Shown: positions 1 through 64,000 of the stretch, piece after piece | Layout: the number at the start of each line of letters is the position of its first letter | Numbering within the stretch: the first letter of the stretch is position 1 | From: Solirubrobacteraceae bacterium | Lineage (GTDB): Bacteria > Actinomycetota > Thermoleophilia > Solirubrobacterales > Solirubrobacteraceae | Assembly: GCA_035535075.1 (NCBI GenBank) | Contig: DATLQS010000012.1 | Location: 6,494-70,493 of the forward strand | Reading direction: 5' to 3' | Length of the DNA stretch: 64,000 nucleotides | Position numbers and translations under genes: made by a program | Notes under the pieces: generated by a model | What the model was told of the DNA's origin: nothing | Seen by the model: only the letters and a program-made list of their open reading frames with translations | Databases searched by the model: none

Positions 1-1354
1 CCTGTTCGAGCGCGGCCAGGAACGCCTCGTCGAACGGTTGTGCCTCCTCGTCGCCGGCGGCGGCGGCCTCGCGCTGCGCGACAAACCGCGCGCGCTGCTC
101 GTCGGGGTCGTTGAGCTCGCTGAACGCGTTGGCGATCTCGATCCCGCCGGCGTAGGCCTCCCAGCGCTCGGCGAGCCCCTCGGCGCTGCGGTGGCGCTTG
201 GCGAACGGCGACAGCTCGACGGGGTAGTCGAAGATGAACGTCGGGGCCGCCAGCGTGGGCTCGACAGCGCTCGAGAGCAGATCGTCGACCAGGCCGGCCC
301 AACTGCGACCGGCGGTCTCGATCGCCAGTCCCGCGCTCTCGATCGCGCCGGCCAGCGCCGGCCGATCGCGGGCGCTCATCACGTCGATCCCGGTCTGCTC
401 GCGAATCGCCTCGCGCAACGTGACCCGCCGCCACGGTGTCGAGAAGTCGACTGCCGGGGCCGGGACGCTCGCCGCCGCCGCGCCGACGACGGCCTCCAGA
501 CGCGCGGCGGCGTCCTCGTAGTCCGCATAGGCCTCATACCACTCGACCATCGTGAACTCGGGGTTGTGCTTGGGACTGAGACCCTCGTTGCGGAAGTCCT
601 TGCCGAGCTCGTAGACGCGCTCGAGGCCGCCGACGATGCAGCGCTTCAGGTAGAGCTCGGTTGCGATCCGCAGATACAGCTGGCGATCGAGCGCGTTGTG
701 GTGAGTCACGAACGGCCGGGCTGCCGCACCGCCGTAGAGCGGCTGCAGGATCGGCGTCTCGACCTCGACGAACCCGTCCTCGTCGAGCGCCCGGCGCACG
801 GCGCTGATGATCCGCGCGCGGGTCAGGAACAGTGCGCGCGTCGGCTCGTTCGCGATCAGGTCGAGCTCGCGCCGGCGGAAGCGCGTCTCGACGTCGCTCA
901 GCCCGTGGTAGTGGTCCGGCGGCGGGCGCAGCGACTTGGCGAGCAGCGTGAACGACGTGACGCGCAGCGAGAGCTCGCCGCTCCGCGTGCGGATCGCAAT
1001 GCCGTCGGCACCGATCAGGTCACCGAGATCGAGCGAGAGCAGGCGCGCGAAGTCCTCATCGCCCAGTTCGTCGACCCGGGCGTAGAGCTGGATCCGTCCC
1101 GAACGGTCGACCAGGTCGATGAACGCGCCGGCCCTGCCGGCGGTGCGGCGTGCCGCAATCCGCCCGGCCACGCGATGCGCATGGTCGGTGTGCTCGTCGG
1201 CGCCGAGCCCCGCGTGCTCGGCGAGCACCGCGGCGACCTGCTCGACTCCGTCGAAGTCGTGCGGGAACGGCTCGATCCCCGCTTCGCGCAGCCGCTCGAG
1301 CTTGGCCCGCCGTGCGGCGAGCAGATCGGGCAGGCCGTGGTCATCCCCGCTCAC
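1..1354 (-). CDS. lysS: lysine--tRNA ligase, class II (first ~450 codons; C-terminus lies beyond the left edge)
   Basis: My own minus-strand translation from GTG at 1354 gives VSGDDHGLPDLLAARRAKLERLREAGIEPFPHDF ... ETPILQPLYGGAAARPF ... YLRIATELYLKR ... FRNEGLSPKHNPEFTMVEWY ... FIFDYPVELSPFAKRH. The frame is open to position 1, which is why it is missing from the ORF track. The listed 38..1372(+) ORF is its antisense shadow. Confidence 0.9.
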   Translation of the reverse strand, partial: MSGDDHGLPDLLAARRAKLERLREAGIEPFPHDFDGVEQVAAVLAEHAGLGADEHTDHAHRVAGRIAARRTAGRAGAFIDLVDRSGRIQLYARVDELGDEDFARLLSLDLGDLIGADGIAIRTRSGELSLRVTSFTLLAKSLRPPPDHYHGLSDVETRFRRRELDLIANEPTRALFLTRARIISAVRRALDEDGFVEVETPILQPLYGGAAARPFVTHHNALDRQLYLRIATELYLKRCIVGGLERVYELGKDFRNEGLSPKHNPEFTMVEWYEAYADYEDAAARLEAVVGAAAASVPAPAVDFSTPWRRVTLREAIREQTGIDVMSARDRPALAGAIESAGLAIETAGRSWAGLVDDLLSSAVEPTLAAPTFIFDYPVELSPFAKRHRSAEGLAERWEAYAGGIEIANAFSELNDPDEQRARFVAQREAAAAGDEEAQPFDEAFLAALEQ

Positions 1355-1364
1355 CGCGGGGAGG

Positions 1365-1850
1365 CTACTTGAGACCGACGTCGATCTTGGTGATCTTGAG
1401 CTTGCGGGCCGGACCGCGGGGCACCTGCACCGAGACGGTCTCGTTGCGCTTGCGGCCGAGCAGCGCCCGGCCGACCGGCGACTCGTTGGACAGCTTGTTC
1501 TCGGCGGGCTTGGCCTCGGCCGACCCGACGATCGTGTAACGGGCCGACTTGCCGGTCTTCTCGTCCTTGACGTGCACGACCGACCCGACGGCGACGACGT
1601 CGGTCGACAGGGCGTCGGCCTCGATCACCGTCGCCATCCGCAGCTTCTCGGCCACGACGGCGATCCGCGCCTCGAGCATCGCCTGCTCGTTCTTGGCGTC
1701 GTCGTACTCGGAGTTCTCGGCGATGTCGCCGAACTCACGGGCCTCCTTGATCCGCTCGGCCACCTCACGGCGCTTCTCCGTGGAGAGGTAGTCAAGCTCG
1801 GACTGGAGCTTTTCGAGTCCTTCGGGGGTGAGGATGACGTCCTTGGGCAA
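1365..1850 (-). CDS. greA: transcription elongation factor GreA
   Basis: 161 aa: MPKDVILTPEGLEKLQSELDYL ... REFGDIAENSEYDDAKNEQAMLEARI. Typical GreA coiled-coil plus C-terminal globular domain. Ends 10 nt before the lysS start. Confidence 0.95.
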   Translation of the reverse strand: MPKDVILTPEGLEKLQSELDYLSTEKRREVAERIKEAREFGDIAENSEYDDAKNEQAMLEARIAVVAEKLRMATVIEADALSTDVVAVGSVVHVKDEKTGKSARYTIVGSAEAKPAENKLSNESPVGRALLGRKRNETVSVQVPRGPARKLKITKIDVGLK

Positions 1851-1901
1851 TTGATCCTCGCTGGCTGATGTGTGCGGCGGCCGGGCAGTATAGCGAGCAC
1901 G

Positions 1902-2903
1902 TCACACGAGCTGCGGGTCCAGCTCCCCGTCGAGCAGATCGCGAACCAGCGCGAAGGAGTCGAGCTGTTGCAGCGCGCTCTGCAGGGCCCGCGCGCGCGC
2001 CGGCTCGAGTCCCAGACGCGCCACGTACCACGGGTAGAAACGCCGCAGGTAGCGGACGGCGCGGGCCACGCCGATGTGCTCGATCGCCGCGCCGATCACC
2101 CAGTCGAGCTCGGCGAGCACCTCCCTCGGCTGCGGCGGCGCGTCCCGGAGCCCGAGCAGCTCCTCGAACAGCCACGGGTTGCCCAGCGCGCCGCGCGCGA
2201 GCATGACCGCCGCGACACCGGTCTGCGCGTAGGCGTCGCGAACCGCTGCGGCGCTGTCCAAGCCCCCGCTCAGCAGCACCGGCGCGTCGAGCGTGCGGAC
2301 GAGCTCGGCGGCGAGCGCGTAGTCGGGGCGCCCGCGATGGGCGAGCGTCGCCGGACGCGGATGCAGCGCGATCGCCGCGACCCCGGCTTCGTCGACCAGC
2401 CGGTGCGCCAGCGCGATGCCGTCGTGCTCGCCGGCCCGCCAGCCTGAGCGCAGCTTGACCGTGACGGGCAGGCCACTGCCCTCGGCGGCCGCTCGCGCGA
2501 CGGCGACCGCGCGGTCGGAGTCCGCCAGCAGGGCCGCGCCGGCGCCGGTGCGGCAGACCTTGGGCACCGGGCAGCCCATGTTGATGTCGATCAGGTCGGC
2601 GCCCGCCGCGGCGGCGGTCGCGGCGGCCGAGCGCATGATCTGCGGATCGGCGCCGAACAGCTGGATCGACACCGCGCCGCCGTCGCGTTCGCGCGGGTCG
2701 ATCCGCAGCAGCTCGCGGCACGTCTTCTCGTTGCGGTAGTGGATGGCGAAGCTCGAGACCATCTCCGAGACGACCAGGCCGGCGCCGTAGCGCCGCGCCT
2801 GCAGGCGCACGAACCAGCTGCCGATTCCGGCCAGCGGCGCGAGGGCCAGCCGGTTGGGCAGCTCGACGCCGCCCAGCGTCACGCGGTCGGTGAGTTCGGG
2901 CAT
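1902..2903 (-). CDS. dus: tRNA-dihydrouridine synthase
   Basis: 333 aa with LAPLAGIGSWFVR, DINMGCPVPKV (catalytic Cys loop) and TVKLRSGW. Confidence 0.9.
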   Translation of the reverse strand: MPELTDRVTLGGVELPNRLALAPLAGIGSWFVRLQARRYGAGLVVSEMVSSFAIHYRNEKTCRELLRIDPRERDGGAVSIQLFGADPQIMRSAAATAAAAGADLIDINMGCPVPKVCRTGAGAALLADSDRAVAVARAAAEGSGLPVTVKLRSGWRAGEHDGIALAHRLVDEAGVAAIALHPRPATLAHRGRPDYALAAELVRTLDAPVLLSGGLDSAAAVRDAYAQTGVAAVMLARGALGNPWLFEELLGLRDAPPQPREVLAELDWVIGAAIEHIGVARAVRYLRRFYPWYVARLGLEPARARALQSALQQLDSFALVRDLLDGELDPQLV

Positions 2904-3045
2904 GCCCCCAGGGTAGTCTGCACGGCGATCGAGAGCACCGGACGACGCGTGATCGCCGCGGCCCTCGGAGTCGTCACGAGGCTCTCGACCGCCGCGGCCG
3001 CCGGCGCTGGAGCGGGCTCGCCCTTCGCCGCCGAGCCGCCCCCGC

Positions 3046-3813
3046 TCAGCGGTTGAGCTCCCAGATCAGGCGCAGCCCCTCCAGCGTCAGCAGATCGTCG
3101 ACGGCACCGATCGACTCGGTGAACGACGGCACCAGGTGGTGAGCCAGCCCGCCGGTCGCGATCACCGGTACGTCGGCGCCGAGCTCCGCCCGCAGCCGCC
3201 CCACGATGCCGTCAACCTGCCCGGCGAAGCCGTAGACGACGCCCGAACGCACGGCGTCGGCCGTCGTCTTGCCGATCAGCGAGCGCGGCTCCCCGAGCTC
3301 GACCTGCGAGAGCTTCGCGGCGCGCAGGGCGAGCGCCTCGAGGGAGATCTCGATTCCGGGCGAGATGATGCCCCCGAGATACTCGCCGGCCGCCGAGACG
3401 ACGTCGTAGGTGATCGCCGTGCCGAAATCGACGACGATGCACGCGCGCCGGAACCGCGCCCACGCCGCGACGGCGTTGACCAGACGGTCGGCGCCGAGCT
3501 CGCGAGGATTGTCCATCCGGATCGGCATCCCCGTCTTGACGCCCGGACCGACGACGAGCATGTCGTGCTCGAGGTAGCGGCGCGCCATCTCCACCCACTC
3601 GGGCGCGAGCTCCGGGACCGTCGAGGAGAGCACCGATGCGCTGACGTCCTCGAAGCTCAGCCCGCGAAGTGCGAGCAGGCTGCGCAGCGCGGCGCCGAGC
3701 TGGTCGGAGGTCGAGCTGCGGTCGGTGGCAAAACGCCAGTGCTCGACGATCTCCGCGTCGCGGACGGCCCCGAAGTGGGTCTGCGTGTTGCCGACGTCGA
3801 CGACCAGGAGCAC
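3046..3813 (-). CDS. coaX: type III pantothenate kinase
   Basis: 255 aa with a GTG start. Motifs LLVVDVGNTQTHFG, VVDFGTAITYD and ATGGLA. Confidence 0.9.
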   Translation of the reverse strand: MLLVVDVGNTQTHFGAVRDAEIVEHWRFATDRSSTSDQLGAALRSLLALRGLSFEDVSASVLSSTVPELAPEWVEMARRYLEHDMLVVGPGVKTGMPIRMDNPRELGADRLVNAVAAWARFRRACIVVDFGTAITYDVVSAAGEYLGGIISPGIEISLEALALRAAKLSQVELGEPRSLIGKTTADAVRSGVVYGFAGQVDGIVGRLRAELGADVPVIATGGLAHHLVPSFTESIGAVDDLLTLEGLRLIWELNR

Positions 3814-3842
3814 GAGCGGATTATGGCCTTAGCGACGGTCCA

Positions 3843-4358
3843 CTACGCGGGCACCTCGAGCCTCGGGCCCGCTCGCCGCACGCCCTCGTCGAAGCTGAGC
3901 ACCGCGAGCGCGTCAGCCAACCCCTCGCCGGCCGGCGTGCGCAGGTCGAAGTCCAGCTCGAGCAGCGGGATCAGCACGAAGCGGCGTTCGAGCACCTGCG
4001 GGTGGGGGATGCGCAGGCGCTCGGATGCGTGCTCGAGCTGGCCGAGCAGCAGCACGTCGACGTCGATCAGCCGGGGGCCGTGGCGAACGCCGCCAGCTTC
4101 CCGCCCCAGGTCGCGTTCCAGCGCCTTGCACAGCTCGAGCAGCTCGACGGGGCCCAGCGCGGTCTCGATGCGCAGCGCCGCGTTCAGGAAGGCGGGCTGG
4201 TCGCGGATCTCCCCGACCGGGTCGGTGTCGTAGGTCGAGGAGGAGGCCAGCACGCACACCCCGCGGGCAACGAGGCCGTCGACCGCCGACTGGAGGTTGG
4301 CGCGGCGGTCGCCGACGTTGGAGCCGAGCCCGAGGTATCCGACGCGAGCGGCGCTCAC
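3843..4358 (-). CDS. folK: 2-amino-4-hydroxy-6-hydroxymethyldihydropteridine diphosphokinase
   Basis: C-terminal 171 codons of listed ORF 3843..4679: VGYLGLGSNVGDR ... STYDTDPVG ... PRLIDVDVLL ... IPHPQVLERRFVL. GTG at 4358 overlaps the TGA of the upstream TetR gene (GTGA). The ORF part upstream of 4358 is Arg/Pro-rich junk. Confidence 0.88.
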   Translation of the reverse strand: MSAARVGYLGLGSNVGDRRANLQSAVDGLVARGVCVLASSSTYDTDPVGEIRDQPAFLNAALRIETALGPVELLELCKALERDLGREAGGVRHGPRLIDVDVLLLGQLEHASERLRIPHPQVLERRFVLIPLLELDFDLRTPAGEGLADALAVLSFDEGVRRAGPRLEVPA

Positions 4359-4888
4359 CAGCTCGCGCTGTCGCCGATCGCCGGGAAGTCCATCGCGGCA
4401 GCGACGTTCAAGAGCATGCCCCGGGCGATGAAGTCCTGCAGCTGCTGCCCGCTCGCCCCCGACAGCCGCGCGATCTCCGCGCACAGCCACTCGAACCCCT
4501 CGCGTGCCACCTCGCGGATCTCGGGGTCCGAGCAGGCCGCGTACAGCTGCATCTGGCTGAGCAGCAGCTCGCGGTCGGCCAGCATCACGCGATAGGCCTG
4601 TCCCATCGAGGCGAGGCGCTCGGTCGGATCGGCGCCGATCGCCGCGGCGGCAAAGGTCTCCTGGATGCGCTTGCGGCACAGGTGCGAGCAGGCGATGAAC
4701 AGCTGCTTCTTCGTACCGAACAGGCGAAACAGATACGCGTGCGAGATCCCGGCGCGCCTGGCGATCGACTCCGTCGAGGTGCCGTGCAGCCCGCCGACCG
4801 CGAACTCGCTCAGGGCGGCGGCCAGCAGCTCGGCGCGGCGCTCCGGCGCCGTGCTGCGGACGCGTGGCGCACCGGTTGGTCGATTCAT
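4355..4888 (-). CDS. TetR family transcriptional regulator
   Basis: Internal ATG at 4888 of ORF 4355..5161. HTH segment LHGTSTESIARRAGISHAYLFRLFGTKKQLF. Sits between folB and folK. Confidence 0.8.
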   Translation of the reverse strand: MNRPTGAPRVRSTAPERRAELLAAALSEFAVGGLHGTSTESIARRAGISHAYLFRLFGTKKQLFIACSHLCRKRIQETFAAAAIGADPTERLASMGQAYRVMLADRELLLSQMQLYAACSDPEIREVAREGFEWLCAEIARLSGASGQQLQDFIARGMLLNVAAAMDFPAIGDSASW

Positions 4889-4901
4889 GCCGTCAACCGC
4901 C

Positions 4902-5333
4902 TCACTCCGGCAGCTCGCGCCAGACCTCCACCGAGACTTCCTCGACCGCCAGCGGGATCGGCGGCTCCGGCTTCGCGGCCTTGACCCACACCGCCTCGGC
5001 ACCGAAGTCCTCGATGATCCGATCGGCGACCACGGTGCACAGGCGCTCGAGCGTCTTGTAGTTGCGCTGCTGCGCCACCAGCGCGACGAGCTGGCACACC
5101 TCGCCGTAGTCGACGGTGTCCTCGATCCGATCGGTCTCGGTGGCGTCGGACTCGCCGACATCGATGCGGATGTCGAACAGCAGACGCTGTCCGACCTCGC
5201 GCTCGGCCGCGCTGACGCCGACGTGGGTGTACAGGGAGAGCCCCGAGATCTCGATCGTGACGACGGTCTGCACGCCGGCGTCGAGGTCGAGCTCGTCGTC
5301 GGAGTCCAGTTCGTCGTCGGGCTCGTCGTTCAT
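4902..5333 (-). CDS. folB: dihydroneopterin aldolase (with acidic N-terminal extension if the ATG at 5333 is used)
   Basis: 143 aa. The core VVTIEISGLSLYTHVGVSAAEREVGQRLLFDIRID ... DYGEV is FolB-like. ATG 5333 overlaps the folP stop (ATGA). An alternative GTG at 5273 would remove the MNDEPDDELDSDDELDLDAG tail. Confidence 0.85.
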   Translation of the reverse strand: MNDEPDDELDSDDELDLDAGVQTVVTIEISGLSLYTHVGVSAAEREVGQRLLFDIRIDVGESDATETDRIEDTVDYGEVCQLVALVAQQRNYKTLERLCTVVADRIIEDFGAEAVWVKAAKPEPPIPLAVEEVSVEVWRELPE

Positions 5334-6136
5334 CGCACGCTGACCGTAGCAGCCGCGACCTCGAGCGCGTCATGGACGGCGCCGACGTCGTGCACCCGAA
5401 ACACGCTCGCGCCGCGCAGCAGCGCGATCACGTTGGTGGCGATCGTGCCGGCGAGGCGATCGCGGTCGCGGCTCCCGGCGAGCGCCCCGAGGAACGACTT
5501 GCGCGAGGTGCCGATCAGGATCGGCTGCCCGAGAACCGCCAGCTCGCCGAGACGATCGAGCAGTTCGAGATTGTGCGCGACGGTCTTGCCGAAGCCGATC
5601 CCCGGATCCACGACGATCCGCTCGCGCTCGATTCCGGCGGCTCGGGCGACGGCGACGCGCTCCGCGAGAAACTCCCGCACCTCGCCGACGACATCGTCGT
5701 AGCGCGGCTCGTGCTGCATCGTTCGCGGCTCGCCCTGCATGTGCGTCAGCGCGCACTCGGCGCCCCGTGCGGCGACCAGCGCGGCCAGCTCAGGCGACCC
5801 GCGGAACGCTGTCACATCGTTGACGAACGTCGCACCGGCGTCGAGCGCCGCGCGGGCCACCTCGAGCTTGGAGGTGTCGATCGAGATCACCGCGTCGACG
5901 CCGGCGGCGACGAGTCCCTCGATCACCGGGACGACGCGACGCAACTCCTCCGCCGTCTCGACCGCCACCGCCCCCGGTCGTGTCGACTCCCCGCCGACGT
6001 CGATGATCGCCGCGCCCTCCGCCGCGAGCAGCAGCCCGTGCTCGATCGCCGCGGCGGCATCCAGGTAGCGGCCGCCGTCCGAGAAGGAGTCGGGCGTCAC
6101 GTTGAGGATCCCCATGATCCGGATGCCCGCCCTCAC
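5330..6136 (-). CDS. folP: dihydropteroate synthase
   Basis: IMGILNVTPDSFSDGG ... IIDVGGESTRPG ... VVDPGIGFGK ... LIGTSRKSF. GTG at 6136 follows GGGAGGA with a 7-nt spacer; ATG at 6115 is the alternative. The longer listed ORF (to 6523) would overlap ftsH and is rejected. Confidence 0.9.
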   Translation of the reverse strand: MRAGIRIMGILNVTPDSFSDGGRYLDAAAAIEHGLLLAAEGAAIIDVGGESTRPGAVAVETAEELRRVVPVIEGLVAAGVDAVISIDTSKLEVARAALDAGATFVNDVTAFRGSPELAALVAARGAECALTHMQGEPRTMQHEPRYDDVVGEVREFLAERVAVARAAGIERERIVVDPGIGFGKTVAHNLELLDRLGELAVLGQPILIGTSRKSFLGALAGSRDRDRLAGTIATNVIALLRGASVFRVHDVGAVHDALEVAAATVSVR

Positions 6137-6182
6137 CTCGGCATCCTCCCAGACGGTTGCGGTCTCGGGCGCGCGGGCAGCG

Positions 6183-8165
<1,983 letters not shown>

Positions 8166-8264
8166 TGGCTCCGCGGGGTCGGGGACGTCATGTCCAAGGC
8201 GTGCAAGCGTACCACGGCGCTCCGGCGGTCAATGCAGGGTTGGAGCGAGGCTGCAACGGACCGA

Positions 8265-8816
8265 TCAGCTTCCGGCGAGTGCGGCGACGTACGGGAGGTT
8301 GCGATAACGCTCCGCGTGATCGAGGCCGTAGCCGATCGCGAAGCAGTTGGCGATCTCGAAGCCGACGTATTTCACCGGCAGGTCGACCTTGCGCCGGTCG
8401 GGCTTGGTCAGCAGGGCGCAGACCTCCACGGTCGCCGGGTTGCGGGCGCCCAGGCTGCGCAGCAGGTACTGCAGCGTCAGGCCGGAATCGACGATGTCCT
8501 CGACGATCAGGACGTCGCGCCCCTCGATCGGCGCGTCGAGATCCTTGAGGATCCGGACGACCCCCGACGAGTCGGTCGCCGAACCGTAGGACGCCACCGC
8601 CATGAAGTCGAGCTCGCAGGGCACATCGACGTGGCGCATCAGGTCGCTGGCGAAGAACACCGCGCCCTTCAGCACGCAGACCATCAGCAGATCCCTGTTC
8701 AGGTAGTCGCGCGACACCTCCTTGCCGAGGGCGCGCACGCGGCGCTGGAGCGCCTTGGCTTCGACGAGGGTCTCGCCCAGCAGCGGATCGGCCATCGAGG
8801 GGGTCAGTGTAGTCAC
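8265..8816 (-). CDS. hpt: hypoxanthine phosphoribosyltransferase
   Basis: LLMVCVLKGAVFFASDL ... DFMAVASYG ... DVLIVEDIVDSGLTL (PRPP loop) ... GYGLDHAERYRNLPYV. GTG 8816 forms a GTGA overlap with the tilS stop. ATG 8795 is an equally plausible start. Confidence 0.88.
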   Translation of the reverse strand: MTTLTPSMADPLLGETLVEAKALQRRVRALGKEVSRDYLNRDLLMVCVLKGAVFFASDLMRHVDVPCELDFMAVASYGSATDSSGVVRILKDLDAPIEGRDVLIVEDIVDSGLTLQYLLRSLGARNPATVEVCALLTKPDRRKVDLPVKYVGFEIANCFAIGYGLDHAERYRNLPYVAALAGS

Positions 8817-10135
8817 GCACGCTCGGCGCGGAGCACCGCCACCCGGCGCGTGTCGGGCCGCACGCGAAACCGCTCGGCGGTGGCGACGCTTGGGATCCAC
8901 GCGATCTCGGCGTCGCTGAGCAGGATCGGCAGCGACGCGCGCTGCGCCCGCGGGATCCTGCGATCGGTGAACAGATCGGCGAGCGTCTTGGTGCCGCCGA
9001 GTCCAAGCGGGCGCATCCGGTCGCCCGGGCGCCACGCGCGAACGGTCAACGGGCCATCCCGCAGCCGGTCGGCGTCGAGCATCCCGACGGTGCCGCCGGC
9101 GGCTGCGAGCAGCGGCGCGACAGCCGGCTCGACGGTGGCGCTGACCGCCCAGGAGCCGAACTCGACGGCGCCGGGGAGCTCGAGCGATTGCTCATCCGGC
9201 GCCCGCAGCGGCCGCTCACGTGTGAAGCGCAGGACCCCGTACTCGACCACCGCGCGGACGCCGCTGCCGACCTCGAGCGCGGCACTGCCGCCGCCCCGCC
9301 CGAGCTCCAGCAGCTCACCCAGGCGCGAGCCGACGGCGGCGACCGGCTCGCCGGCGGCGTCCTCGGCGAGGCGGATCACGACCAGCCGCGCCAGCGCGAC
9401 CGGCAGTTCGGCGAGTCGTGTCAGCGCGACCCGCGCCCGCCCGGCCAGCGCGACGTCGACGACGTCGTCGAGGACCGCAGCCTCGGCACGCAGGATCTCG
9501 ACGCTGCGCAGCAGGTTCTGCTCGGCCGCCGGGTGAACGCCGCGGAGCCCGCGCAGGACACGGTGTCGCACGCGCCCGCGCGCGAAGCGATCCGAATCGT
9601 TGGAGCTGTCGTCGCGCCACGCCAGGCCGCGCGCGACGCAGTGCGCGGCCGTCTGCTCGCGCGTCAACGCCAGCAGCGGCCTGATCAGGCGCCCCTCGCG
9701 CGGCGCCATTCCGAGCAGCGCCCGCCGCCCCGGTGAGGCCGCCAGGCGATAGAGCACGGTTTCGGCCTGATCCGAGGCCGTGTGGCCGGTCGCGATCAGC
9801 GCCCCGCCGGAGAGCTCGAGTGCCCGTGCGTAGCGCAGATCGCGCGCCCACGCCTGCAGGTTTCCGCGCTCGGGCGCGGCCGGCGCCGCGGCGCAGACGC
9901 AGCGCACGCCGAGGCGCTCGCCCAGCTCCCTGACGTGGCGCTCGTCGCCGTCGGACTCCTCGCCGCGCAGGCCGTAGTTGACGTGCAGCACCGTCACCCG
10001 CGACGCCCCGCAGATGCTCACCAGCACGTCGAGCAGGCAGACCGAGTCGCGACCGCCCGAAACCAGCGCGACCACGCGATCGGACGGCGAGAGGACCCCG
10101 CCGGCACGGACCGCCTCGAGCACCGAGCCTGGCAT
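8813..10135 (-). CDS. tilS: tRNA(Ile)-lysidine synthetase
   Basis: Internal ATG 10135 of ORF 8813..10306. PP-loop VVALVSGGRDSVCLL, plus GHTASDQAETVLYRL and the C-terminal WRPGDRMRPLG ... KTLADLF domain. Confidence 0.88.
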   Translation of the reverse strand: MPGSVLEAVRAGGVLSPSDRVVALVSGGRDSVCLLDVLVSICGASRVTVLHVNYGLRGEESDGDERHVRELGERLGVRCVCAAAPAAPERGNLQAWARDLRYARALELSGGALIATGHTASDQAETVLYRLAASPGRRALLGMAPREGRLIRPLLALTREQTAAHCVARGLAWRDDSSNDSDRFARGRVRHRVLRGLRGVHPAAEQNLLRSVEILRAEAAVLDDVVDVALAGRARVALTRLAELPVALARLVVIRLAEDAAGEPVAAVGSRLGELLELGRGGGSAALEVGSGVRAVVEYGVLRFTRERPLRAPDEQSLELPGAVEFGSWAVSATVEPAVAPLLAAAGGTVGMLDADRLRDGPLTVRAWRPGDRMRPLGLGGTKTLADLFTDRRIPRAQRASLPILLSDAEIAWIPSVATAERFRVRPDTRRVAVLRAERA

Positions 10136-10169
10136 CCCCACAGATTCGCAGACCGCGATAATCGCTCGC

Positions 10170-10895
10170 CTGAACGACCCGCCCACCGCGATCCACCTGC
10201 ACCCGACCGCGCCGCTCGCGCCGCGCGTCCTGCTCCCCGGCGACCCCGGCCGCGCGCTCGCCCTCGCCCAGGAGTTGCTGACCGAGCCGCGCATGTTCAA
10301 CCACAACCGCGGCCTCTGGGGTTACACCGGCGCCGCGGGCGACGGTGAGCTGCTGACCATTCAGAGCACCGGCATCGGCGGACCCTCAGCGGCGATCGTG
10401 CTCGAGGAGCTGATCGCGCTCGGTGTGACGCGGGCGATCCGCGTCGGCACCGCGGGGGCACTCGACGGCGTGCTCGGCCTGGGCGACCTGCTGGTCGTGT
10501 CCGAGGCGATCTGCGCCGACGGAACCAGCCGCGCGCTCGGCGCCGGCGAACGGATCCCAGCCGACCCCGGCCTGCTCGCGTCGCTGTGCCGCTGCGCACC
10601 GCACGCCCCGAGCGCGACGATCGTCTCGAGCGACCTGTTCTACGAGACCGGGGAGCCGCGCTTCGCCGCGTGGCATGCGCAGGGCGCGCGCGCCGTCGAG
10701 ATGGAGGCCGCCACGCTGTTCGCGGTCGGGGCGCTGCGCGGCATCGCGGTCGGCTGCGTGCTCGCGATCACCGATCTGCTGAGCGGGCCGCGCGAGCGCA
10801 TCGACGCGGCGCATCTTCACGATGCCGGGCTTGCCGTCGGGCGGATCGGCGCCGGCGCTCTGGGAGCCGGCGGCGCGGCGGTCCCGCCGCGCTAA
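10170..10895 (+). CDS. purine/uridine nucleoside phosphorylase family protein (PNP_UDP_1); start codon uncertain
   Basis: PRVLLPGDPGRALALA (phosphate loop, compare DeoD VLMPGDPLRA), IQSTGIGGPSAAIVLEEL, RVGTAGAL, VEMEAATLF. There is no ATG/GTG/TTG between tilS and the conserved core. Candidate in-frame starts are CTG 10170, ATC 10161 and ATA 10158, or ATG 10014 overlapping tilS antisense. Confidence 0.7.
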   Translation: MNDPPTAIHLHPTAPLAPRVLLPGDPGRALALAQELLTEPRMFNHNRGLWGYTGAAGDGELLTIQSTGIGGPSAAIVLEELIALGVTRAIRVGTAGALDGVLGLGDLLVVSEAICADGTSRALGAGERIPADPGLLASLCRCAPHAPSATIVSSDLFYETGEPRFAAWHAQGARAVEMEAATLFAVGALRGIAVGCVLAITDLLSGPRERIDAAHLHDAGLAVGRIGAGALGAGGAAVPPR

Positions 10896-11368
10896 CCGGT
10901 TGAGGGCGGCGGCGGCGAGGTCCCGGCCGCCCCCTCCTCGACGCGCAGACGCTCCTGGTCGCGCGACACGGCGAGCGGCGAATCCTGCGCGTCCTGCAGC
11001 TCGGTGAGACGGCGCGTCACGTCGGCGAGCTGCTCCTCGATCGACTCCAGCTGCGCGGCGATCGCCGGGGGGGTGCCACGCAGGCCGTTCTCGAGCCGCG
11101 TCAGCGAGTCTTCGATCGCCTCCAGGCGCTGGGAAACCGACCGCACGCGCCGCGTCAGTCGCTCCATGTGGGCGGCCGACGGGAGGTTGAGGAACTCCAT
11201 CGCGACCTCCTGCGCCTGCGCGGCCCGTCCGCGCGCTTCGAACGCCGCGGTCAGCGCCGAGTTGATCCACGGGTTCTCGAGCAGGTCCTGGGCGATCCGC
11301 CCGAGCGCCTCCTCACCGCGCGCGCTGACCCGGTCGCGCAGGCTCCCCGGCTGCGGTTCGTCGGTCAC
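10892..11368 (-). CDS. phasin-like coiled-coil protein (hypothetical)
   Basis: GTG 11368 preceded by GGGAG. 158 aa with FLNLPSAAHMERLTRRVRSVSQRLEAIEDSL and heptad-like repeats, resembling the PHA-granule/phasin family from memory. The upstream part of listed ORF 10892..11638 is junk. Confidence 0.5.
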   Translation of the reverse strand: MTDEPQPGSLRDRVSARGEEALGRIAQDLLENPWINSALTAAFEARGRAAQAQEVAMEFLNLPSAAHMERLTRRVRSVSQRLEAIEDSLTRLENGLRGTPPAIAAQLESIEEQLADVTRRLTELQDAQDSPLAVSRDQERLRVEEGAAGTSPPPPSTG

Positions 11369-11429
11369 CCCTGGAAGGGTACTCCCAACGGCCGCGCGTG
11401 CGAGCACGCCGAACCGCGCCGGCGCCCGG

Positions 11430-13409
11430 TTAGCTTCCGCTGAACTCCGGGGGGCGCTTGTCGAGGAAGGCGGCGATCCCCTCGCGGGCGTCCGCCGAGG
11501 CGAACACGCGGCCGAACGCCGCCTTCTCGGCCTCGATGCCGGCCTCGAGACCAGCGTCGTTGGACAGCCGCTTGATCTCCTCGATCGCGATCGGCGCCGC
11601 CGCCGCCAGCCGGCGCGCCCAGGCGAGCGCGGTATCAAGCAGCTCGTGATCGCCGACCACGAGGTTCACGAGGCCGAGCTCCCAGGCCTCCAGCGCGTCG
11701 ATCGGCTCGCCGAGCAGATTCATCTCGAGCGCCCGGCCCGATCCGACGAGTCGCGGCAGCCGCTGCGTTCCGCCGAACCCCGGGATGATCCCCAGCTTGA
11801 TCTCCGGCTGGGCGAAGCTGGCTGACTGTGCCGCGATGCGGATGTCGGCGCCCATCGCCAACTCGCAGCCGCCGCCGTAGGCGAGCCCGTTGATCGCCGC
11901 GATGGTGACGATTCGCGAGCGTCCGGCTTCGAGCAGCAGCGAGTGCATCGTGTCGACGAACTCGCGCTGGCCCGGCGCCTGCATCGTCTGCATGCCCTTG
12001 ATGTCCGCGCCCGCGCAGAACAGCGCCGGGCTGGCCGAGGCGATCACCAGGACGCGGACCGTCGCGTCCTCGACGACGCCTCGCCACAGCCGAGCCAGGC
12101 TGTCGATCGCCTCGACGCTCAGCGAGTTGGCCGGCGGGTTGTCGATCCAGGCGATCGCCACGTCGCCGCGCGACTCGAGCTTGATCGGGCCGTCCTGGCC
12201 CGGATCGGGGGCGGGCGTGGGGAAGAACCCCTGGCCCGCCGCGGCGCCGAGCCTGCCCTGGGCGACGAGGCGTCGCAGGATCGTCGGCGGGGCGAACCGC
12301 TCGCCCCACCTGCCGGCAGCCTGCTCGAGACGGCCGACGACCTCACCGAGCCCGACGGCGTCGGCGCGCGCGAACGGCGGCGGGCTCAGCCCGGCCCCGG
12401 CCATCATCGCCAGGTCGATCTCGCGCGCGCCGGCGACGCCGTCCTCGAGCACCAGGCAGCACTCCACGAGCGCCTTCAGCGTGAACCGTTCGGCCAGTTC
12501 CGCCGCGTCGACCGAGTCGCCGCCGATGTCGGGCGCCGCGCTCGCCTCGTAGAACCCCCGGCCGCTCTTGGCGCCCAGCCGGCCCTTGCCGACCAGCTCG
12601 CGCAGGCCGCCGTGGACGTAGAAGCGCTCGCCGAAGGACTCCTGCAGGTGCTCGGCCACGTGCAGCACGGTGTCGAGGCCGAGCTGGTCCGCGAGTCGAA
12701 ACGGCCCCATCGGCGCGGCCTTCGATTCGCTGATCGCGCGGTCCAGCGCTGCGATCGACAGGCCCTGCTCCTCCTGCGCCCGCCAGAGCTCGCTGATCGC
12801 CGACATCAGCACACGGTTGACCACGAAACCGGGGTCGTCGGCGCAGCGGATCGCCGTCTTGCGGATCGCGGCCGCGAAGCGCGACGCTGCCGCCATCGAC
12901 TCCGGCGAGGTCTCGACGCCCTCGACGATCTCGACCAGGCGCATCACCGAAGCCGGGTAGAAGAAGTGGAACCCGAGCACGCGATCGGCCCGCGTCGTCA
13001 CGCTGGCCAGCTCGCTGATCGACAGCGCGGAGGTGTTCGAGGCGAGGATCGCGTGACCGGGGGTCGCGGCGTCGAGCTCCTCGAAGACGGCCTGCTTCAG
13101 ATCGAGCCGCTCGGGCACCGCCTCGATCACGAAGTCGACGTCACCGAAGCCGTCATAGGCGGTGGTCGTGCTGATCAACGCGAGCGTGCGCGCGAGCTGC
13201 TCGTCGGCCTGGGCGCGCGTCAGACGCTGCTTCCACACGAGCGCATCCAGCTGAGCGGCTGTGAGGTCCTCGGCGCGCTGGCGCCCGACGTCCACGAGCC
13301 GCTGCTCGACGTCGCGCAGGACGACCGGAATCCCGGCGGCGGCGATCAGCTGGGCAATCTCGCCGCCCATCGTGCCGGCACCCACGACGGCGGCCTTGAA
13401 CACGAACAT
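11430..13409 (-). CDS. bifunctional 3-hydroxyacyl-CoA dehydrogenase / enoyl-CoA hydratase (FadB-like, dehydrogenase domain first)
   Basis: AAVVGAGTMGGEIA Rossmann motif at the N-terminus and a crotonase fold at the C-terminus (FCAGADIKGM, AINGLAYGGGCELAM). ATG 13409 is preceded by AAGGAG. Confidence 0.9.
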   Translation of the reverse strand: MFVFKAAVVGAGTMGGEIAQLIAAAGIPVVLRDVEQRLVDVGRQRAEDLTAAQLDALVWKQRLTRAQADEQLARTLALISTTTAYDGFGDVDFVIEAVPERLDLKQAVFEELDAATPGHAILASNTSALSISELASVTTRADRVLGFHFFYPASVMRLVEIVEGVETSPESMAAASRFAAAIRKTAIRCADDPGFVVNRVLMSAISELWRAQEEQGLSIAALDRAISESKAAPMGPFRLADQLGLDTVLHVAEHLQESFGERFYVHGGLRELVGKGRLGAKSGRGFYEASAAPDIGGDSVDAAELAERFTLKALVECCLVLEDGVAGAREIDLAMMAGAGLSPPPFARADAVGLGEVVGRLEQAAGRWGERFAPPTILRRLVAQGRLGAAAGQGFFPTPAPDPGQDGPIKLESRGDVAIAWIDNPPANSLSVEAIDSLARLWRGVVEDATVRVLVIASASPALFCAGADIKGMQTMQAPGQREFVDTMHSLLLEAGRSRIVTIAAINGLAYGGGCELAMGADIRIAAQSASFAQPEIKLGIIPGFGGTQRLPRLVGSGRALEMNLLGEPIDALEAWELGLVNLVVGDHELLDTALAWARRLAAAAPIAIEEIKRLSNDAGLEAGIEAEKAAFGRVFASADAREGIAAFLDKRPPEFSGS

Positions 13410-13477
13410 GCGCAACTCCTTGGGGTCGGGTGTGTCTGAATCTACAGAGCGGGGGAAATCAAGCTGAGGAGGCTGTG

Positions 13478-14434
13478 GTGCTGAGGATTTGTCGCGTGCT
13501 GCTCGTTGGGACCGTCGCCGCGGTCGCGACGCTGGGGCTCCTCGCCGGGCCGGCGCTGGCCGCCGCGCCAGCCGTGACGACCGGCGCGAACGGCAGCGTC
13601 ACCTACCAGTCGGCGGTGCTCTTCGGGACGGTCCGTCCGGGCGGGGAGTCGACCGAGGTCTACTTCCAGTACGGAGCCACGAACAAGTACGGCGCCCAGT
13701 CGACGCCGGCCCAACTGCCGGCCGGGACCAAGGCGGTCGCCATATCGATCGCGATCGCCGGGCTCGCCGCGGGCACGACCTACCACTACCGCATCGTGGC
13801 GACCAACGCCACGAGCACCGCGCTCGGTGCCGACAGGACCCTGGTGACGGCCAAGATCCCGCTCTCGCTTGCCATCACCGCCGCACCCAACCCGGTCGAG
13901 TTCGGCAGCCCGGTGACCATCGAGGGCACGCTCTCGGGCACCGGCAGCGCCGGGGCCGCGGTTCAGCTCCAGCAGAACGAGTTTCCCTACACGACGGGGT
14001 TCGTGAACGTCGGCAACGCTGAGCTGACGCTGCCCAACGGCGCGTTCGTCTTCAACGTGCTCGGCGTGGCGCTGAACACCCAGTACCGCGTCGTGTCCGG
14101 CAACGTCGCGTCGGTCGATGTGCCGGTGTCCGTCGGCCTCAGCGTGACCCTGCACACGCGGGCCACCGGCACGCACCGACGCCCGACCGTGCGCTTCGGC
14201 GGGACGATCGCGCCGGCGGAGCCCTCGGCGCGGATCGCATTCGAACGGCTGGTCGGCACGAGCTGGAAGGTCGTCGGCGGCACGGTCGCGCAGGTGGCGG
14301 TCACGAACGGCGTCGTCAGCTTCGCCAAGACGCTGCGGATCTACCACGGCGGCTTCTTCCGCGCGCTGGTGCTCCCGGTCGAGGGCGCTCACGTGTCGGG
14401 CTACAGCCCGACCGCGGTCGTGCGGCTCAAGTGA
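13478..14434 (+). CDS. secreted protein with FN3-like and Ig-like repeats
   Basis: GTG 13478 lies 5 nt after GAGGAGG. Signal peptide LRICRVLLVGTVAAVATLGLLAGPALAAAP. FN3-type signature VYFQYGATNKYGAQSTP ... LAAGTTYHYRIVATN. Confidence 0.7.
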   Translation: MLRICRVLLVGTVAAVATLGLLAGPALAAAPAVTTGANGSVTYQSAVLFGTVRPGGESTEVYFQYGATNKYGAQSTPAQLPAGTKAVAISIAIAGLAAGTTYHYRIVATNATSTALGADRTLVTAKIPLSLAITAAPNPVEFGSPVTIEGTLSGTGSAGAAVQLQQNEFPYTTGFVNVGNAELTLPNGAFVFNVLGVALNTQYRVVSGNVASVDVPVSVGLSVTLHTRATGTHRRPTVRFGGTIAPAEPSARIAFERLVGTSWKVVGGTVAQVAVTNGVVSFAKTLRIYHGGFFRALVLPVEGAHVSGYSPTAVVRLK

Positions 14435-14452
14435 GCAGGCGTGAGCGGTCGG

Positions 14453-15601
14453 TCAGGCCCGGTCCGGATCGAGCACCTCGCGCGCGATGACGATGCGCTG
14501 GATCTGGGCGGTGCCCTCGTAGAGCTGCATGATCTTGGCGTCGCGCATCAGCTTCTCGACGGGGTAGTCCTTGATGAAGCCGTAGCCGCCGTAGACCTGG
14601 ACCGCGTCGGTCGCGACGCGCATCGCGGCGTCGGCGGCGAAGCGCTTGGCGTGCGAGGAGAGCAGCGTGTTGCGTTTGCCCTGATCGAGCAGGACGGCGG
14701 ACTTCCACGTCAGCAGCCGCGCCGCTTCGATGTCGGTCGCCATGTCGGCGATCATGAACTGGATCGCCTGGTGGGCGGCGATCGGCACGCCGAACTGGAC
14801 GCGCTCGCGCGCGTAGGACACCGCGAACTCGAAGGCGGCGCGCGCGATTCCGGTGGCCATCGCCGCGACCCCCGGGCGGGTGCGGTCGAGGGTCATCATC
14901 GCGATCTTGAAGCCCGCGTTCTCCTCGCCGATCAGATGGTCGGCGGGGATCTCGACGTCGGGGAAGCTGATCGTCGCCGTGTTGGACGCGCGCTGGCCCA
15001 TCTTGTCCTCGTGTCCGTCGACGAGCACCCCGGCGTCGCGTGGTACGACGAAGCACGAGATCCCGCGGTGGCCGGCGTCGGGCTCGGTCTTGGCGTACAC
15101 GGTGTAGAAGTTGGCGTAGCCACCGTTCGTGATGAAGCACTTCGAGCCGCTGATCACGTACTTGTCGCCGCGGCGCACGGCACGCGTCCTCATCGCTGCG
15201 ACGTCCGAGCCGGCGTCGGGCTCGGTCAGGCAGAACGACGCGAGCAGCGGCGCGTCGACGAGCCGCCTGAGGTAGGTCTGCTTGAGCGCGTCGGACCCGG
15301 CGACCAGCAGCGGGGTGATCGCCAGGTTGTTGCAGCCGAGCGAGGTCTGGATGCCCGAGCAGCCCCACGAGAGCTCCTCCTCGATGATCGCTCCGTCGAG
15401 GTAGCCGATCGCCGGGCCGCCGTGGGCCTCGGGGATGTGGGTGTTCATCAGGCCGAGCGCCCAGGCCTTCTCGATGACCGTCTGCGGGAAGGTGCTGTCG
15501 CGGTCGTACTCCCACGCGACCGGCCGAATCTCCTTCTCGGCGAAGTCGTGGGCGAGCTCGCGCAGGGCGAGCTGCTCGTCGGTCAGTGTGAAGTCAACCA
15601 T
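14453..15601 (-). CDS. acyl-CoA dehydrogenase
   Basis: 382 aa with CLTEPDAGSDVAAM, FITNGGYANF and QLYEGTAQIQRIVIAR. Confidence 0.93.
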   Translation of the reverse strand: MVDFTLTDEQLALRELAHDFAEKEIRPVAWEYDRDSTFPQTVIEKAWALGLMNTHIPEAHGGPAIGYLDGAIIEEELSWGCSGIQTSLGCNNLAITPLLVAGSDALKQTYLRRLVDAPLLASFCLTEPDAGSDVAAMRTRAVRRGDKYVISGSKCFITNGGYANFYTVYAKTEPDAGHRGISCFVVPRDAGVLVDGHEDKMGQRASNTATISFPDVEIPADHLIGEENAGFKIAMMTLDRTRPGVAAMATGIARAAFEFAVSYARERVQFGVPIAAHQAIQFMIADMATDIEAARLLTWKSAVLLDQGKRNTLLSSHAKRFAADAAMRVATDAVQVYGGYGFIKDYPVEKLMRDAKIMQLYEGTAQIQRIVIAREVLDPDRA

Positions 15602-15661
15602 CGCTCGGCCGTTGGCCGGCGGGCCCGCGGGCGTTGCGGCGGCACCGGCTTCAAGCAGCCG

Positions 15662-16648
15662 TCAGCCGCCGGAGGAGCCGCCGGAGACAAGCGAGGCCAG
15701 CGAGGCCAGCGAGCCGAACTGGCTCTCGAGCGCGAACACGCCGTTGAGCAGCTTCGACGACGGCTGCGGATTCGCCGGCGCGGTGATCGTCTGCGCCTGG
15801 CCGAGCTGCGTCAGCGTGACATCGAGGTTCAGCGAGCCGCCGCTGAGGCCGCCGAGCGCCCCGGCGGCGATCTGCGGCACCGTGAAGGCGATCGCGAGGT
15901 CGAACTTGCGCACGATGTGATCGGTGACACCGGTGTAGATGTCGACCTGCGCAGAGGTGATCGCCGACTCGACGAGCGACAGGGCGTCGCCGGTCGTCGC
16001 ACCGGTCGCACCGGTGGAACCCGTGCTGGCGACGACCTTCGACAGGTCGTTGAGCACGTTGGCGATGTTGACCTGCGCCGTGAGGTGCTCGGTCGCGACG
16101 CCGCCGACGCTCGCGGTGCCGACGATGTGGGGATCGGTCAGCCAGGTCTTGGGGTTGATGCCGAGCGCGGCCAGCACGCCGCTGGCGCCGCTCGAGCCAA
16201 CCGTACTCGTGGGCGTGGTGGTGCTCGCCGGGAGCTCGTAGAACGTCCCGGCCAGCCCGACGTAGAGCTTCTTGCCGACGGCATCGAAGCCAACGTGCGC
16301 CGTCGAGCCGGCGATCGAGACGGTGGCAGCGAGGTCCGTCGAGATCTGATTGCCGGCGCTGCGCTCAAACGGCCCGGAGACGTCGAGCGTGATCGGCTTG
16401 GACCCGAGCTGCGGGATGCCGTCGAGCTTGAGCTTGACCGCGAGCGCGACCTGGCCGGAGTTGATCGCGTCGCTCGCCGAGAAGCTCTGCGAGACCAGCG
16501 ACGCCGGAGATGCCTTGACGGTGGCCGACGTCGTGGTGTGGGGTCCGCTGCCGCCACATGCCGCGATCGCGGCGGCGGCGCCAACCGCGAGGGGAACGGC
16601 GGCGAGGCGTCGAAGCTTGAACCGGGATGCCCTGCCGGCGGGATTCAT
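15662..16648 (-). CDS. putative lipoprotein of unknown function
   Basis: [31 protein letters not shown] (basic n-region, hydrophobic core, lipobox-like IAAC). Ser/Thr/Gly-rich mature part. Alternative starts at 16654 and 16666. Confidence 0.6.
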
Positions 16649-16664
16649 GACCATTGAGGCTAGC

Positions 16665-18449
16665 ATGCGATGTGCGCGCCGGCTCGCGGTCGCGGGCTGC
16701 GCGGCGGTGCTCGTCGGCCTGTCCGGCGCCGCCGCCGTCGGCGCCGATCCGCACCCGCTGCGCGGGGGCCGAATCCCCTACACACCGCTCGCGCTGGTGC
16801 TCGAAACGGGCGGAGTGAGCGCCGTCGCAACGCCGCCGGCGGCCGGCTCGACGGCGACCCCGACGACACCGGCCGCCGGCCCGGCGGCCCGGCGCGGGTT
16901 GACCTTCCCCCAGGCGATCGCGGCGCTCGCGGCCGGCGGCGAACTGCCGGCCGCGACGGCCACCGCCGACCGCGCGCAATGGATCGCGGCGCGCGTCGCG
17001 TACAAGAGCCTGGGCGGGACGCGAAAGGCCGAGCTCGGCGCCGTCCTCGCCAACCTCACGGCGATCGCCGGCGCCGGGGGGCTGACCCCCTCGCGCGTCC
17101 CGGAGCTGATCCTGACCCTCGAGCGCAACCGCCAGTGGTGGACCACCGGCCCGCTGCTGGCCGCCTCCCAGCGTGTCGGCTTCCCGGGCAGCGGGCTGGT
17201 CTGGGAGTACTACCCCGGACAGGGGATCGAGATCCAGTGGCTCGGCACCTTCGGCGCCGCCAACGGGCTCTATGACCAGCGCAAGGGCGCCGCGCTCGCC
17301 GGTCTCCTCGATCAGGCGCTCAGCCTCGCCGCGGTGCGCGGCGGCGGGATCGCCTGGGAGTACGACTTCGCCTTCGACGGCGGCGCGCCTCCGTGGGTCT
17401 CCGCGATCACCCAGGGGACCGCGCTCGAGGCGCTGGCCGGCGCCGGCGTGGCGCTCCAGAACCCCGCCTACCTCGCCGACGCGCACCAGGCGCTGGGGAT
17501 CTTCGGCGTCGCGCCTCCGGTCGGGGTTCGCTCGGCGACGGCAGCGGGAGCGCGATACCTGATCTACAGCTTCGCACCGCACGAGTTCGTGATCAACGCG
17601 TTCATCCAATCCCTGGTCGGGCTGTTCGATCTGGCCGCCGCCGGAGACACGAGCGCTGCCGCGCTGTTCCGCGCGGGCAACGCGCAGGCGCGGATCGACG
17701 TGCCGAAATACAACACGGGGTACTGGTCGAAGTACGACCAGTACTCCGACTCGACGTTGAGCTACCACGAGTTGCTCACCGGGTTTCTCGCCAACCTGTG
17801 CGCGCAGACGCACGAAACGACGCTGACGGCGCTGACGATCCTCGGGCTCGCTGCACCCGGCGCCCTGACGCGCGGGGCAGGCCCGACGGGTGCCAGCGGC
17901 GCGACCGGCGCGACGTCCCCAACCGGCGGCACACCCTTCGTCGGCGCCAGCGGTGCGACGGGCGCGAGCGGTGCGACGGGCGCGACCGGCGCGACCAGCG
18001 TCACGGGGCCAACCGGCACGACCGGCACCACGGGGCCAACCGGCACGACCGGCACGACGAGCACCACCGGGCCGACCGGCCCGACGAACGACCCGAACGC
18101 CGTCTACTGCCGCGCGGCGGCGAGCTTCAAGGCCGACATCACGACGCCACCGGTGATCACGATCGCCCCTCTGGCGAGGACGCGCGCCACGCGGGTCGCG
18201 CACGTCGCGCTGACACTGTCCAAGCCCTCGACCGTCACCTTCGCGGTGTCCTACGCCGGCAGCGTCGTCTCCCAGATCACGCTGCAACTCAGCCACGGCT
18301 CCCACACGCTCAGGTGGCGACCGCCGCACGCCGGCGCCTGGACGGTGACGCTGAGCGCGGTGGATCCGGCGGGCAACCGCGCGCTGAGCAGCGCGGCGGT
18401 GACAATCAACGCGCCCCCGCCCCGGCGGCGGCACAGGCCGGCCGGCTGA
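16665..18449 (+). CDS. secreted D-glucuronyl C5-epimerase-like protein with collagen-like Gly-X-Thr repeat and Ig-like C-terminal domain
   Basis: Internal ATG 16665 of ORF 16350..18449. Signal peptide [27 protein letters not shown]. Epimerase-family motifs [32 protein letters not shown] and [18 protein letters not shown]. Then about 70 residues of GXT triplets and a beta-rich tail. Confidence 0.65.
17874..18086 (+). repeat. in-frame 9-nt periodic (GGN-NNN-ACN) collagen-like triplet repeat, including a near-perfect 27-nt tandem duplication
   Basis: Encodes [19 protein letters not shown] ... [48 protein letters not shown]. The 26-mer acggggccaaccggcacgaccggcac occurs at 18003..18028 and again at 18030..18055. 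Confidence 0.9.
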
Positions 18450-18470
18450 ACCGCGCGTACAATCGGTCGG

Positions 18471-18929
18471 GTGCCTGCGCGGACGTGGATCCTCACCGGC
18501 TCACCCGAGAACTTCGCCGCGACTCGAGCGCTCGAGTTCACGGTGATCGGTCTCAAGGAGCGCCGCCGGCGTCAGGCGCTCGAGCTGGAGACCGGCGACC
18601 GGCTCGTGTTCTATCTGACGCGGGTCATGGCGTTCGCCGCGAGCGCCCGCATCGCCGGTGAGCTCTATGAGGACCGCACGCCGGTCTGGCCCGGCAAGCC
18701 CGGCAAGGCCGACGCCTATCCGTGGCGGTTTCCGATCGAGCCCGAATGGGTGCTCGAGGAATCGGCATGGATCCCCGCCGAGACACTCGTCGACGAACTC
18801 GAGCACATCGCAAAATGGCCGCGCGAGCACTGGAAGCTCGCCTTCCAGGGGCAGCTGCGCGTCGTCGGCGACGCGGACGCCGATCTGCTCTGCGCGCGGC
18901 TCGCCGCCGCGGCGACCGTGAGCGTGTGA
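18471..18929 (+). CDS. EVE (PUA-like) domain protein
   Basis: 152 aa with a GTG start. WILTGSPENF ... GDRLVFYLTRVMAFAASARIAGELYED ... YPWRFPIEPEWV resembles the EVE/ASCH fold pattern from memory. Confidence 0.55.
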   Translation: MPARTWILTGSPENFAATRALEFTVIGLKERRRRQALELETGDRLVFYLTRVMAFAASARIAGELYEDRTPVWPGKPGKADAYPWRFPIEPEWVLEESAWIPAETLVDELEHIAKWPREHWKLAFQGQLRVVGDADADLLCARLAAAATVSV

Positions 18930-19660
18930 TGGCCGCCGACGGGCCGCGCGCCGCACGCACCAAGCCCGGGCCATTCATGCGGGTGCTCCGCGCGTGGCGC
19001 GTGATCGGGCCCGAGCAGCGCGTGTGCGCGCTCGCGGCGCTCTCGCTCTGGATCACGATGTTCCTGCCGTGGTACAGCGAGACGGGCATCGCCGTCAGCA
19101 AGAGCTCCCAGGCGGTGAGCGTCACGCTCACCGCCTGGGGCGCGTTCTCGTTCGTCGAGCTCGCGGTGCTGGTGATCAGCGTCGCGGTACTGGCGCTGTT
19201 GTTCGCGCGCGGGGAGCGTCGCGCCTTCCATCTCCCGGGCGGCGACGGCACCGTGATCCTGCTCGCCGGCGGGTGGGCCGGGCTGCTGATCTTCTACCGG
19301 ATGCTCGACAAACAGGGGACGCAGGGCAGCAAGACCGCGGTCCTGACGAGCGGCATCCAGTGGGGCATCTTCCTGGCTTTGTTCGCGGCGATCTGGCTGG
19401 CATGGACGGGCCTGAGGATCCGCCGCACCCACCGCGCCGAGCCGGCGCTCGCCGACGACCCCACCGTGCATCTGCAGAACCGGCCGCCGGCGCGACGCGA
19501 GCGCGACGACGAGCCGGTCGCCGTGCCGGCGACCGTTCGCTCAGCTCGTCCCGAGGCCCGTCCCCGCGACGAGGATCCCGAGCGTGAGCACCGTGGGGTC
19601 ACGCGCGAGGACGCCGAACAGCTCTCGTTCGAGCTGCCCCGCGATCTCCGCGACAGCTGA
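18929..19660 (+). CDS. integral membrane protein (about 4 TM) with charged C-terminal tail
   Basis: ATG 18929 shares one nt with the EVE gene stop (TGATG). Hydrophobic segments [49 protein letters not shown] and [15 protein letters not shown]. Confidence 0.6.
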
Positions 19661-19759
19661 CCGCCGGGCCCCGGTCACGCGCCGGAGCGCGCAAGCGCGC
19701 AGGCGGACGATCGCTCGAGGCCCTCCCCGACGGCCCGACCTTCCTATCATTGACGGCCA

Positions 19760-20629
19760 ATGGACGCGCTTCCCGAATCGGTGGACGCTGTCGCCGAAGG
19801 GTTGCGCGCGGCGGGCTACCTCCCTGGAGGATCGACCGCGCTGGTGGCCTACCTCGCCACCCGCCTGCACAAGCCCGTGCTCGTCGAGGGTCCCGCCGGT
19901 GTCGGCAAGACGGAGCTGGCCAAGGCGATGGCGACCTACCTGGGACGCGAACTCGTGCGCCTGCAGTGCTACGAGGGTCTCGACGAGGCCAAGGCGCTGT
20001 ATGAGTGGAACTACCGCAAGCAGCTGCTGCGCATTCAGGCCGAAGCCGATGGCGCAGGCTGGTCCGAGGTCCAGGACGACATCTTCGGCGAGGAGTTCCT
20101 GCTGGCGCGCCCGCTGCTCCAGGCGATCTCGGCCACCGCGCCGGTCGTCCTGCTGATCGACGAGATCGACAAGACCGACCAGGAGTTCGAGGCGATGCTG
20201 CTCGAGCTGCTCTCGGACTTCCAGATCACCATCCCCGAGCTCGGGCGGATCGCGGCGAGCTCGCAGCCGGTGGTGCTGCTGACGTCGAACAACTCGCGGG
20301 AGCTGACCGAGGCGCTCAAGCGCCGCTGCCTGTACCTGTGGCTCGACTATCCGACGCTCGAGCACGAGCTGGCGATCGTGCGGCTGCACGCGCCGCTGCT
20401 CCCCGACACCGTTGCCCGCAAGCTGGTCGAGGTGGTCGCGATGGTGCGCGAGCTCGACCTCAAGAAGCCCCCGTCGATCGCCGAGTCGATCGACTGGGCG
20501 CGCGCCCTGCTGCTGCTCGGAGCGAGCGACATCGACGCCGCGACGTTCAACGAGACGATGTCGGTGATCGTCAAGCACCGCACCGACATCGAGCTCGTTG
20601 CCGAGCGAGTCGGCCTGGCGCTCGCTTGA
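19760..20629 (+). CDS. MoxR-family AAA+ ATPase (CoxD-like)
   Basis: 289 aa with Walker [18 protein letters not shown] and Walker [13 protein letters not shown], plus [18 protein letters not shown]. Confidence 0.88.
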
Positions 20630-21987
20630 GCATCGACGAGCAGCTGCTCCAGCTCGGCGACGAGCTGCGCGCCGAGGGCGTCGCGATCGGGACCTCCGAG
20701 CTGCTCGACTCCGTCGCGGTGCTCGCCGAGCTCGACTGGCGCGATCGCGCGACGTTCAAGCAGGGGCTCGCGGCCACGCTGGCCAAGTCGCCCGAGGATC
20801 GCCGTGTCTTCGACCTCGTCTTCGAGCGGTTCTTCTTCCGCGCCGCCGAGGGCGCGGCGATCGAGGCCGGCGTCGTCGAGGCGGGTGGCGTCGGCGCGAA
20901 CGCCGACGCCGCGCAGCAGATCGATCTCGAGCAACTGCGCGCGCAGATCGCCGAGGCGCTGGCCGAGGGCGACGAGGGCCGGATGCAGGACCTCGCACGG
21001 CTCGCGCTGGCGGCGATCGGGCGCGCCAGCGAGGGCTCGGGCGTCGTCGGCATCGACGTCCAGCGGATCCGGCGGGCGCTCGGCCTGCGCAGCGACCCGC
21101 AGCCGGACTACCCGCCCGGCGACCCGCGCCGCGAGGGGCTGCCGCGGGACGCCCTGCGGCGCTTCGAGGCGATGTTGCGCCGGGAGCTCGAGCGCGCGCA
21201 GATCGAGCGGACGCAGGCCCTGCCGCCGTCGCGGCCGCTGGGCGACCTCGATCGGGCGCTTCCCAGCGGGCCGGCCGCCGACCTGGCAGCGGTGCACCGC
21301 GTCGTGGCTCAGCTGCGGCGGCGACTCGCGACCCACGGCGTCGAGCGGCGCGGCTCGCACCGTCACGATCACGTCGACATCCGCCGCACGATGCGCGCCT
21401 CGCTGCAGACGGGCGGCGTGCCGGTGGTCGTCAAGTACCGTCCGCGCCGCCCGCGGCGACCCGAGATCTATGTGCTGTGCGACGTCTCGACGAGCGTCAC
21501 CTCGGCATCGGTGTTCTTCCTCTCGGTGCTGCACGCGCTGCACGATTCGTTCCGCCGGATGCGCTCGTTCGTCTTCATCGAGCGGATCTCCGAGGTCACC
21601 GACACCTTCGCGCGCGAACGCAGCTTCAAGGCGATCAGCGACGCGATCGCCAGCGACGCCGGGGTCGCCGACGTCTCCGGCTACACCGACTACGGACGCG
21701 TCTGGTCGGAGTTCCGCTCGCTCGTCGAGGACGACCTGCACCCGCGCGCGACGGTCATCGTGCTCGGCGACGCACGCACCAACGGCCGCGATCCGCGCGC
21801 CGACATCTTCGCCACCATCGCCGCGCGCGCCGGACGGACGTTCTGGCTGAACCCCGAGCCGCGGCTCTACTGGAACTACGGCGACTCGGTGATCGACGCC
21901 TACACGCCCTACTGCACGGCCTTCGAGTGCTGGACGACGCACCAGCTCGAGGACTTCGTCAAGGCGCTGACCGGATCGCGCTCCTAG
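20626..21987 (+). CDS. VWA domain protein, CoxE-like
   Basis: TTG 20626 overlaps the MoxR stop (TTGA). MIDAS YVLCDVSTSV, then VIVLGDARTNGRDP and FWLNPEPRLYWNYGDS. The N-terminal part of listed ORF 20005..21987 is out-of-frame overlap with moxR and is rejected. Confidence 0.82.
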   Translation: MSIDEQLLQLGDELRAEGVAIGTSELLDSVAVLAELDWRDRATFKQGLAATLAKSPEDRRVFDLVFERFFFRAAEGAAIEAGVVEAGGVGANADAAQQIDLEQLRAQIAEALAEGDEGRMQDLARLALAAIGRASEGSGVVGIDVQRIRRALGLRSDPQPDYPPGDPRREGLPRDALRRFEAMLRRELERAQIERTQALPPSRPLGDLDRALPSGPAADLAAVHRVVAQLRRRLATHGVERRGSHRHDHVDIRRTMRASLQTGGVPVVVKYRPRRPRRPEIYVLCDVSTSVTSASVFFLSVLHALHDSFRRMRSFVFIERISEVTDTFARERSFKAISDAIASDAGVADVSGYTDYGRVWSEFRSLVEDDLHPRATVIVLGDARTNGRDPRADIFATIAARAGRTFWLNPEPRLYWNYGDSVIDAYTPYCTAFECWTTHQLEDFVKALTGSRS

Positions 21988-22061
21988 CCCGCGAGGCGGC
22001 CGGCCCCGGCGTGGGACCCCCGCCCCACCGCCGCGATAACGACTACCATGCGCCCGGTCTG

Positions 22062-23087
22062 ATGCCGATGCGCCCGGAGCTCCGCAGGCGCGGCGCGCTC
22101 CTCGCCGCGAGCTTGATCTGCACCGCCCTGTGCGCCGGGTGCGGTGAGGTGCATGCGCGGATCAAGCTCGGGCCACCGCGAGCGCTCACCGTGGCGATCG
22201 ACGGCGCGCCGAGCGCGCTGTTCGCGTCGCTCTACGCGGCCCAGGCCGACGGCGACTTCGCCCGCGGAGCGCTCAACGTGACGATCGAGCGCCCCGCGAG
22301 CTCGGACCCGCTCGGCGCGTTGGAGTCCGGCAGCGCGCAGGTCGCGATCGTCTCGGAGCCGGCGCTGCTCTCCGCGCGCGACGCCGGCGCGCCGGTGGTG
22401 GCAATCGGCGCACTGGTCCGCCAGCCGCTGGACGGCATCGTGTCGCTCGCCGCCCAGCCGATCTCGAATGCCCGTCAGCTTGCCGGGCGCACGATCGCGG
22501 TCAGCCCGACAGCGCTCGCCGCCGCGCAGCTGACCACGGTGCTCGCGAGCGCCCGTGTCCCGCCGTCAAAAGTACGCCGGGTCGTCGTCGCCGGCGATCC
22601 CAGCACCGCGCTCCGGGCGCGGCGGGCGGTCGCCGCACTCGGCGGGCTGTGGCCGATCGACGCCGTCACGCTCAGGCTCGCCCACCAGCCCGCGCAGGTG
22701 CTCGAGATCCAGCAGGCCGGCGTGCCGACCTACAGCCAGCTTGTGGTGGTCGTCCGCACCAGCGAGGCCCAGCAGGGCGGGCCGCTGCTGCGGGCGTTCC
22801 TCCAGTCGCTGACGTTCGGTGAGCGGGCGATGCAGAGCAATCCGGCCAAGGCCATCGCCGCGCTCGTGAAGGTCAACCCGCGCCTGAGTGCGCAGTTCGA
22901 GCGTGCGGTGCTCGCGCTGATCCTGCCGATCACCGCACCGAGCGATCCCAGCAAGCCGTTCGGCTATCAGGATCCGTACGCCTGGAGGACCTTCGGCGCG
23001 TGGATGCACCGCAACGGCCTGCTCACCCGAGCGCGCAACGCCGGCCTGGCGATCACCGACGAGTTCCTACCGGGGCAGGGAGCGTAG
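22062..23087 (+). CDS. ABC-type substrate-binding lipoprotein, NMT1/THI5 (SsuA/TauA-like) family
   Basis: Only the last 341 codons of ORF 20598..23087 look coding. MPMRPELRRRGALLAASLICTALCAGC lipoprotein signal, then a periplasmic-binding fold pattern. No permease or ATPase gene is adjacent. Confidence 0.6.
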   Translation: MPMRPELRRRGALLAASLICTALCAGCGEVHARIKLGPPRALTVAIDGAPSALFASLYAAQADGDFARGALNVTIERPASSDPLGALESGSAQVAIVSEPALLSARDAGAPVVAIGALVRQPLDGIVSLAAQPISNARQLAGRTIAVSPTALAAAQLTTVLASARVPPSKVRRVVVAGDPSTALRARRAVAALGGLWPIDAVTLRLAHQPAQVLEIQQAGVPTYSQLVVVVRTSEAQQGGPLLRAFLQSLTFGERAMQSNPAKAIAALVKVNPRLSAQFERAVLALILPITAPSDPSKPFGYQDPYAWRTFGAWMHRNGLLTRARNAGLAITDEFLPGQGA

Positions 23088-23112
23088 GCGGCCGGCCTCC
23101 GGCACCCCCATA

Positions 23113-24003
23113 TCAGCCGAGCCGCATCGCGTAGACCGCCGCGAGGCCCCCCCACGGGGCATAGGGAGCGAAGAACTCGCGCACCTCCTCCTCGTCCGCC
23201 CGTGCGCGCGGGTCCCCGCCGCTGCGCAGTCGCGCGACGAGCTTGCGCAACGCGAGATCTCCAGCCGGCACCGCGTCGAAGCGCCCCTGGCCGTGCAGCG
23301 CGAGACACTCGACGGTCCAGCTGCCGATGCCGGGCAGGGCCCGCAGGCGTCGCCACGCCCGCTCGTGGTCGGGGCTGTGCAGATCGACGCGGCCGCAGGC
23401 CACCTCGCGCGCCGCGCGCCGCAGGGCGAGCGCCCGCCCGGCCGAGAGATCGAAGGACTCGAGCAGCGCGGGCGCGGTACCGGCGAGCACGGCGGCGCTC
23501 GGCACGTCGCGCAACGGCGGTCCGGCGGTCCCCTCGCCGGCGAGCGCAGGCCCGAGCCGGCGCACGATCCGCCGCTCGATGCCGACCGCCCGCGTGTACT
23601 CGATCAGCTGCTCGCAGATCGCCCAGGCGAGAGCCTCGAACGGTTCGGGGCGGCGCCGTGGGCGAAGCCAGGGAAGCCGGCGGACCAGGCGTCCGATCAG
23701 CGCGTCGGCGCGAAACCGGGCGTGGAATTCCGACAGATCGTCGTCGACGCCGAGCGCGAAGCGCATCCGCTCGAGCGCCCGCTCGCAGGCCCCGCGCGAT
23801 GGGCCCCAGGCGCCGATCAGCACGCTGTGGGCGCCTGGCTGCGCGGCACGAACGACGACCGGCTGTCCCTCGACGTGCAACAGGCGCTCGAGCACCCCGC
23901 CGCGCGCGCGCAGCACCCCGTCGGCCCCACCGCCCGGCAGTCGCAGCGGCCAACGCGGCGCCACCTCGACGCGCCGCTCGCAGGTTCCCGGGAGTTCACG
24001 CAC
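23113..24003 (-). CDS. alkA: DNA-3-methyladenine glycosylase II (AlkA-like, HhH-GPD)
   Basis: 296 aa with the HhH-GPD segment LRALPGIGSWTVECLALHGQGRFDAVPAGDLALRK. Confidence 0.8.
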   Translation of the reverse strand: MRELPGTCERRVEVAPRWPLRLPGGGADGVLRARGGVLERLLHVEGQPVVVRAAQPGAHSVLIGAWGPSRGACERALERMRFALGVDDDLSEFHARFRADALIGRLVRRLPWLRPRRRPEPFEALAWAICEQLIEYTRAVGIERRIVRRLGPALAGEGTAGPPLRDVPSAAVLAGTAPALLESFDLSAGRALALRRAAREVACGRVDLHSPDHERAWRRLRALPGIGSWTVECLALHGQGRFDAVPAGDLALRKLVARLRSGGDPRARADEEEVREFFAPYAPWGGLAAVYAMRLG

Positions 24004-24092
24004 GGCGCGCCATTGAAGCGTGCGGCGCGGACGTGCCGGTTGCGCCGCCGCGATCGCTCACCGCGATGGGCGAGCCGTTCCGTCCCGAGCCA

Positions 24093-24434
24093 CTACGGGC
24101 CTGCGAGTGTGTGCACGTCGACGACGAAGGTCCGCGACGCGACGACCTCGAGCGCCGGCTCGCGCCGGCGCACCGCGGTACTCGGCGCAACACTCGACGC
24201 GACGCTCGGGGCGCGACGCGCCTGCACCCGTGCGAAGTGGCGGCCGAGCACCGCGGCGGTGGCCGCTCCTGCGACGAACCCCGTGGCCGCGACGGCGGCA
24301 ACCTGCACGAATGGCGGCGGACCATGGCGCACCACCTCGACCTCGCGGACGTTCGCGACGACCAGGACGCCGTCGACGACCTCGGGCTCCTCGACGGAGT
24401 TCTCGATCGATGCCGACTGCTCGTGGCCCATCAC
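24093..24434 (-). CDS. hypothetical small protein with one predicted TM segment
   Basis: 113 aa with strong third-position GC bias in this frame. Acidic N-terminus and hydrophobic FVQVAAVAATGFVAGAATAAVLG. Lies 38 nt downstream of the GNAT gene. Confidence 0.5.
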   Translation of the reverse strand: MMGHEQSASIENSVEEPEVVDGVLVVANVREVEVVRHGPPPFVQVAAVAATGFVAGAATAAVLGRHFARVQARRAPSVASSVAPSTAVRRREPALEVVASRTFVVDVHTLAGP

Positions 24435-24471
24435 AGCTCTCTCTCACCCGACGTCGTGCAAGTCTCGCAGA

Positions 24472-25602
24472 TCACTGCAGGCTGCGTTCGTAGACACGAA
24501 AACGGCGCACGATCTCGCCGCCCATGCCCTCCATCGCGCGGTTCATCGGGCGGTTGGTCTCGAGGATCCAGCCCATCTCGCCGCCCTTCTGTGGCGTGCG
24601 CTCGGCCGCGTCGAAATGCATCTGGTAGAAGCGCGCCGCGATACCGGTGTGCTGGTACTCCGGCTTGACGCCGAGCGCGAACACCCGCACGGCGTCGATC
24701 TTGCCGCGGTAGTACAGCGCCTTGGCCCAGCCGAACGGCAGCAGGCGACCGTTGAGATGCGCGAGGACCTGGTTGAAGTCCGGGAGCGTGAGCGCGGCGC
24801 CGACCACCTCGCCGGTGTCGACGCGCTCTGCGAGGTAGGCCCAGTTCTCGTCGAGCACGGGCTTGAGGTCCTTGGCGTAATGGTGGACCTCCTCCTCGGT
24901 CAGCGGCACCGACGCCCAGTTGCGCTCCCAGGCGGCGTTGTAGACCTCGAGGAAGCGCGACACCTCGGCCTGCAGGTCGCGTTTGCGCATCGGCCGGCAG
25001 ACGATCCCGTGTTCTGACTCGACCCTGTCGGCCATCCGCCAGATCGCGTCGCGTACCCTCGATCGCCCTCTGATGTGCAGGCTCCACATCAACAGGTCCA
25101 TCGCCTTCTCGAGGCCCTCGCCCTCGAGCAGCGCCTGATAGTACGGGTGATGCCAGCTCGAGAGGATGATCGGCGGGCGCTCGTGGCCTTCGATCATCAG
25201 GCCGCACTCGTCGTTGGTGGTGAAGTCCATCGGACCGACCATCCGGTCACGGTCGTGTTCGCGCAACCAGGACTCCGCGGCGCCGAGCAGCGCGTGCGCC
25301 GTCTCGCGCGAATCCTCGCACTCGAAGAAGCCGAACATCCCCCAGTCGTTGCCCTGGAACTCGTTGAAGCGGTGGTCGAGATGCGCGGTGATCCGCCCCA
25401 CCGGCTGCCCGTCGCGCCACGCCAGGAAGTACTCCGCGGCAGCATGCTTGAAGAACGGATTGCCCTTGCGGTCGAGCCGCTTGTGCATATCCATGTTGAG
25501 CGGCGCGATCCAGCGCGGCTCGTTACGATAGAGCGAGGAGGGGAGCGCGATGAAGCGCCGTAAGTCGCGCTTGTCGGCGACCGGCCGGATCTCGAGGCTC
25601 AC
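24472..25602 (-). CDS. two-lobed GNAT-fold acyl-CoA N-acyltransferase (function unknown)
   Basis: 376 aa with a GTG start. The C-terminal lobe has the GNAT motif-A-like VFALGVKPEYQHTGIAARFY. The N-terminal lobe IRPVADKRDLRRFIALPSSLY ... GFFECED looks like a second degenerate GNAT. Confidence 0.65.
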   Translation of the reverse strand: MSLEIRPVADKRDLRRFIALPSSLYRNEPRWIAPLNMDMHKRLDRKGNPFFKHAAAEYFLAWRDGQPVGRITAHLDHRFNEFQGNDWGMFGFFECEDSRETAHALLGAAESWLREHDRDRMVGPMDFTTNDECGLMIEGHERPPIILSSWHHPYYQALLEGEGLEKAMDLLMWSLHIRGRSRVRDAIWRMADRVESEHGIVCRPMRKRDLQAEVSRFLEVYNAAWERNWASVPLTEEEVHHYAKDLKPVLDENWAYLAERVDTGEVVGAALTLPDFNQVLAHLNGRLLPFGWAKALYYRGKIDAVRVFALGVKPEYQHTGIAARFYQMHFDAAERTPQKGGEMGWILETNRPMNRAMEGMGGEIVRRFRVYERSLQ

Positions 25603-25616
25603 CCGCCCCAGCCTAC

Positions 25617-26894
25617 ATGCACCCGCCCCCCGACGTCTTCGCCAAGATCCGCGACCACGAGCGCGTTGCGTTGATGCGCGCGGCGCGTGAGCACGGCCTG
25701 CTGCCGTACTTCCACGAGGTCGAGTCCCCGGCGATGCCGATCGTCCAGATGGACGGGAAGCCGCGGATCATGCTCGGCTCCAACAACTACCTCGGGCTGA
25801 CCGCCGACGAGCGTGTGATGGCGGGCGCACGCGATGCGCTGGCGCGCTACGGAACCGGGCTGACCGGATCGCGGCTGCTCAACGGGACGACACCGCTGCA
25901 CCTCGAGTTGGAGCATGAGCTCGCCGAGTGGATGGGAACGGAGGACGCGATCGTCTTCACCACCGGGCAGCAGGCCAACGTCGGCACGCTCGCGACGCTG
26001 CTCGGGACCGGCGACACGGTGGTCGTCGATTCCGCCGACCACGCCTCGCTGCTCGACGGGGCGCTGCTCTCGCGGGCCAAGCTCAGAGCGTTCCGCCACA
26101 ACCGGATGGACAAGCTCGAGAGCACCCTCGAGAAGGCCGTCGGCGACGGAGGCGGCGTGCTCGTGGTTGTCGACGGGGTCTTCTCGATGGAGGGCGACAT
26201 CGCGCCGCTGCGCGAGATCGCGACGCTCACGCGGCGCTTCGGCGCGCGGCTGATGGTCGATGAAGCCCACGCCGTCGGCGTGCTCGGCACGCGCGGCGCC
26301 GGCACCGCCGAGCTGCTCGGCGTCGAGGACCAGGCCGATCTGCGGATGGGGACCTTCTCCAAGTCGCTCGCCTCCTGCGGCGGCTTCGTCGCCGGGGACG
26401 CCGACGTGATCGAGTTCCTGAAGATCCAGAGCCGGGCCTTCCTGTTCACCGCCTCGGGCGTTCCCGCCGCGGTCGGCGCCGCGCTGGCGGCGTTGCGCGT
26501 GATCCGCTCAGCGGAGGGCCGCGAGCTGATGGCCCGCGTGCTCGCGAACGCGCGGCACCTCAACCGCGGTCTTCACGAGCTTGGCTTCGACGTCGTCGAA
26601 CCGTCGCCGGTGACGAGCGCCGCGGGCACGCTGGAGTCGATCATCACCCCGATCGTGCCGGTCCGCGTCGGCGAGGACTGGCACGCCGGCCTGTTGTGGC
26701 GAGCACTGTGGGACGCCGGCGTGTTCACGAATGTCGCCGTCCATCCGGCGGTGCCCCCGGGCGGGGCGCTGCTTCGCACCAGCGTCATGGCCACCCACGA
26801 CGAGGCCGTGATCGACCGGGCGCTCGATGCCTTCGCGACGGTGAAGCGAGCGTTTGAGGCCGAGCACGGGCCGCTTCCGGGGCCCTCAGGATGA
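25617..26894 (+). CDS. PLP-dependent alpha-oxoamine synthase, serine-palmitoyltransferase-like paralog of BioF
   Basis: 425 aa with LGSNNYLGL, GSRLLNGT, DSADHASLLDG, VDEAHAVG and the Lys motif GTFSKSLASCGGFV. The last contrasts with [14 protein letters not shown] in the bona fide bioF at 40863. Confidence 0.85.
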   Translation: MHPPPDVFAKIRDHERVALMRAAREHGLLPYFHEVESPAMPIVQMDGKPRIMLGSNNYLGLTADERVMAGARDALARYGTGLTGSRLLNGTTPLHLELEHELAEWMGTEDAIVFTTGQQANVGTLATLLGTGDTVVVDSADHASLLDGALLSRAKLRAFRHNRMDKLESTLEKAVGDGGGVLVVVDGVFSMEGDIAPLREIATLTRRFGARLMVDEAHAVGVLGTRGAGTAELLGVEDQADLRMGTFSKSLASCGGFVAGDADVIEFLKIQSRAFLFTASGVPAAVGAALAALRVIRSAEGRELMARVLANARHLNRGLHELGFDVVEPSPVTSAAGTLESIITPIVPVRVGEDWHAGLLWRALWDAGVFTNVAVHPAVPPGGALLRTSVMATHDEAVIDRALDAFATVKRAFEAEHGPLPGPSG

Positions 26895-26966
26895 TTGTGC
26901 ACGTCCACACAAGGCTCTGCTGAGAGAAAAACCTCGCTCCGAGCGAACGCGGTACACGGTGATGCG

Positions 26967-26996
26967 TTGACCAACGCGGGGGCGCTGTCGTAGCTT
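26967..26996 (+). promoter_or_regulatory. candidate sigma-A type promoter upstream of the MihF-like gene
   Basis: TTGACC (26967..26972), an 18-nt spacer, then TAGCTT (26991..26996, fits TAnnnT). It sits 181 nt upstream of the ATG in the lower-GC intergenic stretch. Confidence 0.3.
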
Positions 26997-27177
26997 CCAT
27001 GCACGCTCGGCGCGGAGGTGCCCGGGGCTTTGAGAGGGGCCCCTGTGACTCCCAGGAGTGCAACGACCACGGTCAGCAGCACGGTCATTCGCCGGAGCGG
27101 CCCACCCCGCGTTCGCGCGTACAGCGTAAACCAACAACCGGATTGGCGCTCGTCAACGCGAGCGTTCGGGAGCCCAG

Positions 27178-27546
27178 ATGAATGCGACAGTGATCGCCTA
27201 CGGGCCGCAACACATGCGGGCCCTTCAACGCGCCAATGAGGTGCGCCTCGCGCGTGCCGAACTGAAGCGCCGAGTGACGGACGGCGAGACGACTGCCGCG
27301 GCTGTGATCCTCGCCTCGCCGTGGGAGGCGGAGAGCATGGCCGTAGCCGAGCTCCTGATGAGCCAGCACCGCTGGGGGCACACCCGCGCGCGACGGTTCC
27401 TCGCCGGCATCCCGATGACGGAGACCAAGACGATCGGCTCAATGACCGAGCGTCAGCGCCGGAGCCTTGCAGCGATGCTCGAGGCGCAGACGCCGACCGG
27501 TCGCACCGCGACCGGCGGCGTGGCGCGCGAGGAATTGCTCGTCTGA
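27178..27546 (+). CDS. actinobacterial integration-host-factor (MihF)-like DNA-binding protein
   Basis: 122 aa, with GGGAG 5 nt upstream of the ATG. LARAELKRRVTDGETT ... MAVAELLMSQHRWGHTRARRFLAGIPM ... IGSMTERQRRSLAAML aligns by eye with mycobacterial mIHF (ARAELKDRLKRGGTN ... MKVSALLEALPKVGKVKAQEIM ... LGDRQRKALLEKF). Confidence 0.5.
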   Translation: MNATVIAYGPQHMRALQRANEVRLARAELKRRVTDGETTAAAVILASPWEAESMAVAELLMSQHRWGHTRARRFLAGIPMTETKTIGSMTERQRRSLAAMLEAQTPTGRTATGGVAREELLV

Positions 27547-27554
27547 GCGGGGCA

Positions 27555-27585
27555 CGTGGCGCGCCGGCCCCGCCGGCGCGCCACG
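27555..27585 (+). terminator. perfect 13-bp GC hairpin directly after the MihF-like gene
   Basis: cgtggcgcgccgg - ccccg - ccggcgcgccacg, starting 9 nt after the stop codon. The downstream T-run is only ttt. Confidence 0.5.
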
Positions 27586-27644
27586 CCACGTTTCCGCGCT
27601 CCGCCGCGTTCCCATACGCGCGGGCGAATCGCCGGGCCCGTGCT

Positions 27645-27660
27645 TTGTCCACGCGGACAA
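27645..27660. promoter_or_regulatory. palindrome TTGTCC-ACGC-GGACAA in the glutamine synthetase III leader (candidate operator)
   Basis: Perfect 6-bp inverted arms with a 4-nt spacer, about 120 nt upstream of the glnN-type ATG. Confidence 0.2.
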
Positions 27661-27777
27661 GCCCCGCGCGCAGCCAAGCGCATAAGGTGTGCAGCCGCCG
27701 CACTGCTCGCAACGGGTTGCTTGCGCGAGAAAACGGTCATCGCCAAGTACCCATGATCCCCTCAGGAGGACGCCCGG

Positions 27778-29925
27778 ATGCCACGGACCCGTATTCACAA
27801 CGTCTCCGCCGCTCAGTGGACCGCGAACGGCGAGGCCTGGGGCGGCCGGGATCTCACCCAGACCGCCAATCAGGTCTTCGGAGCGAACGTCTTCAGCGCC
27901 GCCGAGCAGCGCAAGCGGCTGCCCAAGCACGTCTACGCCCAGCTGCGCACGACGGTCGCCCGCGGTGCCGAGCTGGACACCTCGCTGGCCGACGCGGTCG
28001 CGCAGGCGATGAAGGAGTGGGCGCTGGAGAACGGCGCCACCCACTACACGCACTGGTTCCAGCCGCTGACCGGCTCCACGGCGGAGAAGCACGACTCCTT
28101 CTACGGCCCGGTCGGCGACGGCACCGCGATGGCGGACTTCACGGGCAAGGAGCTGATCCAGGGCGAGCCCGACGCATCGAGCTTCCCGACCGGCGGGATC
28201 CGCGCGACCTTCGAGGCGCGCGGCTACACCGCCTGGGATCCGACCTCGCCGGCGTTCCTGCTGGAGAACCCCAACGGCGCGCTGCTGTGCATCCCGACGG
28301 CATTCGCCTCGTGGACGGGAGAGGCGCTCGACCACAAGATCCCGCTGCTGCGCTCGATGGACGCGCTGTCCGAGGCCGCGCTGCGCGCGCTGCGGCTGCT
28401 CGGCGACGAGGAGTCCGAACGCGTCTTCACCACCGTCGGCCCCGAGCAGGAGTACTTCCTGATCGACGAGCAGTACTACTTCGAGCGGCCCGACCTCGTC
28501 ACCACCGGGCGCACGCTGTTCGGCGCCAAGCCACCGAAGGGGCACGAGCTCGACGATCACTACTTCGGTTCGATCCCGGAGCGCATCCTGGCCTTCATGC
28601 TGGAGAGCGAGCGCGAGCTGGCCAAGCTCGGCGTGCCGGTCAAGACCCGCCACAACGAGGTCGCCCCCAACCAATACGAGATCGCCCCGGTGTTCGAGGG
28701 CACCAACGTCGGCTGCGACCACCAGATGCTGACCATGCAGGTGCTCCAGAACACGGCCCGCCGCTACGGGCTGGTCTGCCTGCTGCACGAAAAGCCGTTC
28801 GCCGGCGTCAACGGCTCGGGCAAGCACAACAACTGGTCGATGGGCACCGACACCGGCAACAACCTGCTCGAGCCGGGCGACACGCCGCACGAGAACCTCT
28901 CGTTCCTGCTCTTCGCCACCGCCGTCATCGAGGCGGTCGACACCCACCAGCAGCTGCTCCGCGCCTCGATCGCGAGCATCGGCCAGGATCACCGGCTCGG
29001 AGCCAACGAGGCGCCCCCGGCGATCATCTCGATCTTCCTCGGCTCCGAGCTCGAGGGGATCTTCTCGGCGATCGCGGAGGGCAAGGCGAGCATCTCGAAG
29101 ACGGGGTCGTTCCTCGGCCTCGGGACGCCGGTGCTGCCTCCGCTCCCGCTGCACTCCGGCGACCGCAACCGCACCAGCCCGTTCGCGTTCACCGGCAACA
29201 AGTTCGAGTTCCGCGCGCTCGGCTCGAGCCAGTCGCCATCGTTCCCGAACACCGTGCTGAACACGATCGTCGCCGAGGCGATCGACTCGCTCGCCGAGAA
29301 GCTCGACGCCGCGCTGAAGGACGGCGCGAGCCTCGAGAAGGCGATCCTGGGAATCGTCAGGGACTCCTACAAGACCCACCGGCGCATCGTCTTCAACGGC
29401 GACAACTACGCGGAGGCGTGGCACAAGGAGGCGCAGAAGCGCGGCCTGGCGAACCTGCGCTCGACGGCCGACGCGCTGCCGTGGCTCATCGAGCGCCCGA
29501 CCGTCGCGGTGTTCAAGCGCTTCAAGGTGCTGACCAAGCGCGAGCTGGAAGCCCGCTACGAGGTGTTCATCGAGCAGTACTCGGTGAAGCTCAACATCGA
29601 AGCCGAGACCGCGGCGTCGATCGCGCGCACGCTGCTGCTGCCGGCGGCGCTGCGTCACCTCGCCCGGCTGCGCGAAGCCGGCGTCGAAAGCCTGATCGAG
29701 GAGACCAACGACCTCGTGTCGCGGTTCGTCGACGCGATCGTCGCGCTGGAGCGCGTGAACGCCCCGCATCCGGACGTCGACGGACTCAAGCACGCGCTGT
29801 ACATGCGCGACGAGGTCGTCCCGGCGATGGACGGCGTGCGCGCGATCGCCGACCGGCTCGAGCGGGTCGTCTCCGACGACCTCTGGCCGCTGCCGAAGTA
29901 CTCGGAGATGCTGTTCATCAAGTAG
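27778..29925 (+). CDS. glnN: glutamine synthetase, type III
   Basis: 715 aa. AGGAGGA lies 8 nt upstream of the ATG. Length and motifs match GS-III from memory: [33 protein letters not shown] and [17 protein letters not shown]. Confidence 0.92.
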
Positions 29926-29952
29926 CCGCGGCACGTGCGGCGCACGCGACGC

Positions 29953-30228
29953 TCAGCGACGGCCGGCCCCGGCTGGCCGTCGCGGACATGCGACCAGCGC
30001 GAGCTTCGCGGCACGCGACAGGCGCTTGATTCGCGCCTCCTCGCGCCGCGCCGCGCTCGCGTCGGCCATGGCGAAGCTGGCAACCAGCTCCACGGGCAGG
30101 CGCGAGCGCGTGTACCGGCTCCCGTCCCCGGCCCGGTGGGAGACCAGGCGGCGCTCCAGATCGACCGTCCACCCGGTGTAGAGCGAGCCGTCGGCGCAGC
30201 GCAGGATGTAGACCCAGGCGTCGGCCAT
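29953..30228 (-). CDS. GIY-YIG domain protein (UPF0213-like)
   Basis: 91 aa: VYILRCADGSLYTGWTVDLERRLVSH. Confidence 0.8.
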   Translation of the reverse strand: MADAWVYILRCADGSLYTGWTVDLERRLVSHRAGDGSRYTRSRLPVELVASFAMADASAARREEARIKRLSRAAKLALVACPRRPAGAGRR

Positions 30229-30298
30229 CGTGTTCAGCTACGCCGCCGGCACCAGATCGCCTGCCGTCCGCGACCGCGACTGTCGCGCCCGCCGTCGC

Positions 30299-32647
30299 TC
30301 AGACGATCGATGCCGCGCCGCCCGTGCTGCGCACCTCGGGCGCCTGCAGCGTCACCGGCGCCGTGTGCATTGCGCGCAGCTTGACGTCGCGCCACGACAT
30401 GCCCTCGCGCAGCAATGCCGGGATCCCCATCACCACCGCCGTCGTCACCTCGATTGCCTGGAGGACGATTCCGTAGGCGATCGCCTCCGCCGTCGAGACG
30501 TGAAAGGCCCCAGCCAGCACGGCGACGCAGGCCGCCTGGAACACGCCGACGTTCGACGGCGCCGCCGGGAGCACCGCGGTCACGTTGACCGCGAACAGCA
30601 CGCCGGCCGCGGCGGCGAGGCCGGCGCGGTGGTCGAGGCCGAGCGCGATCAGCAGTACGTAGCAGGAGGCGCACTGGAGCATCCACGCACCGAGTTGCGC
30701 GCTGACGGCGATCGCCCCGAGTCGCGGCTCGCGGAACACTCGCATTCCGGCGCGCAGTCGGATCAGCACCAGGCGCAGTTGGGCTCGGAAGGCGTCCAGG
30801 CGCATCGAGCGCGATGGACCGCCACGGCGGCCGACGATCAACGGCGCGGCGAGGATCAGCCCCGCGAGGACCGCCGGGCCGACGGCAACGGCGATCAACG
30901 CGGTGTGGCGACCGTTGAAGAGGTCGACGCTGGTGAACATCACGGCGCCCAGACCGGCCAGCGCGAGCAGGTTCAGGAGCGTCTGGGAGACGATCGTCCC
31001 GAGCACGATCGGGAAGGTCTCGGCCGGGCGGCCGACGCGGCGGGCGACGATCAGCGAGCGCGATGGCTCACCGAGCCGTGCCGGCAACGTCGCACTCATC
31101 AGCACGCCGATGAAGGTGCCCTGCATCGCGTCGGCGCGGCGCACCCTCGAGCCGGGCAGGGCGGCTCGGAGGATCGCGTGCCAGGCGATGCCGCGCGCCG
31201 CCATCGCCGCGCACATCAGCGCGAGGCCGAAGATCACCCACGACGGCTGGGAGGTCACCAGCGCCCGGGCGATCCGTCCCGGGCCGATCTGCTCGACCGC
31301 GAGCACCGCCGCCGCGACGCCGGCAGCGCCGACCATCGCGAACAGCGCGCGCCGCAGCCCGGTGAGCGCCCGCTGGCGCCGGGTGCGCTCGTCGCGTTCG
31401 AGACTTGGCAGACGCCGCTGCGCCGGACGGCGCTCGGCCAAATCGGCACCGCGCGCGCCGATGCGCACCGCGGCGCGCATGATCGCGCCGCGCGGCTCGG
31501 GGATCGCAATCGCGTCCTCGTACGCGTTGAGGACCTCGGCGGCGACGAGCGGCCAGGCGTAGTCGTGGGCGTGCTCGGCGGCGGCCAGCGACATCGCCTG
31601 ACGCCGCGGGACGTCGAAGGCCAGTTCGAGCAGCGTCTGCGCGAGCGCCGTCGCATCGCCGCGCCCGAACAGCACCCCGTCGAGGCCGTCGCGCACGACA
31701 TCGTTGTAGCCCGCGATGTCGGAGGCCACGACCGGCGTGCCGACGGCGAAGGCCTCGGTCAGCACCATGCCGAAGCTCTCCCCGCCGAGCGCCGGGGCGA
31801 CCAGCAGATCGGCCGCCCCGAGGACCGCGATCTTCTCGGCGTCGCCGACCTTGCCGAGGGCGTTGACCCCCTGGAGGTCGGCCAGCATCATCTCGAGCTC
31901 GGCGTGCTCGACGCCGATCACATCGAAGCTCACCGGGACGTGCTCGCGCAACGCCTCGAACGCGCGCAGCGCGACCGGGAGCCCCTTGCGCGCCACCGCC
32001 TGGCCGACGAACGCGAGGCGCAGGGGCTGCTGGGCACTCGGCATGCCGGCAGCCGCGCGGCTGATCCGATCGGGCACCGCCACGCCATTGGGGATCACGC
32101 GATAGTGCCCCCCGAAGAAACGTTCACCGGTCCACGCCGCCGCCCGTGACACGGCGATCCGCACGTGCAGGCTGTTGAACCGCCGCCGCGCGCCGGCGAG
32201 ATTCCCAAGGTTGTTGGTCAGCCGGTTCGTCGAGTAGGTGTGAAAGGTCCCGACGGTCGGCAGACCGCTCGAACGGACCGCGTCCCATCCGACGACGGGC
32301 ACGATCGGCTCGTGGACATGGACCACGTCGTAGTCGCCCGCGCGCAGCTCCTGACGCATGCGCACCACCGCGGACGGAGCGAGCGCGACATTCGAGACGG
32401 CGCCGTTGGCGCGAAGCCCGACCGTGCGGCCCAGCGAGACGACGTTGGCCGACTGCTCGCGCGCCTGCGGACGGGCCCCGCGATGCAGCCGCACGCTGAG
32501 TCGGTCGTCAGGGTCAAACGGGGTGAGAATCCGCGGTTCGTGCCCGATGGCCGCGAGCTCGTCCGCGAGCGCCTCGATGTGACGGGTGACCCCCCCGGGA
32601 TACGTCCACGAGTAGGGCGAGACGAGGGCGATCCGCATCGCCGTCAT
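30299..32647 (-). CDS. fusion of GT4 glycosyltransferase (N-terminal) with a multi-pass lysyl-PG-synthase-TM/flippase-like domain (C-terminal)
   Basis: 782 aa. N-terminus MRIALVSPYSWTYPGGVTRHI ... ESFGMVLTEAFAVGTPVVASDIAGYNDVV (EX7E). The C-terminal ~330 aa form about 8 hydrophobic segments rich in small residues. Confidence 0.8.
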   Translation of the reverse strand: MTAMRIALVSPYSWTYPGGVTRHIEALADELAAIGHEPRILTPFDPDDRLSVRLHRGARPQAREQSANVVSLGRTVGLRANGAVSNVALAPSAVVRMRQELRAGDYDVVHVHEPIVPVVGWDAVRSSGLPTVGTFHTYSTNRLTNNLGNLAGARRRFNSLHVRIAVSRAAAWTGERFFGGHYRVIPNGVAVPDRISRAAAGMPSAQQPLRLAFVGQAVARKGLPVALRAFEALREHVPVSFDVIGVEHAELEMMLADLQGVNALGKVGDAEKIAVLGAADLLVAPALGGESFGMVLTEAFAVGTPVVASDIAGYNDVVRDGLDGVLFGRGDATALAQTLLELAFDVPRRQAMSLAAAEHAHDYAWPLVAAEVLNAYEDAIAIPEPRGAIMRAAVRIGARGADLAERRPAQRRLPSLERDERTRRQRALTGLRRALFAMVGAAGVAAAVLAVEQIGPGRIARALVTSQPSWVIFGLALMCAAMAARGIAWHAILRAALPGSRVRRADAMQGTFIGVLMSATLPARLGEPSRSLIVARRVGRPAETFPIVLGTIVSQTLLNLLALAGLGAVMFTSVDLFNGRHTALIAVAVGPAVLAGLILAAPLIVGRRGGPSRSMRLDAFRAQLRLVLIRLRAGMRVFREPRLGAIAVSAQLGAWMLQCASCYVLLIALGLDHRAGLAAAAGVLFAVNVTAVLPAAPSNVGVFQAACVAVLAGAFHVSTAEAIAYGIVLQAIEVTTAVVMGIPALLREGMSWRDVKLRAMHTAPVTLQAPEVRSTGGAASIV

Positions 32648-32751
32648 GGTAGCGGCGCGGTGTCCGCCCGTATACTCGAGATTCTAAGAATGCCCCCGCA
32701 TGGCCGCGTGAGACAGACCATCCGCATGCCCGATACGTCGGGCCCGCGCGG

Positions 32752-34119
32752 ATGAGCGATTCCGGCGACGCCAAGGTTCGCGTCGCGATCATCGGCTCGG
32801 GGCCGGCCGGCAGCTACACCGCCGGGCACCTGCTGCGTCACACCGCCCGCGAGGTGCACGTCGATCTCTACGAGCGCCTGCCCACCCCCTGGGGTCTCGT
32901 TCGCGCCGGTGTCGCACCCGACCACCCGAAGATCAAATCGGTCACCAACCTGTACGAGCGCACGGCGGAGCACCCGCGTCTGCGGCTGTTCGCCAACGTC
33001 GAGTTCGGCAAGCACCTGACGCTCGCCGACTACCGCAGGCACTACCACGCGATCGTCTACGCGGTGGGGACGCCGACCGACCGCGCGATGGGAATCCCGG
33101 GCGAGGACCTGCGCGGCAGCTATTCGGCCACCGACTTCGTCGGCTGGTACAACGGACACCCGGACTTCCGCGACCGCGAGTTCGAGCTGGGGGGAGAGCG
33201 GGTGGTCGTGATCGGCGCCGGCAACGTGGCGCTCGACGTCGCCCGGATGCTGGTGCTCACGCGCGCCGAGCTCGCCGGCACCGACATCGCCGATCACGCG
33301 CTCGACGTGCTGACGGGCAGCGGTGTCCGCGAGGTGCTCGTCGTCGCCCGGCGCGGCGCCGCGCAGGCCGCGTTCACCAACCCGGAGCTGCGCGAGCTCG
33401 CCGAGCTGGCCGACGCCGACGTCCTCGTCGACCCGGCCGAGCTCGCGCTCGGCGACGCGTTCGCCGATCCGGACGCCGACGCCAGCGCCAAGCGCAACGT
33501 CGAGATTCTCCGCGCGTACTCCGCGCAGCCACCGGCGGGCCGCACGCGCCGCGTCGCGCTGCGCTTCCTGCTCTCTCCCGTGGAACTCACCGGCACCGAT
33601 CGGGTCGAGTCGGTCACCGTCGTGCGCAACACCCTCGAGGCCGGCAAGGACGGAAGTCTGCGCGCCCGCGCGACCGACGAGCGGCTCGAGCTTCCGGCCG
33701 ACGCCGTGTTTCGCGCGATCGGCTATCGCGGCACGCCGCTCGCCGACGTTCCGTTCGACGCCGTCAGCGGGCTGATCAGCAACGAGGGCGGGCGCGTGCG
33801 GCGCGGCGAGTACGTCGTCGGTTGGGCCAAGCGCGGCCCCAGCGGCGTCATCGGGACCAACAAGAAGGACGCCAACGACACCGTCGACCGGCTGCTCGAA
33901 GACCTCGCCGCCGGCCGGCTGCTGGACCCGCCGCCGATCGGCGACGCGGCGCTCGAGGCGTTCGTCCGCGGCCGCCAGCCCCAGCTCGTCGACTACGAGG
34001 GCTGGGTGCGCATCGACCGCCACGAGCGCGGCCTCGGCGAGCCGGCCGGGCGTCCGCGGGTCAAGCTCACCCGCCTGGAGGAGATGCTCGACGCGGTCGG
34101 GAACGAGAGCGGTGGCTGA
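32752..34119 (+). CDS. fprA: NADPH-ferredoxin (adrenodoxin-type) reductase
   Basis: 455 aa with VAIIGSGPAGSYTA, VVVIGAGNVALDVARML and GWAKRGPSGVIGTNK. Confidence 0.9.
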   Translation: MSDSGDAKVRVAIIGSGPAGSYTAGHLLRHTAREVHVDLYERLPTPWGLVRAGVAPDHPKIKSVTNLYERTAEHPRLRLFANVEFGKHLTLADYRRHYHAIVYAVGTPTDRAMGIPGEDLRGSYSATDFVGWYNGHPDFRDREFELGGERVVVIGAGNVALDVARMLVLTRAELAGTDIADHALDVLTGSGVREVLVVARRGAAQAAFTNPELRELAELADADVLVDPAELALGDAFADPDADASAKRNVEILRAYSAQPPAGRTRRVALRFLLSPVELTGTDRVESVTVVRNTLEAGKDGSLRARATDERLELPADAVFRAIGYRGTPLADVPFDAVSGLISNEGGRVRRGEYVVGWAKRGPSGVIGTNKKDANDTVDRLLEDLAAGRLLDPPPIGDAALEAFVRGRQPQLVDYEGWVRIDRHERGLGEPAGRPRVKLTRLEEMLDAVGNESGG

Positions 34120-34738
34120 CAAGGCGACCGAGCACCTGCGTGCCGCCGATCCGGTGTTCGCCGCGCTGATCGATCGGCTCGGCACGGTGCCCGCGCGCCG
34201 GCGCCCGCCGCGGCCGAGCCCCGGCGAACACTACGCCGGCTTGGTGCGCACGATCGTCGGCCAGCAGCTCTCGACCAGGGCGGCAGCGGCGATCTGGCAG
34301 CGCGTGCTCACGCACTTCGGCGGTCGGCCGCCGTCCCCGGAGGAGGTGCTCGCCGCCGACCCGGAGGAGCTGCGCGCCGCCGGCGGCCTGTCGCGCTCCA
34401 AGACCGGCTATCTGCGTTCGCTGGCCGAGCATGTCATCGACGGGTCGCTCGAACTCGACCGGCTCAACGATCTCGACGACGACGCGGTGATCGCCGAGCT
34501 GGTCGCGGTGAAGGGGATCGGCGAGTGGAGCGCGCACATGTTCCTGATGTTCCAGCTCGAGCGTCCCGACGTGCTCGCCCCGGGCGACCTCGGGATTCGC
34601 AAGGGCGTTCAGATCAGCTACGGGCTGGAAGCCCTGCCGACGCCCGCCGAGATCGTCGCCCTCGCCGAGCCCTGGCGGCCCTACCGCACGGCGGCCTGCC
34701 TGTACCTCTGGCGTTCGATCGACGCGCCGCCGCAATAG
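34112..34738 (+). CDS. DNA-3-methyladenine glycosylase II family protein (short HhH-GPD form)
   Basis: 208 aa. GTG 34112 overlaps the fprA end by 8 nt. IVGQQLSTRAA ... LVAVKGIGEWSAHMFLMFQL ... APGDLGIRKG. Confidence 0.82.
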   Translation: MADKATEHLRAADPVFAALIDRLGTVPARRRPPRPSPGEHYAGLVRTIVGQQLSTRAAAAIWQRVLTHFGGRPPSPEEVLAADPEELRAAGGLSRSKTGYLRSLAEHVIDGSLELDRLNDLDDDAVIAELVAVKGIGEWSAHMFLMFQLERPDVLAPGDLGIRKGVQISYGLEALPTPAEIVALAEPWRPYRTAACLYLWRSIDAPPQ

Positions 34739-34802
34739 AGCTCAGCGACGGCCGCTGCGCAGACCGGCGTCGGCCACGGCCTGCGTGATTCGTCGCTCGC
34801 GC

Positions 34803-34825
34803 GAATGCGGCGCCCGGCCGCATTC
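34803..34825. terminator. 9-bp hairpin between convergent genes (possible bidirectional terminator)
   Basis: gaatgcggc - gcccg - gccgcattc, between the glycosylase stop (34738) and the erpA stop (34831). No T-tract. Confidence 0.3.
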
Positions 34826-34830
34826 ACCGC

Positions 34831-35184
34831 TCAGACCGGCGAGCAGGACTCCTGGTCGGCGACGCGAAACGAGCTGCCGCAGCCGCAGGCCGCGACCACG
34901 TTGGGGTTCTCGACCTTGAAACCCGCCCCGGTGAGCGCCTCGACGTAGTCGATCTGGGACCCGTCGACGTACTCCAAGGCCGCCGGCTCGACGAGCAGCT
35001 TGAGCCCGTGGCTCTCGAAGACCCTGTCGTCGGCGCGTTGCTCGTCGAACGCGAGCTGGTACTGGAAGCCCGAGCAGCCGCCGCCACGAACGCCGACCCG
35101 AAGGCCCGCAACCGCGACGTCGGCGCCCTGCGCGTCGAGGTACTCACGTGCCTTCTCCGCGCCCTTGTCAGTCATCGAGATCAT
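34831..35184 (-). CDS. erpA: iron-sulfur cluster insertion protein (HesB/IscA/ErpA family)
   Basis: 117 aa with GGGCSGFQY and the C-terminal ACGCGSSF. Confidence 0.9.
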   Translation of the reverse strand: MISMTDKGAEKAREYLDAQGADVAVAGLRVGVRGGGCSGFQYQLAFDEQRADDRVFESHGLKLLVEPAALEYVDGSQIDYVEALTGAGFKVENPNVVAACGCGSSFRVADQESCSPV

Positions 35185-35234
35185 TGCTTCCCAAAGTATA
35201 GCGACCTGCGCGCGTACTCTAAACTTGTTGCCAG

Positions 35235-35462
35235 ATGCCTGACGCAGCCACCATCAAGGCCCGCATCGAGGCGGCGATACCGGGTGCCCAGGCGGAGGTC
35301 GAGGACTGGACCGGCGGCGGCGACCACTTCCGCGCGACGGTGGTCGCCGACGCTTTCGCAGGACTCTCGCGCATCCAACAGCACCGCCTCGTCTACGAGA
35401 TCTTCGGCGCGGAGATCGGCGGTCCGATCCATGCCCTGTCATTGAAGACGCACAGCCAGTGA
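35235..35462 (+). CDS. BolA family protein
   Basis: 75 aa: GGGDHFRATVVADAFAGLSRIQQHRLVY ... IHALSLKT. Confidence 0.85.
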   Translation: MPDAATIKARIEAAIPGAQAEVEDWTGGGDHFRATVVADAFAGLSRIQQHRLVYEIFGAEIGGPIHALSLKTHSQ

Positions 35463-35472
35463 GGAACCACCC

Positions 35473-35868
35473 ATGACCGATCAGCACGACAACCCGATCC
35501 GCCAGGCCGTTGCCGACGCGATCGCGAACAACGACGTCATCCTGTTCATGAAGGGAACGCCCGAGGCACCGGCCTGCGGGTTCTCGGCGCGAACCGTCGG
35601 GGCGCTGCAGGCGCTCGACACCCGCTTCGCCGCGGTCGACATCCTGCCCGACCCGCGCATCCGCCAGGAGCTCACGGCGCTCTCGCAGTGGCCGACCATC
35701 CCCCAACTGTTCGTCGGCGGCGAACTGGTCGGCGGTTGCGACATCGTCACCGAGATGTTCGAGACCGGCGAGCTCGCCGCGCTGCTCGGCGCCGAGGGTC
35801 AGGCGCACGCGTCCGAGCCGGCGGTCGCCGACGGCTCCACGCTGCAGATCGAGAACCGACTGTCCTGA
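35473..35868 (+). CDS. grxD: monothiol glutaredoxin (CGFS type)
   Basis: 131 aa: VILFMKGTPEAPACGFS ... WPTIPQLFVGGELVGGCD. Confidence 0.9.
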   Translation: MTDQHDNPIRQAVADAIANNDVILFMKGTPEAPACGFSARTVGALQALDTRFAAVDILPDPRIRQELTALSQWPTIPQLFVGGELVGGCDIVTEMFETGELAALLGAEGQAHASEPAVADGSTLQIENRLS

Positions 35869-35954
35869 ACGCGGGCGGCGACCGTGGTCGGGGGTCCGCC
35901 GGGCCCGCGCGCGGCAACGAGCGCCGCAGACACCGAGAGTAGTGTCCGGGCCTC

Positions 35955-36818
35955 ATGCGGCCGGTCACGATCGTCACCGACTCGACGCACTACACGGCGC
36001 GCGAGCTGATCGTCGCCGCCGGGGTGCACGAGGTGAGCCTCTACGTCCGCGACGGCGACAGCACGCGGCGCGAGAGCGAGATCACCGACTACGACGCGTT
36101 CTACGCGCGGCTGCGCGACGCCGCGGAGTTGCCGACCACCTCCCAGCCGTCGATCGGCGACTTCGTCGCGGCCTATGAGCCGCTGCTGGCTGCCGGCAAC
36201 GACATCGTGTCGATCCACCTCGCCGGCGGGATCTCGGGCACCGTCGGCGCCGCGGCCCAGGCCAAGGCGCTGCTCGACGAGCGCCACGGCGTCGGCCGCA
36301 TCGAGGTCCTCGACACCCAGACCGCGTGCGGCGGCCTCGGCTGCATCGTGCTGGCCGCCGCCGCCGCGGCGCGCTCCGGCGCCGGCGTGGACGAGGTTCT
36401 CGACCGCGCCCACCAGGCGCGCGCCGCGCTGGCGATCTGGTTCTGCATCGACACGCTCGAATATCTGCAGCGCGGGGGGCGCGTCGGCCGCGCGCAGGCC
36501 TGGCTCGGCGGCGCGCTGAAGATCAAGCCGATCCTCTCGCTGGAGGCAGAGATCACACCGGTCGAGCGCGTCCGCACCTCGGGGCGGGCCTTCGAGCGAA
36601 TGGTCGACTACCTGCGCATGCGCCGCGACGACGGCGCCGACGGCTGGGTCATCCAGCACATCCAGGCCCCGGAGCGGGCCGCCGCGCTCGTCGAGTGCGG
36701 CCGCGAGCTGTTCGGCTGCGAACCCCAGTGGGTCTCCGAGGTGGGGCCGGTGATCGGCACCTACACGGGTCCGGGGCTGATCGGCGTGGGCGGGGTGCCC
36801 GCCCGCCTGCTGCGCTGA
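35955..36818 (+). CDS. DegV family fatty-acid-binding protein
   Basis: 287 aa: VTIVTDSTHY ... TSQPSIGDF ... IHLAGGISGT ... GGRVGRAQA. Confidence 0.85.
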   Translation: MRPVTIVTDSTHYTARELIVAAGVHEVSLYVRDGDSTRRESEITDYDAFYARLRDAAELPTTSQPSIGDFVAAYEPLLAAGNDIVSIHLAGGISGTVGAAAQAKALLDERHGVGRIEVLDTQTACGGLGCIVLAAAAAARSGAGVDEVLDRAHQARAALAIWFCIDTLEYLQRGGRVGRAQAWLGGALKIKPILSLEAEITPVERVRTSGRAFERMVDYLRMRRDDGADGWVIQHIQAPERAAALVECGRELFGCEPQWVSEVGPVIGTYTGPGLIGVGGVPARLLR

Positions 36819-36830
36819 CCCCGGGTCGGT

Positions 36831-37046
36831 CTAGCGGCGCCGGCGCCGGAACACGGCGAGCCCGCCGCCGAGCAGGAAGCCGGCGATGGCCGCGCTGATC
36901 AGCGCGGGGCGCTGGTGCTCGTCCAGCTGCTTGCGCCAGTCGGTGATCTCGGCGACCTCGCCGCGCAGCCGTTCGATCGAGACGGCGAGGGCCATGCGGT
37001 TGGCCTCGATCGACGCGCGGATCTCCTCGGGCGAGCGTCCTGACAT
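36831..37046 (-). CDS. DUF3618-like small membrane-anchored protein
   Basis: 71 aa: SPEEIRASIEANRMALAVSIERLRGEV plus a C-terminal TM. Its ATG shares one nt with the upstream stop (TGATG). Confidence 0.65.
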   Translation of the reverse strand: MSGRSPEEIRASIEANRMALAVSIERLRGEVAEITDWRKQLDEHQRPALISAAIAGFLLGGGLAVFRRRRR

Positions 37047-37465
37047 CAGGCGACGTCCTCGCGTGGGCCGACCGCCTCGCGGATCTTCCGCGCCTCGTCG
37101 ATCGCCATCGTCGGCGACGGCGGCGAACCCCGGCGCAGCGCGCGCGCGGCAAGCCAGCCGGCGAGCACGCCGAGCACCAGCAGCAGCCCGGCGACCACGA
37201 AGAAGCCCCAGAAGAACTGGTCGGCCGGGAACAGCTCGAACCAGGCCAGCCAGGCGAGGCCGATCAGCACGAAGAGCATCGCGACGGCGATGAACACCCC
37301 GGCGGCGATCCCGACGATCGCCCCGGTGACGAGCTTGCCGATCTTCGCGCCGATCTCGGCTCGGGCGAGCTCGATCTCGTCGCGGATCAGCAGCGTCGCG
37401 CGCTCGGAGATCTCGGTGATCGCCGCAGCGATGTTCGCCGGGATCTCTTCCTGCTCAGCGGCCAA
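37046..37465 (-). CDS. actinobacterial holin-X / phage-holin-family-like membrane protein
   Basis: 139 aa with an N-terminal amphipathic helix then two TM segments (AIVGIAAGVFIAVAMLFVLIGLAWL, FFVVAGLLLVLGVLAGWLA). Confidence 0.65.
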   Translation of the reverse strand: MAAEQEEIPANIAAAITEISERATLLIRDEIELARAEIGAKIGKLVTGAIVGIAAGVFIAVAMLFVLIGLAWLAWFELFPADQFFWGFFVVAGLLLVLGVLAGWLAARALRRGSPPSPTMAIDEARKIREAVGPREDVA

Positions 37466-37637
37466 GGCGCCTCAGCAGGAACGCCGCGATGACGCCGCCG
37501 ACGAACGCCGCGCCGACGAGCACCTCGGGCCGGCCGCGCACCAGCTCCAAGCCGGCGGGCGAGGCCGCGGACTCGGCGGTCTGCTCGGCGGTACGCGAGC
37601 CGTTCGTCGAGGCTTCGTAGTCAGAGCCGACGTTCAC
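37455..37637 (-). CDS. small membrane protein (hypothetical)
   Basis: 60 aa with a GTG start and high GC3. C-terminal TM VLVGAAFVGGVIAAFLL. Overlaps the next gene by 11 nt. Confidence 0.5.
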   Translation of the reverse strand: MNVGSDYEASTNGSRTAEQTAESAASPAGLELVRGRPEVLVGAAFVGGVIAAFLLRRLGR

Positions 37638-37768
37638 TCCGGCGGCTCCTCATCAAAGATCCGCCGCCACATCACGGCGGCGGTTCTGCTCGAGACGATC
37701 GAGAACAGTGCACCCAACCCGGCGAGCAGCCCCGACCACATCAGCCGTTTGACGAGGTCGTTGTCCAC
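37634..37768 (-). CDS. unlisted 44-codon ORF, DUF4235-like small membrane protein (tentative)
   Basis: My translation: VDNDLVKRLMWSGLLAGLGALFSIVSSRTAAVMWRRIFDEEPPE. It is below the ORF-track size cut-off. Its TGA overlaps the GTG of the next gene (GTGA). It starts 9 nt after the nitrilase-family stop. ATG 37741 is an alternative start. Confidence 0.35.
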   Translation of the reverse strand: MDNDLVKRLMWSGLLAGLGALFSIVSSRTAAVMWRRIFDEEPPE

Positions 37769-37776
37769 GGCGTCAG

Positions 37777-38637
37777 TCAATCAGATCGAGCCGACGAGCG
37801 TTCAGGCCAGTCGTAGGCCGTCGGGCGCCGGTTGGCCAGCGACGGCAATGACTCGCGGATCGCGTCGAGCCTGGCGAGATCCAGCTCGGCGACGATCACC
37901 CCGACGCTGTCGCCGGCCTGCGCCAGCACCACGCCCCATGGGTCGACGATCATCGAGCGCCCGCCGCTATGGCGCCCCGGTTCGTTTTCGCCGATCTGGT
38001 TGGCGGCGATCACGAACGCCTGGTTTTCGATCGCCCGCGCGCGCAGCAGCGTCTCCCAGTGGTCGCGCGTCGTCGGCAGCGTGAACGCGGCCGGGACCAC
38101 GAGCACGCGCGCACCGCGCAGCGCCAAGATCCGGTACAGCTCGGGGAAACGGAGGTCGTAGCAGATCGTCATTCCCAGCTCGAGGCCGCCGTCGGTCCGC
38201 GTCACGACGATCTCATCGCCGGGCTCCTCGTATTCGGACTCCCGGTATGCGAGCCCGTCGATCGTCACGTCGAACATGTGGATCTTGCGGTAGACGGCGC
38301 GGATCTCACCGTCGGGGGACACGTGCACCGAGGTGTTGTGGCGCAGCCCGTCGTCCGTCAGCTCGGTGAACGAGCCGGCCAGCAAGTCGATCTCGAGCTC
38401 GCGCGCGCACTCGCGCGCCCACGTCATCGCCGGACCGTCGATCGCCTCCGCACAGGCGTGCTGCTGGACGCCGCTGCCCAGCAGGGGCCACTTCTCGGGC
38501 AGCACGACCAGCCGGGCGCCGCGCGCGGCGGCCTCGCGCACCAGACGATCAGCCGCCGCGAGGTTCGCGGCCCGGTCCGCCGTCGCATTCAGCTGCACCG
38601 CGGCGACACGCAGGGTCTCGAGCGGGTCGTCGGTCAC
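37777..38637 (-). CDS. carbon-nitrogen hydrolase (nitrilase superfamily) protein
   Basis: 286 aa: LRVAAVQL ... LVVLPEKW (Glu), YRKIHMFD (Lys), GMTICYDLRFPE (Cys). Confidence 0.88.
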   Translation of the reverse strand: MTDDPLETLRVAAVQLNATADRAANLAAADRLVREAAARGARLVVLPEKWPLLGSGVQQHACAEAIDGPAMTWARECARELEIDLLAGSFTELTDDGLRHNTSVHVSPDGEIRAVYRKIHMFDVTIDGLAYRESEYEEPGDEIVVTRTDGGLELGMTICYDLRFPELYRILALRGARVLVVPAAFTLPTTRDHWETLLRARAIENQAFVIAANQIGENEPGRHSGGRSMIVDPWGVVLAQAGDSVGVIVAELDLARLDAIRESLPSLANRRPTAYDWPERSSARSD

Positions 38638-38694
38638 CGCGACACCGGCCGGTCGGTCATCCCGCCACTGTAGAGGCTGGCCGGCGTCGTGTCG

Positions 38695-39417
38695 CTAGCC
38701 ACTGAAACGCGCGCCCAGTCGTGCGTACAGCGCACGCACCTCGGCGAAGATCGCGTCGGCGACCTCCTGCTGGCGTTCGCGCGTCGCCTCCGGCTCGCGC
38801 TCGAAGTGCAGCGGCTCGCCGTACTGGACGCGCACTCGCGGGAACCGCAGCCGCTTCCAGTTGCGAATCTTCGCCGAGCCGTGGATCGCGATCGGCACGA
38901 CCGGCGCGCCGCTGTCCAGCACCAGCCGCCCGATCCCGGGCTTCGCCTGCTCCGCCAGCTCCCCGGTGCGCGATCGGCCGCCCTCCGGGTACATCGCCAC
39001 CACCCCACCGTGTTCGAGGATCGACTCCGCCGTGATGAACGCCTCGTTGTCGCGCGCCCCGCGCCGCACCGGGAACACGCCGCCCTGCAGGTACACCCAC
39101 CGCGCCCACCTGGTGAACAGCTGCGATTTCGCCATGAACCGCACCTTGCGGCGGATGAAGATGCCGATCAGGAAGTGATCCATGTAGGAGAAGTGGTTCG
39201 GCGCCAGGATCGCCGCGCCGGTCTCGGGAACGTTCTGCGCGGCGATCACGCGCGCGCGCAGCAGGGTCAGCGCGTAGAGCGCGCTGAACACGCGCACGAG
39301 GTCGTAGACGAAGCTCGGCCGTCGCGCGCGCGCACGCGCGTGGAAGCGGTCGAAGTGCTCTTTCGGCCGCGGGTCCGTGTAGACCTGCGCCTTTAGGCTC
39401 GAGAGCTTCTCGCTCAC
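38695..39417 (-). CDS. plsC: 1-acyl-sn-glycerol-3-phosphate acyltransferase
   Basis: GTG 39417. LAPNHFSYMDHF (HX4D) and MYPEGGRSRTG. The remainder of listed ORF 38695..40671 is antisense to bioB. Confidence 0.85.
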   Translation of the reverse strand: MSEKLSSLKAQVYTDPRPKEHFDRFHARARARRPSFVYDLVRVFSALYALTLLRARVIAAQNVPETGAAILAPNHFSYMDHFLIGIFIRRKVRFMAKSQLFTRWARWVYLQGGVFPVRRGARDNEAFITAESILEHGGVVAMYPEGGRSRTGELAEQAKPGIGRLVLDSGAPVVPIAIHGSAKIRNWKRLRFPRVRVQYGEPLHFEREPEATRERQQEVADAIFAEVRALYARLGARFSG

Positions 39418-39522
39418 GCCGCAGAGCTTATCCCGACGCTCGAAAGATCCCCGGCCCGACTGGGCGAGGGTGGTCGGCGTGCCGGCGGGCACGTCGGCAG
39501 CGGGAGCTATTGTCCGCAGGCG

Positions 39523-39735
39523 GTGGCCGAGGTCCCAGCGCATATCACGGGCGTCGTCTGGAAGATCGCGTGCGCGGTCGGGGACCAGGTCGCCGAGGGC
39601 GACACGGTCGTCGTATTGGAGTCGATGAAGATGGAGATGCCGGTGGAGGCCGAGGACGCGGGCACGGTGACGGAGATCCGCTGCGAAGAGGGGCAGGCCG
39701 TCCACGAAGGCGACACGCTGGTCGTGCTCGAGTAG
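39523..39735 (+). CDS. stand-alone biotinyl/lipoyl-domain protein (BCCP-like, 70 aa)
   Basis: GVVWKIACAVGDQVAEGDTVVVLESMKMEMPVEAEDAGTV with the biotinylation motif E-S-M-K-M. Ends 15 nt before bioB. Confidence 0.8.
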   Translation: MAEVPAHITGVVWKIACAVGDQVAEGDTVVVLESMKMEMPVEAEDAGTVTEIRCEEGQAVHEGDTLVVLE

Positions 39736-39750
39736 GGTGCGGAGTCGGCG

Positions 39751-40866
39751 ATGCCCCCGTTGATCACGCGAGAGGAAGCGCTCGAGCTCGGCGAGTTGAG
39801 CGACCACGGCGAGATCGAGGCGTTGATCGAGCGCGCCTGGCATGCGCGGGTCGAGCGCTTCGGCGACTCGACCGACATGTGCTCGCTGGTCAACGCGAAG
39901 TCCGGCGGCTGTGCCGAGGACTGCGGCTTCTGCGCCCAGTCGCGCTTCGCGGACGCTGACACGCCGATGCACGCGATGATGGAGCCCGAGCAGATGCTCG
40001 AGCACGCGCGGGCCGCCGAGGCGGCCGGTGCGCACCGTTTCTGCATGGTCGCGCAGGGCCAGGGCCTTTCCAAGCGCGACTTCGAGAAGGTGCTGGCCGG
40101 CGCCCGGCTGGTCGCCGAGCACACGAACCTCAAGCGCTGCGCCTCGATCGGGCACATGTCCGTCGAGCGCGCCAAGGCACTGCGCGAGGCTGGGATCCAG
40201 CGCGTGCATCACAACGTCGAGTCCGCCGAGAGCTTCTACCCCGAGGTCTCGAGCACGGTGCGCTACGAGGGGCGGCTGCGGACGATCGAGGCGGTCCGCG
40301 AGGCCGGTCTCGAGACCTGCGTCGGCGGCATCCTCAACCTCGGCGAGACGCGCGAGCAGCGCGTCGAGATGGCGTTCGAGCTCTCCGCGATCAACCCGAC
40401 CAGCGTCCCGATCAACCTCCTGATCCCCCGCGCGGGCACCAAGTTCGGGGAACGCGAGCTGATGGACCCGTGGGAGGCGGTCAAATGGGTCGCGATCTTC
40501 CGCCTGATCCTCCCGGAGGCGCTGTTCCGGCTGTGCGGCGGGCGGATCGAGAACCTCGGCGAACTGGCGCCGCAGGCGGTCCGCGCCGGGCTCAACGGCG
40601 TGATGATGGGCAACTTCCTGACCGCGCTGGGCGCGACGCCGGCCGAGGACCGGGAGATGTTCGAACGCCACGGCCTCAACGTCGCACGGCAGCCCGACAA
40701 CGGCGCCAATCCGCGTCCCGACAATCGGTCCGGCTGGCTCGCGGGCGACACCCCCGACGTGATCGAGCGCTACCTCGACGAGGACAGCGAACTGCCCCTC
40801 CGGCTATGGGATCCCTCGACGCAGCTCCGCTACCGCTCGCGACGGACCCCGGAGCCGGCCCCATGA
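39751..40866 (+). CDS. bioB: biotin synthase (with about 50-aa C-terminal extension)
   Basis: 371 aa with radical-SAM GGCAEDCGFCAQS, HNVESAESFYPEV and GGILNLGET. Confidence 0.93.
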   Translation: MPPLITREEALELGELSDHGEIEALIERAWHARVERFGDSTDMCSLVNAKSGGCAEDCGFCAQSRFADADTPMHAMMEPEQMLEHARAAEAAGAHRFCMVAQGQGLSKRDFEKVLAGARLVAEHTNLKRCASIGHMSVERAKALREAGIQRVHHNVESAESFYPEVSSTVRYEGRLRTIEAVREAGLETCVGGILNLGETREQRVEMAFELSAINPTSVPINLLIPRAGTKFGERELMDPWEAVKWVAIFRLILPEALFRLCGGRIENLGELAPQAVRAGLNGVMMGNFLTALGATPAEDREMFERHGLNVARQPDNGANPRPDNRSGWLAGDTPDVIERYLDEDSELPLRLWDPSTQLRYRSRRTPEPAP

Positions 40867-42071
40867 CGGACATCGCCGCCCGGTTGGCGCAACTGCGCGA
40901 GGCGAGCCTCGACCGCCGCACGCGGCTGATCAGCGGCCCGCAGGGTCCCCGCGTGATGCTCGACGGGACGCCCGTGCTGCTGCTGTGCTCGAACAACTAC
41001 CTCGGTCTGGCCGACCACCCACGGGTGCGCGAGGCGGCCGCCGACGCGGCGATGCGCTGGGGTGTCGGCGCCGGCGCCTCGCGCCTGGTGTCCGGCACGA
41101 TGACGATCCACGAACGGCTCGAGCGCTGCCTGGCGGAGTTCGAGGGCACCGAGTCGTGCCTGCTCTACGGCTCTGGCTATCTCGCGAACATCGGCGTGCT
41201 CACGACGCTCGGGCGCGCCGGACAGACGATCTTCTCCGACGCCCTCAATCACGCCTCGATCATCGACGGCTGCCGGCTCGCGCGTGCCGACACGGTCGTC
41301 TACGGCCACTGCGATCTCGAACACCTGCAGTGGGCGCTGCGTGAGCGTGGACGCGAGGGCGACGTGATCGTCACCGACTCGGTCTTCTCGATGGATGGCG
41401 ACGTCGCCCCGCTCGCCGGAATCGTCGCGCTGGCCCGCCAGCACGGTGCGCTCGTCGTCGTCGACGAGGCCCACGCAACCGGCACGCTCGGCCCTGGCGG
41501 GCGCGGCGCGATCGCGGAGGCCGGGCTCGAGGGCGAGGTCGACGTGCTCGTCGGCACCCTCAGCAAGGCGCTCGGCTCCTACGGCGGCTACGTCTGCGCC
41601 AGGCACGAGATCGTCGAGCTGCTCGTCAACAGCTCGCGTTCGCTGATCTACTCCACCGCGCCGCCACCGCCCGCCGTGGCGGGCGCCCTCGCGGCGCTCG
41701 AGCTGCTGATCGAGCAGCCGCTGCGCCCCGAGAAGCTCCAGTCGACCGCCGAGCTGCTGCGCCGGCAGCTCATGGCTGCCGGGATGCCGGCGCCGAGCGG
41801 ACGCACCCCGATCATCCCGCTGATCGTCGGCGATGCCGACGTGGCCGTGCGCCTGTCGGATGCCGCGCTGGCGCGCGGCGTCTTCGCGCAGGCGATCCGC
41901 CCGCCGACCGTGCCCGCAGGCAGCTCGCGTCTGCGGCTGACCGTGATGGCGTCGCACACCGCCACCGAGCTCGCCGGCGCCGTCGCGGCGCTGAGCGACG
42001 CCGCGCACGAGGTCGGCGTGACGTTCGCTCCGGTCCCGGGCGCCGCGGAGCCTGTCGCCCGCGCCGCATAA
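40863..42071 (+). CDS. bioF: 8-amino-7-oxononanoate synthase
   Basis: ATG 40863 overlaps the bioB stop (ATGA). [33 protein letters not shown] and [14 protein letters not shown]. Confidence 0.9.
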
Positions 42072-42079
42072 GGCGCCGA

Positions 42080-42748
42080 GTGCTTCGCGGCTGCTTCGTC
42101 ACCGCCACCGACACCGGCGTCGGCAAGACGGTTCTCGCCGGCGCGCTGGTCGCCGGCCTGCGCGCCCGCGGCGTGCAGGTGCGCGCGCGCAAGCCGGTGA
42201 TCACGGGCGTCGACGAGGGCGATCACGGCGCGCTGCCCGACCACGAGCTGCTCGCCTCACTCAGCGGTGAGCCGCCCGAAGCGGTTTCCCCGGCGCGCTA
42301 CGGTCCGGCGGTCTCACCCCATCTCGCCGCCGAGCTCGCCGGCGAGGCGATCGACGTCGCGGCGCTGCTCGACGACGCGCGCGCAAGCGGCCCGGTGATC
42401 GTCGAGGGGATCGGCGGCCTGCTCGTCCCGCTGGCCGAGGGCTGGGATGTGCGCCGGTTCGCCCGCGAGCTCGGGCTCGGCGTGGTGGTCGCGGCGCGTC
42501 CGGGGCTTGGAACCATCAACCACACCCTGCTCACTATCGAGGCCGCGCGATCGGTCGGCCTCGATCTGCGCGCGGTCGTGATGACGCCGTGGCCCGCTGA
42601 CCCCGGCGTACTCGAGCGATCCAACCTGGCGACGGTCGAGCGGCTTGGCCTGGTCGAGGTCGCCACGCTGGCGATGGTGCCCGAGCTCAGCGCCGCCGCT
42701 CTGGCGAGCGCCGCTGCCTTGCTGCCCTACGACCGTTGGCTGGCGTGA
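42080..42748 (+). CDS. bioD: dethiobiotin synthase
   Basis: 222 aa with a GTG start: FVTATDTGVGKT P-loop and VIVEGIGGLLVPL. Confidence 0.9.
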   Translation: MLRGCFVTATDTGVGKTVLAGALVAGLRARGVQVRARKPVITGVDEGDHGALPDHELLASLSGEPPEAVSPARYGPAVSPHLAAELAGEAIDVAALLDDARASGPVIVEGIGGLLVPLAEGWDVRRFARELGLGVVVAARPGLGTINHTLLTIEAARSVGLDLRAVVMTPWPADPGVLERSNLATVERLGLVEVATLAMVPELSAAALASAAALLPYDRWLA

Positions 42749-43146
42749 GCGCCGCGGCGCAGGCGCAGCCGCGCCGGGCCGCCGTTGAGTGCCCGGCGCC
42801 GGCGCCGAATCAGGGCCCGGCCGACGACGAGCGCAGCCAGTGACCCTGCGGCGATCGTGCCGAGCGCCACGCGACCATCGTCGATTGCTTCAAAGCGCGT
42901 GCCCTCGGGCCCGATCTCGATGAACCCGACCGGCCGCGCATCGAGCGCGCCCCCGCCGCCGCCCCCGGAGCGCTGACGCCCGAGCGGCTCACCGCCGAAA
43001 CCGTAGCCCCCGGCCGTTCGCACGCTCGCAACCGGGATGACCGTGCGACCCTTGACCTCGACCGGACGGCCGAAGCACAGGCGTGCGCCGGTCAGCCGCG
43101 CAAGCACACGCTGTGCCGGCGGTACCGCCTGTGCGGATTTGCTCAC
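42727..43146 (-). CDS. GerW/YtfJ (sporulation protein YtfJ) family protein
   Basis: 139 aa: FGRPVEVKGRTVIPVASV ... GGYGFGG ... GGGGGGALDARPVGFIEIGPEG plus a C-terminal TM. Its 3' end overlaps bioD by 22 nt (convergent). Confidence 0.6.
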   Translation of the reverse strand: MSKSAQAVPPAQRVLARLTGARLCFGRPVEVKGRTVIPVASVRTAGGYGFGGEPLGRQRSGGGGGGALDARPVGFIEIGPEGTRFEAIDDGRVALGTIAAGSLAALVVGRALIRRRRRALNGGPARLRLRRGAHASQRS

Positions 43147-43148
43147 CG

Positions 43149-43337
43149 TCAGTCTTCGTAAGGGGTGAAGTCACGCTTGCGCGCGCCGCAGACCGGACAG
43201 AACCATGTGTCGGGGATGTCCTCGAACGCCGTCCCCGGCGGAATCCCGCCGTCGGGGTCGCCGTCGGCGACGTCATAGATGTAGCCGCACGACTCGCAGT
43301 GCCAGCGCTGAACGGACCGGAGGGCCGCGGTCGACAT
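43149..43337 (-). CDS. rubredoxin
   Basis: 62 aa: [11 protein letters not shown] ... [13 protein letters not shown] (two CxxC pairs). Confidence 0.92.
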
Positions 43338-43705
43338 GCCGCAAGCTTAGAGGTCGCACCGGCGCTGCGCGTCGGGGTCGCGTCGATCAAACGGCGAGTG
43401 CCAGCCTCTGGACGGACGTTTCGGAGTGTGGTACGTCGCGAGCCTGCGGCTAACGCTGCGTCAAGTTCGTGCCGATAACCACTTGCATCCGCGGGCGTGA
43501 TTCTCGGTGGTCGAGCACGGGGGCTCGGACGGGAAGCACTGCGGCGAGCAGCCGCCGGCCTCCCGAATGAGTTGCCGGCCCACAAAGCGGAGCCGGCGAT
43601 GCGCGAGATCGAACAATATCGGCGGGCGCAGCCCGCAAATGAGCAGGCGATGCGATCGCCCGTCGGGGGCGTCGTGGGTCAATCCGGCCCGCGCAGCGTG
43701 GCGCC

Positions 43706-46444
43706 GTGAGCAGCACGCGCGAGCAGCAGCAGCGTAGCTCGTGGGGGCCGGAGCGCGAGAGCTATTTCGCCGCGGCATTCTCGGCGTCGCTCGACGCGAT
43801 CTTCGTGATCGACGACGATCGCTACATCGTCGACGCGAATCCCGCCGCCTACGAGCTGCTCCATATCGACGTGCACCCGCTGATCGGGCGACGCATGGAT
43901 GACTTCGCCCCGCCGATGACCGACGAGCTGATGGCGAGCACGTGGGCGGCGTTCCTGCTCAACGGCCACGACCAGGGCGAATACGAGCTGCTGCGCGACG
44001 ACGGCTCGCGCCTGGCGATGTCCTACACCGCCACCGCCCGGGTGGCCCCGGGCCGCCACTTCACGATCCTGCGCGACATCACCGAGCACAAGCTGGCCGA
44101 AGAGCTGATCGAGCGCCAGTGGCGCCGGCTCCTCGAAGCCCAGGCCATCGCGGGCATCGGCACCTGGGACTGCGACGTGTCCACCGGCAAGGTGGACTGG
44201 TCGTCCGAGCTCTACCGCGCCTACGGAGTCGAGCCCGGGCGCGAGCTCACCGTCGCGGACCTGATCGTGCTGATCCATCCGGATGACCGTGACGCCGTGC
44301 TGGCGACCCATCAGGCGGCCCGCGAAGACCACCGGCCGTTCGCCCACCAGTACCGGATCATCCGGGCGGACGGCGAGGCGCGCGTGATCGAGTCACGCGG
44401 AGAGGTCAGCGCCGAGCACGACGGCGGGCGGTTGCGAATGTTCGGAACCGCCCGCGATGTCACCGACCGCAAGCAGACCGAGGCGGAGCTGCGAAACGTC
44501 ACGACCGTGTTGGATGCCTCCGATGACGCGATCACCGCCTGTCTGCGGGACGGTGTCTTCGTCAGCTGGAACCGCGGTGCCGAGAAGCTCTACGGCTACA
44601 CCGCGGAGGAGGCGATCGGCCAGCCGCCCAGCCTGGTCGTACCACCCGAGGAGCGCGAGTCCATGGCCGCCAACTGGGAGCGGATCCTGCGGGGCGAGCG
44701 GGTCGAGGCCCTCGAGTCGCGTCGCGTCACCAAGGACGGGCGGGAGGTCGTCGTCGCGACCACGCTCTCGCCGATCATCGATGCCGGCGGGGAGATCATC
44801 GGTGTCGCCGCGATCGGCCGCGACATCACCGAGAGCAAGAACACCGAGTCCACGCTCGCCGCCGCGCACGCGAGGGCGGTCGAGGCGTCGGCGCTCAAGT
44901 CCCAGTTCATGGCGAACATGAACCACGAGCTGCGCACCCCGCTGAACGGCGTGATCGGGATCAGCGCCCTGCTGCTGCAGACCGAGCTCAGCGACGAGCA
45001 GGCGGAGTACGTCGACGCCCTGCGCGTATCCGGGGACGCGCTGATGGCGGTGATCGAAGACATCCTGGACTTCTCGAAGATCGAGGCCGGGAAGCTCGAG
45101 CTCGAAGACGAGCCGTTCGAGCTGCGGACGGTGGTCGAGGATGTCGCCTCGATGGTCGCCGTGGGTCAGCCCAGCCGCGGCGTCGAGGTGATCTCATCGG
45201 TTGACCCGACCCTGCCGGTCAACGTCTGGGGCGACGCCAATCGCGTTCGCCAGATCCTCACGAACCTCACCAACAACGCCGTCAAGTTCACCGAGGCGGG
45301 CGAGGTGACGGTCAACGTCAGCTGCCGCGACGAGACCGCGGACCGCGCCGAGTTGCGCTTCGAGGTCGTCGACACGGGAATCGGCATCGAAGCAGCCGCC
45401 CAGGAGACGATCTTCGAGTCCTTCGCGCAGGCCGACGGCTCGAACACCCGTCGCTACGGCGGCACCGGGCTCGGGCTCGCCATCGCCAAGCAGCTGGTCG
45501 CGCTGATGGGCGGCGAGATCGGGGTGCACAGCATCCGCGGCGAGGGCAGCACGTTCTGGTTCACGCTGCCGTTGCGCGTCGCGCCGTCCGAGCCGCCGCC
45601 GCCCCCTGACCCGGCGCTGCTGGGCCTGCGGGTGCTCGTCGTCGATGACAAGACCACGAACCGCGGCATCCTCGACCGCGAGCTTGCCAGCTGGGGCATG
45701 ACGGTCCACACCGCCGCGGACGGGCCCGCGGCGCTCGCCGCATTGCAGGTCGCGGAACGCGACGGCGATCCCTTCGCCCTCGTGCTGATCGACTTCAAGA
45801 TGCCCGGGATGAACGGCGGGGAGCTGGCCGTCGCGATCAGGGCCGATCCCGCGTTCAGCGCGACCACGCTCGTGATGATGGTTGCCGCGCGCGATACCCG
45901 CGCGGCGTCGTTGATCGCCGAGCTGGACGGCGTGGTGACCAAGCCGCTGCGTCAGGCGCGCCTCTATGACGAGATCGTGCGGGTGGTCGGAGCCGATCCC
46001 GCGAGCCCGTCGGACAGCGTGACCGCGGAACCCGGGCAACCGATGGTCGCCACCACCGCGCGGCGCGTTCTGGTCGCCGAGGACAATGTCGTCAATCAGC
46101 TCGTCGCGGTCCGCCTGCTGGAGAAGCGCGGCTACCAGGTCGACGTCGCGGCCGACGGCCGCGAGGCCGTCGAGATGCACGAGCGGTCCCCCTACGACGC
46201 GATCTTCATGGACTGCCAGATGCCCGAACTCGACGGCTATGAGGCGACCCGCGAGATCCGCCGCCGCGAGGGCAGCGCGCGGCACACGCCGATCATCGCG
46301 ATGACCGCCAGCACCATGCCCGGCGACACCGACCGCTGCCTCGCGGCCGGAATGGACTACTACAGCGGCAAGCCAATCAGCCAGGCCGGCCTCGACTACG
46401 TGCTCGCCCAGGCGTTCGGCCCCATGGCCTCGCGCGCCTACTAG
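43706..46444 (+). CDS. hybrid sensor histidine kinase: three PAS domains, HisKA, HATPase_c and two receiver domains
   Basis: 912 aa. H-box [12 protein letters not shown]; DTGIGI and GGTGLGLAI; REC1 [11 protein letters not shown] ... [11 protein letters not shown]; REC2 [11 protein letters not shown] ... [12 protein letters not shown]. Confidence 0.9.
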
Positions 46445-47631
46445 AGCGCCCGCCGGTAGCACGCGGCCAGGTCCTCGGCGCTCGGCGCCCGGGGGTTGAC
46501 CAGCGTGCAGGCGTCGCCCATCGCGCCCTCGACGAGCAATGCGATGCCCGCCTCGGGCACACCGACCTCTGACAGCCGCGTGGGCAGCCCGAGCGAGCGC
46601 ACGAGCTCACGGACGTGCGCCGCGAGCACCTCGCCGATGTCGCCACCGGCGGGGAGACCGAGCAGCTCACCGACATCGCGATAGCGCGCCGCGATGTCCT
46701 CGCCGCCGGCCGCGTTGTACTCGATGCTCACGGGCAGGTTGATCGCGTTGGCGATCCCATGCGGCACGTCGTAGCACGCACCACACGGATGCGAGAGCGA
46801 GTGCGCGATACCGAGTGCTCCGGAGGTCGTCGGAGCGATCGCCAGGGACGCCGCGATCAGCATGTTGCCACGCGCCGCGACATCATCCGGGCGGTGCACC
46901 GCCCGCTCGAGGTTGGCGCGGATCAGCCGCAGCGCGTGCAGCGCGCAGGCGTCGCCGTGCGGGTTCCAGTCGCGCGAGACGTAGCCCTCGATCGCGTGGG
47001 TCATCGCGTCCATGCCGGTCGCCGCCGCGATCGCGGGCGGCAACGTGGCGGTCGCCGCCGGATCGAGGATCGCCAGCCGCGGGATCAGCGGGAAGTCGGC
47101 GATCTGGTATTTCACGCGCGCCTCGCGATCCTTGATGACCGCGGCGAAGCTGACCTCGGAGCCGGTCCCGGCGGTGGTCGGGATGCACCCGAGCGGCGCC
47201 AGATCGAGCGCCCGGCCGTCACCGTCGCCGGCGCGCGGCAGCCCGTAGAAGCCCTCCCAGTCGCGGGCCGCTCCGCCGTGGGTGAACAGCACGTTGGCGA
47301 CCTTGGCGCTGTCCATGACCGAGCCGCCGCCGACGGCGAGGAACGCGTCGGCTCCGGTTTCGCCGGCGAGCTCCGCGATCGCCGCGACGACGCTGCCGCC
47401 GGAGTCCTGGGGCACCTCGTCGAAGATCCCGGTCAGCGCCAAACCACCGGCGGTCACGCCCTCGGCCACGCGATCGACGAGTCCGGTCGCGCGGATCACG
47501 CTGTCGGTGACCAGCAGCACGCGGTGCGCGCCCTCCTTGGCGAACTCGAACCCGGCGGAAGCGAGCAGGTCGCGGCCGGCGATCACCCGGGTCGGCGCGG
47601 TGAACTGGTAGAAGTCCTTGAAGCCCGCCAT
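46441..47631 (-). CDS. iron-containing alcohol dehydrogenase
   Basis: Internal ATG 47631: FYQFTAPTRVIAG, AVGGGSVMDSAK and the His cluster HAIEGY ... HSLSHPCG. Its stop overlaps the kinase stop in a CTAG palindrome. Confidence 0.88.
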   Translation of the reverse strand: MAGFKDFYQFTAPTRVIAGRDLLASAGFEFAKEGAHRVLLVTDSVIRATGLVDRVAEGVTAGGLALTGIFDEVPQDSGGSVVAAIAELAGETGADAFLAVGGGSVMDSAKVANVLFTHGGAARDWEGFYGLPRAGDGDGRALDLAPLGCIPTTAGTGSEVSFAAVIKDREARVKYQIADFPLIPRLAILDPAATATLPPAIAAATGMDAMTHAIEGYVSRDWNPHGDACALHALRLIRANLERAVHRPDDVAARGNMLIAASLAIAPTTSGALGIAHSLSHPCGACYDVPHGIANAINLPVSIEYNAAGGEDIAARYRDVGELLGLPAGGDIGEVLAAHVRELVRSLGLPTRLSEVGVPEAGIALLVEGAMGDACTLVNPRAPSAEDLAACYRRAL

Positions 47632-47730
47632 CTGACGGTCATCGGCGGGCTCCGCCACGCTAGTGGCCCCCGCCGGCAACTCGCGCGCGCAGCGCCGCCG
47701 GCGAGTCCGTCGGTGGGCTCCGGCGCATCG

Positions 47731-48147
47731 CTAGCCTTCGGCGAGATCGTGGCGCCCAGCCGCCTCGAGCTGGGCCTTGTAGCGAGGGAACACGGGCTTG
47801 ACGAGCGGCACGAGCTTGAGGATCTTCGCGACCGGGCCCTTGGCCTTGATCTGGCCCCTGGCCAGGGCCATCGTCACGTTGACCTTGCCAAGCCAGAAGC
47901 GGTGGGCGACGTCGGCGTCCATCGTCATGATCACCTCGGGCTCGAGCTGCGTCGCGCCGAGGTCGACCTGCCCGTCCTCGTCCTCGAGCAGCTTGACCGT
48001 GATCTGCGACTCGGGCTTGTGGTAGCGGTACTGAACGACGGTGTTGGCCGTACGGAACTGCGGTGCCAGCTCCTCATCGGCGAGCAGGTCGAGGAACAGC
48101 TGGCCGAGGTAGCGGTAGACCTCCTGCTCATCGTTGAAGTAGGGCAC
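47731..48147 (-). CDS. SCP2 sterol-binding domain protein
   Basis: GTG 48147 lies 9 nt after AGGAG. 138 aa: DADVAHRFWLGKVNVTMALARGQIKAKGPV. Confidence 0.65.
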   Translation of the reverse strand: MPYFNDEQEVYRYLGQLFLDLLADEELAPQFRTANTVVQYRYHKPESQITVKLLEDEDGQVDLGATQLEPEVIMTMDADVAHRFWLGKVNVTMALARGQIKAKGPVAKILKLVPLVKPVFPRYKAQLEAAGRHDLAEG

Positions 48148-48211
48148 GCCCCGCGCTCCTGTCGCTTGCTTGCCACGGCAGTGTAGAGGCCGTGTCCCGA
48201 CCGCCAACCCG

Positions 48212-48244
48212 CGGTCCGCCGGCGGCGAAGCCGCGGGCGGACCG
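48212..48244 (-). terminator. 15-bp (one mismatch) GC hairpin between the GH15 gene and the SCP2 gene
   Basis: cggtccgccggcggc - gaa - gccgcgggcggaccg. Lies 30 nt downstream (minus sense) of the GH15 stop. No U-tract. Confidence 0.35.
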
Positions 48245-48273
48245 GGCGAGTCCGGGGTGGCCGCGCCGCGGGC

Positions 48274-50274
48274 CTACGCACCCAGCGGGGCCGACTCCTC
48301 GTCGCGGATCACGTGCAGCACCGCGTTGATCAACGCGAGATGGGTGAACGCCTGCGGGAAGTTGCCGAGGTGGCGCCCGCTCAGTGGATCGAGCTCCTCC
48401 GCGAACAGGTCCAGCGGCGAGGCGAGGGCGAGCAGGCGCTCGCAGAGCGCCCGTCCGCGCCGGCGCTCACCGATCTCCAGCAGTCCCGATACGAGCCAGA
48501 ACGAGCAGATCAGGAACGAGCCCTCGTGAGCGCCGGCCAGCCCGTCGTCGGTCTGGTCGGGGCGGTAGCGGAGCACGAGGCCCTGCTCGGTCAGTTCGTC
48601 CTCGATCGCCAGCACGGTCGCGCGCACGCGATGGTCCTCCGCGGGCAGGAAGCGCACGAGCGGGATCAGCAGGTTGGAGCCGTCGAGGGCGACGGTGTCG
48701 TAGTGCTGGACGAACACGCCGCGCTCGTCGACGCCGCGCTCGCAGATGTCGGCATGGATCTCGTTCGCGACCTCTCGCCAACGGTCGGCGAGCGCCTCGC
48801 GTCCACGGCGTGCCGCGAGCCGCGCGGCGCGGTCCATGGCGACCCAGCACATCAGCTTCGACGAAACGTAGTGGCGGGGCTCTCCGCGGGCCTCCCAGAT
48901 GCCGTGGTCGGCCTCGCGCCAGACGGCTGCCGCGCGATCGGCCTGCGCCTCGATCACCGGCCACAGGCGCTGCGAGCTGTGTCCGTACTGCTTGGTGTGA
49001 AGGTAGAGCGAGTCGAGCACCGCGCCATAGACGTCGTTCTGGCGCTGGCTGGCCGCGTCGTTGCCGATCCGCACCGGACGCGCCCCCTCGTAGCCCGTCA
49101 GATGGTCGAGCGTGTGCTCGGTGAGGTCGCGCTCACCGCCGACGCCGTACATGATCTGCAGCGAGCCGTCGGTGTTGCGCTCGAGGTCGGCGACGTACTG
49201 GATGAAGTCGTCGGCCTCCCAGCTCAGCCCCAACGACGAGAGCCCCCACAGCGTGAGCGTCGCGTCGCGCATCCAGGTGAAGCGATAGTCCCAGTTGCGC
49301 TCGCCGCCCGGCGTCTCCGGCAGCGAGGTCGTCGGTGCGGCGACGACGGCGCCGGTGGGCGCGTAGGTCAGGCCCTTGAGGACCAGCGCCGAGCGTTGCA
49401 GCTGCGCCCGCCAACGGTGGTCGGGGAAGTCGCCGGTGTCAAGCCAGTTGCGCCAGTACTCGGCGGTCGAGGCGAGGCTGTCGGCGGCCTGCGCATAGGT
49501 CTGCGGGCCGTCGAGCAGCCGTGACCACGACAGCGCGCAGAACCGGCGGTCGCCCTTGACGAGGCGGTGACGCGCGCGCGCCGAGCCGCCCTCGATCCCG
49601 AGCTGCAGATCGCTGTGCAGACGCAGGGTTCGCCCGGCCCCCTCGGCATCGAAGGCGCGCGGGTCGCCCTCGACCGGGCTCCAGACCCCGGGGGTTCGGC
49701 CATAGTCGAACATCGGCTCGCAGAGCAGCTCGACCTGGACCGAGCCGTGGAAACACTCGATCGTGCGAACGAGCACGTGGTAGGCGTCGTGGTCGGCCGG
49801 CGGCCGCGTGTGCGCCGTCGCCGAGCCCATCTCGCGCGCGCGCCAGGGGCCGAGGATCAGCGCCTCGCGAACGACGGCCCAGCCGGTCGGCGTCTGCCAG
49901 GTCGTCTCGAGCACGTTGGTGCCCGGCTCATAGCGGCGGCCGGCCGGAACTCCCATCCCTGAGGGACCGAGCCGGAACCCGCCGGCGCCGCGGTCGAGAA
50001 TCGCCGCGAACACGCTCGGCGAGTCAAAGCGCGGCGGGCAGAGCCATTCGACGGTCCCGTCCGGGGCAACCAGCGCCGCGGTATGGCAGTCGGAGAGGAA
50101 CGCGTAGTCGGCGATCGGCGGGAACGGCGAAGTGCGCGCGACCCGGTCGTCGAACGGCGTCGCCGTCGTGCGCGGGCGATCCCATGGATCCATTGCGCCC
50201 GCGCGCCGCAGGCTCGGCACCGGATCCGGCGTGCGCGGTCCGTGGGTCGTGTCGGTTTGACGCGTGTCGGCCAT
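48274..50274 (-). CDS. glycoside hydrolase family 15 protein (glucoamylase/trehalase-like), copy 1
   Basis: 666 aa: FPPIADYAFLSDCHTAALVAPDGTVEWLCPPRFDSPSVF, ERNWDYRFTWMRDA, FLICSFWLV and GNFPQAFTHLALI. Confidence 0.88.
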   Translation of the reverse strand: MADTRQTDTTHGPRTPDPVPSLRRAGAMDPWDRPRTTATPFDDRVARTSPFPPIADYAFLSDCHTAALVAPDGTVEWLCPPRFDSPSVFAAILDRGAGGFRLGPSGMGVPAGRRYEPGTNVLETTWQTPTGWAVVREALILGPWRAREMGSATAHTRPPADHDAYHVLVRTIECFHGSVQVELLCEPMFDYGRTPGVWSPVEGDPRAFDAEGAGRTLRLHSDLQLGIEGGSARARHRLVKGDRRFCALSWSRLLDGPQTYAQAADSLASTAEYWRNWLDTGDFPDHRWRAQLQRSALVLKGLTYAPTGAVVAAPTTSLPETPGGERNWDYRFTWMRDATLTLWGLSSLGLSWEADDFIQYVADLERNTDGSLQIMYGVGGERDLTEHTLDHLTGYEGARPVRIGNDAASQRQNDVYGAVLDSLYLHTKQYGHSSQRLWPVIEAQADRAAAVWREADHGIWEARGEPRHYVSSKLMCWVAMDRAARLAARRGREALADRWREVANEIHADICERGVDERGVFVQHYDTVALDGSNLLIPLVRFLPAEDHRVRATVLAIEDELTEQGLVLRYRPDQTDDGLAGAHEGSFLICSFWLVSGLLEIGERRRGRALCERLLALASPLDLFAEELDPLSGRHLGNFPQAFTHLALINAVLHVIRDEESAPLGA

Positions 50275-50330
50275 CCAGCGCTACACGATGACAGGGCCGA
50301 ACCGGCGCGTCACCCGGCGCACGTTTTGGT

Positions 50331-52289
50331 TCAGCCGCCGTCGTTGATCACGTGCGCGACCGCGTTGATCAGCGCGAGGTGCGTGAACGCCTGGGGGAAG
50401 TTGCCGAGGTGACGGCCGCTGCGCGCGTCGAGCTCCTCGGCGTAGAGCCCGAGCGGCGAGGCGAGCGACAGCAGCCGCTCGCAGAGCGCGCGGGCACGCG
50501 CGCGTTCGCCGATTTCCGACAGCGCCGAGACCATCCAGAACGAGCAGATCAAGAACGTGCCCTCTTCACCGCCGCCCAGGCCGTCGTCGGTTTCCTCCGT
50601 GCGGTAGCGCATCACCAGCCCGTGGTCGTTCAGCTCGTCGGCGATCGCCAGCACCGTGGCGCGCACGCGCTCGTCGTCGGCCGGCAGGAACCGCACGATC
50701 GGGATCAGCAGGTTCGACGCGTCGAGCGCCGTCGTGTCGTAGTGCTGGACGAACACGCCACGCTCGTCGACGCCGCGCGCGAGAATGTCCTCGCGGATCC
50801 TGTCGGCGCCGGCCTGCCAGCGCTCGGCGAGCTCGGGCTCCCCGCGCAGCTCGGCGAGCCGCGCCCCGCGATCGAGCGCGACCCAGCACATCAGCTTGGA
50901 AGACACGTAATGGCGCGGCGCGCCGCGAGCCTCCCAGATCCCCTGGTCCGGGCGGCGCCACACCCGCGACGCACACGCCACCTGGGCGCTGAGCACCGGC
51001 CACAGTCGATCCTGGATGTGATCGTGGCGCTTGGTGTGCAGATAGACCGAGTCGAGCACCGCGCCGAAGACATCGTTCTGGCGCTGGTTGTAGGCGCCGT
51101 TGCCAACGCGCACCGGCCGCGACCCGAGGTAGCCCTTGAGATGACGCAGCGTCGTCTCCTTGAGACTCCGCTCCCCGCCGATCCCGTACATGATCTGCAA
51201 CGAGCCGTCCTTGTTGCGCGGCAGGTCGGCGAGGTACTCCATGAAGTCGTTGGCCTCCCAGTCGAGATCGAGGGCGTGCAACCCCCACAGCGTGAACGTG
51301 GCGTCACGCATCCAGCAGTAGCGGTAGTCCCAGTTGCGCTCCCCGCCCGGCGCCTCCGGCAGCGAGGTCGTGAGGGCGGCGACCATCGCGCCGGTCGGCG
51401 AGTAGGTGAGCCCCTTGAGCACCAGCGCCGAACGCTGCAGGAAGGCCCGCCACGGATGGTCGGGATAGGAGCCCGCGGCAAGCCATTCGCGCCAGTAGTG
51501 GGCGGTGCGAACCATGTGCCCGTGGGCCTGCTCGTGGGTTCGCGGCCCGCCCAGCTCGGCGGTCCATGACAACGCGCAGAAGCGCCGCTCGCCCTCGCGC
51601 ATCGTGTGACGGGCGTGGGCGCTCGGACCCTCGATCCCCATCCGCATGTCGCTCAGCAGCCGTACGGTCGTCTTGCCGTCGGTGGCGTCGAGGGCGTACT
51701 CCGGCTCCTTGGCCAGCGCCTTCCAGCGCGCCGGTGTCCGGCCGTAGTTGAACGCGGGCGAGCAGATCAGCTCGACCGGCACCTCGCCCTGCACGCACTC
51801 GATCGTGCGCACCAGCAGGGCCTCGGCGTCGTGGTCGGTCGGCGGGCGCGTGTGGGCGCCCTGCGGCTCGCTGCCGTGCCAGTCTCCGATCGTCATCGCA
51901 TCGCACACGACCAGCCAGCCCGTCGGCGTCATCCACGTCGTCTCGAGGACGTTGGTTCCGGGAAGGTAGCGGCGGCCGGCCGGGACGTCGACGCCGTAGG
52001 GGGCGAGGCGGAACGCGCCGGCGCTGCGGTCGAGCAGCGCGCCGAAGATGCTCGGGCCGTCGAAGCGCGGCAGGCACAGCCACTCCACCGATCCGTCCGG
52101 CGCGATCAGCGCCCCGGTGTGGCAGTCCGAGAGGAACGCGTAGTCGGCAATCGGCGGAAACGGCGAGCCGTTCCACTGCGCCGGGGTGATCGCAGGCCGG
52201 GTCTTGCGTGGAGTGTCGGAACCGCGCCGCACCGCAGCCGGTTTCGCGCGTGGCCGCCCCGCGACAGGCTTTCGAGGGGCAGCGGGCAT
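50331..52289 (-). CDS. glycoside hydrolase family 15 protein, copy 2 (tandem paralog)
   Basis: 652 aa, collinear with copy 1: FPPIADYAFLSDCHTGALIAPDGSVEWLCLPRFDGPSIF, ERNWDYRYCWMRDA, FLICSFWMV and GNFPQAFTHLALI. Confidence 0.88.
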   Translation of the reverse strand: MPAAPRKPVAGRPRAKPAAVRRGSDTPRKTRPAITPAQWNGSPFPPIADYAFLSDCHTGALIAPDGSVEWLCLPRFDGPSIFGALLDRSAGAFRLAPYGVDVPAGRRYLPGTNVLETTWMTPTGWLVVCDAMTIGDWHGSEPQGAHTRPPTDHDAEALLVRTIECVQGEVPVELICSPAFNYGRTPARWKALAKEPEYALDATDGKTTVRLLSDMRMGIEGPSAHARHTMREGERRFCALSWTAELGGPRTHEQAHGHMVRTAHYWREWLAAGSYPDHPWRAFLQRSALVLKGLTYSPTGAMVAALTTSLPEAPGGERNWDYRYCWMRDATFTLWGLHALDLDWEANDFMEYLADLPRNKDGSLQIMYGIGGERSLKETTLRHLKGYLGSRPVRVGNGAYNQRQNDVFGAVLDSVYLHTKRHDHIQDRLWPVLSAQVACASRVWRRPDQGIWEARGAPRHYVSSKLMCWVALDRGARLAELRGEPELAERWQAGADRIREDILARGVDERGVFVQHYDTTALDASNLLIPIVRFLPADDERVRATVLAIADELNDHGLVMRYRTEETDDGLGGGEEGTFLICSFWMVSALSEIGERARARALCERLLSLASPLGLYAEELDARSGRHLGNFPQAFTHLALINAVAHVINDGG

Positions 52290-52382
52290 GGCCGCCGAGA
52301 CTATCGCGGCACGCGGATGAGCGGAACTTCGCGCTGATGCGCCCGTTAGAGTGGATCAGAGTAGTCCGAGGACGCATCGCGC

Positions 52383-53876
52383 GTGGAAGCCTCAGCTCTC
52401 CCAACACGTCTGACTCGCAGCCGGGCCCCGCTCTCGGCCACGTTTCTGCGCCTGCGTTCCGACGAGCAGCTCGTGGCGCTCTTCCGCGCCGGCTCCGATG
52501 ACGCGTTTCGCGCGATCCACGATCGCTACCGCACGCGGCTGCTGGCCTACGCACGCCAGATGCTGCACGGCGCGGTCAGCGACCCCGAGGATGCCCTGCA
52601 GGACGTCTTCATGCGCGCCTATCGCGCGCTGCGGGCCAGCGACCGACCGGTGACGCTGCGGGCCTGGCTCTATCGCATCGCGCACAACCGCTGCATCGAC
52701 GAGTTGCGACGCCCCTGCCCGGTGCCGAGCGAGCTGGCCGCGGATGCCGAGCCGGCCTTCAGCGCTCCGCGCGCGGCGGCCGAGCCGCCCGCCGTCGCCG
52801 AGCGCAACGCCGCGCTCACGCGGCTCGTCGCGGACGTGCAGACGCTTCCGAGTCAGCAGCGCTCGGCGCTGTTGATGCGCGAGCTCCAGGGGATGAGCTA
52901 CGAGGAGCTCGGCAGCGCGCTCGGCGTTTCCGTGCCGGCCGTGAAGTCGCTGCTGCTGCGCGCCCGCACCGGCCTGATCGACCTCGCCAGCGCACGTGAC
53001 ACGCCGTGCGGCGACATCCGCGACGAGCTGATCGGCGCCGCCGACCGCAGCGTGCGAATCAGTGGGCGTGCCCGCCGTCACTGCGCCGAGTGCTCGAGCT
53101 GCGACGCCTACCGCCGGGAGCTCAAGCGAGTCCGTCGCGGCTTCGCAGCGCTCACGCCAGCCGGGCCGCTCGGTCAGCTCGGCGTGCTGCTTGGCATCGG
53201 CGGTGGCGGCGGAGCGGCCGCGGCCGGCGGTGGCGGGGCTGTCGCCGGCGGCGGCGCGCTGGCCGGCGCGACCGCCACCAAGATCGCTGTCGCGGTGTGT
53301 TGCGCCGCGCTGATCACAACCGCCGGACGAGCGGTGATCGCGCCGTCGCCGGCGCCGGTTCCGCACACGCACACTGCGCGGGCCCTGGCCGCCGCGCCGC
53401 CGGCCGGCCGCGCCGATGCGCCGTCGCCGGCGGTCCCGGCCCACGCCGGCTCGAGCGCCGCCCCCGCGCCCGGCAAGGACCCGCAGGGCCCTGGTGGAGC
53501 GGTGCTGCCCGCCGGGGCGACCGGTGACAGCGGACCGACCGGCGCCACCGGACCGACCGGCGACACCGGGGCGACGGGGAGCAGCGGCGACACCGGGGCG
53601 AGCGGCGTGTCGGGGCCAACCGGCGCCAGCGGAGCCACCGGCACGACGGGAGCAACCGCCGTCAACGGGATCGGCGGTGCCGGCGCCGCCGCCAGCGGAT
53701 CGACCGACGCCTCGGGCACGACCTCGCCGGACGGCGCCACCGGGGCCACCGGCGTCACCGGAGCGATCGGCGGATCCAGCGACGGCAGCGCGAGCCCGGC
53801 AACCGGCCCAACCGGGCCGACCGCGATCGCCGCCGGCGCCGCAGCGGTCGCTCCCGACGCCTGGCTTCGGCACTGA
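52383..53876 (+). CDS. ECF sigma factor fused to a ZAS anti-sigma domain, a Gly-rich membrane segment and an extracytoplasmic collagen-like Gly-X-Thr repeat
   Basis: 497 aa. Region 2 [14 protein letters not shown] ... [16 protein letters not shown]. Region 4 [37 protein letters not shown]3CX2C in [10 protein letters not shown]. Hydrophobic [15 protein letters not shown]. Then [31 protein letters not shown] ... Confidence 0.8.
53514..53657 (+). repeat. in-frame collagen-like (GGN-NNN-ACN/AGC) triplet repeat
   Basis: 16 uninterrupted G-X-(T/S) triplets. Shorter runs follow near 53730..53770 and 53806..53823. Confidence 0.85.
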
Positions 53877-53886
53877 CCCGCGACGT

Positions 53887-54630
53887 TCAGGCGTGCGGCA
53901 GCCGGCCCTCGTCGGCGAGCTTCTGGAGGTGAGCCTCGAGCGTCGACGCGGCGGCCGCTCGCAGCGGCGCCGGCAGCCGCGGCCACACACGGTCGAGCAG
54001 CTCGTCGCGGTCTCGCAGGCCGTCGGACAGCGCCTCGAGCACCGCGCGCTCGCGTCGCAGGCGGTGCGCCAGATACTCGTCGAGCTTCCCCCGGGGGTCG
54101 GTGATCGGCGGACCGTGGCCGGGCAGGAGCAGCTCGAGGTCCTCCTCGCGCAGGCGCCGCAGCGCCGCGAGATAGCCGGCGAGCGCGCCCGGATAGGCGG
54201 CGAGGAACACGCTGCCCTCGCCGAGCACCGCATCGCCGGTGAAGCAGACACGGCCGGCGAGGAACGCCAGGTGGTCGGGCGTATGCCCGGGCGTCGAGAG
54301 CGCCGTCAGCGGCCCGACGACGACGCCGTCGGCGAGCGCGATCTCCGCGTCCGGACGCATCGCTGCCAGCGGCGCGCCGGTTCGCGCGCGCAGCTCGGCC
54401 ACGGCGCCGCTGTGGTCGCCGTGGTCGTGGGTCAGCAGGATCGCGCCGAGCCCGCCACGCGCGTCGACCTCGGCGAGCAGCGCGTCGAGGTGCCCGGCGA
54501 CCGCTGGGCCGGGGTCGACCACGTACGCCGGGTCGCGTCCGACGATCCAGCTGTTGGTGCCGCTCAGCGTGTAGGGGCCGGCGTTGGGCGCGCGCAGGTG
54601 CGCAATGTCGTGCGCGCGCGGCGCGGTCAG
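53887..54630 (-). CDS. MBL-fold metallo-hydrolase; apparent CTG start
   Basis: LLTHDHGDHSG (HxHxDH), STPGHTPDH and LLPGHGP. There is no ATG/GTG/TTG between the E2 stop and the conserved core. In-frame CTG 54630 overlaps the E2 TGA (CTGA). The N-terminal 163 codons of listed ORF 53887..55119 are antisense junk. Confidence 0.75.
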   Translation of the reverse strand: MTAPRAHDIAHLRAPNAGPYTLSGTNSWIVGRDPAYVVDPGPAVAGHLDALLAEVDARGGLGAILLTHDHGDHSGAVAELRARTGAPLAAMRPDAEIALADGVVVGPLTALSTPGHTPDHLAFLAGRVCFTGDAVLGEGSVFLAAYPGALAGYLAALRRLREEDLELLLPGHGPPITDPRGKLDEYLAHRLRRERAVLEALSDGLRDRDELLDRVWPRLPAPLRAAAASTLEAHLQKLADEGRLPHA

Positions 54631-55898
54631 AGCAACAGCCCGGCGGGACGCTCGAGCCGCTTGCGCACGGTGGCGAGAAAGTCGGCTGCGGCGGCGCCGT
54701 AGACGATCCGGTGGTCCGCCGAGATCGTCAGCTCCATCACCCGCCGGGCGCTCACGCTGCCGTCGGCTCCCACCACCGCGCGCGGGTTTGCCGCCCCGAC
54801 CGCCAGGATCGCGGCCTGCGGCGGGTTGATCACCGCGGTGAAGCGCGCCACCCCGAGCATGCCGAGATTGGAGACGGTGAACGTCCCGCCGGCCACCTCG
54901 GACGGGCTGACCGTCGCGTCGCGCACCTTCGCCGCGAGTTCGCGCGTGGTGAGCGCGATCTCGGTCAGCGACTTGGCGTCCGCGTCGAACACGGTCGGAA
55001 CGACGAGCGTCCCCTCGCTGGCCACCGCCATGCCGATGTTGACACGCCCGTAGCGCTCGAAGTGCCCATCGACGTAGGCGGCGTTGACACCGGGGTGCAC
55101 CCGCAATGCCAGTGCGCACGCCTTGATCACCAGATCGTTGAGCGACGGCAGCGGCTCCGCCTGCCCGCGGAGCTGCTCGCGCAGCTCGAACGCCGCCTCG
55201 GCATCGACCTCGACGGTGACCTGGAACTCGGGAATCGTCGCCTTGGCGCTCGCCATCCGGCGGGCGATCAGCTGCTGCGTGCGGTTCGGCTCGATCACCT
55301 CGACGGCGCCCTTGGCACCCGGTCCGGTGGCGTCCGCGGCTGCCGGCGGCGTGGCGGCCGCCGCTCCGTTGCCGGCGGCCACGACATCGGCCTTGACGAC
55401 CCGGCCGTCCGGCCCGCTGCCGACGACCCGCGCCAGATCGACGCCGAGCTCGGCGGCGATCCGTCGTGCCACCGGCGACGCCTTGACACGCCCTCCGGGC
55501 TCGGCGGGCGCGGCGACCTCGAGGGCGGGCTCGCGCTCAGCCGCGGCGGCGGCGGCCGGGACGAGCTCACGCTCGGCCTCCGCGGGCGCCTCCGCCGGCG
55601 CCGGCGGGGCTGCGGCGGGCGCTGCGGCGGCGGCGCTCTCGGCGACCGCCCCGGACGCCTCCTCCGGCGAGGCCACCATGTTGGCGATCACGGCGCCGAT
55701 CGCCAGGGTCTCCCCCTCGGCGGCGACGATCTGCAGGAACCCGGCGGCATCGGCCTCGTAGGTCATCGTGGCCTTGTCGGTCTCGATCTCGGCGATCGCC
55801 TCGCCCAGGCGAACCTCATCGCCGGACGACTTCAACCACTTGAGGATCGTCCCCTCCTCCATCGAGTCGGAGAGGCGAGGCATCACGACCTCGCTCAT
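54627..55898 (-). CDS. 2-oxo acid dehydrogenase E2 (dihydrolipoamide acyltransferase)
   Basis: ATG 55898 overlaps the E1beta stop (ATGA). Lipoyl motif AEIETDKATM, E3-binding-like domain ASPVARRIAAELGVDL and catalytic SADHRIVYG. Confidence 0.9.
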   Translation of the reverse strand: MSEVVMPRLSDSMEEGTILKWLKSSGDEVRLGEAIAEIETDKATMTYEADAAGFLQIVAAEGETLAIGAVIANMVASPEEASGAVAESAAAAAPAAAPPAPAEAPAEAERELVPAAAAAAEREPALEVAAPAEPGGRVKASPVARRIAAELGVDLARVVGSGPDGRVVKADVVAAGNGAAAATPPAAADATGPGAKGAVEVIEPNRTQQLIARRMASAKATIPEFQVTVEVDAEAAFELREQLRGQAEPLPSLNDLVIKACALALRVHPGVNAAYVDGHFERYGRVNIGMAVASEGTLVVPTVFDADAKSLTEIALTTRELAAKVRDATVSPSEVAGGTFTVSNLGMLGVARFTAVINPPQAAILAVGAANPRAVVGADGSVSARRVMELTISADHRIVYGAAAADFLATVRKRLERPAGLLL

Positions 55899-56944
55899 GC
55901 GCCGTGTCCCAGCGTCGCGAGCACCGCCGCCTCGATGCGGGCCTCGTTGGGCAGCGCAGCGTTCTCCAGCTCCTTGGCGTAGGGCATCGGAACCTCGGCC
56001 ATCCCGACACGCTCGACCGGCGCGTCGAGGTCGTCGAAGCACGCGTACTGGATCCGGGCCGCGAGTTCGGCGCTGACACCGTAGGTCGGCCAGCCCTCCT
56101 CGACGCACACGGCGCGGCTCGTCTTGGCCACCGACGCGGCGACCGTCTCGACGTCGAGCGGGCGCAGCGATCGCAGGTCGACGACCTCCGCGCTGATGCC
56201 GTGGTCGCGCTGCAGGCGCTCGGCGACGTGCAGGGCCCGCACCGTCGCGTAGGAATGGGCGACCAGCGTGATGTCGCTTCCTACGCGAGCGACGTTGGCG
56301 AGCCCGATCGGCGTAACGAATTCGGGGTCGAGCGGCACCTCGCCCCGCTCCTTGTAGATCGCCAGGTTCTCAACGACGAGCACCGGGTCATCATCGCGGA
56401 TCGCGGCCTTGAGCAGCCCCTTGGCGTCCGCGGGGGACGCCGGGGCGAGCACCTTCAGCCCCGGCGTCGAGGCGAACCACCCCTCGAAGGACTGCGAGTG
56501 CTGCGCGGTCAGCTGGTTGCCGGCGCCGTTGGGCGTGCGAATGACCAGCGGACAGCGCGCCTCGCCGCCGAACATCGCGCCGATCTTGGCGGCATGGTTG
56601 ATCACCTGGTCCATCGCGACGAGCAGGAAGTTGATCGTCATGATCTCGACGATCGGGCGCTCGCCGAGCATCGCCGCTCCCACGCCCGCGCCGACGAACC
56701 CCTCTTCGGAGATCGGCGTGTCGCGTACCCGCTCAGCCCCGAACTCCGCGAGCAGGCCGGCGGTGACCTTGTAGGCGCCGTCGAAGACGCCGACCTCCTC
56801 GCCCATCACGAAGACCCGCTCGTCGCGGAGCATCTCCTCGCGCATCGCGAGACGCAGCGCCTCACGGTAGGTCATCATCGCGAATCCCTCGGTGCCCGCG
56901 CCGCCCGAGGCCTCGACGCGGGGCGGTGTTTCGGTCGTGCTCAC
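55895..56944 (-). CDS. 2-oxo acid (pyruvate/acetoin/branched-chain) dehydrogenase E1 beta subunit
   Basis: 349 aa: MTYREALRLAMREEMLRDERVFVMGEEVG ... DTPISEEGFVG. GTG 56944 overlaps the E1alpha stop (GTGA). Confidence 0.9.
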   Translation of the reverse strand: MSTTETPPRVEASGGAGTEGFAMMTYREALRLAMREEMLRDERVFVMGEEVGVFDGAYKVTAGLLAEFGAERVRDTPISEEGFVGAGVGAAMLGERPIVEIMTINFLLVAMDQVINHAAKIGAMFGGEARCPLVIRTPNGAGNQLTAQHSQSFEGWFASTPGLKVLAPASPADAKGLLKAAIRDDDPVLVVENLAIYKERGEVPLDPEFVTPIGLANVARVGSDITLVAHSYATVRALHVAERLQRDHGISAEVVDLRSLRPLDVETVAASVAKTSRAVCVEEGWPTYGVSAELAARIQYACFDDLDAPVERVGMAEVPMPYAKELENAALPNEARIEAAVLATLGHGA

Positions 56945-57987
56945 TCTCCCAAACCTCCTGCGAAGACCAGCTCTCGCTCGCCGAATGGCGCCCCGGGCAG
57001 CATCCGCGCGAACTGCGCAGCGCTGCCGGGCGAATACATGCCGTTCGCCAGCGTGCTGATCTCCGGCGGCGGGCTGGCCAGCGCCGCTTCGACCGCCGCC
57101 TGCACGGTCTCTTCGGCCACCGCCAGCAGGTCGTCGAGCTCGGAGTCGGGCAGGCCCTCCTGGGCGAGCAGCGAGTGCACGCGGAAGATCGGGTCGCGCT
57201 GGATGTGCTCATCGATCTCGCCGCGGGTCCGGTAGGCCAGGCCGGCGTCGGCGACCGAGTGCCCCCGGTAGCGGTAGGTGACGAGCTCGAGTACGGCGGC
57301 TCGCCGATCCTCGCGCGCGCCGGAGAGCAGCGTCGCCGCGGCCTGCGCTACGGCCAGCAGGTCGTCGCCGTCGACGCGCTCGGCCGGCAGGTCGTAGGCG
57401 GCGGCGCGGCGGTAGAGGTCGGTCACTGCCGACGCGCGTTCCACGCTGGTGCCCATGCCGTACTCATTGTTCATCACCAGGAAGACGACGGGCAGCCGCC
57501 AGACCGCGGCGAGGTTCAGCGACTCGTGCCACGCGCCCATGTTGATCGCCCCGTCGCCGAGCTCGCACAGGACGGCCTGCGGGCGCCCCTGGCGCACCAG
57601 GCCCAGCGCGAGGCCGGTGGCAATCGGCAGCTGGCCGGCGACGATCCCCCAGCCACCGTAGTAGCCGCGGGCGACGTCGAGCAGGTGCATCGACCCGCCA
57701 CGGCCGTGTGCGCACCCATCGACACGGCCGAACAGCTCGGCCATCACGGCATCCGCCGGTACGCCGCGTGCCAGCGCGAACCCGTGACAGCGGTAGCCGG
57801 TCACGAGCAGGTCGGCGGCGTCGAGCGCGTGCGTCGCGCCCACCGTGGCCGCCTCCTGGCCCGAGGAGAGATGGCAGTAACCGCCGATGTGCGCCGCCTT
57901 GTACTGGCGCTCCGCCTCGGTCTCGAAGGCGCGGATCAACAGCATCTGCTCATAGAGCTCGCGCAACGTCGCGGTCGCGATCGCCAT
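56941..57987 (-). CDS. 2-oxo acid dehydrogenase E1 alpha subunit (TPP-binding)
   Basis: 348 aa: LLIRAFETEAERQY ... GGSMHL ... LGDGAINMGAWHESLNLAAVWRLPVVFLVMNNEYGMGT. Confidence 0.9.
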   Translation of the reverse strand: MAIATATLRELYEQMLLIRAFETEAERQYKAAHIGGYCHLSSGQEAATVGATHALDAADLLVTGYRCHGFALARGVPADAVMAELFGRVDGCAHGRGGSMHLLDVARGYYGGWGIVAGQLPIATGLALGLVRQGRPQAVLCELGDGAINMGAWHESLNLAAVWRLPVVFLVMNNEYGMGTSVERASAVTDLYRRAAAYDLPAERVDGDDLLAVAQAAATLLSGAREDRRAAVLELVTYRYRGHSVADAGLAYRTRGEIDEHIQRDPIFRVHSLLAQEGLPDSELDDLLAVAEETVQAAVEAALASPPPEISTLANGMYSPGSAAQFARMLPGAPFGERELVFAGGLGE

Positions 57988-58694
57988 CAGGGGCGCTCCT
58001 CTTCAAAGTAGTCGGGGTGTTGTGCACGGATCGCCGGGAGCGCCGAGAGCACCATTCGCAGGTGGTGGCGCAGTGTCGCCTCGGCCGCGTCGGGGTCTCG
58101 CTGGTCGAGCGCCTCGAGCACCAGGCGATGCTCGGCCACCATCTCGGCAAGGTAGCGCGGCTGGGGCAGGCTCAGGCGACGCACGCGGTTGAGGTGCCCC
58201 TTGACGCGTTGCGCGACCTCCCACGCCACCGGGCGTCCGGCCAGCTCGCAGATCGCCGCGTGGAACTCGTCGTCGAGCACCGCGAAGTGCTCGTGGTCGC
58301 CGAACTCGCTGACCTCGGCCTGGCGGCGCACCAGCCCGCCCAGCGCCGCGATGTCGGCGTCGTCGGCGCGCGTCGCCGCAAGGCGCACGGCGGCGCATTC
58401 GAGCGACTCGCGAATGAACTGGGCGTCCTCCACCGCGGCGGCGCTGATTCTCGTCACGAAGGTGCCGAGCTGGGGGACGATCTGGACGAAGCGCTCGTCG
58501 CGCAGGCGGATCAACGCCTCGCGGACCGGTGTGCGGCTGACGGCCAGGCGCTCGGCGAGCTCGTTCTCGGAGATCCGCTGTCCCGGCTCGAACTCGGTGG
58601 CGATGATCGCATCGCGCAGCGCGCGGTAGACCTGACGGCTCGCGGGGCCGGCCCCCGAGCCACGCCGCAGACGGTCGATGCGCATGTCGGTCAC
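57987..58694 (-). CDS. GntR family transcriptional regulator (FadR/FCD subfamily, PdhR-like position)
   Basis: 235 aa: ISENELAERLAVSRTPVREALIRL winged HTH plus an all-helical C-terminal domain. Its stop shares one nt with the E1alpha ATG. Confidence 0.85.
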   Translation of the reverse strand: MTDMRIDRLRRGSGAGPASRQVYRALRDAIIATEFEPGQRISENELAERLAVSRTPVREALIRLRDERFVQIVPQLGTFVTRISAAAVEDAQFIRESLECAAVRLAATRADDADIAALGGLVRRQAEVSEFGDHEHFAVLDDEFHAAICELAGRPVAWEVAQRVKGHLNRVRRLSLPQPRYLAEMVAEHRLVLEALDQRDPDAAEATLRHHLRMVLSALPAIRAQHPDYFEEERP

Positions 58695-58699
58695 CCCTG

Positions 58700-58712
58700 C
58701 ATACTTACATAC
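58700..58712 (-). promoter_or_regulatory. AT-rich direct repeat GTATG-TAA-GTATG immediately upstream of the GntR start (candidate operator / -10 region)
   Basis: The only AT-rich patch in this intergenic region, 6 nt upstream of GTG 58694. Confidence 0.2.
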
Positions 58713-58752
58713 AAGAGGGCGGAATGGGTGCTCCGCGCGGCTGCGCTGCCCG

Positions 58753-59835
58753 TCAGGCGGTCGCGGCCGCGGCCTCGCGGGTGATCTGGCGCTTGCCCCA
58801 GCGGGCGCGCTCGGCGTAGTCGATCAGCGTCGCGAAGTAGTCGCGCAGCGGCGGCGCGGCCAGGCCCAGCGGTTCGAGCAGCTCGCGCGCCCGTGCGTCG
58901 TCGAGCGTCGCGCCGATCCCGAAGTAGGGGACATAGAGGTCGGTCTCCTGCAGGCGCGAGGCCGGGTCGGCGACGATCCGTGGAGGCTCGCGGCCGAACT
59001 GCCGGCACGCGAGTTCGATCAGCTCGGCGTTGGTCGGCGCGGCGGCACCGGCGACCAGCGCCACCGTGCCGCTGACCGACTCGGCGTCGAGCAGCGCCAT
59101 CAGGCCGTCGGCGACGTAGTCGATCGGGACGATGTCGGCGAGACCGTCGGGATCGATCGCCACCTCATCCATCAGCCCGCGTGAGAACGCCCGCATCGGC
59201 CAGTAGATCACGTTGAACGCCGACGTCCAGCCGCTGCGGCTGTCGCCGACGATGATGCTCGGCCGAGCGATCACCAGCGGCAGCTCGCCGGCGGCCGCAC
59301 CGATCGCCTGCTCGCCGTCGAACTTCGAATGCTCGTAGGTGTTGCGAAACCCCTGGCCAAGGTCGAGATCGGTCTCCCGGAAGAGCCCGCGGTAGCGCCC
59401 GGCGACATACGCCGTGGACACGTGCAGGTGACGTCGCAGGCCGCCCGAGGCGGCGATCGCACGGCTCAGCTCGAGCATCCGGATCGCCCCGCCGGTGTTG
59501 ACCTGGCGCGCCTCCTCGAGCGTCAGGTCGAACGAGATCGACGCGGCGCAGTGCACGACGCTCGTGACCTTCGCGATCAGCGCCTCGCGGTCGCGGGAGT
59601 CCAGGCCGAGGTCGTCCGCCGACACATCGCCGGCGACCGCGGTGACCCGCTCGACGGCCTCGGGCCGCTCCTCGTAGAGGCGGGCGAAGACCGTCGCGAG
59701 GCGCTCGGCGGCGGCGTCCGCGGACGGCGCCCGGACCAGGCAGACGACGTCGGTGTCCCCCCGCTCGATCAGCCGCGCGAGAAGCTCCATCCCGAGAAAC
59801 CCGGTCGCGCCGGTGAGAAGGACGGTCTCGCTCAC
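58753..59835 (-). CDS. fatty acyl-CoA/ACP reductase-type SDR (thioester-reductase / NAD_binding_4 fold)
   Basis: GTG 59835 overlaps the fabI stop (GTGA). VLLTGATGFLG, HCAASISFD, HVSTAYVAG and YEHSK (YxxxK). Confidence 0.75.
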   Translation of the reverse strand: MSETVLLTGATGFLGMELLARLIERGDTDVVCLVRAPSADAAAERLATVFARLYEERPEAVERVTAVAGDVSADDLGLDSRDREALIAKVTSVVHCAASISFDLTLEEARQVNTGGAIRMLELSRAIAASGGLRRHLHVSTAYVAGRYRGLFRETDLDLGQGFRNTYEHSKFDGEQAIGAAAGELPLVIARPSIIVGDSRSGWTSAFNVIYWPMRAFSRGLMDEVAIDPDGLADIVPIDYVADGLMALLDAESVSGTVALVAGAAAPTNAELIELACRQFGREPPRIVADPASRLQETDLYVPYFGIGATLDDARARELLEPLGLAAPPLRDYFATLIDYAERARWGKRQITREAAAATA

Positions 59836-60617
59836 CGCAGCGGCGCACCGATCGCGTGAAATCCCCCATCGACGTGCAGGATCTCGCCGGTGATCGCCCG
59901 AGCGTGGTCGCTCAGCAGAAAGCACACGGCAGCGGCGATCGGAGCGGCATCGCGGGTGTCCCAGCCCAGCGGCGCGCCCGAGCGCCAGAGCGACGCGAGC
60001 TCGTCGAATCCCGGGATCCCGCCCGCCGCGATCGTCTCGATCGGCCCGGCCGAGACGAGGTTCACGCGCACACCGCGCGGGCCGAGGTCGCGCGCCAGGT
60101 AGCGCGAGACGCTCTCGAGCGCGGCCTTGGCGACGCCCATCCAGTCATAGACCGGCCAGGCGACGCTGGCGTCGAAGTCCAGGCCGACGACCGAGCCGCC
60201 GCCTTCGCCCGCCTCGAGCAACGGCGCGAGCGCCGCGGCCAGCGCCTTCAACGAGAACGCGCTGGTCTGGAAGGCGACGATCGCGCTGCTCGCGGGCGTG
60301 TCGAGAAACCCGCCGCCGAGGGCATCGGCCGGCGCGAACGCGATTGCGTGCAGCACACCGTCCAGCTCGCCCCAGCGCGCGCCGAGCTCCGCCGCGATGC
60401 GGGCGAGGTCCTCGGGCTCGTTGACGTCGAGCTCGAGGACGTCCGGCGGATCGGGCAGGTGCTTGGCGGCACGCTCGGTCAACCGCAGCCCACGACCGAA
60501 GCCGCTGAGCACGATCTCGGCCCCGTCCTCCTGCGCCTGGCGCGCGACCTCGAAGGCGATCGAGCCGCGCGTCAGCACCCCGGTGATCAGCAGCCGCTTG
60601 CCGGCCAGCAGGCTCAC
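59832..60617 (-). CDS. fabI: enoyl-[acyl-carrier-protein] reductase (NADH), FabI/InhA type
   Basis: 261 aa: KRLLITGVLTRGSIAF ... LHAIAFAP ... MGVAKAALES ... VRVNLVSAGPIET. Confidence 0.9.
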   Translation of the reverse strand: MSLLAGKRLLITGVLTRGSIAFEVARQAQEDGAEIVLSGFGRGLRLTERAAKHLPDPPDVLELDVNEPEDLARIAAELGARWGELDGVLHAIAFAPADALGGGFLDTPASSAIVAFQTSAFSLKALAAALAPLLEAGEGGGSVVGLDFDASVAWPVYDWMGVAKAALESVSRYLARDLGPRGVRVNLVSAGPIETIAAGGIPGFDELASLWRSGAPLGWDTRDAAPIAAAVCFLLSDHARAITGEILHVDGGFHAIGAPLR

Positions 60618-62065
60618 AGCGGGATGTTCCCGGCCGGCCAGCGGCGCAGCGCCGCGGAATCGAGCGCGGCCAGCGCGGCAGCCACGCGGGCGCGCGTCTC
60701 GCTCGGGGCGATCACCTCATCGACGTAGCCGTCGGCGGTCGCCGCGCCCGGATGCAGGTGCTCGGCGGCGTAGCTCGAGGCGAACGCGTCGCGCGCCCCC
60801 AGCGGATCCTCCGCCGCCTCGATCTCGCGGCGGTTGATGATCTCGACCGCCTGCGGCGCGCCCATCACACCGAGCTGCGCCGACGGCCACGCGAAGACGA
60901 AGTCGGCGCCCAGGCCCTTGCTGTTCATCGCGATGAAGGCGCCGCCGAACGCCTTGCGCAGGATCACCGTGACGCGCGGCACCGTGCATTCCGAGAACGC
61001 GTACACGAGCTTTGCCCCCTGGCGGATCACGCCGAGCTTCTCCTGCTTGGTGCCGGGCAGGAAGCCCGGCGTGTCGACGAGCACGAGCAGCGGGATGCCG
61101 AACAGGTTGCAGGTCCGCACGAAGCGGGCCGCCTTCTGCGAGGCGTCCACGTCGAGCACGCCGCCGAGGTAGCGCGGCTGGTTCGCGACGAGGCCGATCG
61201 AGCGCCCGTCCAGGCGCCCGAAGGCGCAGACGACGTTGCGTGCCCAGCGGGGCGAGATCTCGAGCATCCGGCCGCCGTCGAGCAGCGCCCGCGCGACCTC
61301 GCGCACGTCGTAGACCTTGCGGTCCTCCGGCGGCACGACGCTGTCCGGCAGGTAGCCGGGCGGATCGACCGTCGGCCAGCGCAGCGGACGCTCGTCGCAG
61401 TTCTGCGGCAGGTAGTCGAGCAGATCGCGCGCGAGCAGCGCCGCGTCGACGTCGGTCGGGGCGACGAGCTGGCAGACGCCGTTGCGCTCATGCACGCGAT
61501 GGCCGCCGAGCTGCGCGGTGTCGACGTCCTCGCCGGTGACCTTTGCGACCACCCCGGGGCCCGTCAGGAACATGCTTGCCGTCTCGGTCATGATCACGAA
61601 GTCGGTCAGCGCCGGGGCATAGGAGCCGCCGCCGGCCGACGGCCCACAGATCACCGAGATCTGGGGCACGTACCCCGACAGGGCGACGTGCTTGCGGAAG
61701 ATCTTCGCGTACCCGCTGAGCGCCGCGAGCCCTTCCTGCATCCGCGCGCCCGCCGATTCGACGAAACCGATCACGGGCACCCGCGAGCGCTCGGCGAGCT
61801 CGAGCACGGCGACCACCGTCTCGGCGTGCGCTTCACCGAGCGAGCCGCCGGCGAACGAGGCGTCCTGGGCGAACACGGCCACCGCACGGCCGTCGACGCG
61901 CCCGGTGGCGCCGAGCACACCGTCGCCAGGCCGCGCCTTCTCACCCATGCGCCGCGAGAGCACCTCGGTGCGCAGGAGGTCCAGCGACCCCGGATCGCAG
62001 AGCACCTCGAGGCGCTCCATCGGAGTCAGCCGCTCATCGGGTCGTGGGACGAGTGCGAGTGTCAT
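60614..62065 (-). CDS. accD: acyl-CoA carboxylase carboxyltransferase (beta) subunit
   Basis: ATG 62065 overlaps the fabF stop (ATGA). FAQDASFAGGSLGE, VICGPSAGGGSYAPALTD, DTPGFLPG and RKAFGGAFIAM. Confidence 0.88.
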   Translation of the reverse strand: MTLALVPRPDERLTPMERLEVLCDPGSLDLLRTEVLSRRMGEKARPGDGVLGATGRVDGRAVAVFAQDASFAGGSLGEAHAETVVAVLELAERSRVPVIGFVESAGARMQEGLAALSGYAKIFRKHVALSGYVPQISVICGPSAGGGSYAPALTDFVIMTETASMFLTGPGVVAKVTGEDVDTAQLGGHRVHERNGVCQLVAPTDVDAALLARDLLDYLPQNCDERPLRWPTVDPPGYLPDSVVPPEDRKVYDVREVARALLDGGRMLEISPRWARNVVCAFGRLDGRSIGLVANQPRYLGGVLDVDASQKAARFVRTCNLFGIPLLVLVDTPGFLPGTKQEKLGVIRQGAKLVYAFSECTVPRVTVILRKAFGGAFIAMNSKGLGADFVFAWPSAQLGVMGAPQAVEIINRREIEAAEDPLGARDAFASSYAAEHLHPGAATADGYVDEVIAPSETRARVAAALAALDSAALRRWPAGNIPL

Positions 62066-63261
62066 CTTGCCTCCAGACACAGCACGGCGTTGTGACCGCC
62101 GAAGCCGAATGAGTTGGAGATCGCGATTGGCCGTCGCCCTTCGCTGAGGTCCAGCGGTCTCGCGCGGTCCGGTACGTAGTCGAGATCGAGGTCCGGGTCC
62201 CGCTCCGCCCATCCGAGCGTAGGCGGAATCAGCGCGGCACGCAAGGCGAGGATCGTCGCCGCGGCCTCCACCGCGCCGCCGGCGCCGAGCAGGTGCCCGA
62301 TGGCCGACTTGGTCGAGGAGACCGGGATGGTCTTGGCGTGCTCGCCGAGCGCCGTCTTCAGCGCGGTCGTCTCGGCGCGATCGTTCAGCGGCGTGGAGGT
62401 GCCGTGCGCATTGACATAGACGATCTCGCTCGGCTGCACCCCGGCATCCTCGAGCGCCCGTGCGATCGCCGCGGCGGCACCCTCGCCGGTCGGGTGCGGC
62501 GCGGTGACGTGATGGGCATCCGCGGTCGCTCCATAGCCCCGCAGCACGGCCAGGACGCGCGCGCCGCGCGCCTGCGCGGCGTCGCCGTTCTCGAGCACCA
62601 GCACGCCCGCGCCCTCACCCATCACGAAGCCGTCGCGGCGCGCGTCGAACGGCCGCGAAATGCCGGAAACCGACAGCGCGTCCAGCGCCCCGAAGGCGGC
62701 GCGCGAAAGCGGCGTGAGCGCGGCTTCGGCGCCGCCCGCGACCACCGCGAGCGCGTCGCCGTACTTGATCGCGCGCATCGCCGTACCGATCGCGTCGGCA
62801 CCGGACGAGCAGGCCGACACGGTGCCAAAGCTCGGGCCCCTCAGGCCGTGGCGCATGCTGACCGCGGCCGCGGCGGCGTTGCCCATCATCAGCGGCACCG
62901 CCAGCGGCGACACGTGCTTGGGCCCGTGCTCGAACATGGCCCGGTCGTTGGCCTCGATCGTGCCGATTCCGCCGATCCCCGTGCCGATCATCGAGCCGAT
63001 CCTGGTCGCCTCGTAGGGCAGCTCCTCGCCCCAGCCGGCGTCGGTCAGCGCCTCGACCGAGGCGACGAGCGCCAGCTGCGTGAAGCGATCCGCGCGGCGC
63101 GCCTCCTTGACCGAGAGGTGATCGGTCGCGACGAACTCGCGACAGCGGCCCTCGCCGTCCTCGATCCCGCAGACCCCGGCCGCCCAACGCTCGTGCAGCG
63201 TGGCGGCGCCGAGCCCGAGCGGCGTGATCGCCCCGATCCCGGTGACGACGACCTCGGTCAT
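62062..63261 (-). CDS. fabF: 3-oxoacyl-[acyl-carrier-protein] synthase II
   Basis: ATG 63261. VVVTGIGAITPLG, active-site TVSACSSGADAIG, NAHGTSTPLND and GHLLGAGG. Confidence 0.92.
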   Translation of the reverse strand: MTEVVVTGIGAITPLGLGAATLHERWAAGVCGIEDGEGRCREFVATDHLSVKEARRADRFTQLALVASVEALTDAGWGEELPYEATRIGSMIGTGIGGIGTIEANDRAMFEHGPKHVSPLAVPLMMGNAAAAAVSMRHGLRGPSFGTVSACSSGADAIGTAMRAIKYGDALAVVAGGAEAALTPLSRAAFGALDALSVSGISRPFDARRDGFVMGEGAGVLVLENGDAAQARGARVLAVLRGYGATADAHHVTAPHPTGEGAAAAIARALEDAGVQPSEIVYVNAHGTSTPLNDRAETTALKTALGEHAKTIPVSSTKSAIGHLLGAGGAVEAAATILALRAALIPPTLGWAERDPDLDLDYVPDRARPLDLSEGRRPIAISNSFGFGGHNAVLCLEAR

Positions 63262-63265
63262 CGCC

Positions 63266-63508
63266 TCAGCCGCGCTCCGCCACGAGGTCGATGGCGTCGC
63301 CGACGGTCGTGATCTCGGCGACATCCGCGCTCGTCAGCTCGACACCGAAGTGCTCTTCGATGATCTGCGAGAGCTCGGCGAGGTCGAGCGAGTCGATGTC
63401 GAGCGCCGCGAGCTCGGCGTCGCGGTTGATGTCTTCGGCGTTTGCGCCGAAGCTGATCAGCGAGTCGGTGATGACCTTCTCGATCTGCTCGGTGGTCAGG
63501 TCTGCCAT
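63266..63508 (-). CDS. acpP: acyl carrier protein
   Basis: Internal ATG 63508; 80 aa. LDIDSLDLAEL phosphopantetheine (DSL) motif. Confidence 0.9.
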   Translation of the reverse strand: MADLTTEQIEKVITDSLISFGANAEDINRDAELAALDIDSLDLAELSQIIEEHFGVELTSADVAEITTVGDAIDLVAERG

Positions 63509-63527
63509 GAGGGTCCTTTCGTTGCGA

Positions 63528-64000
63528 TCAGGCGGACAGGCCGCCGTCGACGTATACGGTGCTGCCGGTGATGTAGCCGGCGCGCTCCGAGGCCAGGAAG
63601 GCAACCGCCGCAGCGACCTCCTCCGGTGTCCCGGCGCGCCCTGCCGGCACCTTCTCACGAAACGCCTCCGGAATGTCCTGTGTCATGTCGGTGGCGATCA
63701 GACCGGGGGCCACGGCGTTGATCGTGACACCGCGGCGCGCGACCTCGACCGCCGCGGTCTTCGTGAACGCGATCACCGCCGCCTTGGAGGCGGCGTAGTT
63801 GGCCTGCCCGGCGTTGGCGCGCGGTCCGACGACCGAGGCGATGTTGATCACCCGGCCGAACCGCGCGCGGATCATCGCGCGCAGCGCAACCCGGGTCAGG
63901 CGGTATGTCGATCCGAGGTTGGTGTCGAGCACGATCCGCCAGTCCTCGTCGCTCAGCGACAGCGCCAGGCCGTCGGCGCGCACGCCGGCGTTGTTGACGA
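63528..64000 (-). CDS. fabG: 3-oxoacyl-[acyl-carrier-protein] reductase (C-terminal ~157 codons; N-terminus beyond the right edge)
   Basis: The frame stays open to the window edge (upstream residues read ..VNNAGV). NIASVVG ... YAASKAAVIAFTK ... VNAVAPGLIATDM ... YVDGG. Confidence 0.9.
   Translation of the reverse strand, partial: VNNAGVRADGLALSLSDEDWRIVLDTNLGSTYRLTRVALRAMIRARFGRVINIASVVGPRANAGQANYAASKAAVIAFTKTAAVEVARRGVTINAVAPGLIATDMTQDIPEAFREKVPAGRAGTPEEVAAAVAFLASERAGYITGSTVYVDGGLSA

What the first reader, a model, noticed from the sequence alone, without database searches (positions are those of the whole stretch)
24093..26894. SPT-like alpha-oxoamine synthase head-to-head with a two-lobed GNAT: candidate sphingoid / N-acyl-aminolipid module
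A canonical bioF sits inside bioB-bioF-bioD at 40863..42071, so 25617..26894 is a second oxoamine synthase with a different role. Its PLP-lysine motif is GTFSKSLASCGGFV and it carries GSRLLNGT. From memory these are closer to serine palmitoyltransferase (GTFSKS, GSRMLNGT) than to this genome's own BioF ([14 protein letters not shown]) or to KBL. Its ATG is 14 bp from the GTG of a divergent 376-aa protein built from two GNAT-like lobes (QHTGIA acyl-CoA motif in the second lobe), followed by a 113-aa one-TM protein. Established background: bacterial ceramide synthesis in Caulobacter uses Spt plus a GNAT-type N-acyltransferase plus a reductase. Mycobacterial BioF2 (Rv0032) fuses a GNAT-like domain to an AONS-like domain of unknown function. 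Inference: this pair makes an N-acylated amino-ketone or sphingoid-type lipid. No CerR-type reductase or dedicated ACP is adjacent, so the pathway would be incomplete here or differ from the Caulobacter one.
Basis: partly seen in the sequence, partly recalled or inferred. Interest (0 to 1): 0.7.

Follow-up and report, generated by a model that had tools for sequence, protein, structure and literature searches.

The report
Ceramide-synthesis gene pair in a soil actinobacterium
Two back-to-back genes in an uncultured soil actinobacterium (Solirubrobacteraceae) are relatives of the first two enzymes of the known bacterial ceramide pathway (Spt and bCerS), so this is a new member of a known system and its usual third enzyme is not nearby.

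Summary
The 425-aa alpha-oxoamine synthase (AOS, 25617-26894, +) and the 376-aa tandem GNAT acetyltransferase-fold protein (24472-25602, -) start 14 nt apart. A 113-aa one-TM protein follows the GNAT.

- **The AOS is Spt-like.** Its best NCBIfam and PDB matches are serine palmitoyltransferases (322 bits to S. multivorum SPT, 239 to KBL). It separates from BioF/KBL in 100/100 NJ bootstraps. It scores below every curated Spt cut-off.
- **The GNAT is a bCerS homologue.** It is 36% identical over its full length to E. coli YghO, which the literature equates with Caulobacter CC_1154 (bCerS).
- **The linkage is broad.** Relatives sit beside or fused to Spt-like AOS genes in E. coli, Sphingomonas, Aureispira, Streptomyces, Rubrobacter, Nonomuraea and metagenomic clusters, almost always with a CerR-type reductase.
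- **Solirubrobacterales differ.** The divergent pair is kept in 62 of 80 species genomes, and none of the 62 has a CerR homologue within 10 kb. An order-restricted small membrane protein follows the GNAT instead.

Actinobacteria were already predicted to have this pathway, so this is a new member of a known kind with a modest lineage-specific twist. No biochemistry was done.

The parts
25617..26894 (+). Spt-like alpha-oxoamine synthase (PLP-dependent, 425 aa). Predicted to condense L-serine with a long-chain acyl-CoA to give 3-ketodihydrosphingosine.
   Evidence: Pfam Aminotran_1_2, 179 bits. Best NCBIfam models are SPT-CFB 394 bits and SPT-BetaP 383 bits, ahead of bioF 341 and KBL 336, all below their cut-offs. 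Best PDB match is S. multivorum SPT at 322 bits, against KBL at 239. Groups with crystallised and NCBIfam-passing Spts against BioF/KBL in 100/100 NJ bootstraps. Catalytic residues K249, H142, D215, H218, T246, S190, N56 and Y58 are conserved, and A279 is Spt-type.
24472..25602 (-). bCerS/YghO-family tandem-GNAT N-acyltransferase (376 aa). Predicted to N-acylate the Spt product.
   Evidence: Weak Pfam hits only: PF00583 at 245-336 and PF13480 at 182-282. AF2 pLDDT 97, tandem GNAT fold. 36% identical over its full length to E. coli YghO, which PMC9386255 equates with CC_1154. Homologues are adjacent or fused to Spt-like AOS in 11 of 15 loci examined outside the 80 close Solirubrobacterales relatives.
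25603..25616 (.). 14-nt gap between the divergent start codons. It is too short to hold two promoters.
   Evidence: Sequence ccgccccagcctac. No sigma-70-like site in 24000-27200. In related genomes the estimated gap is 0-206 nt and mostly under 60 nt.
24093..24434 (-). Order-restricted single-pass membrane protein (113 aa) directly downstream of the GNAT. Function unknown; a possible accessory of the module.
   Evidence: A positional orthologue with a conserved TM core (AAVAAGGFVAGAA), a polybasic stretch and a C-terminal motif IVGSRSLLVDVHLL occurs in 56 of 63 AOS-linked loci by motif search. It occurs in 0 of 18 AOS-less GNAT loci and 0 of 17 loci from other lineages. More than 4,000 database relatives exist, and all named ones are Solirubrobacterales. 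Two further contexts show the same order. No Pfam or NCBIfam match.
23113..24003 (-). HhH-GPD (AlkA-like) glycosylase. A conserved syntenic neighbour with no functional link shown.
   Evidence: Weak Pfam HhH-GPD hit and NCBIfam PRK10308 at 44 bits. Present downstream of the small TM gene in 61 of the 62 AOS-linked loci, the exception being the truncated L055.
27178..27546 (+). Actinobacterial IHF-like protein (122 aa). A conserved syntenic neighbour downstream of the AOS with no functional link shown.
   Evidence: NCBIfam actino_IHF 44.8 bits, below the cut-off of 60. Present next to the AOS in all 62 AOS-linked loci.

Best explanation
The divergent pair encodes the first two enzymes of the bacterial ceramide pathway in a Solirubrobacteraceae genome.

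1. The Spt-like AOS condenses L-serine with a long-chain acyl-CoA to give 3-ketodihydrosphingosine. No dedicated ACP or acyl-ACP synthetase is present, as in the Bacteroidota-type enzymes.
2. The tandem-GNAT protein, a bCerS/YghO homologue, N-acylates this amine with a second acyl thioester to give 3-oxo-dihydroceramide.
3. The keto group would then be reduced by an enzyme encoded elsewhere or by a non-homologous reductase. Otherwise it stays unreduced.

Shown: homology of both proteins, active-site conservation, the tandem GNAT fold, cross-phylum gene linkage and fusion, and the lack of a CerR homologue near the pair. Inferred: the substrates, the order of steps, the product and its membrane role.
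For: - **AOS.** Spt models and Spt crystal structures are the best matches. It groups with S. multivorum SPT, with the E. coli cluster Spt (NCBIfam SPT-BetaP 600>500) and with a metagenomic Spt (SPT-CFB 688>640). This group splits from BioF/KBL in 100/100 bootstraps. All PLP and carboxylate-binding residues named in PMC10196870 are kept.
- **GNAT.** It is a full-length homologue of YghO. PMC9386255 Fig. 9 lists 'aca: CC_1154, yghO ECD_02850, Swit_3908, DRN02_007910' as the N-acyltransferase for dihydroceramide. The Sphingomonas parapaucimobilis locus reproduces that gene spacing exactly.
- **Linkage.**
  - A natural AOS-GNAT fusion flanked by an SDR and a PAP2_3 protein.
  - AOS-GNAT-SDR operons in Streptomyces, Rubrobacter, Nonomuraea and Aureispira.
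  - An inositol-phosphosphingolipid-type cluster.
  - The Caulobacter-type cluster in E. coli.
  - Conservation of the divergent pair in 62 of 80 Solirubrobacterales species genomes, and in a 58%/71%-identical outgroup with a 17-nt gap.
Against: - The AOS scores below every curated Spt equivalog cut-off (394 vs 640, 383 vs 500).
- No CerR-type reductase lies within 10 kb in any of the 62 linked loci or in the 64-kb window. The only SDR with any similarity is a thioester-reductase-type protein 32 kb away, scoring 51-52 bits against 78-171 bits among true CerRs.
- 18 related genomes, and a 54%-identical outgroup, carry the GNAT with no AOS nearby.
- Much flanking synteny is also conserved (HhH glycosylase, IHF-like). 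Adjacency within the order alone is therefore weak evidence.
- Serine specificity cannot be read from sequence.
- No lipid data exist.
Confidence: 0.75

Rival explanations
1. Same two-enzyme logic with a different amino-acid substrate. The AOS would use glycine, alanine or another amino acid, and the product would be a 1-deoxy-sphingoid or another N-acyl amino-ketone lipid rather than a true ceramide.
For: The AOS fails all Spt equivalog cut-offs. It differs from S. multivorum SPT at second-shell positions: A79->T83, F83->L87, F114->Q118, M271->L276. It carries an order-specific 13-27-residue insertion. PMC10196870 notes that Spt itself accepts Ala and Gly weakly. PMC11334938 discusses 1-deoxyceramides.
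Against: All residues contacting the serine carboxylate and hydroxyl network are kept: N56, S85, H142, S248 and the PLP phosphate ligands. The T83 and I/L276 variants also occur in the E. coli cluster's AOS, which passes the SPT-BetaP model and belongs to a cluster type whose E. coli BL21 Spt was assayed. A cysteate acyltransferase scores far lower (203 bits).
Confidence: 0.12
2. The two genes are neighbours by inherited synteny only. The GNAT would acylate an unrelated amine (a protein, small molecule or amino acid) and the AOS would work alone.
For: The GNAT occurs without an AOS within 10 kb in 18 of 80 related genomes, in variable contexts. The same holds for L096, L093 and L086. Unrelated neighbours (HhH, IHF-like) are just as conserved.
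Against: A gene fusion exists. Translationally coupled AOS-GNAT operons occur in at least six unrelated lineages. Characterised sphingolipid producers such as Bacteroides also have dispersed genes (PMC11334938), so non-adjacency does not imply independence.
Confidence: 0.06
3. The AOS is a diverged KBL or BioF paralogue for threonine or biotin metabolism.
For: bioF (341 bits) and KBL (336 bits) models still match strongly.
Against: A bona fide BioF sits in a bioB-bioF-bioD operon elsewhere in the window. Spt models and structures score higher. The split from BioF/KBL has 100/100 bootstrap support. The C-terminal loop is Spt-type, ALLRTS rather than SRLRL/ARIR. No tdh gene was seen beside it.
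Confidence: 0.03

Closest known systems
Bacterial ceramide synthesis: Spt + bCerS + CerR (Caulobacter crescentus CC_1162/CC_1154/CC_1164; E. coli B ECD_02854/yghO/ECD_02852)
   Same: Both window proteins are full-length homologues: 41% identity to the E. coli cluster Spt and 36% to YghO. The predicted two-step chemistry is the same.
   Different: No CerR, AcpR, AasR or second LptF/G copies are present. The genes are divergent with a 14-nt gap rather than dispersed over a 17-gene region. The host is a Gram-positive actinobacterium.
Actinobacterial Spt-bCerS-CerR operons (Rubrobacter radiotolerans plasmid 1, Streptomyces sp. NBC_01001 plasmid, Nonomuraea gerenzanensis)
   Same: Same phylum. The AOS is 43-46% and the GNAT 35-37% identical to the window proteins. 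The AOS shows the same 'best hit SPT-CFB but below cut-off' profile. Nonomuraea also has the divergent orientation.
   Different: All three have a CerR-type SDR immediately downstream of the GNAT. The window has a small TM protein there instead.
Sphingobacterium multivorum serine palmitoyltransferase (PDB 3A2B, 8GUH)
   Same: Highest-scoring solved structure (322 bits, 44% identity). A soluble, acyl-CoA-using, ACP-independent type. All catalytic residues are shared.
   Different: Four second-shell substitutions and an extra surface loop of about 14 residues after residue 327.
Tandem GNAT enzymes with solved structures (clavulanate-pathway CBG 2WPW, MAB_4324 7Q3A, mycothiol synthase MshD 1OZP, Eis)
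   Same: Two fused GNAT lobes, with the acyl-CoA motif in the C-terminal lobe.
   Different: Only fold-level similarity: TM-score 0.53-0.70, 10-16% identity, and no sequence-level PDB hit.

Membership tests
Serine palmitoyltransferase (bacterial Spt) | Fold-type I PLP alpha-oxoamine synthase with the Schiff-base lysine and the His/Asp/His PLP ligands | tested here: met
   K249, H142, D215, H218, T246 and S190 align with K244, H138, D210, H213, T241 and S185 of S. multivorum SPT.
Serine palmitoyltransferase (bacterial Spt) | Passes a curated Spt equivalog model (NCBIfam NF047599, NF047600 or NF047603) | tested here: not met
   394 vs 640, 383 vs 500 and 305 vs 670 bits. The models are lineage-specific (CFB, Beta, Alpha). 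The bCerS-linked AOS of Rubrobacter, Streptomyces and the fusion protein fail in the same way.
Serine palmitoyltransferase (bacterial Spt) | Falls in a clade with characterised Spts that excludes BioF and KBL | tested here: met
   NJ tree of 17 sequences; the split is found in 100 of 100 bootstraps. Sampling was small: no HemA, CqsA or cysteate acyltransferase, and no ML method.
Serine palmitoyltransferase (bacterial Spt) | Encoded near bCerS and/or CerR (the operational 'Spt-like clade B' criterion of PMC11334938) | tested here: met
   A bCerS homologue lies 14 nt away. CerR is absent nearby.
Serine palmitoyltransferase (bacterial Spt) | Makes 3-ketodihydrosphingosine from L-serine and acyl-CoA or acyl-ACP | not testable with these tools
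   Needs an enzyme assay.
Bacterial ceramide synthase (bCerS / CC_1154 / YghO) | Full-length sequence homology to a family member named in the literature | tested here: met
   36% identity over 380 residues to E. coli YghO, E 1e-69. 31.5% to the Sphingomonas 'aca' orthologue. The equivalence to CC_1154 comes from PMC9386255. The Caulobacter sequence itself was not available.
Bacterial ceramide synthase (bCerS / CC_1154 / YghO) | Gene linkage to spt across taxa | tested here: met
   11 of 15 loci outside the 80 close Solirubrobacterales relatives, plus one fusion, plus 62 of those 80 genomes.
Bacterial ceramide synthase (bCerS / CC_1154 / YghO) | N-acylates 3-KDS or sphinganine | not testable with these tools
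   Needs an enzyme assay or lipidomics.
Complete bacterial ceramide pathway (Spt+bCerS+CerR) | A CerR-type NAD-dependent epimerase-family reductase is present | tested here: not met
   No homologue in the 64-kb window apart from a thioester-reductase-type SDR at 58753-59925 (51-52 bits). None within 10 kb in the 62 related loci. The rest of the genome could not be searched.
Rhodobacteria-type Spt system (AcpR + AasR) | A dedicated ACP and acyl-ACP synthetase are encoded with spt | tested here: not met
   tblastn with the E. coli cluster ACP and fatty acyl-AMP ligase finds nothing in the window.
BioF (8-amino-7-oxononanoate synthase) | Passes TIGR00858 and sits in a bio operon | tested here: not met
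   341 vs 426 bits. The true BioF at 40863-42071 passes (446 bits) and sits between bioB and bioD.
Mycobacterial BioF2 (Rv0032)-type GNAT-AOS fusion | N-terminal PF13480 domain fused to a C-terminal AOS | not tested
   No Rv0032 sequence was to hand. The window GNAT gives only a sub-threshold PF13480 hit (20.9 vs 22 bits). The fusion found here has the opposite domain order, AOS then GNAT.

The most novel reading that the evidence does not exclude
Solirubrobacterales, an abundant and mostly uncultured soil actinobacterial order, would make sphingolipid-type lipids with a lineage-specific version of the pathway. It has no CerR-type reductase, so the product is either a 3-oxo-ceramide or is reduced by a non-homologous enzyme. 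An order-restricted single-pass membrane protein (conserved TM core GGFVAGA, polybasic stretch, C-terminal IVGSRSLLVDVHLL) would act as a membrane tether or regulator of the soluble Spt/bCerS pair. That would be functionally reminiscent of the small SPT subunits of eukaryotes.
Probability: 0.15. Interest if true: 0.65.

Novelty: new member of a known kind. Interest (0 to 1): 0.4.

Why it matters
- **Annotation.** Both genes carry generic names in public records: 'aminotransferase class I/II-fold' or 'PLP-dependent aminotransferase family' for the AOS, and 'GNAT', 'hypothetical' or even 'dATP pyrophosphohydrolase' for the GNAT. NCBIfam has no model for the bCerS/YghO family. Showing that this roughly 375-aa tandem-GNAT family (7,648 50%-identity clusters) is the bCerS family gives a usable annotation rule.
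- **Biology.** It extends predicted sphingolipid capacity to Solirubrobacterales, whose membrane lipids are essentially unstudied. That bears on the interpretation of soil lipid biomarkers.
- **The twist.** The consistent absence of CerR, and the conserved small membrane protein, are concrete and testable leads on how a Gram-positive cell might run this pathway.

Tried and rejected
- **Sequence searches for the GNAT.** A PDB sequence search gave only chance hits. NCBIfam gave no family for the GNAT or for 122 diverse relatives.
- **Primary bCerS paper.** Nat Chem Biol 2022 (PMC8891067) is not held. The bCerS identity was established through YghO and PMC9386255 instead.
- **The listing of cluster members on 10 representatives.** Almost no names or taxa came back.
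- **Candidate reductases.**
  - The SDR at 58753-59925 is rejected as CerR. It is a stand-alone NAD_binding_4 / thioester-reductase-type protein beside a GntR regulator and 2-oxoacid dehydrogenase genes, and it scores below the range seen among CerRs.
  - The SDR near the AOS-less GNAT in L052 is an ordinary sugar-nucleotide epimerase/dehydratase.
- **GT4 + LPG_synthase_TM fusion (30299-32647).** Considered as a lipid-modifying partner, but it is syntenic only in the nine closest genomes.
- **Small TM protein search.** A first regex search was too strict. It matched only 2 loci, which also voids the all-negative result of the same filter. The search was redone.
- **Promoter scan.** Nothing found in the 14-nt gap or its surroundings.
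Full report
**Source and observation**

The window comes from a Solirubrobacteraceae (Thermoleophilia, Actinomycetota) metagenome-assembled genome. The GNAT protein occurs identically on ENA contig ERZ27256801:k141_925237. The closest named proteins and the 80 closest genome loci are all Solirubrobacterales.

The quoted motifs are present. The two start codons are 14 nt apart. Homologue alignments reach residues 1-6 of both proteins, so the short gap is real.

bioB, bioF and bioD at 39751-42748 all pass their NCBIfam equivalog cut-offs. The AOS at 25617 is therefore an extra copy with a different job.

**The oxoamine synthase**

NCBIfam ranks it SPT-CFB 394 bits, SPT-BetaP 383, bioF 341 and KBL 336. 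All of these are below the curated cut-offs. Against solved structures it scores:

| Structure | Bits |
|---|---|
| Sphingobacterium multivorum SPT | 322 |
| Sphingomonas SPTs | 271 |
| KBL | 239 |
| Cysteate acyltransferase | 203 |
| BioF | under 190 |

I built an NJ tree with the window AOS, five Solirubrobacterales orthologues, the crystallised S. multivorum SPT and two AOS that pass Spt equivalog models. Those two are the E. coli cluster enzyme (600>500) and the L087 enzyme (688>640). The tree also held three bCerS-linked AOS (two actinobacterial and the fusion-protein domain), the window BioF and three PDB BioF/KBL sequences. The Spt-like set separates from BioF/KBL in 100 of 100 bootstraps. 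Sampling was small and the method was distance-based.

The residues that PMC10196870 describes as binding PLP and the serine carboxylate and hydroxyl are all conserved. Position 279 is Ala, as in every Spt-like sequence, against Thr or Asn in BioF/KBL. The C-terminal loop reads ALLRTS, not the SRLRL/ARIR of BioF/KBL. Second-shell differences are T83, L87, Q118 and L276. An order-specific variable insertion of 13-27 residues follows residue 327.

**The GNAT**

Sequence libraries give only weak PF00583 and PF13480 hits and no NCBIfam family. An exhaustive search of 50%-identity cluster representatives finds 7,648 clusters. Of these, 1,409 have E below 1e-30, and the best-scoring hits are mostly about 375 aa and match end to end.

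With an alignment of 122 of these, AlphaFold2 gives pLDDT 97 and pTM 0.93. Foldseek finds only tandem-GNAT enzymes, at TM-score 0.53-0.70 and 10-16% identity. The acyl-CoA motif (Q/R-x-x-G-x-A, here QHTGIA) and the invariant N350 lie in the second lobe. Invariant G123-P124 lie in the first.

The decisive result came from tblastn against annotated plasmid and chromosome records. The protein is 36% identical over its full length to E. coli YghO. In E. coli PN43, yghO lies next to a fatty acyl-AMP ligase, an NAD-dependent epimerase, an acyl carrier protein, the Spt and second copies of lptF and lptG. PMC9386255 lists 'aca: CC_1154, yghO ECD_02850, Swit_3908, DRN02_007910' as the N-acyltransferase required for dihydroceramide synthesis. 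PMC11324152 equates CC_1154 with CerS. PMC10865984 uses CCNA_01212 as the Caulobacter crescentus CerS reference sequence.

The Sphingomonas parapaucimobilis locus shows epi-acpR-spt, four intervening genes including lptF and lptG, then the GNAT. This matches the published locus-tag spacing exactly. The window GNAT is therefore a member of the bCerS family.

**Linkage beyond the order**

| Locus | Arrangement |
|---|---|
| P0135 (780 aa, seen on several assemblies) | Natural fusion of an AOS (48% identical to the window AOS) and this GNAT, preceded by an overlapping SDR and followed by a PAP2_3 protein |
| L083 | AOS-GNAT-SDR-PAP2_3 |
| L087 | Inositol-lipid cluster: CDP-alcohol transferase, PAP2_3, AOS, GNAT, SDR, inositol-1-phosphate synthase, PgpA, a DAG-kinase-like lipid kinase |
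| Streptomyces sp. NBC_01001 and Rubrobacter radiotolerans plasmids | AOS-GNAT-SDR operons with overlapping or closely spaced genes |
| Nonomuraea | AOS<>GNAT-SDR, divergent as in the window |
| Aureispira | SDR<>AOS-GNAT |
| L097 | AOS-GNAT-PAP2_3, no SDR visible on this 5.2-kb contig |
| L098 (58% GNAT / 71% AOS identity) | The divergent pair with a 17-nt gap |

Four loci lack an AOS within the stretch seen: L086, L091 (Roseomonas, a Caulobacter-like lptFG context), L093 and L096. The tally is 11 of 15 loci linked. Nine of those 11 also carry a CerR-type SDR, and the other two (L097, L098) are short contigs.

**Within Solirubrobacterales**

Of 80 species-representative genomes, 62 keep the block IHF-like <- AOS <> GNAT -> small ORF -> HhH glycosylase. 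Two more contexts found later are identical, although their outer flanks differ. None of the 62 has a CerR-like SDR, PAP2_3, ACP or acyl-AMP ligase homologue within 10 kb.

Eighteen genomes carry a 73-76%-identical GNAT with no AOS nearby. Their contexts are not conserved, and these GNATs are scattered through the NJ tree. The GNAT has therefore been relocated several times. One of the 18 (L066) has only 590 bp upstream and is uninformative.

**The 113-aa protein**

tblastn detects it only in close relatives. A positional search shows a small ORF in the same place in essentially every AOS-linked locus. The ORF has:

- an acidic N-terminus (EEVDAxPVL);
- a conserved TM core (AAVAAGGFVAGAA);
- a polybasic stretch;
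- a strongly conserved C-terminal motif, IVGSRSLLVDVHLL.

The motif ORF is found in 56 of 63 linked loci. It is found in none of the 18 AOS-less loci and in none of 17 loci from other lineages. A profile search finds more than 4,000 relatives, all 'hypothetical', and all named ones are from Solirubrobacterales.

It is a real, order-restricted gene. Whether it works with the pair or is just part of the same syntenic block cannot be decided here.

**Interpretation**

The pair is best read as Spt plus bCerS, making an N-acylated long-chain amino-ketone (3-oxo-dihydroceramide). Reduction would occur elsewhere or not at all.

The Spt is probably of the ACP-independent, acyl-CoA-using type. No AcpR or AasR is present, and its closest models are the CFB type.

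The 14-nt divergent gap has no recognisable promoter or ribosome-binding site. This suggests leaderless transcripts or promoters inside the partner gene. That is an inference.

**Novelty**

[quoted passage not shown] PMC11334938 extends Spt-like genes to 40 phyla. A full-text search found no paper linking Solirubrobacter with sphingolipids and serine palmitoyltransferase.

This is therefore a new member of a known kind. Its two lineage-specific features are the absence of a linked CerR and the presence of an order-restricted small membrane protein.

Noticed in passing
window 26590-26650 (AOS residues ~327-345): Solirubrobacterales AOS orthologues carry a variable 13-27-residue insertion (here VVEPSPVTSAAGTLESII). 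It is absent from every other Spt, BioF or KBL sequence aligned.
   Followed up: partly
window 58753-59925 (-): Stand-alone NAD_binding_4 / thioester-reductase-type SDR (390 aa) beside a GntR/FCD regulator and 2-oxoacid dehydrogenase E1 alpha/beta genes. It has weak similarity to CerR reductases (25-27% identity, about 51 bits) but belongs to a different SDR subfamily.
   Followed up: partly
window 30299-32647 (-): 782-aa fusion of a GT4 glycosyltransferase with a lysyl-PG-synthase-type TM (flippase-like) domain, 3.4 kb from the AOS. It is syntenic only in the nine closest genomes. An LPG_synthase_TM protein also sits in the L087 sphingolipid-type cluster.
   Followed up: partly
L083 3899-4972 and L020 7276-8295: A roughly 350-aa protein with no Pfam match ends the AOS-GNAT-SDR-PAP2_3 operon of L083. 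A 45%-identical homologue lies directly after the GNAT in one Solirubrobacteraceae genome (L020), in place of the small TM gene. It may be an uncharacterised sphingolipid-cluster component.
   Followed up: no
P0123 (784 aa, from the representative search): A protein made of two complete copies of the bCerS-type tandem GNAT in tandem, giving four GNAT lobes.
   Followed up: no
L091 (Roseomonas gilardii pRo-1) 7968-9125 and other Roseomonas plasmids: bCerS-family genes are annotated 'dATP pyrophosphohydrolase' in RefSeq. They sit beside second LptF/G copies, a sterol-desaturase-family gene, an acylglycerol kinase and a CDP-alcohol transferase, which looks like a misannotated sphingolipid locus.
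   Followed up: no
window 48274-52289 (-): Two adjacent paralogous GH15 / trehalase-N-domain glycoside hydrolases of 666 and 652 aa.
   Followed up: no
window vs L001: The ENA contig carrying the identical GNAT is only 51 kb long. It differs slightly from the window elsewhere: the small TM protein is 99% identical and the GT4 fusion 99.4%. The window therefore comes from a near-identical but separate assembly.
   Followed up: no
window 27178-27546 (+): The IHF-like protein scores below the actinobacterial IHF model cut-off (44.8 vs 60 bits). Even so, it is conserved next to the AOS in all 62 linked genomes.
   Followed up: no
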